In this document: one piece after another, positions 1 through 64,000 of the stretch
How positions within the stretch are numbered: the first letter of the stretch is position 1
Layout: the number at the start of each line of letters is the position of its first letter
DNA from: Mytilus californianus
Lineage: Eukaryota
Direction: 5' to 3'
DNA length: 64,000 bases
NCBI RefSeq assembly: GCF_021869535.1
Contig: NW_026262648.1
Coordinates: 806,001 to 870,000, forward strand
Notes under the pieces: generated by a model
The model's database searches: none
Told to the model about the DNA's origin: nothing
Seen by the model: the letters and a program-made list of their open reading frames with translations, nothing else
Position numbers and translations under genes: made by a program

Positions 1-2763
1 GCTATCAGTGCTCGCCTCAAAGTCTTAACAACCATACAATCTCAAAATTTGAGTGAAAGGCAAAAAAGAAAATTCCGTAGGGATGGCATCGAACATATCA
101 ATCCTTCTTTACCATCTGAAAAAAAAAGAGAAAACGAGTAAGGCGCTTTAAACGTAGGTCACTAGAGACTGATTCGCCCTCCAACATTGTGGTCAATCTT
201 TCCAAACACCAGTACACGGAAGCTGAAACATCTCTTCTCTCGAGAGGCTTAAATTTCTGTCCTTTACCTGCCCCTGTCAATGAAACTAAATTGTCGGAAG
301 ACCTTGACAATTTTGCCAGAAGTCTACGCATTAAAGAATATTTCGCGTCGAAGGAGAACAACAAAAGATGCTCGAATAGCGACTCAGAAATTTCAGAAGA
401 CGAAAACAACTACAAATTTATAAAAAAGAGTACTTGGATCCCTAAACCGAGCACAAATGCCACCTTGGAATCATTTATTGACAATTTTAAGTCGGACATT
501 ATTAGAATTACTAGAAATAACAATAAACCTTTTGACAATCTTACCAACGAAGAACGAACTGCACTGAAAAACTTACGATCTAACGACAGTATCGTCATTA
601 AACCTGCAGACAAAGGCAGTGCAGTGGTTGTCATGGATAAATCTGCCTATATTCAAGAGGCTGAACGACAACTTGGCGATGCAAGGTTCTACCAAAAACT
701 AGACTGATCCTACAACATCTTTTAGCAGAAAAATAACTGATAGTTTGGTAGAAATGCACAACGATGGTTTCATCGATGAAAAGACTCTAGAATATTTGAA
801 ACCAGAAAATCCAAAACCGGGCAGATTTTATCTTTTACCTAAAATTCATAAGGCCAATAACCCAGGAAGACCTATAGTTTCAGCGAACGGTCATCCGACG
901 GAAAAATATAGGAATTCGTTGACTTCCATCTTCGTCAACATGTTGAGGACTTACCATCTCACATCAAAGATACTACCGATTATCTTAGAAAATTGCAGGC
1001 CTTAAATCCACTCCCCTCCGACACGACACTTGTCTCTATGGACGTCACCTCCCTCTACACGAATATTCCACATGCAGATGGCATTGATGCGTGTAAAGAA
1101 GTTTGGAATTCCCGACCAGTGAAATATCCACCCACTGAATGCTTGGTCAAAATGCTCACGCTGGTACTCAAAAACAACAACTTCACTTTTAATGGAGACC
1201 ATTATCTGCAAGTTAATGGAACTGCTATGGGCACCAAAATGGCCCCATCATATGCCAACATATTTATGGACAAATTAGAAAAACATCTCCTTGAATCTTC
1301 CATCGAAAAACCGCTTTCCTGGTTTAGATTTATAGATGATGTGGATATGAAATGGAATAAAAGTGACGAGGATTTAGATACATTCATCACTCATGCCAAC
1401 AACATACATCCAAGTATCAAATTTACTCATGAGAAATCTAAATCCAAAATCACCTTCCTCGATACCTCCAGCTTGCTCACAGATGGCATCATATCCACTG
1501 ATCTATATTCTAAGCCTACTGACACTCACCAATATCTATCCCCTAAAAGTTGCCATCCTGCTCATTGTACTAAGAGCATCACGTACAGTCAGGCACCCAG
1601 AGTCAAGCGAATATGTTCCAACTCAGAAACAACTAAAAAACAACTACGTCAACTCGAAACCCGCTTGAAGAGAAGGGGCTACAAACACAAAACTATCCAA
1701 AAAGGCTTTCAGAAAGCGGAAACTATTCCAAGGAGTAAACTGTTAGAATACAAATATAAAAAAAAAGAAAAATAAAAGGACTCCATGTGTTCCTACTTAC
1801 CACCCATCTCTCAAAAACAGCTTCGGTGTCATTCGTGAGCATTGGAAAACAGTTGAAAAGAAGTCCAAACTATCCAAGATTTTTCCCGAGCCTCCCATGA
1901 TAGCTTTTAGGCAACCCAATAGTCTGCGTAACCTGCTGGTGCGGGCTGAAGTGTCTGATAATAGAAGTACTTCTGGAGAATGTCGTTCGTGTGATGAAAA
2001 ACGCTGCAAATGCTGCCTACAGATGCATCACTCATCAACTTTTCACAGTAAGGCAACAGAAAATAACTATAAGATATTTTGCAATGTTAACTGCAAAAGT
2101 ATGAATGTTATTTACATTCTAGAATGTTCGGTTTGTGGCCTCCAATATGTTGGTGAGTCAAAGCAGCCTTTCCACAAACGCCTCAATGGCCATAGGAGTG
2201 ATATCTCTAAGAAACCACTTCTCCCAGTTTCTCAGCATTTCAGACAGTCTGGTCACACACTTGATGACTTTAACCGCATGAAGATCCTAGTGATTGAACA
2301 GAACATTCACTGGAGTGATGCCCAGCGACAGGTTCGGGAAAGCTTTTGGATAAAGGAACTAAATGTACATCATCTAAACGGCATCAATAAAAAATACTAA
2401 GTTTTATTTTTCACTCATTTTGGGTTGTAAATATACACAGTCACGTATATTTGAGTATTGAGTTTTGTTTTATATTATGATGTTCAGGATTTTGGATTAA
2501 ATCAATAGACCAAAACTTACCTGTATTATTGAGCTATTTTTATACATATTATCAGTATTGTTAAAATACTTGACACCGAAGAAGGCTATTTGTTAAGCCG
2601 AAATATTTGTCAACACGATTTATTAACAACATCTTCGTATAATACCATCTTATATTAGTATCGTTGTGCAAATCTCCAGACTTATATAATTTTTTTTCCT
2701 TATCTGCACAGTATCGTCTATTCTAGACGATCCGGTACATAGTAAATTTGCTGGTTGGTCCTT
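1..2763 (+). mobile_element. Penelope-like retroelement (Neptune-type, RT + C-terminal GIY-YIG), frameshifted; starts before the window
   Basis: ORF pieces 189-707 (NLSK...LSRGLNFCP), 745-1005 (PGRFYLLPKIHK...GRPIVS), 993-1775 (DVTSLYTNI, GTAMGTKMAPSYA, FRFIDDV) and 1897-2400 (CxxxxCxxC linker, VIYILEC...QYVGES...RLNGH). The 3' UTR ends at (TA)n. Confidence 0.95.
2570..2613 (+). ncRNA. Minimal type I hammerhead ribozyme motif, U4C variant
   Basis: TTGACA-CCGAAGA-A-GGCT(8 nt)AGCC-GAAA-TATT-TGTCAA: stem I TTGACA/TGTCAA, stem II GGCT/AGCC, palindromic AAATATTT in place of stem III; lies in the PLE 3' UTR. Confidence 0.7.
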
Positions 2764-2777
2764 TATATATATATATA

Positions 2778-4090
2778 AAACCAGTCTAAAAGGGTACAAC
2801 ATCACCAAAAAACAGTTTCACCCGAACATCATCTGTAGAGACGCTAATAAATTTTTAAAATTTCCAAAAAACGACTCAAAGACATGCCTAAAATGAAAAT
2901 AGTAATTATAGATATGAACTGGCACAACTTTAAAATTCCAAAATGACGTCAGTTAAGATGTTACAACAACTGCGTGTAAATACATTCCCAAAAGAACAGC
3001 ACTGATCGATATAAGCTGGTAAAATATGACAAACAGAGGCTGCGTACTTATCATTCCAAATAAATAGCAGTTTTATAATGAAAAGAAAAAATAATAGTAA
3101 ATTTGGGCTAAGGTTAAAAGTTGGACGTGGATGCGTACTTGTATATCCCTACCAAATGAAAAGAACCCTTGTATTTAAACTAGTAAAATTCCAAAAATTC
3201 CAAAAGAATCCTTAAAACTGTAAGAGTCAAGTAAGGAAGCCGGAGTAACTGGAAACAAATGATGTCAGGAAAATGAGTGATGGTAGGAAAAATGAGTGAC
3301 TCATTCTATGTTTTTTCATTTATGCACTCTGGGGAAACTGTCCTTAGCTTTCTTATCCAAAACCTTTCCCGAGCAAGTCTTTCAGCCCTTGACCAACCCT
3401 CGTTGTGGTCTATGATTGTGATTGTGAGGTTTTTGAGATCAGCTTGGGCGTGCCCAGGTGATCTCAAATGACGACTTACGGGGAGGTCGGGCTTGCAGGT
3501 GTAGTCACTTCGATGACCATTCATGCGTTTGTTGAAAGTCTGTTCTGTCTCGCCAATATACTGCATGCCACATCGACACTGAAGAAGGTATACAACATTC
3601 TGTGTTTTGCAAGTTACATTACAAAATATAGTGTACACAGACCCAGTGGAGTGGCAAGTAAATGTTTGAGTATTCAGTATTTGTTGGCAAGTCAGACATC
3701 GTCTGTTACCACACGACTTGCACCATCCTGCAGTTGAATAGCTTTTATTAGAGGAGACGTCAGCTCTCACAAATAAGTCTTTCAGACTTGCTGGTCTCCG
3801 AAAAGCTAAGACAGGAGGATTGGGAAAGATCTTGGATAATTTTGGGTGATTGGCAATATTTATTAGCGTCTCTACATATGATGTTCGGGTGAAACTGTTT
3901 CACTTTTTTTATTGTATAGAATTCAAGATTGCTATAGTTTAATAATCAGAATAGATTTATCTGATTCATTTTACATCATGCTCATATTGATGAAGGATAT
4001 CTGTTATCCGAAATATTTATAGTTACATTTGTTCGTTTATTGTCATTTTTTGGTGATGTTGTACCCTTTTAGACTGGTTATATATTATAT
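2778..4090 (-). mobile_element. 5'-truncated Penelope-like element (GIY-YIG and 3' end) with an inverted copy of its own 3' end
   Basis: ORF 3306-3770 (CKSCGNRRCLTC, VVYLLQC...YIGET...RMNGH). 3860-3900 and 4050-4085 are reverse complements of 2778-2850. Confidence 0.9.
3983..4022 (+). ncRNA. Minimal hammerhead-like motif, C3U variant
   Basis: TTGATGA-A-GGATA(TCTGT)TATCC-GAAA-TATT with only a weak stem I; lies in the inverted PLE 3' end. Confidence 0.55.
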
Positions 4091-4147
4091 TTTGTAGTGT
4101 ACTGTATCATATTTATATGATCCATCGCCCCGTAAGATTTATCGTTG

Positions 4148-4276
4148 NNNNNNNNNNNNNNNNNNNNNNNNNNNNNNNNNNNNNNNNNNNNNNNNNNNNN
4201 NNNNNNNNNNNNNNNNNNNNNNNNNNNNNNNNNNNNNNNNNNNNNNNNNNNNNNNNNNNNNNNNNNNNNNNNNNNN
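4148..4276. other. Assembly gap (run of N)
   Basis: Run of N bases. Confidence 1.
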
Positions 4277-4476
4277 ACGATGTATGTATCACGAATGTTA
4301 AATGTTCAGGCAATTTCACAACAAATCAGAAAAAAAAAAGAAATAGAAGCATTTCTAAGATATTTATTTTTATTCCAGATAGTTGCTACATAGGTCAAAT
4401 TGGGAATAGATATATTGCAATTAGATAAAACATCAGTAAACTCAATTATTTTTAAGACATATTCTAAACTGCTTAC

Positions 4477-4628
4477 CTGGAATTATGCAGGTTGTCTCGT
4501 TAAAATTGTGAATATCTATGGTGGTTTTTGAATCAGTACATGTTCCTTCATAATACAGTGTTTGGTTTGATGCCCATTCTTTAAAATCAATTATGAGGCA
4601 GCATATGAATGGGTTTGTGTACATATTC
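4477..4628 (-). CDS. LRRCT exon (152 nt, phase 2 to 1), intact
   Basis: taag|G AAT ATG TAC ACA AAC CCA TTC... = NMYTNPFICCLIIDFKEWASNQTLYYEGTCTDSKTTIDIHNFNETTCIIP, ending at |gtaagc; NPF-x-C...W...C...C pattern. Confidence 0.85.
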
Positions 4629-7600
4629 CTTAAATATTAAATTCAATATAAGGTTAATTCCTATCTCATGTACTTAACCATGTGACGTCTGGTTTTTCAT
4701 ATTACTGCAAAACAATTTAAATTCCTGAGGGCAAAACATATGCAAGATACGGCAACAGCATGGAATTATATGAAACAACGACAAAGTATCATGCTGTTTC
4801 TATAGATATTTACAACAAGAGGTTTAAATCATCAAATCAACATAGATGGAGCTTTAAGTTAAACATTAAGCAAGGCATTTTATTACGCAAGAGGAACAAC
4901 TGTCCTACAAAACAATACTTGCAACACAACTTATTATTATATTTATGTTTTCAAGAACAGAACTTCTGGTAAACTTATTAAGCAGTTACCCTGTACAGTG
5001 CTATAAGAACATCCATTATTATAAATGCAAATCTGAAATAGGACAATGATGCTTAATTTACCATAAATTACAAATGTCGTTCTCCGTGTATTAAAAAGAT
5101 AAATATATTTTTTTCAAACTGATATTGCTTTGAACAGTAATATTAAATTATTGAACGACATTAAAATTTAAATAAAGAAGTAGAAATTAATAGTACGTAA
5201 ACAATAAAATGATAGTAAACCTGTTGAGGTGTTTGCACACAAGAATATTTTGAAGAACATCAGTTACATATGTGCATGATTAAATATCCAATACGACCTG
5301 TCATATGATAAGATAAACATGCTAACGTCTTAAATAAATTTAGGACACTGATACACACATTACCAAAGGTTTAAAAAAAGTATAACAAAAATACTAAACT
5401 ACAAGGCAACTCCATTAAGGGAATTTCATGAATACAGACAAAATCAAACGCTAGCAATCAATGGAACAAGTGAAAAACAACTGCCATATTCCTGACTTGG
5501 AAGAAAATCAAGTACTATCATGATTTTGTAAGATTATATTCTATCAAGACAATGGTTCTTGAATTATGCAAGATTTCAAAGACTAACCTTTCAATATAGA
5601 ATGAGATTAAGAGTAAAATGAGTATGTATAGATTAATCAATATTCGAGTCAAATGCACCTGTCACATGCGTGGTTTGAAATCACTAGTTCAGTGTTGACA
5701 GGCTTGTGATACAGTAAATAAACTACATAAACTACCTGGCCAACAAGGTCCCTTACATGTATAGAAGAACATCAACTATATATGATCGTTATAGGAATAT
5801 GATGCAATCTATTATAGGATAAAGGCTAAAATAAGAATCAATCACACTTACAAATGTCAAAGCTTTGGGTTCGATGATTACATACCAACTGGTAAACTTG
5901 CTCCTATGTAAAAAGTAAAATCACAAAAATACTGAACTCCGAAACGGAATGTCCCTAATCAAATTGCAAAATCAAAAGTACAAACACATCACACGAATGG
6001 ATAAGAACGTGTTAAATCAAGACAATACTATTCAAATAACCAACAGGAATTCTAGGATCAATTTTGAAATATTGAATAACATTAAAAGTTCAATAAACAT
6101 GTACGACGGAAATGTTCATAGACAATATAATGGTGATACACCTGCTAAACTATTGGCACACAAGTATATTAAAGAGCAAAGGGTACATATTAAAGAGGTT
6201 CAAACATCCTTATAATATTAAATACGGCTAAGTCTGATATAAATGATTTTCAATTACACAAACATATATTAAGATTTGCACCGTGTTCAAAATGAACAGG
6301 CCTTCTGGTAAATTTCTCACTTGTTATTTGGTAAATATTTTATATAAAATCAATGATCATGAACATACTTAATAATGTTGATGTTGATGTATTTTTTATT
6401 GCAAAACTATTAAGTTGTCGGCACTTACGTATATCGAAGAACATCAATTATATATGTACGTGACTATATAAACAAAACAAGTTAATATAGATTAGAGTCT
6501 GTGATAAGCATGAATCACAATTGGAATTCTTGTATCTTGGTGTTTGATGATAACAGACTATCTGGTAAACTTTCTTAGTTGTTATTGGCTACAGATTTAA
6601 TTTAAAATATTGAATAACATCAAAGTTAATTAAGCCTGTGAGATGAAAGTGTTCATACACAATAGAATGGTGATAAACCTGCTGGGCTGTTGTTATACAA
6701 GTATATAAAAAATACCGGGTACATGTACACAAGGTTAACAATTCCACACAATATTAAATAAGTTTAAGCCTGTTATAAATATCAATTGCACTTAGAAGTA
6801 TTGAAGATTTGCGTTCAAAGTTAACAGACCTTCTGGTCATCTTTCTTAATTGTTATTCAGTAAATATATATTAGAAAATCTATGATCAGAAACAAACTTA
6901 ATAAACCTACTGATATTTAAATTACAAAACATTGCAAAGGACTATCTTCAGTTATTTAATGGATCAAATGTATTTGTCAACCACCTAATACTGTGGATGT
7001 AATATTAATTGCTTCAAAGTTCAAACTCGGCACATAAGGATATTGAAGGACATCAGATATGTTTGTACATGATTAAATACTAGTATATAATATATAATCT
7101 AATCTAAAATAAAATTAAATAAAGTCTGAGACGAACATAATTCATACTTACAATGATAACAGATTCGTGTTCGACACAAATAGATCTTTTGGTAAACTTA
7201 TTAAGTTGTTCGATTCTATATATCTGGAAGAAAATCAATTATCATGATCATATTAGAACATGTGACATTGATACATTGATACTGAACTTACCAAAGATTA
7301 CCAAGTTCGATCTCCTTTTATTCAATAGATAACATATATATTTCTTCAAACTGACATTGTTGATGCATTTCGTTAAGCTTTCAACTGCAACTTATAAATA
7401 TTGAACGACATTTAAAGTAATATTGGTATACAAAAAGAAAGTTTGCAAACAAATTTAAATGATGGTAAGATGTTTATACACGAGCATATTGAGGAACATC
7501 AGTTATATAAGTACGTGATCATATAAACAAATAAATCTTCAATATTTCAATAAAATAAAGTATTTGATAAGCGTTATACATAATCAATATTCTTGCAACA

Positions 7601-10600
7601 TAGTGTCGATTATAAGAGACTATCTGGTAAACTTACTTAGTTGTAATTGGCTACAACTTTGAAATAAAATCAATCATCTTGAATATGTAAAAACATATTT
7701 AATCAAGACAATAATACTCAAATTACCAATAGGAATTCTAAGATTATTGTTTTAATATTGAATAACATTAAAAGTTTAATAACCATGTAAGAAAGAAGTG
7801 TAATAGAAGGGTGATAATTCTTGTAACATAGTGTTCGATGATCACAGACTAGCTGGCAACCTTACACTATTGGCACAGAAGAATATTAAAGAACATAGGG
7901 TTTAACATTCAAAACACTTAAATAAGTTCAAGTCTGATACCAAAATAAATTACACTTACACAAAGGAGTAAGGGCAATAAGGGCCAAAATCGGCCCCATC
8001 TTAGAACAAATTCATTTTTTCTGAAAATCATGCCGAAACTATCCACTTCATAGAACATAAAAGATTTTGTTCATATCTCAAGCCGTTTTCGCGTAAGAAA
8101 CTTTCAAAACTAATGACAGATAAATAAAAAAATCCTCTTTTTTCATGGAATATTTTTATTTGTACCTGTTTTGAAATATCAATGTAGCACATACTGTTTT
8201 AACATTCAGTTATTTTTCAACTCATACAGTGTACAAATGCTATTTCATAATATTTGTTTACAATTCATTTTACTTATAATAACACAGTTACCGTTGCTAT
8301 GGCAACAGAAACCTACATAAAAAATAATCAAATCATAGATAAGCGCTTCCAGATAGCTTCGGTGTTTAAATGTTGAACGATATATTTTTCTTAAACTTCT
8401 TTAAAGACCTATGGATCAATAAATTTTCGATTTTCAATATAAACATAAGTAAACCTTGGTGTCATAACCTTGTTTTTTTTTCGAAAACGTTGAAATTAAC
8501 AAAACCACCAGTTATTTCATAAGGTTAAATAGGAGAAATCTCATTTTTCCTTATTTAGGAAAAAAAAAAGAATTAACAATAGGCATATGCATACAGTATT
8601 TTTTATCAAAGAATATTTATTAATTCTGCATTATGTGACAAATTATTCTATATTTTCTGCAATCCGCAATATTCCGTGAGCAAGCCTGAAGGAATGGATA
8701 TACTCTGATTACTCAAGTCACAAGCTATAAAGTAAAAAAAAAATGTCATTATGCTTTATCATGAACATATGTTTTGATGAGTTATGTACCTATTTGTTAA
8801 ATCGTACAATTACTTGCAAGTAGTCATATGAAAAACATGTATATGAAGAAATATGTTGAACTAGTAACTCAACATACAAGAAAACATGAAGTTATTGTCG
8901 GAGAGATTCGAGAAAAAAAAACACACAAACTACAACTTGATAGGGTTGGTCGCTGACAAAATATGATGACATTCTGACATGTATATTAGTTTTGAGAAAA
9001 GAAATATTTGGAAAATATTTGTTTGACAAACGCACGGTCATACGAATGGATAAGGTGATTAAAATAGTAGAAATGTGATGTATTATACATAAAATACACA
9101 TTGGGTCACATATCTAATAACCCATATAAAAAAAATGAGCTACTACGTACAGCGACTATCTAATGATTTCCTACGGTTTGAAATATAAAAGAAATGGATT
9201 CAGTTATTTTAACCCGTGCATTGAACTATCTTTCTGTAAGTTTTAAAGAACATGGATTGTTTTTTTTTCATATACACTAATACATAAAACCGGAGAGTAC
9301 ACTTTTACATAAGACACATTTCCTGATGACAGACACAATTTTGTAGAAGTACGATTTAAGATAAAAAGGAACCAAGCAAATTAACAACTATTCTTTCAAT
9401 TCTGTACAATGTCGGAGGAAGCAGTTGGTAAAAACATTTCCAGACATATTAAATGATATACACTGTAAAATGTATGGTTCAAAAAGGAATTAAACGTTTT
9501 GTCATTTCTTTCAAATTAAAAAACAAATAATGAATTTTCACGTCATTCACTCTTCATCATTTGCTTCGTCGTTGTCACTTTCGTCAACAGTAACTGGATC
9601 TGGCAGGTTACGAGCATCAAGAAGATATTTGCTCCAATCACGACAGTTTTCAAAAATTCTATCCGTGTACTTTCCAATACCAAGATACCAAATTAAGGCC
9701 GTAACATGAGAGCAAGTTCCTACAACACGACTTCCGGCTTTGCACTGGCAATACCAACCCACGACACTAATGTCATCATATTTAACCCATACACGATAGC
9801 ATTTTGATGATATATGCCTTGATTGAATTTTAGCACACAAAAGATTCTCTTCATGGTCATATGTAAAAACTTCATAATAACCATCGTCATCTAGGTGTTC
9901 TCTTGTATAACTTGGAGCAAGTTTTAGTTGGTAGACTCCAACAGTAATATTTCTTATATCTTCTTCTGATAAACGGGGAAAAGTAGGGGCGGATGAAGCA
10001 TCAATCTTTTGCCATTTACAAGAACGTTTGTCAAGGCCTTCCTCTATTATTTTCTCATGGAGTAAGTTCTTTTGCTTTGAAAGATAAAGCATTTTAGACA
10101 CCAATTGTTCATCTTGTTCTGAGTCCCCTGTATTTAGTTCTTGCCAATATTTATTCATAATTGCACAGGCAATATTGACATAATCAGATACAAATGGAAT
10201 CTGGCTATGTGGTAGAACTCTATCTAGATATTTCCATGACTTAATGTGGCCATTCACGGACTCTACCACCCAACGGATTTTTGTAACTAGTCTTGTTACG
10301 TTGCTGTCTTCAACTGGAAGTTGAGACTCCCCTTTTTTATTAAAAGCTGGCATTTTTGTTTGGATACCCATTTCTTGCAGTAAATCAAGTGCATCTCGGA
10401 AACCCCGGTCGACAATCATAATGTCATCCTCAGTCACCCATTCTTTAAATTCCTCAATGTCATGTTGAATGATGTGCTTCATTATTTGTGCATCGTTGTT
10501 TTTGCCGTCGCTAAAGTACGGTCCAATTACACTTATAATGTAACCAGAAGTTGTTACAAAGACCATTGGTTTAACCAATGGTCGATGTTTGTGCATACTA

Positions 10601-13600
10601 TAGCATTTACGTTGGAACTTGAATTGTGAACTTTTCTGGATATGAATATAAGTGCCATCTGCGACTATAATTGCTGGATACATTCCTTTTCCAAACAGTG
10701 ATTGCGCTAGAGGTCGAGTATGCGATGTTATAACCTCTTCCCTACTTATATGATTAAATCCTAGATTAGAGGGAACAAGATTGTCAGACAAGAATTTTCT
10801 AGCTGATGCAATAGCACGTCTAACAGAATCTTTACCAAAATTAAAAAGTGTTGATAAAAGTTTATTGGATAAACCAGACTTCAGTTTGGTCAAAAATATT
10901 CCAATACATGTCCGAACACGTAAGTTACCCTTTTGGACAATTGAACATAGGTCATTAAAGTTTTCCTTAGAAAGGCCTGTCAGATTTAAAATGTCTGAGC
11001 TTGTAAGTGCATTTTCTGTATCAAAATCAATTTGCCGCTTGCTTCCTCTCAATGCCATATCTCGGATTTGCATAATAAGGTCCATTAAGTCAGTACGGTT
11101 GAAAATGGACGAAGACTGCGAATGTGAAATTCTGTCAAGTGCATCAGGTAAAAATATTTCATTGCACAAGTGACCTGGACAACATCTGGCACCAACTGTG
11201 AGAACAATGAGTTTATCCAAAAATAAATTAAATCTAGCGTTTGTTGGGACGACTACTAGCTTTGGGCCTCGGCGTTTACACACAACACACTGCGAATGGC
11301 CACCTCCAGCTGATGGTATAGGCAGTGCGATACTTGGCGGAGATTTACATGGATGACATCTAGCATATTTTGTTGGAGGGACGTACTCCGTGTCATCATT
11401 ATTTAATTCAGATATTGTAGTTTGTATGGGGCATCTTACATTTGTGTCAATTTCTCGAGAGCATCGTATTCTGCATTTATTACATATAACACTGTTAGTG
11501 TGGTTAATTTTGTCCTGTTCAATGAAAAACTTCTGTTGTAAACATTTACGCAGTGATTTATTGTTGGGTCCTATGAGTTTCCGCCTGTCTCTGGTTTTTG
11601 GTCTCTTTGAACACAAAATGCAAGTATAGTTTCTGGGCGTTGACATTCTCTGATAATTAGAAATAGAAATATTTAAACAGATAGGATGAGGTAAATCAGA
11701 ATAACATACTGAATATCCTTAGTGTGATTTAAAATTATAAAATACAATATCGTAAAATGTTTTAGTCTGAGAATATCATGGTGCGTATGTTTCTTAGTTT
11801 AGTTGTGTGTATTTGTCTGCGCACGTGTGTGTGTGTGTTTACGTTTTTGTTAATTTACATGCAAATTCCATCACGAAATATCAGTTTTGAAATATGCTAT
11901 ATTCAACCCTGATTGTTTATATACTTAATTATCGTTTAACGTTTAAACGGACAAAAGTGTTTAAGTCAGTATCAAAATTACGGATAGTTAATAATAATAA
12001 ATAAATCTTAAAGTCTTCATATATTAGAAAATTACAACCTAAAACATGAATACAAAGATGTAACGGATAAACATTAATGGGACAGGAAACCACCACCCCT
12101 ATAACAACACACACACACACAAAAGACAAACAGAGGGAAACATATAATATTCAACAAAATAATGTATACTCAATATGTAAACCTCTAAGTCTTCTCGAAA
12201 TGTAGATAATGCATGCTCTCATCAAGATACGTTTATCATAATTACTAGAAGTTAAAACACGCAGTCAATTTATCTTAACCCTAGACTCACCTTAAGGTCG
12301 TGAGTTCCTATCAGGAACCGACATATTCCTTTCACCCAGCATACACTTGCATTGTTTAAGCCAGCTGAAAATCTGTTGAAAAAAATGAAGATTATCAAAA
12401 TAATGTATACTTATACTGAACTAAATATGACAGGGTATTACGTAAACATTTTATGTTGAGAAAGTTTATTAAAATTACTATAAAAATATCAATAACCATT
12501 TCTCAATTTAAAGATAAAAGATTATTACTTCTATAGCCGCCCACTATAAACTGTCAAAAAGTAGTCTTTTTGTTTCTGTGCCTGATAATACAATGTTATC
12601 AATTAATCATCATTCAAACATAGGTTTAAACTGTTTATTCGAGCACAAATGCTTTAAGACATGAATCAGTTAAAATAAGGAATACCTTATTAAGGGACCA
12701 TTAAGTATGTAAGTGACAACTGCTAGTACATACTGGTGAAGTACAATGTCTCTATTCAAAATACCATGTATACTGCTCTTCAGTAAATATCTATAAAAAA
12801 AACTTCATCATTCAAAATCATTTTTTAACACGTTATGACAATATTAAAAAAGTATTTATGCATTTATGCAAAAAAAAAAAATTACAAAAAAAGTGTTGAG
12901 ATTTGAACCTGGCATCTCCGTACTGCCAGCATGACTATCTTATCCTCACGACCATCCCGTCAACTGTTTATCATTCGTTAATTTACAGGAACTTGAATTC
13001 AACAGTACGTTAGAAAAGTTTCTTCATCATACGACACCTAAGAAACTAATACTGTTTTAACATAAACTTCAAATTGTAGGATAAATTGTGATCTTTTCAC
13101 TGTTTATTTTTATGTTTATATTCATAATATAACGTTATAGAAAAGAAACACACAAAAGTTTCCTAGTATCGATACAAGTAGTTTTCATACCCCGTAAATT
13201 TCTTTTTTTTTGTCATCGCCCGGCAATATTTATATTCAACTGTAAAATAAGGACATTTCTGGTAAAGATACCAATTCATTTTTGGTATAACTTAGTTTTC
13301 AAATGGATTGATGTAAGCTTTTTAAGTTGAAATGATCGTGTAAATACTACCGTGAGAAGATTAATATTTTAAATATGATAAACTGTACGGAACCCCGCAT
13401 ATTTCTGTTGAGATAAATTGATAAGTAAAATAATCAACATACCCTTTTGAATTACAACCGAAATTAATAATCCTTTGACAGCTATTCTCTAAAGTTGAGC
13501 TAAGTAGATCAGGTCTAAAGTACTGCTGGTAACTATAGACGTTTCCCTTTTGTGGTTGTCCTAAAAGATGTCTTCAATAATCTGAACCGGTTTTTTTCAA

Positions 13601-16600
13601 ATTTCCGAAACTACTTTTTTATGCTCATGTTATATATATAAAGTGATCAGAGAAACTAAATATTTTACATGTCGCAAATCAATTAATTAAATGTAAAATT
13701 AAGTTCTATACTGATTTTTAAAAAAATTTATTTCTGTTTTTTTTTCTATTTTTTATCAGAATTTGTTTGACAACATGCCCTGGCCCCAAGTTTGTGTCTC
13801 TATTCGATCCACAGTCATATCACTAATAAACCATGGAAAAGACTAAGAAGACTAAAAAAAGGTTTAAAAACAATCCACTTTGAGATGCATAATATTAATT
13901 TGCATCACATGGAAGTTATAAGTTGTATTTGCGAGTAAACTGGTTATCTGAAAGGGGTATAACGTCAGGTGTTCAATGCCTCCCGAGAAGAAACGATTCC
14001 GCTTTTGACAAAAAAATTCATACCCTCCGCAGGCATGTGCCAAAAAAATATTTTGCTACTATTTTGTTTGTTTATAGTTCCTTTTATCGTTCAAAGGAAA
14101 TTTTGGCACATGCCTGCGGAGGGTACGAATTCTCGTAAAATGTACTGAAAATCTTTGTATTCTAAGCAATAATTACAAATCATGGCGTTTTCGAGGTTCT
14201 ATTGTGACGTCACGGAACGTGATTTTTGCCGAAAATAACATGTTTTCTGAAAACACACTTTACAATGATTATTTTAGTTGGTAATATGTAACTGTGAAGG
14301 AACTTCGTATTTTTGTGAAAATTGGGGCCGATTTTGGCCCTTATTGCCCCTACTCCTTTAAGGTTTGTGTTGAATGTAAACAGACCTTTTGGTAAACTGA
14401 CTAACGTGTTATTCTCTAAATCTCTGAAAAAAAATCAATTATCATGATTACGTTAGAACATGTTACATTAAAACACGACTACTGAACTTACCAAATATTA
14501 CCAATGTGATCTCCTTGTATTCAATAACATTACACTAGACGATAAACCTGTTGAGCTATTGTCACACACTTATATTAAAACACCTTTCTATAACCTTTTA
14601 ACCTGATTTAAAATCAAATATGATCGTTTAATAAGTTTAAGTCTGACATATCATTTCTCAAGTTGACTTGGAAAGCAGTCAAAAAGTCTGCTCCAAGTTA
14701 ACGTTTGTACTGGTTAGGACTGCACACATCGGTAGATGTACGTGATTATATAAACAAAACAATTTTTAATAAAATAAAGTTTGTGTTCAGCATTAATCAC
14801 AATAATAATTCTTGTAACTTGGTATTTGATGATAACAGACTATCTGGTAAACTTTCTCAGTTGGCTACAATTTTGGATTAAAATCAGTCATCTTGATTAT
14901 GAATATCAAAAACACTGGATATATATGAATAAAGCAGACAATTCCACACAACATTTAATAAGTTATTAGTCTGATATAAATATCAATTGCACTTACAAAT
15001 ATTGACGATTTGCGTTCAATGTTAACTGACCTTCTGGTAAACTTTCCAACTTGTACTGAAGTAAATATCTAATAGAAAATCAATCATCATGAACATATTT
15101 ATTTAACCTACTTACATTCAAATTACCAAACATTTCAATGGTTGAACTTCAGCTATTCAATGGATCAAATGAAATTGTCATCAACCTGATATTGGTGGTG
15201 AAATTTGTATTGCTTTAACATTCAGCATTATCTAACAAAATTAAAATATACTGATGACAACACTACTATATGTTCTCAACACACAAGTATATTTAAGAAC
15301 AGCAGATATGTGGTGTACGTGATTAAATATACAATTTAAATGATATATGTAAGAAAAGGTCTGAGATGAGCATAAATCCTACATACAATGTTTTAAGCTT
15401 TTTGTTGTTAGAAAACATTCCTTCTGGTAAACTTACTAACATGTTAAATTCTATATATCTAGAAGAAAATCAATTATCATGATTATGTAAGAACAATTGA
15501 CATTTAAACACCGATTCTGAACTTACCAAGGATTACCATATTCGATCTCCGTGTATTCAATAGATAAAATATATTTGTCTTTAAACTGATATTATTGATG
15601 CATTTTTAAAGCTTGCAAACTAAAATAATGCGTTATATTTTATGTAACATTAGTAAACACAAGGAAAGTTTGCTTTAAAAATTTAATGATGGAATATTCA
15701 GAGTTGTCGACACACAAGTATATTGAGGAACATCGATATCCAGATTGGAGCAATCCTAACCCGTACAACAAGTTATCTTGCTAACCAGTAATATTGACTG
15801 GTCAAAGTTAACCTGTGACAGGATTTAGGACTGCTCTGACCAGTCCTAGGACCACAATCAAGTTAACTTGAAAAGCAGACTTGTTTCGGACTTCTCTTAA
15901 ACTGAGTTTTACTGTGCGTACTGTTGTACGTTTGTCTTTTCTACATTGGCTAGAGGTATAGGGGGAGGGTTGAGATCTCAAAAAACATGTTTAACCTCGC
16001 CGCATTTTTGCGCCTGTCCCAAGTCAGGAGCCTCTGGTCTTTGTTAGTCTTTTATCACTTTTAATTTTAGTTGCTTGTGTATAATTTGAAGTTAAGTATG
16101 GCGTCCATTATCACTGAACTAGTATACATATTTGTTTAAGGGCCAGCTGAAGGACGCTTCCGGGTGCGGGAGTTTCTCGCTGCATTGAAGACCAATTGGT
16201 GGTCTTCGGCTGTTGTCTGCTCTATGGTCGGGTTGTTGTCTCTTTGACACATTCCTCATTTCCATTCTCAATTTTATTGGTCCTAGGACTGGTTTTATGA
16301 CTGGCGAAAAAGTTAACTTGGATACAGGTCCGCTACTTTTATAAGTTAACTTCGAAACCAGTCCAACCATAAGTTAACTTTGATTTTGAGAACTCAGATC
16401 AAACCAGACATGATCTCAAGTTAACTTTTGGCTGGTCTGCTCAGCACTAAATTAACTTGTAACCAGGACCGCTCTAAATCAATTGTTTTTGTAAATATTT
16501 TAAAATGTCTTTGTTTTATATAAACAATACTTATTAAGTACATGAATTTTTAAATAACGTACGCAGTGCGTGTTATACACATTTCTCTTTGTCGTAGCAT

Positions 16601-19600
16601 TAATCTTATACACTTGGTTCTCAAATAAAATCGATAAAAAATAACGAATAGTACTTAGGTTGTATACAATAATAATGATAAATGAAAGCAATATTGGTGT
16701 ACAGTTACTGATATTTATCATGCTGCAATATCGGCTTACTAATATTTCCTTTTCTGCACCAATTAATAGTGCAAGCATGTCCTTATGTTATTCAAATAAT
16801 TGAATCATAAAAATCAACAGTTTTCACGTCTCAGACTGGCTCAAATATAGCAAAATTATTTGACCGCATCAACAAAAACTGACAATATTTGAACTTTATT
16901 ATGTAAATCTATATAGCCACATAGTTAATCAGTAACATTTTTATATCAGGCTGGATTGTATAATACAAATGACAGCAATATTGGAACACAATGACTACAA
17001 AATTGTGTCTGTATCAATGTAAAGTGCCAGCATGTCTCCTTTTTTTATTCAAAATATTGATTCTTAACAAAATGTCAGTAGTTTGATTGCTCAGATTGAA
17101 TTGTATAACAATATTATTTGCCGCATCAACCAAAACTGACCATATTTGCACTTGATTATGTAAATTAATATGGCCGCATAATAAATCAGTAATATATTTT
17201 ATGCCAGGATGGATTGTATGATACAAATGACAACAATATTGGAACATAATGATTACAATATTTTGTCCATATCAATTTAGAGAGCCACCATGTCCTCTTT
17301 TTATTCAAAATATTGACTTGCAACAAAATTTCAGTAGTTTTGATACCTCAGGCTGACTCGTGTAACAACAATTATTTGACCGCATCAACCAAAACTGACC
17401 ATATTTGCACTTTATTATTAAAATCTATATGGCCGCATAATAAATCAGTAATATTTTTATGTCAAGAAGGATTGTATAATACAATAAACTCATCACAGAT
17501 ACCAGGATTAAAATTAAGTACCTGCGCCTCAGGCTGTCTCGTTTTACAAAATTATTTGACCGCATCAACCAACACTGACCATAATAAACATAAGAAAGTG
17601 CAAATATGGTGAGTTTTGGTTGATTCATAATAATATTTTGTGATACGAGTCAGTCTGAGCTATCAAAACTACTGAAATTTTGTTGCGAGACAATATTTTG
17701 AATGAAAAGACGATATGCTGGCAATCTATATTGATGCGGACAACATTTTGTACTCATTGCGTTTCAATATTGCTGTCATTTGTATTATACAATCTATCAT
17801 GACATAAAAATATCTCTGATTTTTTTATGCGGCTCTATAGATTAACATATTACAGTTCAAATGTGGTCAGTTTCGGTTGATACGGTCAAATAATGTTGTG
17901 ATACTAGTCAGCCTAGGGTATCAAAACTACTGAAATTTTGTTGTGAGACAATATTTTGAATAAAAAAAGGACACGCTGGCAATCTTAACTAATGTCGACA
18001 ACATTTTGTAATCATTGTGTTCCAATATTGCTGTGATTTGTATTATACAATCAATCCTGACATAAAAATATTTCTGATATTTTTGTATGCGGCTTTATAA
18101 ATAAACATAAGAAAGTGCAAATATGGTCAGTTTTGGTGGATACGGTCAAATAATTTTGTGACAATAGTCAGCCCGAGGTATAAAAACTACTGAAATTTTG
18201 TTGTAAGACAATATTTTGAATTAAAAGAAGACATGCTGGCAATCTTAATTAATGCAGACAAAATTTTGTAATTGTGTTCCAATATTGCTGTTATTTGCAT
18301 TATAAAATCTATCCTGACATTAAAATATTTCTTATTTTTCATGCGGCTATATAAATAAACTTAAGAAAGTGCAGATATGGTCAGTTTTGGGCGATGCGGT
18401 CGACAAATTTTGTTGTACTAGTAAGCCTGAGGTATCAAATGAGATGTGAAAAATGCCGATTTTTGGTGTTGATTCAATTATTTTAATAAAAAAAAAGAAC
18501 ATGCTTGCGCTGTTGATTGGTGCAGAAAAAGAAATATTAGAAAGCCGACCATAAACATGATAAATAACAATAACTGTAAACCAATATTGCTTTCAATTAT
18601 CATGATTTGTTTATGTGATCTTAAGTCCTATTCGTAATTGGGATTGTTTATCGATGTTATCTGATAACCAAGTTTATAAGATTAATGCCACATTTTAAAA
18701 CCGATTATAACTTTCAACATTTTATATAAAATAAATGTATATACGACTTTAAAAATTTGATATTTATTAGAATATATATTCAATGTCCGTTAGCATTGTA
18801 ACCAATGTCGTTTTCAATTGATAGAAAGGCAGATCACGGATAAATTTTTATTGTACGATTAAAAGTTTTATGCGTATATTTTTTTAAAAACATGTATTTA
18901 ATCTGTATTGTTTATATAATGGAAATATTATATTAACCTTACTTTCTATGTTTATACTAAGAAACAAGTAAATTAATGTGAGCAGACCAGCCAAAAGTTA
19001 CCTTGAGATCAGGTCTGGTTCGATCTGAGTGGTCAAAATCAAAGGTAACTTATGTTAAGTTATGGAAGGACCGGTTATGAAGTTATCTTATAAGAATAGC
19101 GGACCTGTTTCCAAGTTAAATGTTTCGGCAGACATAAAACAGTCCTAGGACCAAGTCCGTTTTTATTGTTAACTTGATTGTGGTTATATGACGGATCAGA
19201 GCAGTCCTAAATCCTTTCACAGGCAACTTTGACCAGTCACAATGACTGGTTATCAAGTTACCTTGCTGTACAGGTTAGGACTGCACCCATCTGTAGGTCT
19301 AGTTTACCAACGACGAAGTTAAATTGCTTTTCTGCTTAAAATGTCTGAAGTTAACTTGATAAGCAGTCAAAACGTCTACTTCAAGTTAACTTCTGTACAG
19401 GTTAGGACTGCACACATCTGTAGATCTACGTGATTATCTAAACAAATCAATCTTTAATAAAACAAAGTTTGTGTTAAGAATTAATCACAATAATATTACA
19501 ATTCTTGTATCTTGGTGTTTGATGATAACAGACTATCTGGTAAACTAACTTAGTTGGCTACAACTTTGAAATAAAATCAGTCATCTTGATTATGTATATC

Positions 19601-20231
19601 AACAACACAGGGTACAGGTGAACAAGGTAGAAAATTCCACAGAGCATTTGATAAGTTTAAGTCTGATATAAATATCAATTGCACTTACAATTCAAGTCAG
19701 GAATATGACAGTTGTTATCCCTTCGTTTGAGGTGTTTGAGCTTTTTATTTTGCTATTTGATTAGCGACTTTCCATTTTGGATTTTCCATGGAGTTCAGTA
19801 TTTTTGAAATTTCACTTTTTACAAATATTGAAGATTTGTGTTCAATTTTGATATACCTCTTGGTCAACTTTCCCACGTGTTAGTCAGTCAATATCTAATA
19901 GAAAATCAACGATTATGAATATACTTAATAGACCTACTGATATTCAAATTGCCAAACATTTCAAAGGTCTTCAGTAAATTAATGTAATTTTAATTGCTTC
20001 AAAAGTCATAGTTAAATAGTGACATAGTTAAACTTGGATGATATCAAAACTGCTGAGTTCTTGGCACATACGTATATTGAAGATATGTTTGTAAATGATT
20101 AAATATATAATATAATCCAAAATAAAATAAAGTCTGAGATGAGCATAATTAATACTTACAATGTTTCAAGATTCGTGTTCGAAAACAACAGATCTTTTGG
20201 TAAATTTACTAAGTTGTTAGATCCCATATAT
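4477..20231 (-). CDS. Multi-exon LRR + LRRCT gene (extracellular LRR receptor-like), partial; mix of intact and pseudogenised 72-nt exons; may be a pseudogene overall
   Basis: The recurrent plus-strand motif CTGGTAAACT is the reverse complement of AGT TTA CCA G (S-L-P). Exons are bounded by AG/GT in phase 2-2 and translate to xLxxNxLxxLPxxLFxxNxxLxxL. Confidence 0.8.
4928..7661 (-). pseudogene. Dead LRR exons at about 4928-5000, 5852-5910, 6255-6335, 6525-6596, 6790-6861 and 7590-7661
   Basis: The SLP(E/D) LRR frame is recognisable but carries stop codons, indels or mutated splice sites. Confidence 0.75.
7152..7223 (-). CDS. Intact 72-nt LRR exon
   Basis: ttcttccag| YIESNNLISLPKDLFVSNTNLLSL |gtaagt. 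Confidence 0.85.
9547..11646 (-). CDS. DDE transposase, 699 aa: N-terminal Cys clusters, HTH, DDE_Tnp_4-like core, C-terminal SWIM finger
   Basis: Motifs ADGTYIHIQK, VDRGF, IRWVVESVNGHIK; SWIM-like CQCKAGSRVVGTCSH; N-terminal CxxC...CxxC and CxxC...CCxxH. Confidence 0.9.
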   Translation of the reverse strand: MSTPRNYTCILCSKRPKTRDRRKLIGPNNKSLRKCLQQKFFIEQDKINHTNSVICNKCRIRCSREIDTNVRCPIQTTISELNNDDTEYVPPTKYARCHPCKSPPSIALPIPSAGGGHSQCVVCKRRGPKLVVVPTNARFNLFLDKLIVLTVGARCCPGHLCNEIFLPDALDRISHSQSSSIFNRTDLMDLIMQIRDMALRGSKRQIDFDTENALTSSDILNLTGLSKENFNDLCSIVQKGNLRVRTCIGIFLTKLKSGLSNKLLSTLFNFGKDSVRRAIASARKFLSDNLVPSNLGFNHISREEVITSHTRPLAQSLFGKGMYPAIIVADGTYIHIQKSSQFKFQRKCYSMHKHRPLVKPMVFVTTSGYIISVIGPYFSDGKNNDAQIMKHIIQHDIEEFKEWVTEDDIMIVDRGFRDALDLLQEMGIQTKMPAFNKKGESQLPVEDSNVTRLVTKIRWVVESVNGHIKSWKYLDRVLPHSQIPFVSDYVNIACAIMNKYWQELNTGDSEQDEQLVSKMLYLSKQKNLLHEKIIEEGLDKRSCKWQKIDASSAPTFPRLSEEDIRNITVGVYQLKLAPSYTREHLDDDGYYEVFTYDHEENLLCAKIQSRHISSKCYRVWVKYDDISVVGWYCQCKAGSRVVGTCSHVTALIWYLGIGKYTDRIFENCRDWSKYLLDARNLPDPVTVDESDNDEANDEE
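14016..14130. repeat. Internal hairpin in the transposon subterminal region
   Basis: 14021-14045 is the exact reverse complement of 14101-14125, with a 55-nt spacer. Confidence 0.9.
14360..14424 (-). pseudogene. LRR exon split by the transposon insertion (its donor site is at 7954-7959)
   Basis: ttttcag| DLENNTLVSLPKGLFTFNTNLK runs directly into the TIR; gtaagt lies just beyond the other TIR. Confidence 0.75.
14807..14872 (-). pseudogene. Dead LRR exon (66 nt); paralogous copy at 19500-19565
   Basis: Both copies have the same 6-nt deletion, a stop at the same Leu codon and a CAA acceptor. Confidence 0.75.
14997..15068 (-). CDS. 72-nt LRR exon, open frame but with consensus substitutions
   Basis: tattag| YLLQYKLESLPEGQLTLNANRQYL |gtaagt. 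Confidence 0.6.
15387..15458 (-). CDS. Intact 72-nt LRR exon
   Basis: ttcttctag| YIEFNMLVSLPEGMFSNNKKLKTL |gtatgt. Confidence 0.85.
15893..16278 (+). repeat. High-copy short interspersed repeat; related copies at about 29950-30100, 31140-31435, 53640-53960, 54140-54420, 55820-56140, 57760-58030, 61975-62340 and 63790-64000
   Basis: Shared cores CCTGTCCCAAGTCAGGAGCCT and/or TTGTCTCATTGGCAATCATACCACATC; more than one subfamily. Confidence 0.8.
16800..18430. repeat. ~258-bp tandem repeats arranged as two head-to-head arrays
   Basis: The anchor CCGCATCAAC is at 16864, 17121, 17380 and 17560; reverse anchors are near 17619, 17875, 18135 and 18389. Confidence 0.9.
20160..20231 (-). CDS. Intact 72-nt LRR exon
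   Basis: tccttcag| YMGSNNLVNLPKDLLFSNTNLETL |gtaagt. Confidence 0.85.
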
Positions 20232-22234
20232 CTGAAGGACAATCAATTATCATGATTATATAAGAACATATGGCATACAAAAACCTGATACTGAACTTAC
20301 CAAAGATTTTCAAATTCCATCTCCTTATACATGTTATATTTAATCGATAAAATATATTTATCTTTAAAGAAAAAATTCTTGATTTTTTACTTATCTTATT
20401 ATGTTCATAATAACATACAAAACACATTCACCAAACTGTATTTATATATAAACAATAATAAAGAAGAATATTGGAAATTATTAATTGCCTTTATTTGGAA
20501 TATACCAGTTTATTGTGACATACTTTTAAACTGGGGCATGCCGGGAATGGAATTAATATCAATTCAAGTCTTGCTCGTTTATCATTTAAAAAATATGTTA
20601 AAGCACATCGATGAATGTTTTGAAAAGCTATTAACCAACTCCTAATCCAAAAAATAAAACGAACAGTCGTGCAACATCTCTAAATTCTTATGGTAACGGC
20701 AGATATATATTTCATAGATTTCTATTGTGCTTATAGTAATAAAAGTAAATCGTACAATAAAAATGTTTTGTTAAAAAAAAAATTCTGACGGATATGTTGA
20801 ACGAATATATATAACTGATAATTTGATTACAATGAATGCATGTTTTCTGACTTTAATTCAGTCTAGCAAACATTTCCCCGCTAGTCGTGGTTAAATTCCC
20901 AGTAAAAAAGTTAGCATTCTGTGAATCTATTCTGTTGATCTTCACTCGAGTGTATTTAAGACTCCAGGGTTCACCTGTCCAAGTGTGACTAACATCTCGT
21001 AAGGATGATAAGAGAGAATTGCGAGTTTCAGACACAAAAAATAAAGAAGGAATTAAATTATTTGGGGAGGGGGGCGAGATGGTGGCAAAATACCTGGATC
21101 ACCGTTGTATATTTTTTTTATACTTTGCGTAAGGTCAGTTTTAAATAAATTATGTCAGATGAATATTTTATTGTGATGATAGACTACTGAATTTAGTCTT
21201 TATTGAATAATTTTATAAACAGAAAAGGCCCCCAAAAAAGAGTGTAAACTAAGAAATGTTCTAAATGTGCATACAATATTATAAATTTGCATTTATATAT
21301 GTTTATTTTACTTTATTTACGGAAATCTTTTACTCTATCGGAATTCTTTTACTTGTATTAAATCTGGCGATGTATATTTAAAATGCGACCTGGTGAAAAA
21401 TATCGAAAACTACCTAAATGGTAGAGTGTTCAATTGAAAAAACAAAACCGTTGGAGAACAATGTGCATGATTATCGGTATTATTTCTGTACGACTGTTCT
21501 TTTGATCTTTATCCGAGTATTCATGTATATAAACAAAAATAATTTAATATTCAGAGGGGAGACAGGGTGGCAAATACATTGATTTCCGTGGAATATTTTT
21601 TTTATCTTTTGCGTTTGCTCCATTGCCAATTATGTAATAAATCATGAAATATTAAACATGTATTTTACAGAATAATGATTCGGGAAATTAAAGATGTATA
21701 GAAAAGGACAAAATAGCATTGAAATAATTTGGTACCTCTGAAGCGCTGTTCACTAACCCCATCGGGAACCCTTTTATTAAAGTATTTGAAAATTGCCGTG
21801 TAAAATTAAAAAAAAATGTATAATTTTTTTTTCAATATTGGTGTATTAGACCTATAACGTGTCCGACTTTTACGGTGCATTCAAAGTGACTATCGCACCT
21901 ACAGCGGTTTCACCCGGAGTCTCAGTAAAAAAATCTTGTAAAGATCTAAATAATTACTTTTTAACAGAATGTTGATAACACGGTTATATCAATAATAGAA
22001 TAAAGTATAAATACAAGCTTATTAGATAATTAATGTTTCCGTTATTGCTTATTGTTTAAGAAAACAATTCTTGATCAAAATTTTTCAATATTGATCATAT
22101 GAATAACTTTAATTCACTTTATATTGTATTTATATGAATTGGAGCGTATTTTTTCATAATACGAAGATTTATATATGGTTGCTAAAATTGTCTGTTGACT
22201 TTGTCGTGGTTAATAGCATGGGTACAAATGTACG

Positions 22235-22238
<4 letters not shown>

Positions 22239-22284
<46 letters not shown>
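22239..22284. repeat. (TA)n microsatellite at the 3' end of PLE 3
   Basis: Pure AT dinucleotide run. Confidence 0.95.
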
Positions 22285-22287
<3 letters not shown>

Positions 22288-24555
22288 GTCTAAAAATAGC
22301 AACAATCAACATTCAATCTATTTAGGCGTGGATCAGTTTGTGAAAATAAACTGATACAGTTACTGAATAAAAATTATATAAATGTCTAAGAATATAACTT
22401 AAACACGCTAATTAATACATAAAAAGTTCTATTAGATTTTAAATAGAAATACGCAATATTTCGCTAAACAAATTCGCTTCATTAGGCGTGTGCATCTCTC
22501 AAGGTGAAATCGGATGCATGACAAAAAATATTTTTGTAGCTTGAACTACACAAAATTTGAGTAAAAGTTTAACATATTTTTTGATGTTCTATAAAAATAT
22601 ATATGTTTGTGGCTACAACTATATAAAGTTGGAGTAAAAGTTTAACATATTTCTTGATGTTCAAAATTTTGTATGAATTTCTATGAATTAATTTGTATGA
22701 TTTCAAGATTGTTATTTAGATTTGTTTTTAAACCTTTTTTCGTCTCTCTCATTGAGTCCATCAGGTTCAAGAGTTCGTAACTGGTGCATCCAAAATCCCT
22801 CTCTCTTTTGTCTTCCTTGTGTATTCCAATTTTGGTTTATCTCAATGATTTGAAATGTGACGTTTTCAAAATCATCCCCTACTCTTAAAAGATGTCTTGT
22901 GATTGGGCAATTTCTTTCTTTTGTATAAAATGACCGATGGTTATTTAGTCGGATGTTAAATGATGTTTCTGTTTCACCAACATATTGCAACTTGCAAGTT
23001 CCACACGTTAGAACATAAATGCAATTTAATTTGCGTTTTCAATTTGATGTTATAAATATGTTGTATTTTTTCTTTGTGACTGTGCTGACGAATTTGGTTT
23101 CGATGTTGGCGACTTTGCAGTACTTACAATTGCCCCTTCCGCATGGTTTATAACCTCCTATTGTCGATATCTCCTGTTTAGATAATTTAGATGTTACTAG
23201 AATATCTTTGAGGTTTTTTGGTCTACGGTAAGCCATGACGGGAGGTGATGGAAAAATCTCTTTTAAGGAAGGATCATTTTCAATAAGACGCCAGTGTTTG
23301 TGGTCAATAGATGAAAGATTTGTCAGGTCAGGATGAAAGCGGACAACAAATTGAATTTTATTTGTCTTGGCCGTCTTCTCTTTGTATTCGAGCAGGTTTG
23401 TTCGGTCTTTTTCTTTTGCTTTACAGAAAGCTTCAGAAATATTATTGTTCTTATAACCTCTTGATTTAAGTTGCTGTCTGAGTTGTCCCAAATGGTGGTT
23501 TAATTTTGATTCCGATGAACAAATCCGTTTTAACCTGATGGCTTGGCTGTACGGGATGCTCCGGGAACAGTGTTTTGGGTGACAACTCTTCGGAGAGAGA
23601 AATTGGTGTTTATCCGTTTTTTTGGTGTGAAAGTCGGTTGTCATGACTCCGTTTTCTAAAGTTATGGTGGTGTCGAGAAACGCAATTTTCTCATTTGAAA
23701 CTTCAGATGTGAACTTTATAGATTGATGACAGTTATTACAGAAATCAAAAATTCTTGCAGACGTTCTGCAGTTTCGTTCCATTTGATGTCGATGTCATCA
23801 ATATAACCGAGCCAAGACAAGGGTTTGTATGGTACACTCGAAAGGATGCGTTCTTCGAGACTCCCCATGAACATGTTAGCAAAAGAAGGTGCCATTTTGG
23901 TTCCCATACTGGTACCGTCGATCTGCAAGTAGTGCTGGTCGTTGAATACAAAATTGTTGTTTTCGAGCACTAGTTTAAGCAACTGAACCAGACAGTCTGT
24001 TGGGGGATGTTTATCCTTACGATTGTTCCATACTTGTTCACAAGCGGCTACTCCTTCATTTTTCGGAATATTGGTGTATAAAGAAGACACATCCATCGAT
24101 ACCAAAATTGTGTTGTTTGGAAAGGGATTTAATGAATCCACTTTCTTCAAATAATCTGTTGTATCATGAATGTAGGATGGCATTGTTCTAACATGTGATC
24201 TAAGATGGTGATCCACGAATTCAGATATTTTTTCGGTTGGATGGCCATTGGCAGATACTCTCGGTCTTCCCGGAATTCCTTCTTTATGAAGTTTTGGGAG
24301 CAAGTAAAATCGACCGGCTGTGCAGATTCCATCAGGTCGTAGATAGTCGTACGTGTCGTCATCAATGCGTTTTTTGCTGTTCATATCTGAAAGGACCTCA
24401 TTAATTTGTTTGCTTATTTCTTTTGTGGGATCACATTCTAATTGTTTGTAAAATTTGATGTTTGAAAGCGTGAAAACGTCACATTTCAAATCATTGAGAA
24501 AAACCAAAATTGGGATACACAAGGAAGACAAAAGAGAGAGGTATTTTGGAGATCA
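22285..24555 (-). mobile_element. Penelope-like retroelement (Neptune-type), 5'-truncated and frameshifted
   Basis: 23716-24470 RT (AGRFYLLPKLHK, DVSSLYTNI, GTSMGTKMAP, YIDDI); 23039-23782 thumb plus CGRGNCKYC linker; 22712-22990 GIY-YIG (QYVGET...RLNNH). Confidence 0.95.
22451..22489 (-). ncRNA. Minimal hammerhead-like motif, G5A variant
   Basis: ACGC-CTAATGA-A-GCGAA(TTTGT)TTAGC-GAAA-TATT-GCGT in the PLE 3' UTR. Confidence 0.6.
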
Positions 24556-24953
24556 AAGATTGCATGGTCAGTCTTCCAACATGCTTCAAACGGGCTATGG
24601 AAAGAGTTTACATACCAGATATCTGCTACCTGTTCGCTGTTGCAGGGAAAATGAAGGAACACGGTACAGACACTAGGACCGATGGTAAAATCGTAGTCTG
24701 CGGTCCAAGTTTCCAAACTTAAGTCTGTACCGATAATCAAGTCCGCATTTAAAGGTAAATTCTCGAAAATAGAGTATTGAAGGTTGACATTTTTCTATCA
24801 TTGGGCAAATTCTCAAGTGTTTATTAAAAAAAAGGTTTGTGGAGGATTCACAGTGTACTTTAAAAAAAATGACAATATCCCAGAAAATACATTTACATCT
24901 TCCAACGCATTCTCCTACCAAAAAATTATAATTCACAATGTCAATGAAGATAT

Positions 24954-25076
24954 TAGCTGCGGAACCGTAGCTCTTAGGTCCTTATGTTATTTTTTTACTA
25001 TTTGCGGACCAAAGATTATGGTCCGCAAATAGTCAAAACATAACATAAGGACCTTAGAGCTACGGTTCCGCAGCTA
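24954..25076. mobile_element. ~120-bp hairpin MITE flanked by TA
   Basis: TA|GCTGCGGAACCGTAGCTC...GAGCTACGGTTCCGCAGC|TA; near-perfect arms with a loop of about 8 nt. Confidence 0.75.
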
Positions 25077-25464
25077 TGAAGATGCATGTATGGGATCAGA
25101 TAAATTTAATTTCATTAGTAATATTATATAGATCATAATGATATTCTACTGTATTTGCAAAGATATACATGTATACTTACGCCTACACATGCATAATAGT
25201 AGCATACTTTTTTACTTCTGTTACACACTGATACATGTAGATATCATGTGGTGCTCCAGATAATTGTTAGAAGAAATTTACTGCCAAGAAAGACATTAAT
25301 TGTTCACTATTCTTGGACTCGGCCACAGTGGGTCAGAATAGCAATTAGTGTTTCAGTGTTCATTAAATATTAGTTTAATGATTTGTGAGAAAAATAACTT
25401 CATCCTGTTCATGTACATGTATGTTAACCAGATAATTGAAATTACAGAAAATACATGTTTATTC

Positions 25465-25895
25465 CCCCACAGTATACGTAGCTGAGGGGGCATTAAGTTT
25501 TACCCTTGTCCATCTGTCCGTGCGTCCGTCCGTTGGTTTCCTTTCTCTAAACTTTAGTTTGCATCAACCAAATGTTATGAAACTGATACACAATGCTTAT
25601 CACTACAAAACACAGATCAAGTGTGGATTTTATTGGCATCACTTTAACCGTTCCAGAGTTATGCCCTTTACAGATGGTAAAATTGCTGAATTTTTCGTTG
25701 CCGTTCTCTAACTTTAGTTTGCCTCAACCAAATGTTATGAAACTTATACACAATACGTATTACCACAAAACTCAGATCAAGCACAAATTTGGGTAGCATC
25801 ACTTTTACCGTTCTTCAGTTATGTCTCTTTATAACTTTATTTGATCTGCAAGAGTGGGCATCATCTGTGTTCTATGGACACATTCCCCATTTATT
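25465..25895 (+). mobile_element. Non-autonomous element with a GTCC microsatellite and two ~160-bp core repeats (HINE/Helentron-like)
   Basis: TGTCCGTGCGTCCGTCCG, then repeat units starting at about 25543 and 25703. Confidence 0.6.
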
Positions 25896-26509
25896 GTAGT
25901 CTTTCATGCTCAAATATTTAGCTTTAACTACATGAGTAACTTTGCAGAGGCGGATTTAGAGATTTTAGAGATTTCTACTGTCTTTATTTGAACGAATAAA
26001 CCTGATAATTAAAAAAAAAATTTCTGACAACTATGTCTGTTCTGGAACTGAAGACTACATTCACTTTTTGTATCTTCCTTGTTCATTTTCCTCCAGATAA
26101 ATGTACCTTTTATTTACTGACTATCACCATGAGGCATATAAGGAAGCTTAATTTCTCCAAGGTCTCCAGTTTTGTCCTGCCTGTGCGAAAGTTTCAGAAT
26201 GCAAGACATGCAAGACATGAAATGCTAATCGGACAACAAAATTTACTATTTATATAAAGTTTTATATTTCAGAGGGTAGAAATCATGGATTTTTCATACT
26301 TAAAATCATAATGTATAAAGAATCCTTATGTTTAGAAGTTTCTGTCAAGTCATATGTCCATTGTCCTTATCCTCATTTTCATTGTTCAGCGACTCCTTAA
26401 AAAACTACATGTGTAGTGATTTTATCAAGTGAAATTGTGGCATATTATAAGTAATATACTAATAAGATAACAATATTTGGTATACATGTATGGGATCCAA
26501 GGTTTACAT

Positions 26510-26816
26510 GTGTTGTCTTTTCTGATTTGCCATTTGTCTCACCCATTACAGTGTGTTTCGGCAATTATGCTGTTTAAACTTGAGGGCTTAAATTGTTTTT
26601 CTGCAGTCAACTCTTTGACATTTCAGTATTTGGGAAACATTTATGATGTGAAGTTGTGTGTTTTTTAATGATTTGATTAACAGTTAGCGGTGTGGCCGTT
26701 AACATGTCTAGCGAATAACGAAATCAGACCTTATGGACGAAACGTTGTCGCTACATAGTGATTTGGTCATGGGTAGTGATCAGCAAATCTACCTTTGTTG
26801 TATATAATAAGGACAG
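26510..26816. repeat. Dispersed repeat; inverted copy at 42794-43120
   Basis: Near-identical reverse complement; the ORF track gives the same peptide from both copies. Confidence 0.9.
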
Positions 26817-27070
26817 AAAAAAAACACATATCAGACAGACATTGCATTTTTCAAATCTATTTATATTACATGTATAACAAGGAAAATATTTTATTATTCA
26901 AATACGAATAATTGAGGCGACATTAGTTTACCTATGTACTACGATAGAAATTGTGCATTTTAATCTTACTTACATATGTACATTTACTTTTGATATCTGC
27001 TAACATGTCAACCATTATGATATATTTTCTTCAATATATATTATAATATGTTTTCTTCAGTGTATTATTA

Positions 27071-27570
27071 GTTACATAGTGTGCTAGTGACCTAATACGG
27101 TATATATGGGGTCAGTAAATTCCATATGGGGTGAGAGCGAAGCTCGAATCCCCATATAGTATTTACTGATCCCATATATACCGTATTACGTCACTAGCAC
27201 ACTATGTAACGAATTTATCTTACCTACTATCTTAACATGTGGTATTTAGACTAGTGACCCATCAAAGTGAGCAAATCTTCAATACCGTTAGCATCATACA
27301 AAAAACAAATGCCAACAATAACAACTTGTTAGCTTTAAATGTGTTTTATGAATTTATTTCAATCTTTCATCATCAATTTCTTCTTCTGTTGAAACCTTTA
27401 AGATTTTTTCTCAGTACCGTTTTGTTTTTATAAAGAGACGTAACACCACTACTAACCGTGTATTGAAATAAGCCCCGCCTACTAACCTTATATGGAATAT
27501 ACACGGTCTCCACGCGGTTGCTTTTAACCAATCATATTCCTAGAAATGTAAAGGAGGTAAGATAAATAAT
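27071..27570. mobile_element. Non-autonomous element starting with a ~140-bp palindrome (27071-27210); partial copy at 36078-36248
   Basis: GTTACATAGTGTGCTAGTGAC...GTCACTAGCACACTATGTAAC; ATTTATCTTACC / GGTAAGATAAAT inverted repeat bounds the rest; inserted into a short AT-rich minisatellite. Confidence 0.7.
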
Positions 27571-29451
27571 AATATGTCCACCAGGATATATTATACTATC
27601 TTTTCCTCACTTTATATTATAATATGTTTTCTTCAGTATGTATTATACTATGTTTTATTCAGTCTACATTATAATACGTTTTCCTCAGTCTATAATATTT
27701 AGTGCTTCATTTGTCTTTTTGCAATTTTTTCCAGAGGACTTAAATCAGTCAAGTGTAGGCGGAGGTCAGGGTAAATAATAGAAAAGTTAACTATAATTAG
27801 ATGTGGTATGATTGCTAGTGAGACAACTATTCACCAGCGACTAAAGAACGAGGATGTGTATTCCACTTTCCTAATTTTAGTACATTCGCAATGAGAACCA
27901 ACTGTAAGGACGAATAAAATTGTGATCACTATCTTAACCAAGGAAGTGCAACAAACATGGTGCATTGTATGAGATCTAGCAATGATTTTTTTGACTTTGT
28001 ATTTGCATCGAAAGTATATGGACTATCCGGGATCGCAACCTATGTGACTACGAAAAGATGCCGCAAACATACAGTCCTTAAGTGGTGTAAAATTCTCAAA
28101 AAAACTATATAGTATAATAGTGTATGGTGCATAACGAATGTTGTATTTTTCTTAAATTTTATTTCACTTTATGAAAGATGCATTGGATTTCCAATTCTCT
28201 CAAACATGTAACATTGTGGGTAATATTCTGAATGGTGCAAATCGTGAATGGTTCAAATGGAAAGGAGATAATGAGAGTTTAGTATTGTGTCAGGGGAATT
28301 GTGTATACGGAAATGGTGTATCGGGAAAGATGTATTGTGAAATGGTGTATCGCGAATGGTGTATAGGGAACTAGTGTATCGGAAATGGTGTATAATAAAC
28401 TTGTGTATTATGTGATAATTTGTGGTACATGGAGTAATGGTGTATATTGTAGTGAGAAATTTACCTCCTTTGAAGTACTATACATCAAACAAACATACCT
28501 CTTCCGTAACTAGAACAAAAATTTCATATATTTTCTATGTGCGATTCACTTTTCTGTATCTACCTTCATCGGGAACGCTAAAACACTAACGCTTGAGAGC
28601 GACGTATGTATACATACTTTAAAATACTATAAATTGAAGTAGAACACACTATAGTCTACGTAAGTGTTGTCTTCATTTACTAAAATTTCTGGAATTGAAA
28701 ACAAAGTCAATAATTTGAAAATGGACGAATGAGTATCAGTGAAGTCACATTTGTTAGTTATACTTTACTCAACATGCTTAAGTAAACGACCTTAAGTTCA
28801 TACATACTTTGACCGATTAGTAATAGACGATTGAACATAATCCTCATTTGAGTTACTTGCCGATTGGGATTTATCAGATACTTTTGTTCAGCATGACTAA
28901 TGAGTAAGAAAATTCACTTCTACGAACTTCTCTTATAAACTACACGTAGTACGCACAGTGTAGTTGCAATTATCATTGATTATCGAAAGCTGGTGAAATA
29001 CACAACAGGCAACGCAACTGTGTTGTTTAGCCAGATAGAAATATGCATATAGTTCAAACTTTTCACATCTTTAGGATATAAGGCTTTGTTGAAAACTCAA
29101 TGTTTGTGAACTTTCACAATCTAGGCTTTTTCTACCTGACTTAATGGCATGGGTTTTGCACATTCTTAAAGGCTGATAGTTGTTTCATTGACAATCATTT
29201 CCTTAATTTGTTTTGTTTGTATGATCATAGTGATGTTTGAAATAAACATGATAAACAATATGGTTAAATTTCGTTGTGTCTATTCAAATGATCATGACCT
29301 CACACTTTATTTCATGAACCAATAATTACTTTATAACGAAAGACGGTTCGATTTGATAGAACTCAAAATTTAAGCAAACCCCTGTTTTGAAAAAAATGGA
29401 CATTAAACATGTTAAATGCTTGTCTATAATCTAAAATATGTATATTTTTAG

Positions 29452-29606
29452 CACCGACAACGACTCCAGCTACTACAACGACTACTACAACAATGGCAAC
29501 TACAACACAACCCTGTATTGATGATCCACGTATTACATGCGATCTTGAAGCTTGCAATACAGACTTAGCAATGTTTTGCCAGGTTACTTGTAATTTATGT
29601 CCATAA
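29452..29606 (+). CDS. Terminal exon: Thr-rich linker + ShK-like six-Cys domain
   Basis: ttttag|CA then PTTTPATTTTTTTMATTTQPCIDDPRITCDLEACNTDLAMFCQVTCNLCP*; AATAAA at 29611. Confidence 0.8.
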
Positions 29607-29949
29607 TGTCAATAAAGATTAATGTTAAGTTTTCAATTGTATGATATATTGCAGCTCATGGTGTCACAATAACTGGATAATGCATTAACCTATGGCATGT
29701 AGAGTAAGACAAAATATCATCCCCGTTTTTTTTAATGTTTTGTATATTTTTGTTGAATATTTGTCATTTTTGGCTACATTTTTTCGATTTTTTAATTTCG
29801 CTGTTGTATCTCCTCCACATTTGTTATCCGATGTAGAGGTATTTGTCAGAATTAATGAACTGTATTTTACACAGAGACTGACATTTGTCGTTTTTATTTT
29901 GGGCATGAACTTGTGGGTTTTTTTTTTATTACCTTCTGTGTGTGTTTTC

Positions 29950-31435
29950 CCTTGATTTCTTCTCATACATGCCAGACATGAACCATTAAACCACAGGCTC
30001 CTGACTAGGGACAGGCACATAAAGAATGTGCCGGGGTTAAACATTTTGAAGGCGCCAACCCCCAACCCCCCTTTCCTTACCTTGGACAGAGTTGTAACAG
30101 TATTGCATAAGATTAAACTATAAAAATCAGTTCAAAAGGGCTCGACTCATCAGATCGATACAAAGCAGAAAAAAACATTTAACAAAAACACAGACCGGAC
30201 GAGGCAGGTTATTCATACATCCTTACCAACAAAAAAGACACAAAGTACAGATCTGAGAGTACTCGCAGTTACTGACACCTAGTTCTAAGTCAATAACAAC
30301 GAATAAAAAAATCATGTATCTAAGACTAAGATATCAATCAGTACACATCCAACATCCTATGAATTTAGTATAAATACTTCATTAACAGTCAGATAAAACA
30401 TGACCTTCTGCGATGCCAAAATATAGGTATCGAAAGATTGTACTACCGGAAATGTGTACATGTGTTTAACAATAATATTAAGTATACTTTACATTACTTA
30501 TTTAAAGGATTGATAAGTTTACCCGGATCTTATCACCGTAAAAATTGGGATGTGCTTTTCCGATTGAAATGAGTTTTCTACAGGTACAGTCAAACTTCCA
30601 AACCAAATCTTTGCATCCATGGAATAATTTATTAAAGGTTTTAAGTAATTTGCCGTAACGAAATCCCTGACTTAATAGTAACACACAGATTACACTCATT
30701 GGAATGAAAAATTAAGCGTACGTGTTGGAATATAAAAACACCGTTAGAGGTATTGAAGGATCATCACCGTCCAAAAAAGAAAAATTGTCCCTTTTGTCGT
30801 AAATCTTTGTGTAGAGTTTCTCGTGTTTAACTGAAATGTTTAATTCTAGAAAAGGATAGTCATTTCTGTTAATATTTAATATATCTAAAGAAAGTTCCTT
30901 ATAGGTAGATTTGAGTATTCTTAGGGAATTCTTGATTATGTAACGAAAAACATCATCAAGATAACGGTAAATGTTTTTTATGACCATAAACTGTTATCCA
31001 TCATAGTACAAGAACAAGTCTGCTATTAAAGGGGAACAATTGATGCACATAGGAAAACCTACAGCCTGTCGAAAAAATATTAATGCCGAAACGTACATAG
31101 TTTGTTCTGATGTTGTGCTGTAACACCACTGTCTTTGTTGAGAGTTCACAAACATGTTTAACCCCGCCATATTCTTTATGTGCCTATCCCAAGTCAGGAG
31201 CCTGTAGTTCAATGGTTGTCGTTGGTTTCGTAAATTGTTTTGTTATAAATTAAGCCGTTAGTTTTCTCAATTGAATTGTTTCATATTTTTCATGTCGGGG
31301 CCTATTATGGAAGACTATACGGTATGGATTTTTCTCATTGTTGAAGGCCGTACGGTTGCCTATAATTGCTAACATCAACTTCATTTGAACTTAGGTGGAT
31401 CGTTGTCTCATTGGCAATCATACCACATTCTCCTT
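29950..31435 (-). mobile_element. Decayed PLE-type RT fragment with no C-terminal endonuclease (possibly Naiad-like), with its 3' UTR and an inverted terminal repeat
   Basis: RQAVGFPM..NCSPLIADLFLY, YRYLDDV, FLELNI...TKIYDKRD, QGFRYGKL (30500-31130). 31140-31435 is the same terminal repeat in the opposite orientation. Confidence 0.75.
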
Positions 31436-31760
31436 ATTTTTATATTAATGTTGTCAAAGAGAAATTTTACAGCTTTAATCATATCATCACACATCCAGTA
31501 AGTAAATATAACATATTTATCTTAAAACAAAAGTTTCTCATTAGAGAAAAAGGCTTTATATGAATTGCAGCAAATATATTTGCAATCAGAATGTTTAAAC
31601 CAGCAATAAATTAAATTGTATTTGCTGCAATTCATATAAAGCCTTTTTCTCTAATGAGAAACTTTTGTTTTAAGATAAATATGTTATATTTACTTACTGG
31701 ATGTGTGATGATATGATTAAAGCTGTAAAATTTCTCTTTGACAACATTAATATAAAAATA
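31435..31760. repeat. Perfect long palindrome: 142-bp arms, 42-bp spacer
   Basis: 31435-31576 is the reverse complement of 31619-31760; no mismatch seen. Confidence 0.95.
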
Positions 31761-31989
31761 TTACAAAAGTTAAAGAAAAAAATAGCAATGTTTTATTGTT
31801 GTTGTTTGTCCTTTTGTCGTTTTAATTTTAAGCAGTCGTCTGTCTCATTGAATTTATCATTTTCAAATGCCCCTTTGGTAATCCATTCATGTAGCAACGT
31901 TTGACTGAGTTGGTCCAATAGAAGAGGATACAGGATACTGAACAAAGATTGAAAAAAAACCGATACATTTGAGTCAATTTCTAGTGCCG

Positions 31990-32700
31990 CTTAAGTCATT
32001 ATCTATTTGACCACCGTGTGTGGCTTACACTCTTCCGTGTTCCCTTGTAATGGATCGTATCAGATTTTGAATTAGGACATGAGGTGTCCTTAGCTATGTC
32101 TGTTGCAAAGTTTGACAGAATATGTCCAGTGATAACCTCAGGTAGGGTTTAACTTCGGCAGACGTGTCTATCAAGTTCATTCCAAAGAGATTTTATGCGA
32201 TTAATATCCGGCGTCTTTTAGGGCAATCACAATTCTTAGTATACAAATTACGCGATTACCACAAAGTCTGTCGACTTCCTGTACGCGGAAATGGTCGGAA
32301 CTCCCATTTTTCCTTGTTAATCACATCTTAAGAGATGAAACGTGCATTATTGTTAAATAAAATACGACGCCAGTTCCTTAAATTTGAAAATGTATGGCAC
32401 CAACGAACGTGTGCACGTATGTGCAGCTGGGTCAAAACTGGTTAAACATAAGGTCGTTGTCGTCTAATTTCGTGTATGCGAAGCTCGTTACGTACTGTCT
32501 GTGTGGAAATTCTCTGTAAACCAGGGTCGTACCTTCAACTTCTAGGCCAATCTCGTAGTTAAATACGCAATAGTTTTGCTTGAATTATTTCACCAGAAGT
32601 TTCCCGTAGAATACCTGAACAGTATTTTCTACACACAAACTGCAACCTTGCTTTTTATGTCTTGGAAAAACCACTTTGCGATTTTCCAAATTGCTCGTAT
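31990..32700 (-). mobile_element. Degenerate, internally deleted Tc1-type transposase
   Basis: RISTQTVRNELR...RRQRPYV.PVLT, NWRRILF, PDINRIKSLWNELDRHV, IQNLIRS...THGG; contains stops and frameshifts. Confidence 0.8.
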
Positions 32701-33146
32701 CAGCATTTTGTATTTCTAATACATCTTTGATAATGCATTCCTTAAATAGTGAATTATCTAGTATACAATGTGAATGAATATGATGAATTGGACATGCATT
32801 TTTTTGTTCAATACCAATATCTCTGAAATTAGACAGCAAATGAAATAAACTATTTAGGGATCAACCATATGTTTATTTGGGGATGCAACCTGTGTCAGAT
32901 AACAAGTAAAATTAATTTGCAAGCCGCGAAAAATTCTCCTTTTACGGATATAAGAATAAGCTTATAGCATGACCAATTTTGTGCTTTAGAAAAATAAATT
33001 CAGAATTATGCAACACACACCAAAAAATAATATAATAAAAAAAAACAAACATCTGTTCATTGTCACGCAAATATGTAATTAATAATACAGTTTATAATAG
33101 TCACACTTATGAAAATGTTGTGATTTGAAGAATTAACTACTACAAA

Positions 33147-33890
33147 ATGGTCCCAAATGTATTTTCGTGTTACTTGTTAGTGTTGGCGTGGTTAGGTACT
33201 CAAGGATGCAGTTCTGAATGCAAAGGTAGGTTTCGTTGCTTTGTTTTAATTTTAGTTTCTTAGAAATAATCGCTAGAAGACTATTCATAAGATAAATTAG
33301 ACGCAAGAATGATAAGTGCATGTAGTATTCTACAAAACGGATACTATTGAGCTTTTGGAAACCTGTATTCGTCTGAATTATGCCGTGTCAGTTAAAACAA
33401 ATGTTAAACACGATCAACAAACTAAAATTAAGTTGATATGTGACAGTGATCCCGAGTTTAAATAAATTGATTATTTCATGTTTCACTTTTTTTTTTTATC
33501 TTTTGGAAAAAAATCAAACCTGCCTTTTTCGTTACCTTAAAGGATCATCAACATCTTTCTACCAACACAATCGTGAAGTTTACACGTGTGAAGACCAACA
33601 TTGGGTATGGATACCATTCAAGAACAGGCATTTTCGTTGCACCAGTGGCCGGAGAATATGAATTTAATACAAGTTTCATTACGAATGGTGGCAATTGGCT
33701 TGAACTAAATTTAATCAAAAATGGAGAATTTATCGCCAGAGGACATGCCCCTAATATCCACGCGTCTACAGGCACTATAAATGTTATACTGAGACTACGG
33801 AAAGGGAATGAAGTATACCTGCGAAATCCACGTCGTTTTGGCTCAATCAATGGACATGATTACTCTATGTTTTCCGGGCATATGTTATAA
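33147..33890 (+). CDS. Secreted globular-head C1q-domain protein (C1qDC), two exons; the exon 2 acceptor is non-canonical, so it may be a pseudogene
   Basis: Exon 1 33147-33225 MVPNVFSCYLLVLAWLGTQGCSSECK|gtaggt (signal peptide-like). Exon 2 ~33507-33890 KPAFFVTL...VKFTRVKTNIGYGY...TGIFVAPVAGEYEF...FSGHML*. AATAAA at 33930. Confidence 0.85.
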
Positions 33891-35871
33891 TTATATATCA
33901 TATTGTAATTATAAGCCATTATAATACGTAATAAATGTATAATTTTTGTGATTGATCGTTGATAGTAAATTAACATTTAGATAATAATGCATTTGAATAA
34001 ATGTGTACTATAATGGATAGTTCTGCCAATGGCAATCATACCACATCTCCTAGTTTTATATATATTTTAAAAGTTTATATCACTAATTTAAGATTACAGC
34101 AGATGCCAGTACTATCATACATCTAATAGTTTAAAAAAAAAATAAAGATGTGATACAGTTGCTAATGAGACGACTATCTACCAGAGAATTAATGTAGTCG
34201 ATGTTAGCATTTATGGCTCACTGTACAGCCTTCATCAATGAAACAAAACGTGTTCTTATTTTTGTATATTGACTCATCAGATGAACACAATGCACACAAA
34301 CACAAAAACTAGGAAAACCGTATACTCATAATTCTTTCATTACCAGCTGTTTTGGAAGAATATTTCGGAAAAGACTTTTTGAAATCAGTATCGGCATTAT
34401 TGTTTTATATGTTAGTAGGTATATCACCTCTAGTTGTAATCGTCAGCGTTCTAAGAGAGGGATTATTTTGAGCAAGTAAAAGAAAGGAGATGTTGTATGA
34501 TTGTCAACGTTGACAAACGACAGTGAATGTAAACAACTGCAAGTGACCGTAATGCCTTCTATGCAAACAGAACAAAAGAAAACTTACAGGATTCTGACTT
34601 AAGACAACAAAATTAAGAAAGGGGCCGACTAAAAATGTTTACGAGGTCTCAACCCTCTCCTCACCTGTTACAGTTGTGTAACTGCAAAATATAAGAACAT
34701 TCTTTATAAATCAATTGGAATTATTAGATTGGCATGAAGCACAAAAATAAATAACGAAAAGACAAAAAGACACAAAGTACCGAACTTAGAACTATCAGTT
34801 ACTGAAAGAACGTACAGCACATGCATTGTATTTAATTAAAGAGTAGACTAAATGTTTAAACAAAATGCTCTTGCTTTTACAATACAAAATTGTACGAAAG
34901 GGCATATCAATATGCCTCTATTAAAAATTATATATTATAAAATCATATCTAATTAGCAACACAGATTTGTATCGTCAAGAAATGTGTTGTGCAAATTAAG
35001 AGTGTATATTGGCCAACAGAAATGGTATAATACTATATGAAGACTATAACATACCGAAATCTTATTTCGAATTAGCCGCTACTGGTACCCTCTGGAAATG
35101 ATTGTCTCTTTAAGCAGCACCGATCAAGTAGTATTTAAACGCATGATTTGATTTTCCTGCGCTTAACACTCATGACTCATACTTCTGATATAACTCTTAT
35201 CAATTACGGTCTGGAACATATTAAGAGAGTCATTCGATGTTTGGTTTTACTTTGACTGAGGCAACTGCAAATATAGTTTGAGCACAATTATATAATTTAA
35301 CTGTTAATGATATATTTATAAACAAGTAAAAAAAACTAAGATTCACCTTAACTGAGCTTTAAAGACTGTTTTATGAAGAAACCTGATTTTCACATGCTTT
35401 AGATTTAAGGGAAGTAGCAGTGTCACTAAATTTTTCATTTTTGAATTTAACGCCGTTCTCGAACGAGTAAGGTCAAATTATAAACATCATGTCAATTGGT
35501 CCAATTAAATCAATAACCTCATTTGATATGAATCAAGCCAATCCAGATCAAATAAATCAAATCCATATCAAAGACTTTAATTGGTCACTTTTTTAACCAA
35601 ATCCTGAATCATGCTGCTTAAATACCAAACTCAGATATATTGTCTCTGCTGACGTTCTTTTATGTTTATCCAAATTATTGTTTCGTTGTTTTGATTTCTG
35701 TCTTTAATACATTTTCTTTATGGATTCGCCCATTGATTATTTCATTTCCAAAGCTGGTGTATCGCCAAAATTTGACTCGAGCCTTAAACACAAGATTAGC
35801 ATTTATTCCTGATAAATCGTTATGGTGACACAATATTGACTACCAATGGTTTTGATCAGTGCTTGATGTGA

Positions 35872-36062
35872 AATGCGACCCAATAGATTTGATAGGTAGT
35901 AGATGTGACATACTACCCAGTAATGTCTATGAATAGATTTGACAGGTAGTAGATGTGACATGCGTATCAGTATTGTCTATGAATAGATTTGACAGGTAGT
36001 GGTGTGACATGCGTCTCAATATTGTATATTAACATATTTGACAGGAAAAGGGAGTGCCATGC
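35872..36062. repeat. 50-bp minisatellite, about 3.5 copies
   Basis: AATAGATTTGA(T/C)AGGTAGT at 35882, 35932 and 35982. Confidence 0.85.
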
Positions 36063-36819
36063 GACCCAGAATTATTAGTTACATAGTGTGCTAGTGAACT
36101 AATACAATATAAATGGGGTCAGTAAATTCCATATAGGGTGAGAGCAAATCTTGAATCTCCATATGGAATTTACTGACCCCATATATATCGTATTAGATTT
36201 AGCACAATGTGTAACGATTTATCTTACCGACTATCTTAACATGTGGTACTAACAGTGATCAAGTCTTCAATTCAAAGAACTGGATTGGACATGCGACACG
36301 GTTTTGATTTTTATTCGATTTAACAGGTATACAGGATGTTACATGCGACCAAGTATTGCCTATCAAGAGATACAATCTCTATGCTTTCTTCAATTTTCAT
36401 TGCGAACAAAATATCTAAAGGATTACGAGGTTCCCAAACGTATGGAACGTTGATAATAAGTAAAATTACCACGTTTTTTTTTTCTCAAATAGAATACATT
36501 CAATCAATCTATACAAATATCGGTTTGTTAAATTTGAACAATTAAGTGCACATATTTACAATCACCACAGTTACTATGTAATCCAAACAGCTGGTTAATA
36601 TCTGTACGTGGGCGAGACAAGTTAAGATTAAATCATATCGTGCAGCACAAACACAGATTTGAATAAAATCATTGCGTGCCAGTCTGACATTATATAAAAT
36701 TTTAAAGGCTGCTTTTCTGTCCGCGGTATTAAGGAAGCAAAAAAAGTTCTTGTAAGGTAAAATAATAAGTTATTTTGTACATAATAATCCCGATTTATAG
36801 TCGTAACTACATCCTGTTC

Positions 36820-37115
36820 TCTTTTCCCGAATGTGACCTACCAAATTAGACTTATTACCGGGTTTGTACTAACATAAACAACACGACGGGTGCCACATGT
36901 GGAGAAGGATCTGATCACCCTTCCGGAGCACCTGATATCACCCACAGTTTTTGGTGGGGTTCATGTTGCTCAGTCTTTAGTGTTCTATGTTGTGTTTTGT
37001 GTACTATTGTTTTTCTGTTGTTTTTTTTTTTTAAATTTTAGCCATGGCGTTGTCAGTTTATTTTCGACTTATGAGTTTGAATTTCTCTCTGGTATCTTTT
37101 GCCTCTCTTTTATAA
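36820..37115 (+). repeat. High-copy repeat, probably the 3' end of a PLE-type RT element; minus-strand copies at 40715-41130 and 63000-63350
   Basis: Shared CCTTCCGGAGCACCTGA...TTTTTGGTGGGGTTC. The longer copies extend into RT-thumb-like K.SLRKF..RHHKLVDRY.ISVSQM. Confidence 0.75.
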
Positions 37116-38074
37116 AACATTTCTCATCAGAAATTGCGTAAGGCGTCGGAATGTTATCCCAATGTATTACTTTAAACTACATACACAAGTTTGTCAATGA
37201 ATATTTTTACAAAAAGGTGGACTTTTGAGACAAAAAAAAAAACTTCAAATCTTCAACGTTACTTACCTATTTTGTTATCTAATACTATTGAACACGATAA
37301 AGGGTCAAGACTGCTACTTCACAAAAAGTCTTTATATTAATTTAATAGCATTGAAAAATTGTTAATACTTGACATGGTGGTAGATAACAAGCTTTTAAAA
37401 TCAAGGTTATGAGACTAATGATAGATTATACAAGTTCTTATGTATCTATCCCTCGTTTACCGTACCAGTCCTTGTCTGGTGTATACCTGACGAATAATGA
37501 TCGTGAAATTCTCTTCAGAAAAAGATACGGTGAAGTTGGCAAAAAAAGTACGAACAAAAATACCAAACTCCAAGGGAAATCTAAAATGGAGAAGTAAATA
37601 TATTTTATTGCTTAGACCTAATATACTGTTTTAGAATCAATTCACAATTTTAAAACATTGATAAATGAATGTAATCAAATATACCCAATCTTTTTCTTTT
37701 TTTTTTACTTTTTCTTTTGGTAAGGGGTACTATATCTCTGAGTATATATTTTTTGTTATACATCCCCCTCATCCTTTTGTGTTAGCCCCTGACTGCTTGG
37801 GACGTTTGACATCAACGATAGCTTAATTTGTATAGTTACTTATATATCGATATAACTCTTTTAGACCAATTTGTCAATACCGTATTAAGTATGTATTATT
37901 GATATCGACGCATGTAATTAATTCATAGACAACAAAAAAAAAAAAGAATTAATTTTTTAAATTTTCGTTTTTCATAAACCTCTAAGAATATATTTTGAAA
38001 AGTTTTTCTATTGAAATCAATGTCTATCAATGATCCGTCTTAGCAATTATAAAAGAATCTTTCTAGCCTGGTTT

Positions 38075-38790
38075 AGCATAAGCTTTGGTGGTGGAGTACA
38101 TCTTTAACTTAGTTAGTAGAGCTATAAATGCTTTAACTAAGCTGTGGTAATGGAGTACTATCCGTCTTACATGACCTTGTTAGTGGAGATCTTCTTTTGC
38201 TCAGTTGGTAAATTTTTAAACGTCTTATACAAGCTTTGGTAGTGGAGTACTCCTTAAGCTCAGTTGTTAAAATTGTAAACTTCTTAAATAAGCTTTTGTT
38301 CTTGAGTACTCCTTTAGCTCAGTTGGTAGATATAGAAACGTCCTACATAATCTGTAGTAGTTTATATTATCTTTAGCATAGTTGTTAGAACCTTGAGTGT
38401 CCTACATATGCTGTGGTAGTTTATATTACCTTTAGCTCAGTTGTTAGAACCTTGAATGTCCTACATAATCTGTGGTAGTTTATATTACCTTTAGCATAGT
38501 TGTTAGAACCTTGAATGTCCTACATAATCTGTGGTAGTTTATATTACCTTTAGCATAGTTGTTAGAACCTTGAATGTCCTACATAAGCTGTGGTAGAGGA
38601 GTATTCCTTTATCGCTTAGTTGGTAAAATTAAAAACATAATATACAAGTTTTGGTAGTGGAGTTCTCCATTAGCTTGATTAGTAGAAATATAAACGTTCT
38701 ACAAAAGCTTTGGTAATGGAGTACTCATCCAGCTTAGCTGGTAGAATTATAAACATCCTACATAAGGTAGCTGAACACATCTTTAGATCA
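38075..38790. repeat. 59-60-bp minisatellite, about 12 copies
   Basis: Approximate unit AAGCTGTGGTAGTGGAGTACTCCTTTAGCTCAGTTGGTAGAATTATAAACGTCCTACAT; adjacent units at 38461 and 38520. Confidence 0.9.
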
Positions 38791-41700
38791 GTCAGTAAGA
38801 TTATAAAAAAATGCAATGACATTTCATATATTTGTTTCTTTATAGCACAACCCACGGATTGTCTAAGATATGTTACAGGCAAGATCATATCATATAATAA
38901 TATATCGCAATATGCCAATAAAAACCCACGAAAGGATTCTTTAGCGTGCAGATATCATGAAATTTCTCCCGACAGAAAAAAATATATTTTACCATTTCAA
39001 CGGAGCAAAATGAGCACATGATATCTTTATGCAGTACAAGAGACGTGAAGCTATTACCTTTACCGTATTTCAAATTTTGATATATCAGTGATAAAATATA
39101 TATGGTCTTTTAAGTTAACTTGGTCCCATTAAATTGTTTTCATATTCTACAATCTTTTGAAGTGCATTTACAAATCTCCCAAAACTTTTCAGTAAATAAG
39201 ATATTAAAAATATGCAATGAGATGTCCGACGATTTTATGTTAAAATAAAAAAAATATGCGTATGGAGTTAAATATTCCTTGAATTATCTAAAAACATTAA
39301 TGATGGTGTGGCTCTACTTTTGTGTATTAATTTAATCAGCAATTTGTCATGACACATGTACACATTATTGACACAAACGATCATAAAAAGAGGCTTGTTA
39401 ATGTATTCCATGACTAAAACAGATACCCAATGACTACATAATACCTGAAGGAATCTTTGAATTCAACTTTCAGATTTTATTATACACCAGTTAAATTGAC
39501 TTTTGATCAGCTTGACCTCGGTAAACAGATAATAGTATATTTGAAGGTACAATATAAGGTACTAACTAGGCACATTTTCTTTATTCATATATATAAAGAC
39601 AACGACCTATACACATTATCATGAAATGGTTTATAATCTTATTGACTCTAGAATTGACTACGGCTACTATTCTTAGAGGTGTTAAGAAGACCAGCAACAT
39701 AAACAAACGACAAACACGTCAGTCATTTGGCAAAAAATATCATGATTTATTTGCCTCTATTGAGTAATTTTCTTTCAGAATGATTATTCTAGTTTTTTGG
39801 TGGGGGGGGACCTAACCCGGACGAGACCAAGTGTCAATGAAATGTACTTCAAGGTATACAATAATGACACGTGTAACCCTAATGAGAATAAAAACTGCAT
39901 TTTTTTTTGCACAATGTATCAAAATAATCGCAGAGTTTATTTTCGAATTAATCGCTACAAGTAGGGACATAACTAGTATGTGAAATTAATCTAATAATGG
40001 AAAACTTTTCATAATAATTTTAAAACAAGACGAATTTTATCACGTTTACATTGTAGATGTAGGATGATTAAAAACAGAAATATACAATCTGCTGATTCAC
40101 ACCGTATTGGAAATCTTACTATGACGTATGGATGTGCGTGTTTCGTGTAACATATACATTACGATTGTGTGCCCTCTTCGCGTCAGTTTGGGATTTTATC
40201 ACTATCAAATTACCAATTTTTTTTCTATAGGAGCAAAACAATAGTTTTTGTGAACGGTATACATAAGTCAGATAATACATATTTCTAGGGTTTTTTGGTT
40301 ACATAAAGTCATACCTTGAAATATGCATTATCTATAATATAACGACGAAAAAACTTTGGAAACAATTATAGTTACCGTAACTTTATTCAGAGGCTTATTT
40401 TTTTGAGCGTTTTAAACCATGTCTGTAGTATATGATTGAATCGCTTTGAAAAGAAACAACACAGTTCTTTGTATCAATATTTGTCACAACATGTGTCACT
40501 AGGTAAGAAAAACTTACACCAGAGTCCAACCGCATATTTTAGGAGCTGGTGTTGCTTAGGTTTACGTTTATTTTGAAATATTTTTTTCATTTGGTCTCTG
40601 TGTTGTATTTCTCTTTGAAATTGTTGATATATAAAGCGTCTTGTATTTTTGGATATGTCAAGCATAGTAGAAAGTTAAAATATAGGCAAATAATTAATAT
40701 TAAAATTATTACCCTTGAAAAAGGAAAAGCGAAAGATACCAAAGGGACAATCCAACTCATAAGTCGAAAATAAACTGACAACGTCATTGCTAAAAAAGAA
40801 AAAGACCAACAGACAAACAATAGTACACAAAACACAACATAGAAAACTAAAGACTGAGCAACACGAACCCCACCAAAAACTGGGGGTGATCTCAGGAGCT
40901 CCGGAAGGGTAAGCAAATCCTGTTCGACATGTGGCACCCGTCGTGTTGCTCATATTAGTAAATCCCAGTCATAAGTCTAGTTCGTTAGGTCACATTCGGG
41001 TAAAGGGGACGGGATTGTAGTTACGACATTAGGAACATATCCGCCATCATCTGTGAAACGGATATTCTGTAACGGTCAACCAACTTGTGATGGCGTCATT
41101 AAAATTTACGAAGAGATTATTTCAACTTCATCACTTGGAAGTCTTTGAGCCAGTATCAATAAAAATTATCGTAGTGTATCAACTTCAATAATTCTTTTAT
41201 GCCCCAAAAGTCTGAGATTTCGTAAAATGAATAATTATACAAACAGAAATGTGCATCAACAGCACAATACATATAAATATTTCACCTTTACTGATGCAGA
41301 CGGGTAATGGATTTCATAGATACTTTTAACCTATCAATGGGGGAAATAGGGAAATGAGAACAATAGAAAAGTAACATCTTAAGCGATAAATGTTATCAAA
41401 TCAATAATTGGCATACAATGTTAACAATACTGATTAAACTCCGTTTTTAAATCACACTTTTACACTTTAAAACGAATATATGTTAGACTATGTTATTTGA
41501 AATAAACATAAACAATGTAAGTTGTTTATTGTCATCATCTGTAGAAAACATGATGTTCCCTGCTTTCGAAATACAATATTTGGCAAAGGATAATCGACCA
41601 TCTATGACAAAAAAGTTAAATGTCTAATCTATTTAGATGTTCAATTACAAATATGTATCATTGGCTTGGTATATTAGGTGAATTTTGAGTGGCCGTTAAA

Positions 41701-43759
41701 CAGACCTGAGCTTTACTAGCCTTAACTATATGGAACTTCACACGCCATTATTCGCTGACAATTTCCATATTGAAAATGACCAAGGAAGTTTGCGTTAATC
41801 TCTGAGGAGTAAATCCTTCAAAAACGGTCTAATCTATTGCAACATTGATAATTTGATTTCACGGAAAACTAATTTCGGAGATTACTTTAACATCGTCTCT
41901 TTTTTTGATAAAATCCTTGAATCCCAAAGCCAAAATTAAGCCTTCTAGTTTACTTTGTAATTTGGTGTTTCTATAGTTTTTATCAAAATTTTTTTTTTAA
42001 AAGTTGCAGAAAACTGATGATCCTGTCACGCATATTTAGTGGAAGTTAACCAGAAAACGCCTACAGCTCCACTTCATCCAATACCAGCATGTGTTGATTC
42101 ATTTTATGAAGTTTGTATACACTATGAAGGACCTTTACCAAGTTTCTAATATTTGTAAAGACCACTAACATTTCAATTAGTTGGACTTGTTTTTGTACTC
42201 ATTCTGATCAATGTTTGAACTTAATGGTAGGATGTTTTTAACAAGTTATGTTTCAGCTTAGCTATGTTAGTGTAAGTAGTATAAATCAAGTGCACACAAT
42301 CCTTAGTCTTAGTTTTATCAGACTTTGCAAATATGATTTAGACATCCTTTTTTTAATTTACAAAAGCATTGGCAGAAATTGGATTAGATGATACTCATGA
42401 AAAAAAGTAGATTATATACTGACTGACTGTGAAAACGCAGCACACATTTTGGTGAATTTTTTTTAACAAATCATGACTTTTAACTTTTCATGTTAACCAT
42501 AATTTTTGTTCCGTTTACAAAAATTCAATGTCTGACAAAACTGAGATAAATGAACATACCGGATTATTGAAGTCGCACGAATTTCTAAAAGCGATATTTG
42601 AAACCCATTAGAAATTTTGTAAGGTTTTTTTCTTCGTGAAACAATTCTTTCAAATCATATCCACATTTAAATCAGTAAAAACATATAGCGTTTCCATATT
42701 TCTGAGACCGTACAAAGAAAATTAAAAGCAGGCCATACGAATATTGCGTGAATGTGCTGTTGCTAGACAATTTCACGTCAAAAACTTCCCTTACTGTCCT
42801 TATTATATACAACAAAGGTAGAAAGCAGACGGGATTTGCTGATCACTACCCATGACCAAATCACTATGTAGCGACAACGTTTCGTCCATAAAGTCTGATT
42901 ACGTCATTCGCTAGAAATGTAACGGCCACACCGCTAACTCTTAATCAAATCATTGAAAGACACACAGCTTCACATCATAAATGTTTCCCAAATACTGAAA
43001 TGCCAAAGAATTGACTGCAGAAAAACAATTTAAGCCCTCAAGTTTAAACCGCATAATTGCCGAAACACACTGTAATGGGTGAGACATATGGCAAATCAGA
43101 AAGGACAAAATAGAACTCAAAACATGCACAACAGAACTAGTTGGCTTTTCTGTCAATCGTTTAGCCGTTGGAAACAAGCAGTCATTGTCTTCGACGGTGA
43201 TACATCCATTGATATGGGAAACCATGATTTCAGTGCATGCCACATGACTTGAACACGAATTATGACGTAATCAATTCAACTTTCGAACTGCTAACTGTTT
43301 ATAGACAATGAAGTAATGATCGAAATTTATGTTTAAACATTTATTTTACAAGAATTTCATACTTGAACATGATAATTGAAAAGAATAATCTAGTGTTGCA
43401 ACTCTAAAGTCCGTCAATATATATGTATATTAATTTGAAAATATACTTTGTAAGCCACGTGAAATGCCAACAAAAACTTAAACAAATGAAAGTTTGGCAT
43501 GACAAGAATGCAAGAGATATTTCCACCAGATGACAAAGTGTCATTATTTTACCCGAAACCTGGTAAAGCCCTGCAAGATAAGTATCGTAACCATACACAT
43601 CCGATCACAAGGTCATTTATGTGAATCATATAACCACCTCTGGACGCCGCTAAAAAAGATTGTATCATATCGATATTATCAAAGCATATGTGAGAGAAAT
43701 TGAATGTCAAATCAAACCAGTTGTAACTTGAAATTCTGTTACCACAACATAACAGATTG

Positions 43760-43956
43760 TATACTTAATTCTGTGTTCCATCTGATTTAGATAGTAAACT
43801 GTCACATTTGTCATATCCACAAAGGCAAGAAATACAATAATTTATTAATGAGGTTGCTTATTTATCTCCTGACACAAGAAACTGTATGATATGATGTAGA
43901 TGCTGGTAATGTTATAACGAAAAACCAGCATCCATATAGAGTGAATCCACTAAAGG
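43760..43956 (+). mobile_element. Gypsy/Ty3 pol relic (protease-RT spacer)
   Basis: DSKLSHLSYPQRQEI...DVDAGNVITKNQHPYRVNPLK. Confidence 0.6.
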
Positions 43957-44383
43957 TGTCAGACTACCATTTCAAAATCCATATCTATTCAACCAAATTT
44001 TGCAATTTTCACTGCTTTCTAAATATTTTACTTTAAGATTAACTTGATAGAAATCAGGTATATCCTCAACTATACACGTATTACCTTTATACTTGCCAAT
44101 TTTCAACCCATGTTTAAAGTCTTAATACGAAGAACTACCGTTCGGAAGCCAAGTACTACTTAAAATAACCCCTGGCTTTCTGGAAATCTTTGATTAGTAT
44201 ACTATGGAGTTCATTAATCCTCATTTTTTCAATGTAGCTAATATCCTTAAGGGTTCTTTGTTTTCATAAATGACTGTGTTTCTGTTTCATTCCAGAAGGA
44301 TGACTTTATGAGAGACATGTATATTAACGGTTTTGGACTGTTTTATTGATATTACAGATGACTCTTTACCTGTTTCATTGCAG

Positions 44384-44498
44384 AAGGATGTATTTACAAT
44401 TGGCAGACCTATCAACAAGGAGAGTCATGGACTGTTCCTTGCAAATACAATTGTCAATGTGTCGATGGATCAACGGGTCTTTACGTATGCAAAGACGT
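44384..44498 (+). CDS. Exon a: first half of the VWC-like Cys module
   Basis: cattgcag| GCIYNWQTYQQGESWTVPCKYNCQCVDGSTGLYVCKD |gtaagt. Confidence 0.85.
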
Positions 44499-47400
44499 GT
44501 AAGTGAATCACATTTGATATTTATCTATAATGAAATAAACACTTTATATTTCCTTGCGACCGAAGTGCTTTTTTTTTTATTACCTTCACCAGAAACGCTC
44601 AAGTATAAACATTAAGTTGTATATATACATGTAACACATCACGTTATTCTTGTGTTTGCAAAAATGAACAACTTTCATTTTCAAATGAGGTATAGTTTTC
44701 TAAACTCATACGATGTCATGATCACTAGCTTTTAGTAGACAGTGATTGAATACTATCATATTAGTATAAGAAGCTAAGAGGGTTGTATTATCTATATTTT
44801 TTTGTTTGTTTGGGGGGTGGGGGGATAGAGCGACAGTATAAGACCAATAAATGTGGCTACTTTAAGTTTCTTCCTGTAGTAGCTTACATGTTTGGATCAC
44901 GCTTCCCAACTTATAATGTTCCGTGTTTTATTTCTTCGTTCTGGTTCGTGGTCTTTCTTAATGAGGTTGCACTCCACAGTTAGGTGTGTAGTTTCGCATT
45001 TTGGCCCCTGTGAATTTTTTAAAATATGCATTAAAAGTTGAAGCAGGGGGGAGGGGGGGGGGAATCATATTAAGGTAGCACTGCACATTTTGGTGTGTAG
45101 TTTCGCATTTTGGCCCTGTAGATTTTTTCAAATATGAGAGCTAGTGTGCAATAAAATTCATTTTTGGATAGCTGAAGATTAATTTAGCCTTCATAGTGGG
45201 TTTATAGGAACATCACGATTGTGTAATGAATGTATTATGGGCTGTTTTCTGTATGACAGTCCGTATTTTCATATCCATACCATCGGTCCGGCAATTATTG
45301 TAATGTTTTTTTCCAACTTTTTGTCGCACGAACTTTGTGATTAAATGTTACGAAAAAAGGGTATCACTCAAAGGCATTGAAATTCTAGTTAAAACCAAAT
45401 TTTGGGGGAATATGTGACATTTTCATGCCCCTTTTCGCAATATTTATGGTAAATAAATGCAGAATGTTGCCATGGATACACAAAAATAGAATGATTTTTA
45501 CACCATTTTTAACTTTTGAAAATCAAATCTATGGAAGATACTGATTAAATACATATGCACATGTATGACACAAACAGTTGGCTTAATGTATTAGAAAGCT
45601 AGGAATAGAAGATGATTAAACATTTTGTGGTTCAATTTTCATTTTATTTTCTAACTGTGGAGTGCTTCCTGATGCTGGATTTGCGCAATTTTTTTTCTTA
45701 TCGATGTTTTACTGGAAAAAAACATATCGTAAAGATATGTACCGACCCAAGCTACCTAGACTATATGTTTGTCGTGTGTTCGTATTTTTTTTTAAACATG
45801 TTTCATTTGCAAGAATATCAATATAGATTTGATACAATTTATAACAACACGATGGATATCCCCTCCCAATAAGAATATGAACACAGACACATTACATAAT
45901 GACGAAAACATGAAAGGAGTGCATGTTCTATAAAACAAAACGTACGAAGAAAGACTACATAAATAGATTTCAAGTGTTAGTTGTATGTTTTGAAAATTTG
46001 TGTTCTTCTGATATTGTCGTGTACAAATCGGGCGTATGTTGGATTAGGTATTGGATAATATTTGGAATGAATCGTGTTTTCATTTTAATGTATAAATGTG
46101 ATTATTGTATCCGTCGTTACTGTAGAGCACGTTTTTCGTGCCTTTTTTAAGATCTTAAAGGAATAAATAGACGATTTCATTTATTGATTGATTGATCGTT
46201 GATTGCTAAAATTCCACTGAACGTTTTTGGATGATTTGCAGTAAATCTGTCCCACAAGGGAAATAAGCCAATTAGAATTTGGTTAGAATTGCAGATATAC
46301 AAAAATGAAATGTCGAAAATATGCTTTTCATAACAGTAGTAAAAAGCTGAATAAATATGAAAGATTTTTTAATATTCAGATGTTTTAATTAATAAGATGT
46401 ATAAATATATGTTTTCCTTAGATGTCCTACTTATGGAACCCTACCACGCAATTGTCAGTTAGTGAAAGAAGCAAACGGATGTTGCAGTAAACCACAATGC
46501 TCTTTTGCGCCCTCTGGTGGAGGTTTGTTTAAATCTAGCTATATGTATATTGGCAGTACTTAAAGAATACATTTCTGAAACAGTATTACGTGTTATGCAG
46601 ATTTTATATTTAAATACAGATTAAAAACTGTTAATCGTACGTTATGTCTCAAAATACTGCAAATTTGATTGATTTACTTTCGGTGATGGCTATTACCTTA
46701 TATGCAATGAAATGGCATTTGACGTTTTCACTGTAGTACTGGACAGGAAATAACTTACACATGCCAAGTATTTTTTTTAATTTAAAACACAGATAAATTC
46801 TGCACAGTTTTTTTGTAAAAAAATTTGTGGCATTACTCCTCTTATGTCAATTTTGCTAAATGGAGTTGGAACCCTAAATTTTTAAACAACTTCTAAATTG
46901 ATTTAATCATATAAGGTTACCTGAACAAAAAATACTTTTAGGTCAGCAAATCGTGTATATTAAATTATTGATTTATATGTATTTGTTCTGATTTTTTTAT
47001 GTTTATTTTTGTGTAGATTAAGGAAATTTGCGCATCTAGTATGAGTGTTGAAAAGTTTACTAATGATATTACATCTCAGTTTTAAATTTTATGCTTTCTT
47101 ATCATTTCAAATTGATCACAAATGAATAACGGTCGTGATGTGTGTATAGACCCGACATACTCCCCTTGGCAAAAAGAAAATTGAGCATTGTTCTTTGGAA
47201 AATGTGTAGGATATATTGCTCTGCTCATAAAGCCTTTTGAAGTTATATATCATGTAAATCATAACGCAAATTTATTATCAAATTTACACAACTCGATATT
47301 TTCATTTATATAGAAAAAAATTGTGAAAACTGGAGTTTCAGTTATCATGGCTATATTTTCAAATCTAAAAAAAAAAATTATCAACTGAAACCAAAATAGT

Positions 47401-50400
47401 GAAAGTATTTATGTAATAATCAAATAATCAAATAGCATTTTAAAATTAAGTTTTATTAAAGACAGATATTTGTTTTGTAGCTGTTTATGGCGGTAAGTGA
47501 AAAATAAGTTTTGAGTTCATACAAATGTATCATCATCGATGATTTATAAAAGAAAATCACAGATGAAATATCTACTATCTTTTCTCAAATACGCAAAATT
47601 CCAACAGAAATGTGACTAAGAACAAAAATCAAGTAGAGAAATGAAAACGCAAGACCTGATAATAATATAATTCGTTTACTTGATGCATTCTACATCACAG
47701 AGATTTCCTCATAATTGAGATAGAAATAAGGGTGTTTAATTTGATGTTAAATATTTAAACAAAATGAATGAATTTTCACTTTTAAAGAGCCTCTTGCTTT
47801 AAAGCAAAAGGAGAAATCAATCTGTTTACAGTTCTTATAACACAAAAGGGTGTAAAATGCATCTATTTTTAACTCGATGTAAAAAATTGTATCGGTTACA
47901 TTTAACTTTAGTATGTTTTGCGATTATGTTATATAAAGTAATATTAACAACAAATACTTTTATATCAGCAAATCTAAACTTTCAAATGTTTCATGTTATG
48001 TCTGTTTGTTAAGTGTTAACAAATATATTTTGTTTTAGTATAAGAAGAAAATTCGCACACCTAGTGCGAGGTTTTGTAAAGTTTTCTACTGATAGTACAT
48101 TTAGTCTTTGTTTTGTTGTTTCATATTTCTTAACGTTTTCAATTTGTTACATCACTTTAAAAAGAAAAATGTATATCACAGGATGCCATGACAATTTACA
48201 GAATTGCAATGACTACGGCCGTGCTGTATGTTTAGACCCAACATACGCCTCTTGGGTAACAGCTAATTGTGCATCGTTTTGTGGAAAATGTGGTATGTGA
48301 TATCTAAAAAACTGTAGGATCTATTGCACAATAAGTTCTTATCACGCAAATTTATTATCAAATTAACATCACTCGATAATGTGACAAGTGGACAGACAAT
48401 CTAATAAAAAAATCAATAGTATTGAAGATCCGATAATATTATAAACATTTTGATCATACTTGTACTCGAAGCATTAAATCAAAAACAGATACAGTCAAAA
48501 TCGTCTTTACCAAATTAAAAAAAAAAATATCCATTTTTTTGTTATTTCTTTCTGGTGAAACTCAATTTGCAGGAGATATGTTGGCTGTACCAGTTATTAA
48601 TTTGATTTGCATTGATGACTGAATTATTTTGTGGGATATTAGTACTTTATTATTCTGTTTTAGAAATTGAATTCAAATGGTGGCATGGTCATATTCAAAC
48701 GGAGCGTTGAAAATATTGGAAACATTGTGATCATACTTGAACTCGAAGCATTAAATCAAAAACAGATAAATCATTACAGCCAAAATCGTCTTAATCAGGC
48801 TAAAAAAAATATATTTTTTTGTTCTTTCTTTCTGGTGGATATCAATTTGCAGGAAATATGGTGGTCTGTACAAGTTATTAATTTGATTTACAATGATGAC
48901 TGAATTATTTTTTCTATAGGCGACAATACTAACATTTTCTAATTTTGTCACTTTGTACAATAAACAAACAAAAACAAAACAGTTATGCGGGATATTAGAA
49001 CTTTACTATTCTGTTTTAGAAATTGAATTCAAATGGTGGCATGGCCATATTCAAACGGAGATTTAGTTTAAAGTTTTAATGGTCACTGCTATTTTACATC
49101 AAATTTATGACGTTTGGAAGCCTTTTCAAATAATTCTCAAAAAACATACTTACTGCAGTTATTTTAGCACTCGAAATTTGACACACTTACCTTGCTGGGG
49201 TACACAGAAGACCAACCTAACGACAAAATATGAAATACTATTTTTTCCACATGGCTAATTGCAAAAATAAACAACAAACTGATATTTCACCATTATAGCA
49301 ATTTGTGAATTTTAGCTGGCGGTTCTCATTTCACCGGAAGTTTTGTAGGACAAAGTGGAACTGGAACAATGACAGGAACTAGAACTGGAACAGGAACCAT
49401 GACTGGAACTGGAACTGGAACAATGACTGGAACTGGTGGAACCGGAACAATGAACGGTACTGAATATAGATTTTTCTTTTAATGATGTATCCTAAATATT
49501 AAAATAGATATTTAATTTCACGAAAACCTGTCTTTTGTGTATAAATATATATTAAAGATGAGTCAGAGGTCATTTAAGAATTAAAAACTGCATCCCTTTA
49601 GGGCAGCTGAGTTCCTATACTTTTTTCGTTGTTCGTCGTGCTCTTTTATATCAACCGCCTCGGAGCATTTTTTGTAGCGAGATCGCCTCGAGTTCGAGCG
49701 TTTTTAATAAGACATCTACAATAATGGCTAACTTAAAACAACTATTTTGTTTGTCAAGGAATTAAGTAAAAGTTTTAATAATTTGTGGTGACGTTATGCC
49801 TGAATAAAAACAAATTATGTTATGAAAACATAATGATTATTGAAATTTAAGTTGTCACTTAATACAACTTCAGTGTGTTTTGTCAGTGCGATTATGTTAT
49901 AAAGTAACATTAACAAGAAATACTTTTATATCAGCAAATCTAATCTTTCAAATGTTTCATGTTTTGTCTGTTTGTTGAGTTTAAAAAAAAAAAACATTTT
50001 GTTAGAGTACAAGAAGGAAATTCGTAAACCTAGTGCTAGATTTTAAAAAGTTTTCTACTGATAGTACATTTAGTCTTTGTTTAGTTGTTTCATATTTCTC
50101 ATCGTTTTCAATTTATTATATCACTTCTAAAAGAAAAATGTATATCACAGGATGCCATGACAAATTACAGAATTGCAATGACTACGGCCGTGCTGTATGT
50201 TTAGACCCAACATACGCCTCTTGGGTAACAGCTAATTGTGCATCGTTTTGTGGAAAATGTGGTATGTGATATCTAAAAAACTGTAGGATCTATTGCACAA
50301 TAAGCTCTTTATCACGCAAAATTATTATCAAATTTACATCACTCGATAATGTGACAAGTGGACAGACAATCTAATAAAAAAAATCAATAGAATGGAAGAT

Positions 50401-53400
50401 CCGATAATATTGTAAACATTGTGATCATACTTGTACTCGAAGCATTAAATCAAAAACAGATTTTACAGCCAAAATCGTCTTTGCCAAATTAAAAAAAAAA
50501 TATATCTATTTTTTTGTTATTTCTTTCTGGTGGAACTCAATTTGCAGGAGATATGTTGGCTGTACCAGCTATTAATTTGATTTGCATTGATGACTGAATT
50601 ATTTTTTCTATAGGCGACAATACTAACATTTTCTAACTTTGTCACTTTTTACAATAAAAAAACAAAAACAAATCAGTTATGGGGGATATAAGAACTTTAT
50701 TATTCTGTTTAAGAAATTGAATTCAAATGGTGGCATGGCCATATTCATACGGAGCTTTAGTTGAAAGTATCCATGGTCATTGTCATTTTACATCAAATTT
50801 ATGAAAATTTGGAAGCCTTCTCAAATGATTCTCAAGAAAATACATACTGCAGTTATTCATAGCACTCGAAATTTGACATCATTACCTGGCTGGGGTACAC
50901 AAAAGACCAATCTAACGCCAAGAATATGAACTACTATATGTACTTTTTTCCCATGGCTAATAGCATAAATACACAACAATCTGATATTTTACCATTATAG
51001 CGATTTGAAAATTTTAGCTGGCGGTTCTCATTTCACTGGAAGTTTTGTAGGACAAAGTGGAACTGGAACAATGACAGAAACTGGAACTGGAACCATGACT
51101 GGAACTGGTGGAACCGGAACAATGATCGGTACTGACAATGGATTATTCTTTTAATGATGTATCCTGAATATAATTAATGTTTTTAATAATCGTTGGTTAC
51201 GTTTGCCTGAATCAATAATTTATATGTTATAAAAACATTATGTTCATTGAAATATTAAACGTCACTTCATACAACACGATCAAGGGCAACAGGGAATGGG
51301 TTAGAAAATATACACACCATAAGAAGGGACCAACGGAGTACCTTGGTAAAAAAGGGACACATTAATGCCGGTTTCCATTTTTTTATTTCCGTGACCTGTG
51401 CTTTAACTCACAGGAGCAATGATTAGATCTGAATTAAACACCGGAATAGTTGTTACATCTTCAAATTAACCTATTGTTTTCTGTATCTTTTCGTGACATG
51501 TTACTTAGTGTGGTTTCCCTTTGATGTGAAGCAGGAAAAGCACTATCGACGATTGTGATCCTGTTCTGCTCGGAGTTCATTATATCTCATCGGATTTCTT
51601 TTCTTGGTATGTTAATATTCCAAATAGATTTACGAATCTTGGCAATTGATAAACTACTGTTGTTCTTATAATCGCTATTCATCTGGGTGACCATTGCAAG
51701 TCTTTATTATTCTTGACTTTCTTTTTTTCAGTTACTTGCGTCGACAGAATCACAAACTGTGCTGCTTATGGCCTCAGTGGAACATGTACTGATCCTAAAT
51801 ATACAGGATGGGTCAAAGATAATTGTGTAAGATCCTGTCTATGTTGTAAGTATGTGAAACTCGAAAAAGTTGGAAATAGATAACTATGTCAAACTTGTCT
51901 GCGTTACATGTATAATTACAAAAAAAAATGTAAAAAACTTGAAAAATAACATGACTTATTTGTAAATAATTATTATGTAAATCAGGTTCAAGTCTGAAGT
52001 AGATTATTGCGTAAGAACTTGCTTTTGTTGTAAGTTCAATCAGGAAATCAACACCAGATAATCAATATCTGTGCATCTTGATAATATTTTAAAATCTTAG
52101 CACCTCCCTTTTGCAAACAGAACATTTTGCGAAAAAATTAATAATAAAATAAAATCATACCCGTGCAGAAACGCTAGCTTATTATTTACTTTGTGACTGA
52201 CAGTCTATCAGCAGCTGTACTTGAGACATGTTTTTAAGTAATGCTGAAAGTTAATTAATGCAAAATTCATGCAAAATAAAAATCTTATACGCATAAATAG
52301 CGAATCGATAACAGTCCCAAAAATAACACCTTTCTTTGATGATTACTTGATGCATTTCAAAATTTTTCCACAGTTAAAATCGACACTAAGCATCAGAATT
52401 CAATCCGAAATCATCTTATCATAGCAATCATTAAAAAGACAAAAAAAAAGCACACCATACGACATTGTCTAGTTATCTATTAGCTAATAAATCAATTACG
52501 ATTTTTGCTATACTAGCTAAAACTGTTGATGAGTTATATTCTTAAAAAATATCAGTGAAGGGAATACTATCAAGAAAGCATTTTAAACAATAATGCGGAA
52601 ATAAAAATAGATCATAAAATAGATGAAGCAAGACTTCCAACATGGTTTTTCTTACTGTTCTAGGGTTGTGGCCTCTGGAATAGAAAAAAGGGGTCGAAAA
52701 AGAATAGTTTTGATATAATAAATTCTGTTTGCTTTCAAGCACCAATATTTTTTTGCTCAATTATCAATGACATCTTTACTTTAGATTTATATTCAACGTG
52801 ATAACACTTAAAATTGATGAGTTAACACTAATAACTTTTGTTCATCAACTCGAATTCCATCCAATTGCCTTGCCATAAAATAGGGTAACCAAATTTGGAA
52901 AATTATGATTTACTCTTTTTCTTTCTGTCTAACATGTCTAATTGATACTAATTTGCAGGAAATGCGTTGGTATGTTCCATCTGTACTTGATTTACACAGA
53001 TGACTAATTAATGGCATAAATACACAACAATCTAATATTATTACCGTTATAGCAATTTGTAAATTTCAGCTGGTGGATCTTATTACACTGGAAGTTATGT
53101 AGGACAAAGTGGAACTCGAACTGGAACAATGACAGGAACTGGTGGAACTGGAACAATGACCGGTACTGATAATGAGTTGTTTAACTTGCTTTTTATTGAT
53201 GTATCCTAAATATCAAAGAAGATATTTAACTTTACAAAAACCTGTCTATGTTGATATATTATATATTAAGGAGGAGCCAGAGATAATTTTCAGAGGAACT
53301 GCCTTCCATTTGGAAAGCTTAGTTCAACTACTTTTTCTTCCATAATTCGTCTTCTTCTATCTTCAACCGCCTCGAAGTACTCTTTGTATTTTTAGCAAGT

Positions 53401-56400
53401 TTGTTTGCTTCGAGTGCGATCGTCTTTGATTTGATGCCCGGCTGGGTAAAACAATACAATTCGAAATTTTTACTTGCCGCTCGCCACGATTTTTGTTTTT
53501 CATGAAGTGTCTTTGATACTGTTCTCTGTCTTTTTATCCTTTTGTTCTATGATATTATGTTCGTATCTGTCTTTCTTTGGTCTATGGCCCCTTGGTATCA
53601 TTTACTAGTTTATTTGTAAATTGTTATTCCAACCACTATGAAAATAAGGATCAACAACTATCCACCAGTGTTTAAATGACATGGACGTAAGCAACTATAA
53701 ATCACCGTATGCCATTCAACAATGAGCAAAACTCGTACTGTATAGTAAGCTATAAAAGTTCCCGACATGACACATTGAAAACAATTCAAACGAAAAACCA
53801 ACAGCCTGATTAATGACAAAACAGTTAACGAAAAAAAATGACAAAAAGCAACCAACAACAATCACTGAATTCCAGGTTTCTGCCTTGGTACATGTACATA
53901 TAGAATGTGGCGGTTTTTGAACATATCTGTGAGCGTTCAGTCCTCTCCCTAAGCTGGGACAGTAATATAACAGCACAAATATGTAAACAAAGTGTAAAAA
54001 ATCAATCATTAATGGCTTACCTCAACAGATTGGTACGAACAACAACTATCATCGAAAAAATGGACAAAATGTACCGACCTCAAAGTACTAGCAATTACTG
54101 AAGGCTAGTTCAAAGCCAATTACAACTATTAGTTAAAATAAGAAGATGTGGTATGAGTGCTAATGAGTCAACTCTCATTCCAAGTCACAATGTATAAAAA
54201 GTTAACAATTATAGGTCAAAGTACGGCCTACAACACGGACCCTTCACTCACACCAAACAACTAGCTATAAAGGGCCCCAAAATGACTAGTGTAAAAACAA
54301 TTCAAACAGGAAAACCACCGGTATAATCTATATAAAAAACGAGAAACGAGAAACACTTTTGAACCACACCAACACACGACAACCACTGAACAACAGGCTC
54401 CTGACCTACACCCTAACCAGAGACATAAGTGTAACATTAGAGATTTCCAATAAAATGACATACGTACCTAACTCGACGTACGCACGTAACGGGACCGGTT
54501 ATTGCTAACCTATTAATTTGTTAAATGCGTCACTTAAGTTTAAACTAAGTATTCCTAAACTATTAAACCCATTCATTATAAATTTTATCAATATCAAGTA
54601 TTTCTAGGATGATGAAAAACGACAGAAATCATGACTTTTATATATCACGTGATTATTGAGATTCCCGCCAAAACTTAACTGTCATAAGACCACGTTTATA
54701 CACGTATCTTAACCTATCATACAATTGATTTGAGGCGTCTATCATGGTTTTGACCATGACTTTGTTTTTCGATATACTTTGCAAATGAATTTTTTATTAT
54801 TTAATATTTGACATGCTTTTATTTTTCGTTATCAGATTGGTGTCCATTTTTCCTTTTGTCTGATAGTGTTTTATAATATTTAATTACCGTGGGTATTCAT
54901 TGTTAGACAAAGATTTTTCTAGCAATTTCAGAAATATCGAATTCAAAGTGTTAGTCAGAATTTGTCTCTGTTAAAGTTGATAACTGGGATTGCATCATAC
55001 TTTATTAAGCATCATTTCAAACGTTCTCTTCTTCTGCAGTGAATTTTGTTTTTTTACAATCTCCGATTTTTTTCCCCAGGGAAAACGTTCAACAAAGGGA
55101 TGTGTATATTTTAAAAAATATTAATACAGGTCTTGTAGTTCTTTAAATTTCAATAGTTGACATACACTTTTCTTTCATATGAAGGTCAACATTAAAAAAA
55201 AAGAATTTTGTAATTAATAATGATATATGTAAATAAATGTGTACACCAATTCGTTATATAGATTGTAATTTGGAAGGTGTACTTGATTAGCAATTGATGA
55301 CTAATCTGCATATAAACATTGACCGCTGTGGATATTAAACTATTAATTTATAGTACATAGTAATTGGCTTAAAAATGTCCTGTCCCCAAGTATCTCTGAT
55401 TAAAAGTGGACGAGAATGCCAATTTATATACTTGTTATATTTTTAAGACAACTATAATGCCACTTCAGTCTTTACAGTAATTTTCTTTTTAAAATGTACT
55501 TTTAATTAGTAAGGCTTGATATTGTCATAGTTGTTTTTGGATTAAGACAACTCTTACTAATCCAATAAAAAGTGGATTCTAAAACTATCACACATTGATT
55601 GAGTTAAGCAAAAAATTTTAGTTCCAATTTTTGTCTCGCCTTAGAGGTATATATTTATATATAAATGTTGAACTCTACGACATATCCATGCATAGGATCA
55701 CCAGTGAAGTTGATACACGGCTGAAAACACATTTTATGTTTAGAAAGCCAAACAAGTATAAGATTGAAGAGCATTGAGGACCAAATCTCTGAAGGAAGGT
55801 TTTTCCAGGTTGTTCTTATGTCGTGCTGTTGCACCACTGTCCCAAGCTTAAGGGGAAGGGGTTGAACACTCATTCCTTATGTGTCTGTCCCATGTCAGGA
55901 GCCTGTGGTTCACTTGTTGACGTTGGTTCATATCTGTTATATTTGTTTTCCGTAAATTGTTTTGTTTTAAATCAGGCCGGTAGTTTTCTCAATTGAATTG
56001 TTTCATATTTTTCAAGTTGGTTCCTTTTATAGTCGACTATACGGTATGGATTTTTCTCATTGATGAAGGCCGTACGGTTGCCTATCATTGCTTACATCCA
56101 CTTCATTTCTTATTGGCAATGATACCATATCTCCTTACTATTTTTATTTTTTTTAACTAAATACGTTTAATATTCTCAGGTAATTTAATATGTAAGAATT
56201 AGCTTTCAGTACCTGTGGGTACATTAAAGATCGGTACTCTTTGTCTTTCATTATAAAAATGTAATTGTTTTGGGCTTCATTCAATATTGATTAGTTGAGC
56301 TGTTTCAAACTGAATTTTACAGGGTTTTTTTTCTTCTTATATGGTGCTGTTACACCAGCGTGTTGAGCGCTGGTAAACGCGTTTAATCAGGCCAAATTCA

Positions 56401-59400
56401 ATATTGGCTTTCCCAAGTCAGGAGCTTTCAATTCAGTGGATGTCGTTGGTTACTTTCTGTCATTTTTGGGTTAATTTTACTCTTGTAAAAATATTTATTT
56501 TTGTTTGAACTGTTTACATTTTTCAAAGTCAATGCCTTATATACTATAGTATCTGATAATACGGTATGAGTATTTGCTTATTATTGACGACAGCACGAGC
56601 CACTGTAGTAGTAATTCACGCCATTTAGACTCTGTTTGAAAGTGGGACGCTCCAAACGGATGCAAGTATATACATGTCGGAGTGTAAGGAATAAATCGAA
56701 AAAAGAATGCATGCTAAGCATACTAATGCTTTTGAAGAGAAAATGAAAATATTTGTTGAACCGGGACGTACTGGCGGACGGACAGACAGAGTGATTACAA
56801 TATGAGTGCCGGTACAATATTTTATCAGTATATGTATCTTAGATGCTAGTGGTAAGGAAGTCTGGATCAACACCGGGTAATCTTTACTTGTTAAAAAATA
56901 TTTTATACTATTTCGAATAATAATTGCATGCCTACTGGATATTAATACAATAGCAAGTCACAAGGATAATGGAAGCTGTGAAACACCATTTTACAATAAA
57001 AACTTAGCTTTTTGATACAAAGAAACAAGGAGAAAAACCAAACAAATTATGCAGCAAAACAAGTCTTGCTAGAATAGTAATATATGCACATAAAGCATAA
57101 AATATATAAACAGGTTTTTATTATATATGGGATTAACTGGTAGCAGGTGAGCCTCGATTACGGGTTCAACTATTTTGTTGGACCCCCTGATCGAATGATT
57201 TTAAGACTGGATTTTTTGGCTTCACCACCAAGCATGATGCATTCACGAGTAAGAGCAGGTGTTGGTTTAATAGAAGAAAGACAAGTGTGTCTTTGTATCA
57301 AGTACGCTAATTTACCTAGCATATAAAAATGCGACTGCAAGTGTTGGTCATGTACAAAAAGGTATAATCATTTATCATTATCATTTCATCATCCTTAATA
57401 TATATGTAATATTTGTCACTGGATATAAAACAAACACCAGTATCATCATCATCATAAGTATCATAGCTTGAGGCTAAATATTCGTCGTATTTGTTATAGT
57501 TTGTAAGTATCATAGCTTGAGGCTAAATTCTTATCTGATATATTAGCCAATTTATGTCGAGAACTTATTTTACGCATGCATCTCTTTTCTACATAGTTTT
57601 TATAAATGTCCAAATTAAAGCTAATAGAGCTCATAGAAGTATGTTTATCAAATGATCATGTCTACTCACAATTAAAACAGTTAGAAAGGTATTGACTCGT
57701 CCGACTAAAACGAAGCACAAAAACAGCAATTACTAGTATTTCCAAATAAACTCCATGTGACTGTCCCAAGTAAGGAGCCTGTAATTCAGTGGTTATCTTT
57801 TGTTGCTGTGCTTTCGTTCATGTATTTGTACATTAATTAGGCCGTTAGCTTTATAGTTGTAGTTGTTTTACATTTGTCATTTGGTGGCCTCTTATAGCTG
57901 ACTATTCGGTATGGGTTTTTCTTATTGTTGAAGGTCGTACGGTGGCCTATAGTTGTTAATTTCTCTGCCGGTCATTTGTTCTCTTGTGAAGAGTTGTCGA
58001 ATTGGCAATCATACTACATCTTCTTTTTTTGTACATATCACAAATTAAGTAAAATAGTACATAAACACTCTAGAAAAGCAAGACCTTGTGTCATGTCAAA
58101 AGCACAAAGTGTCTGTAGAACTATTAGTGTTCATAACTGTATAGCAGATTATATGTAGTTTCTATAAAATGTAATAATAATTTATTAGTAAAAGATACAT
58201 GATTATTTGTTAGTGGAATTATATATAGTTAAATAAATGGATATCTATATTAAAAGAAACATCAGAAACGAGAATATGTGTCCATTAGATTACACGCCAG
58301 TATCACATTTCCGTGTTAAGTGAGCTCTAAATCCAGGAAATAATCCAATTCAGTTTGTAGTCTTAAACTTTTAAATCTCGTGCGAGATGTCTAAATTAAT
58401 GTTCAAACATTGTTGTTTTTAAAACGTATTTATCAAAGTCAAACGATAATCGTTTAATTTCTTTTTGATGCCATACAATTTGTGATTATGGCCGGATCCA
58501 AGATATTTGAAAGAGGGCATAGTTCCCGATAATTGCATTTATACTGCCAAGCGGAGCAACGAGAGAAAAAAATTAGACGATTATATACTAAACATTTGTA
58601 TAGATAACGTGGAAAACGTGAGATTTTCAAAATCATTTGGCGATCGAAAGGGGGGAGTACGCCCTCTACCCATGTATTTGCGAGTGCACGTTTAGGTATA
58701 CATGGACCAAAAACCTCGTCCCATGCATTTCTGTAGTTGAAGCCTAAAAAAATACTATTTGATAAATGTATCAATGATATAACTTTCTGTCAAATGATCT
58801 TGAATTAAATTATAGAAATTTTTTTTTAAAGTTAGTCGCGTTCACCTTTTACATTCGGGTGTGTTGGAATCTACTTTTTAAACGTTAAAACTTATAAAAA
58901 CAAAAAAAGAGATAAACTTCTCGCTTCGGATTTCATTATTTTAATATTTTCATGCTAAATTTTTATTTGGTAGTTTTTAAAATTCACATTTTGAGAAGAA
59001 CTGAAATATGGGTCAAGTGAAATGACAAGAAATGATGGGTGTATTTGATTACAAGTTGATATCTTAAGTATTCCATTAAAATATTTTTGTCAATAAAATC
59101 ATTCAAAATTTAAGAACAAAATATTTAAAGATTAAAAAAAGAAGTTGTGATTGATTTTTACATTAAGTCTATATCAGCAAAAAAATGCGTGTTCAAAAAG
59201 CAAAAAGTGCATGCAGTGTATGCTCCCCTCCGTCATGCTTCAATGCAATAGGACGAAATACGTTGAGTTAGGTCGGTTATGTCGAGTAAAGTCATTTTAT
59301 TGGAAATTTCTATTACAACATAAAAAGACACAATATAAAATATCAATTGAAATGGTTTAACTCGATCTAAAAGACATTTAAACAAAAACAAGTAAACATA

Positions 59401-61832
59401 CATTGAACGAATAAGTTTGATCTATGACACAATATAAATACAATATTAATAAAAAAAAAAGGTGTAGGCACATTGAATTTCAGAAATGCATTACAAATTG
59501 TGTCAACAGGTCAAATTAACACGAAAGTACGATTTGAGATTACTCGCAGTTACTGAAAACTAGTTTAAAGCCAAAAACATTTAATAATAAAAAATCTATA
59601 TAATGAATATATTAATATATATCACAGACTAAAGTATCAATCAGTACATATCCAACGTATCTAAAATAAAGACGTCACAAACAGTGTGAGAAAAGCACGA
59701 CCGTGTACAATGCTAAAAGTTACGTACATAGTATTGACAGAATGTAGACCCATAAGTTTTAAAAACTTTTTTTACATATTTAGTAAAGATTTAGTCAATC
59801 AAAAACTAAATGTATATTGGTACCAATATTCAAATATCTCATTACGGTGGTAAATTGAAAACCTTCAGAAATAATTTCATCCAAAGATTCAAGAAGTTCA
59901 CATGGATCGTATCTAAATTCACCGTAAACATTTAGATGTGATATATATAAAAATAGGGAGATGAGGTATGATTGCCAAAGAGACATGCCGTTTTCAATAT
60001 GACTTCTACAAGTAAAGCTTAACTTAAAACATCATTTTTGTATCTATAAAATAATAAATTAAAATTTCAAATCACATGTGGTAACGTAATGCTTGACTTA
60101 ATTAGTTGTTTGTTATACAGATGTGATGTTCATTGACAAATGAGACGTCACTTCAGACATGGGCATAAGGAATGAATTGGGAAATATACACACCATCAGA
60201 AGGAACCATAGGAATACATCGGTTCAGAAAGGACACATTAGTGCCAGATATCATCATCAATTTGTTGATCTGTATGATGTGTATGTGGCTCAACATCCGA
60301 CAGCTATGTGGTTCGCTGTATTATGTCTTAATTAAAAACTGAAATAGTTGTTGTATCAGAAAATTAACCGTCTGTATTCTGTATCCAATCGTGACAATTT
60401 TTTTACTGAGTCTAAATTCGCTAAAGTGTAAAGCGAGAAAACACTGTCGATGCTTCCGTTCATGCTCTATGCGGAGTTCTATTACCTCGGATTTTTTCTC
60501 TTGGTATGTATGTATTCTAAATAGATTTACGAGACTTTGAAATTGATAAACTATTGTTGTTCTTATAATCGCTAATCGTCTATCTGACCATGGCAAGACT
60601 GTTTTATTATAAACGTTTTTTTTTACAGTAACTTGTGTCGACAAAAAAACAATCTGTGCCAATTATGCTCGTTCTGGAACATGTACTGATTCTAGATTTA
60701 CAGAATGGGTCAAAGATAATTGTCCAAGAACCTGTTTATGTTGTAAGTATGTGAAACTGGGACAAGTTGGAAACTAGATAGAAGATAGCTATGTCAAACT
60801 TGTCTGTTATATAAATACGGGAAACACGCAAAAATATAATTTGTTGTCAGTTAGATAATTTTGTAAGAATGAATCTGATTTGTAAGAATTCGAAAAGAAA
60901 GGGAATCCGTACAAGATATTCAATATACGTGCATCCTGAGTGAGAATATTTTAAAATCTTAGCAAAGTCCTAACCAACGTTAGAAATCCAGTTAAACAAA
61001 ATTCAATAAAACTTGACAAAATTAAGAGCATTGAATCAAAAGATATTAATTAATACAGTTCAAATAGTCATAAGCAAATTTGGAAAACAGTCTATTCTTC
61101 TTTCTTTCTGTCAAATTGATCGTATTTTTCAGGTTTACATGGATGACTGGTTATATAAGGACACAGTCCTCTCTAAAAGTTAAAAAAAATATAAAAAATC
61201 AATATATTAATGAATTCAAAATCTTTTAATTAAAGTTTTCAGAATTACTCATTTGCGCAGATATCTAATTTAGTAAGGCTTTGCAAAAAATGTATGGAAG
61301 TAGCATTAATTAATAGATTTCCCTAAAATATGTTGCATCTGATTGTAAAAAGAATCTTGTCAGTTAAACAGTGAAAATAGATTCTGTGTCATGTTAAAAG
61401 AGTCTAGTTTTTTTTCAACATACAATGTAGTAGCAAACAATATTTGCTTTTAAATTGATAAAGATATTGTCCAGTATTCAGTCATGAGGCCAATGATGTG
61501 ATGCATCTCAAAGGTTACGAATTGTTTTTTTACTGATAGTGTATTGTTTGGGTATTTTTTTAATGTCATAATTTGTATAATTTGAAAATAATTGAATGAG
61601 TAAGTTCATTTAATTTGGTAAAAATCAATATCTAATAAGTTATTTGTACATCCTATTTGATATGTTACGCCTGTCTCATACTAGCTTAAATACACAACAA
61701 GCTGATCTAACTATCAATATAGCAATTTGAAAATTTTAGCTGGCGGATCTTATTATACTGGAAGGTATGTAAGACCAAGCGGAACTGGAACCGGAACAAT
61801 GGCTGGGAGCAATGGAAAAGTTACAATGACCG
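44384..61832 (+). CDS. Partial multi-exon extracellular protein: VWC-like module + 4 x (ShK domain + Gly/Thr-rich linker); open at both ends
   Basis: Ten AG/GT-bounded exons (1104 nt in total) splice into one open frame; each is listed below. Confidence 0.88.
46422..46522 (+). CDS. Exon b: second half of the VWC-like module
   Basis: ccttag| CPTYGTLPRNCQLVKEANGCCSKPQCSFAPSGG |gtttgt. Confidence 0.85.
47110..47210 (+). pseudogene. Dead ShK exon
   Basis: NNGRDVCIDPTYSPWQKEN*ALFFGKC; one Cys changed to stop, one to Phe, and the 5' part is missing. Confidence 0.7.
48182..48292 (+). CDS. Exon c: ShK domain 1
   Basis: cacag| CHDNLQNCNDYGRAVCLDPTYASWVTANCASFCGKC |gtatgt. Confidence 0.9.
49316..49456 (+). 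CDS. Exon d: Gly/Thr linker 1
   Basis: ttttag| GGSHFTGSFVGQSGTGTMTGTRTGTGTMTGTGTGTMTGTGGTGTMN |gtactg. Confidence 0.8.
50151..50261 (+). CDS. Exon e: ShK domain 2
   Basis: Near-identical to exon c (CHDKLQNC...), with the same splice sites. Confidence 0.9.
51018..51128 (+). CDS. Exon f: Gly/Thr linker 2
   Basis: ttttag| GGSHFTGSFVGQSGTGTMTETGTGTMTGTGGTGTMI |gtactg. Confidence 0.8.
51732..51845 (+). CDS. Exon g: ShK-like domain 3 (C-x-C end)
   Basis: tttcag| TCVDRITNCAAYGLSGTCTDPKYTGWVKDNCVRSCLC |gtaagt. Confidence 0.88.
53070..53162 (+). CDS. Exon h: Gly/Thr linker 3
   Basis: tttcag| GGSYYTGSYVGQSGTRTGTMTGTGGTGTMT |gtactg. Confidence 0.8.
60629..60742 (+). CDS. Exon i: ShK-like domain 4 (C-x-C end)
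   Basis: ttacag| TCVDKKTICANYARSGTCTDSRFTEWVKDNCPRTCLC |gtaagt. Confidence 0.88.
61740..61832 (+). CDS. Exon j: Gly/Thr linker 4
   Basis: ttttag| GGSYYTGRYVRPSGTGTGTMAGSNGKVTMT |gtgctg. Confidence 0.75.
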
Positions 61833-62639
61833 GTGCTGAAAATAAGTTATTATATTTACTTTCGATACATACCAAAATAGACATATAATTTTACAAAAAC
61901 CTATAAAGATATAAATCAATTTACCATGTATATTCAGGATTGGTAAGATATAATTCCATCAGAACCTGTCTATATAAAAATAAGAGATGAGGTATGATTG
62001 CCAATGAGATGACTATCCACCAAAGTTCAAATAAAGTGGATGTAAGTAATTATAGGCAACCGTATGACCTTCTACAATGAGAAAAACCCATAACGTATAG
62101 TCGGCTATATAAGGCCCGACATAAAGAAATATGAAACAATTCAATTAAGAAAACTAACGGCCTAATTTATAACAAAACAATTAAAGAAAAATGAATATGA
62201 TAGACATGAACCAACGACATCCACTGAACTACAGGCTCCTGACTTGGGACAGGCACATAAAGAATGTGGCGATGTTAAACATATTTATGAGCGCTCAACC
62301 TAACCTAACCTGGGGCAGTAGTGTAACAGCACAACATAAGAAGTTCAACAAACTATAAAAATCAGCTGAAAAAGGCTAAAATCATCAGATCGATACAAAG
62401 CAGAAAAACATCAAACATAAACACAGACCAGATGTGAAAGGGTATTTATCCATCCCTCATCCCTAACAACAAAAAAGACACTAAGTACAGATCTGAGAGT
62501 GCTCGCAGTTACTGACTGCTAGTTCAGGCCAATAAAAATGTCGGAATTTTCGTTTTTTCACGCTCTACAAATTCGTTTTGATTTTGTTTTTAAAATGTTT
62601 TATTTTAAACGCCGTGTATTTTAATGAGTTCAATCAACC

Positions 62640-62980
62640 GCTTGGTCGATGTCACTGCTCATGAACATGTCATCCTCAATGGTATCATCAACCCAGTTGT
62701 CAGCACTGAAGTGTAGATATCAAATTGCATTGATATGTTTTATTTCTGTGTATTTACTGTTATAAAATGTTGAATTGTTCAAACACTAATTTCTTCTTCC
62801 AACAGACATCGATTGACTTAGCCGTATATGGCACAATTTTTCGTAGTTTTCGGTTTTCAGTGCTCTTCGATTTCGTATTATTTATTTGAACAGTTTTGAT
62901 TCGAGAGCCACTGATGAGTCGTATATATGTAGACTAAACGCGAGTCTGGCGTACCAACCTATCAGCCTAGTATCTTTGAA
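62640..62980 (+). mobile_element. Non-LTR retrozyme-like monomer with a degenerate type I hammerhead at 62907-62950
   Basis: GCCA-CTGATGA-GTC(11 nt)GAC-TAAAC-GCGA-GTC-TGGC: stems I and II are intact, but GAAA has become TAAA. Confidence 0.7.
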
Positions 62981-64000
62981 TAGGTTTTTTTTTCAGATTA
63001 GATATAAAAGAGGGGCGAACGATACCAAAGGGACAATCCAACTAATAAGTCGAAAATAAACTGACAACGCCATGGCTAAGAAAGAAAAAGTTAAACAGAC
63101 AAACAACAAAAGCTGGGGGTGATCGCAGGTGCTCCGAAATGGAAAGTAGATACTGCTCCATATGTGGTACCCGTCGTGTTGTCAGTACAAACCCGGTAAC
63201 AAGTCTAATTCGGTAGGTCAAATTCGGGGAAAAAATGGGGACGGAATTGTAGTTACGACAATTGGAACCTATCTATTGTCATCTGTGAAACAGATATTCC
63301 ATAACGGTCAACCAACTCGTTATGGCGTCCGTAAAATCCACAAAGGGATGATATATTTAAATGAACATATCTAAATGTATGTTTTAGTCGTCGAGATTAT
63401 CGGCGGTAAAACGTATGTTTAGATTAATGTTAAACACATGTTTAACACGCGCTGTACAATGCTGTAACATATGTTAAATGTGCGTTCTTTTCCAGCATTA
63501 CACGGCTTATCTTGCACGTATGTTTTCTTTTTGTGGTACTTACCGTCCGCCTTATACGTGTTCGATCATCCGTAAATCGTACGTTGTTATTCTTCCTGTG
63601 TACATAGTTCGGGAACCTACTTTTCCTCAATTAATGCAAGGACTAACCTAAATCTTTTTCTCGTTGACATACGTTAATAAGGTAATTTGAAAAATAAACC
63701 CGATGAATGAGGCTTTATCTGTTTCGACTTGCAGACGGAAAACGCATTCTCCGACATGATCACTTCTTTAACATGAATACCTTTGTTTTTGGCATGCAAT
63801 CAATAACGCAATCATAGACTATTAGAATATTGAATAGAAATGGTGAAAGTGTCAAACAGACAATAACCCGACGAAAGAGCAGAAAACAACCAAAGGACAA
63901 CACTGGGTCTTCAACACAGCGAGAAAATCCCTCATCCGAAGGCGGGCTTCTGCTGGTCCCTAAACAATAATGTATACTAGTTCAGCGAAAAGGCTGCTGC

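What the first reader, a model, noticed from the sequence alone, without database searches (positions are those of the whole stretch)
4477..20231. Hidden LRR receptor-like gene built by exon birth-and-death
Invisible in the ORF track. About 14 72-nt, phase 2-2 LRR exons lie in tandem ~1.05-kb cassettes (about 6455-7510, 14730-15740, 19420-20400). Four exons (20160-20231, 15387-15458, 14997-15068, 7152-7223) keep AG/GT and an open frame. Each ends in TT and the next starts with A or G, so every junction makes Leu and they join in frame to the intact LRRCT exon at 4477-4628. Because all exons share a phase, any subset gives a valid protein, so LRR number could vary by splicing or by haplotype. 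Exon structure is seen directly; that the gene is alive and variable is inference.
Basis: partly seen in the sequence, partly recalled or inferred. Interest (0 to 1): 0.72.

Follow-up and report, generated by a model that had tools for sequence, protein, structure and literature searches.

The report
Truncated mussel LRR-thrombospondin gene copy
The one-repeat exons are real, but this locus is a 5'-truncated, transposon-damaged copy of a secreted leucine-rich-repeat plus thrombospondin-repeat gene of the California mussel, not a hidden live receptor gene.

Summary
The minus strand of 4477-20271 carries 16 copies of a 72-nt, phase 2-2 LRR exon with conserved intron flanks, plus an open LRRCT exon at 4477-4628.

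The genome is Mytilus californianus. The family encodes secreted proteins of about 310-350 aa: signal peptide, LRRNT, LRRs, LRRCT, then a TSP1 repeat. No transmembrane segment was found, so it is not receptor-like.

A RefSeq model on chromosome-scale contig C35 uses exons of exactly this design.

This copy, on scaffold C68, is a duplicate or structural haplotype of the gene at C35:32.85-32.89 Mb, with 2.5-2.8% substitutions.
- It has no signal-peptide/LRRNT exon and no upstream LRR array anywhere on C68.
- A 6.4-kb Spy-type transposon splits the exon homologous to the last LRR of a Mytilus edulis relative.
- The LRRCT-to-TSP1 intron is about 41 kb (2.7 kb on C35), with satellite, Penelope-like elements and an assembly gap.
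- One of the four "live" exons is a pseudoexon type that has merely stayed open.
- About two RNA reads touch the LRRCT exon, and none touch the LRR exon at 7152-7223.

It is most likely a gene fragment or pseudogene. The scan had already noted this family on other DNA of this genome.

The parts
4477..4628 (-). LRRCT exon. Open, AG/GT, enters in phase 2 and leaves in phase 1. Identical in nucleotides to the C35 copy. Residues 1-50 of RefSeq protein P0001 start at its second codon.
4926..5000 (-). Decayed LRR unit with stops. It is also decayed in the paralogs.
5852..5923 (-). Decayed LRR unit: no AG, stops in frame.
6260..6337 (-). Decayed LRR unit: indels, no AG.
6519..6596 (-). C-type pseudoexon: AA in place of AG, and a stop.
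6790..6867 (-). B-type pseudoexon: stops, no AG.
7152..7223 (-). A-type LRR exon, intact. No RNA reads in the run sampled.
7573..7650 (-). Decayed C-type unit.
7960..7964 (-). Last 5 nt of the split LRR exon, followed by its GTAAGT donor.
7965..14356 (-). Spy-type (PIF/Harbinger-related) DNA transposon, 6392 bp. It has 33-bp terminal inverted repeats that begin GGAGTAAG and an intact 699-aa DDE_Tnp_4 ORF at 9547-11646. It sits between AAA and TTT with no target-site duplication. The site is empty in the C35 copy.
14357..14423 (-). First 67 nt of an A-type LRR exon cut by the transposon. The exon is intact in the C35 copy and ends in GT, giving a Val junction. It is homologous to the last LRR before LRRCT in M. 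edulis protein P0003.
14801..14872 (-). C-type pseudoexon.
14997..15068 (-). B-type unit that is still open with AG/GT but has lost the conserved Asn. The same unit has an 8-nt indel in the C35 copy. The B type has no usable in-phase donor or carries stops in the other copies inspected.
15387..15458 (-). A-type LRR exon, intact.
19489..19563 (-). C-type pseudoexon.
19823..19894 (-). B-type pseudoexon with two stops.
20160..20231 (-). A-type LRR exon, intact. It is the most upstream unit of this copy.
4277..24549 (-). Block collinear with C35:32857658-32871728, at 93.5-96.6% identity with indels and 2.4-2.8% substitutions. Homology stops at 24549 and, at the low end, at the N gap.
4148..4276 (.). 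Run of N (assembly gap or masked stretch) inside the LRRCT-TSP1 intron. I did not fill it.
189..3770 (.). Penelope-like retroelement pieces (RVT_1 and GIY-YIG ORFs) inside the expanded intron. They are absent at this place in C35.

Best explanation
The window holds the middle and 3' part of a duplicated copy of a Mytilus californianus gene for a secreted LRR-TSP1 protein. It could also be a structurally variant haplotype of that gene.

In this family each 24-residue LRR is one 72-nt exon in phase 2-2. The junction codon encodes the conserved Leu. The exons were amplified in cassettes of two or three units, and most units have since lost their splice sites or reading frame. Only the A-type units serve as exons.

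The full gene order, seen in the sister gene on C35, is:
1. a signal-peptide/LRRNT exon
2. the LRR exons
3. the LRRCT exon
4. a TSP1 exon
5. a short tail

The C68 copy keeps three intact A exons, the LRRCT exon and, about 41 kb downstream and outside the window, the TSP1 and tail exons. It lacks the 5' exon and the upstream array. A Spy transposon lies inside the exon homologous to the last LRR of a Mytilus edulis relative (P0003), where that LRR joins straight to LRRCT.

It therefore cannot make a secreted LRR protein by itself, and it is most likely a non-functional fragment. The structure is shown directly. Non-function is inferred.
For: Exon units and splice sites.

Family identity: a profile of six open LRRCT exons finds 32 proteins. 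The sampled members were scanned with Pfam and have the LRRNT/LRR_8/TSP_1 architecture. P0001 equals XP_052086131.1 and XP_052089328.1 of M. californianus and is recorded on 2 contigs.

Sister gene on C35: all exons from the signal peptide to the tail are present.

C68 copy:
- The TSP1 exon is at C68:769432-769608, and the tail exons lie in L019.
- Homology with C35 runs from C68:755500 to 830549.
- The 5' exon has 12 copies in the genome and none on C68.
- The upstream array has no close copy on C68.
- The transposon lies in an exon whose site is empty on C35.

Family splicing: exact exon mapping of the live paralog, and isoforms that differ by one exon.

Secretion: no transmembrane segment.

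Expression: RNA depth is about 1 on the LRRCT exon only, none on 7152-7223, and no splice joints.
Against: The LRRCT, TSP1 and tail exons show 2 substitutions in 384 nt between the two copies. The non-exon rate of 2.6% predicts about 10 (my own Poisson estimate P about 0.002). So the 3' exons of both copies have been under constraint or were homogenised.

RefSeq appears to annotate the same 126-aa protein on both contigs.

Only about 6% of one RNA run, of unknown tissue, was read. Its LRRCT reads cannot be assigned to either copy, because that exon is identical in both.

A new 5' exon unrelated to the family's own would have escaped my searches.
Confidence: 0.7

Rival explanations
1. The C68 block is not a paralog. 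It is the second haplotype of the C35 gene, left unpurged in the primary assembly. On this reading it is a structurally variant, probably null allele, of the presence/absence kind common in mussels.
For: Substitution divergence of 2.5-2.8% matches the genome-wide heterozygosity of 2.73% reported for this individual (PMC9710001). Order and orientation are kept over at least 30 kb of C35.
Against: Window 52000-54436 is unique to C68, and homology ends abruptly at 24549. Three DNA samples from two studies show both versions: 37 of the 40 variant letters listed are the C35 letters. Where both versions are seen, k-mer depth is about 1:2 rather than 1:1. This is a weak measure.
Confidence: 0.3
2. 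The copy is a live gene. It is transcribed from an unrecognised 5' exon, its open LRR exons are spliced to the LRRCT and TSP1 exons, and LRR number varies by exon skipping.
For: Three A exons, the LRRCT exon and the TSP1 and tail exons are all open. The 3' exons are constrained. A few RNA reads lie on the LRRCT exon in the gene's orientation. The family shows exon skipping in a paralog.
Against: There is no signal-peptide/LRRNT exon on C68 and no upstream array. The exon homologous to the last LRR of P0003 is broken by a transposon. The LRR exons diverge at the neutral rate, 6 substitutions in 283 nt, 4 of them amino-acid changes (and my own mapping). No reads fall on exon 7152-7223.
Confidence: 0.12
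3. The cassettes are donor units for lamprey-VLR-like somatic assembly or gene conversion, not exons.
For: There is an array of LRR cassettes beside an incomplete gene, and the language-model look-alikes of the LRRCT exon include VLR fragments at low scores.
Against: All units share one orientation and carry splice sites. Homologous units are ordinary spliced exons in RefSeq proteins that map exactly to germline DNA. DNA runs show no rearranged joints other than at repeats.
Confidence: 0.01

Closest known systems
Mytilus secreted LRRNT-LRR-LRRCT-TSP1 proteins. Examples: M. californianus 'protein slit-like isoform X1' (P0038), 'carboxypeptidase N subunit 2-like' (P0035) and 'semaphorin-5A-like' (P0001); M. 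edulis CAG2235010.1 (P0003).
   Same: Same exon design (72 nt, phase 2-2). The LRRCT exon has the same CC...C...C pattern and is 70-76% identical to five paralog exons. A TSP1 exon follows in phase 1. P0001 is identical to this locus's 3' exons.
   Different: This copy lacks the signal-peptide/LRRNT exon and the upstream LRR exons, has a transposon in one exon, and has a 41-kb intron where the sister gene has 2.7 kb.
Vertebrate and invertebrate extracellular LRR proteins with one LRR per 72-nt exon (Slit, glycoprotein-hormone/LGR receptors). From my own knowledge, not tested here.
   Same: Single-repeat exons all in one phase, so exon duplication or skipping keeps the frame.
   Different: Different domain partners (EGF/LamG, or a 7TM domain). 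Here the array is young and full of pseudoexons that were carried along with live exons.
Lamprey/hagfish VLR loci
   Same: Many LRR cassettes lie near an incomplete LRR gene with an LRRCT.
   Different: VLR cassettes are copied into the gene somatically and have no splice sites. Here the units are germline exons or dead exons.
Spy group of PHIS (PIF/Harbinger-ISL2EU-Spy) DNA transposons (PMC4122938)
   Same: Insertion exactly between AAA and TTT without a target-site duplication, a TIR start that fits GGANNNNG, and one long DDE transposase ORF.
   Different: I made no phylogeny of the transposase. At 6.4 kb the element is long for a one-ORF element.

Membership tests
Mytilus secreted LRR-TSP1 family | Single-LRR exons of 72 nt in phase 2-2 with AG/GT | tested here: met
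   for the window. One search shows the same design in an exactly mapped RefSeq protein of a paralog.
Mytilus secreted LRR-TSP1 family | LRRCT exon with four conserved Cys (CC...C...C) | tested here: met
   (six open copies, Cys invariant). (profile hits down to E = 6.7e-27).
Mytilus secreted LRR-TSP1 family | TSP1 exon directly after LRRCT | tested here: met
   It lies outside the window at C68:769432-769608 and is identical to P0001 residues 50-102. Pfam TSP_1 E = 1e-11.
Mytilus secreted LRR-TSP1 family | 5' exon with signal peptide and LRRNT | tested here: not met
   There are 12 copies in the genome, detected down to 77% identity, and none on C68. No tblastn hit in the window.
Mytilus secreted LRR-TSP1 family | Transcribed and spliced | tested here: inconclusive
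   About two reads on the LRRCT exon, none on 7152-7223, and no joints. Only 6% of one RNA run was read, and the LRRCT exon is identical in both copies.
Membrane LRR receptor (TLR-like or receptor-like) | Transmembrane segment and/or a TIR or other cytoplasmic domain after LRRCT | tested here: not met
   LRRCT is followed by TSP1 and a short polar tail. No hydrophobic 19-mer lies beyond the signal peptide in 10 family proteins.
Semaphorin-5A (the RefSeq name of the 126-aa model) | Sema and PSI domains | tested here: not met
   Pfam finds only TSP_1 and TSP1_spondin in P0001. The name rests on the TSP1 repeat alone.
VLR-type somatically assembled receptor | Cassettes without splice sites that are copied into an incomplete germline gene | tested here: not met
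   The units carry AG/GT and are germline exons in paralogs. No cassette-to-cassette DNA joints were seen.
Spy DNA transposons | Insertion between AAA|TTT with no TSD, TIR start GGANNNNG, single DDE ORF | tested here: met
   Filled site versus empty site on C35, DDE_Tnp_4 in the 699-aa ORF, criteria taken from PMC4122938.

The most novel reading that the evidence does not exclude
The Mytilus LRR-TSP1 family may use its arrays of same-phase LRR exons combinatorially. Exon skipping, plus copy and haplotype differences in exon content, would then produce a varied set of secreted binding proteins. On this reading the C68 copy is a segregating structural variant that still contributes transcripts.
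Probability: 0.07. Interest if true: 0.6.

Novelty: new member of a known kind. Interest (0 to 1): 0.3.

Why it matters
For annotation, RefSeq models this locus and its sister only as a 126-aa 'semaphorin-5A-like' stub and misses the LRR exons. The family names (slit-like, carboxypeptidase N subunit 2-like, platelet glycoprotein V-like) hide one lineage-specific family of about a dozen genes.

For biology, the locus is a clear example of how same-phase repeat exons are amplified together with dead copies, and of how a recent Spy insertion can knock out an exon. It gives copy-specific markers for testing presence/absence variation in mussels.

It does not reveal a new kind of system.

Tried and rejected
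- Pfam scans of single exons gave nothing useful: 23-50 aa is too short.
- The ESM Atlas gave only low-score LRR-cap leads for the LRRCT exon.
That the second accession of P0001 lies on C68 is therefore inferred from the exon matches.
- A 19-kb own-genome search of the upstream flank was swamped by repeats.
- dN/dS of the LRRCT exon among paralogs is about 1 with tiny counts and decides nothing.
- Literature searches found no paper on an LRR-TSP1 family in mussels.
- The ShK gene upstream could not be a 5' partner, because it is on the + strand.
Exons were searched one by one, by reference.
- The N run was not filled.
Full report
**Observation**

The gene sense is the minus strand. It finds 16 units at E<0.01 and 3 weaker ones. 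All are on the minus strand and fall in three blocks: 4921-7972, 14341-15498 and 19465-20271. The intron flanks are as well conserved as the exons.

The units 20160-20231, 15387-15458, 14997-15068 and 7152-7223 pass all tests. Each starts with A and ends in TT.

The LRRCT exon at 4477-4628 is open and has AG and GT. It starts with G, so the junction codon is Leu. The three cassettes are 69-86% identical to one another.

**What the gene is**

Single exons are too short for Pfam. LRRCT exons of five paralogs fetched from the same genome are all open, with four invariant Cys. A profile of these six sequences, searched against 1.84 billion proteins, gave 32 hits.

The best hit, P0001 (126 aa), is identical to the window's LRRCT exon from its second codon. 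It then continues into a thrombospondin type-1 repeat (Pfam TSP_1 E = 1e-11). It is XP_052086131.1 and XP_052089328.1, 'semaphorin-5A-like' of Mytilus californianus, recorded on two contigs, the longer of which has the length of C35. This names the genome, and its size and GC content fit PMC9710001.

Full-length relatives have a signal peptide, LRRNT, six to eight LRRs, LRRCT, one to five TSP1 repeats and a short polar tail. Examples are M. edulis P0003 (349 aa) and M. californianus P0038 (335 aa). None has a hydrophobic segment after the signal peptide. The family is secreted, not receptor-like. Close relatives were found only in Mytilus species.

**How the family is spliced**

P0038 maps without a mismatch to C35:10135326-10148980, apart from its last seven residues, which I did not place. 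The mapped exons are:
- a 5' exon
- seven LRR exons of 72 nt, each with AG, a first base A, and TT followed by GTAAGT
- the LRRCT exon
- the TSP1 exon

P0039, labelled isoform X2, is identical except that it lacks exactly one of these exons, 24 residues. That locus also holds two open units whose acceptor is GG, and three decayed ones. Pseudoexons are therefore normal inside live members.

Units come in three types. A-type units are the ones used as exons. Of the 13 B-type copies inspected, 12 have no usable in-phase donor or carry stops. C-type units have AA for AG, stops, or both in most copies. Dead units were therefore copied along with live ones.

**What this copy is**

The window is C68:806001-870000. 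Window 4277-24549 is collinear with C35:32857658-32871728.

The C35 gene is complete. It has a 5' exon, a first LRR exon, an upstream array with five intact exons, a lower array, LRRCT, TSP1 2.7 kb further on, and the tail.

On C68 the TSP1 exon lies at 769432-769608, about 41 kb below the LRRCT exon, and the tail exons follow it. Collinearity continues at least to C68:755500. The expanded intron holds:
- an array of at least 18 kb of a 539-bp satellite, of which C35 has a single unit at this place
- Penelope-like pieces at window 189-3770
- an N run at 4148-4276

Upstream, homology stops at 24549. The 5' exon has 12 copies in the genome and none on C68. The C35 upstream array has no close copy on C68. 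Window 52000-54436 is unique to C68. The copy is therefore 5'-truncated.

Window 7965-14356 is absent from C35. It is a 6392-bp element with 33-bp inverted ends and an intact 699-aa DDE_Tnp_4 ORF. It sits between AAA and TTT with no duplication, and its ends begin GGAGTAAG. These are the marks of Spy transposons (PMC4122938).

The element cuts an LRR exon 5 nt before its end. That exon is intact on C35 and ends in GT. In P0003 the homologous LRR joins straight to LRRCT through a Val, which is what GT+G encodes. So the exon broken here is the one homologous to the last LRR of that relative.

**Selection and expression**

Between the two copies, non-exon DNA differs at 2.5-2.8% of sites.
- The LRRCT, TSP1 and tail exons differ at 2 of 384 sites.
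- The four A-type LRR exons differ at 6 of 283 sites, and four of those change the protein (and my own mapping).

The 3' exons thus look constrained or homogenised, while the LRR exons do not.

Of one RNA-seq run from the genome project, about 6% was read. Depth was about 1 on the LRRCT exon, in the orientation expected for a minus-strand RNA, and zero on 7152-7223. There were no splice joints. The LRRCT exon is identical in both copies, so these reads cannot be assigned to either.

In three DNA samples, 37 of the 40 variant letters listed are the C35 letters, and contigs of the window's own version occur as well.

**Paralog or haplotype**

The divergence equals the reported heterozygosity of 2.73%, which fits an unpurged haplotype. 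Three things favour a separate locus: the unique flank, both versions in all three DNA samples, and a depth ratio near 1:2. I leave this open. Either way the copy lacks its 5' part.

**Verdict**

The exon-duplication reading is right for the family. The claims of a live, variable, receptor-like gene are not supported for this locus. Earlier notes of this scan on other DNA of the same genome (s1-340015, s1-342871) reached the same family reading. I found them only after reaching mine.

Noticed in passing
window 7965-14356: A full-length Spy-type DNA transposon, apparently young. Its 699-aa DDE ORF is intact, its 33-bp inverted ends are nearly perfect, it is inserted at AAA|TTT, and the site is empty in the C35 copy.
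   Followed up: partly
C68:786001-804500 (just below the window) and C35:32857013-32857426: A 539-bp satellite forms an array of at least 18 kb in the C68 intron. The C35 copy has a single unit at the same place.
   Followed up: partly
G000:C88:23536562-23554357: Nine LRRCT-exon-like copies in tandem, about 2 kb apart, with a family 5' exon on the opposite strand at C88:23558506-23558798. Protein P0004 has three LRRCT-like stretches. This is an odd arrangement and I did not read it.
   Followed up: no
L021+L022 (C35:10135000-10149500): RefSeq isoforms P0038 and P0039 of a live paralog differ by exactly one 72-nt LRR exon. Two further open units there have GG in place of the AG acceptor.
   Followed up: yes
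L017+L018 (C35:38494270-38514269): This paralog has at least 27 LRR units in 10 kb, ten of them intact. Residues 1-70 of the RefSeq protein P0035 did not map exactly to this stretch, so the model may skip eight intact-looking exons in favour of similar ones further upstream.
   Followed up: partly
window 16846-17484 and 17583-18439: Two arrays of a 258-bp repeat in opposite orientation inside an intron. They are shared with the C35 copy and with C35:32891852-32893370.
   Followed up: no
window 5400-5526 and 5902-6026: Short dispersed repeats with very high depth in all DNA runs. Nearly all the RNA reads laid fall on them, and the RNA joint and loose ends listed lie at them.
   Followed up: no
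window 51737-51847 and 60634-60744 (+): Two ShK-like six-Cys motifs on the + strand. They belong to the other gene noted in this window and are not a 5' partner of the LRR gene.
   Followed up: partly
window 22593-24549 and 24600-26500: A reverse-transcriptase element (ORFs at 23039-24531) is shared with C35. Just past the homology break at 24549, window 24600-26500 is a dispersed repeat with many 87-95% identical copies across the genome.
   Followed up: no
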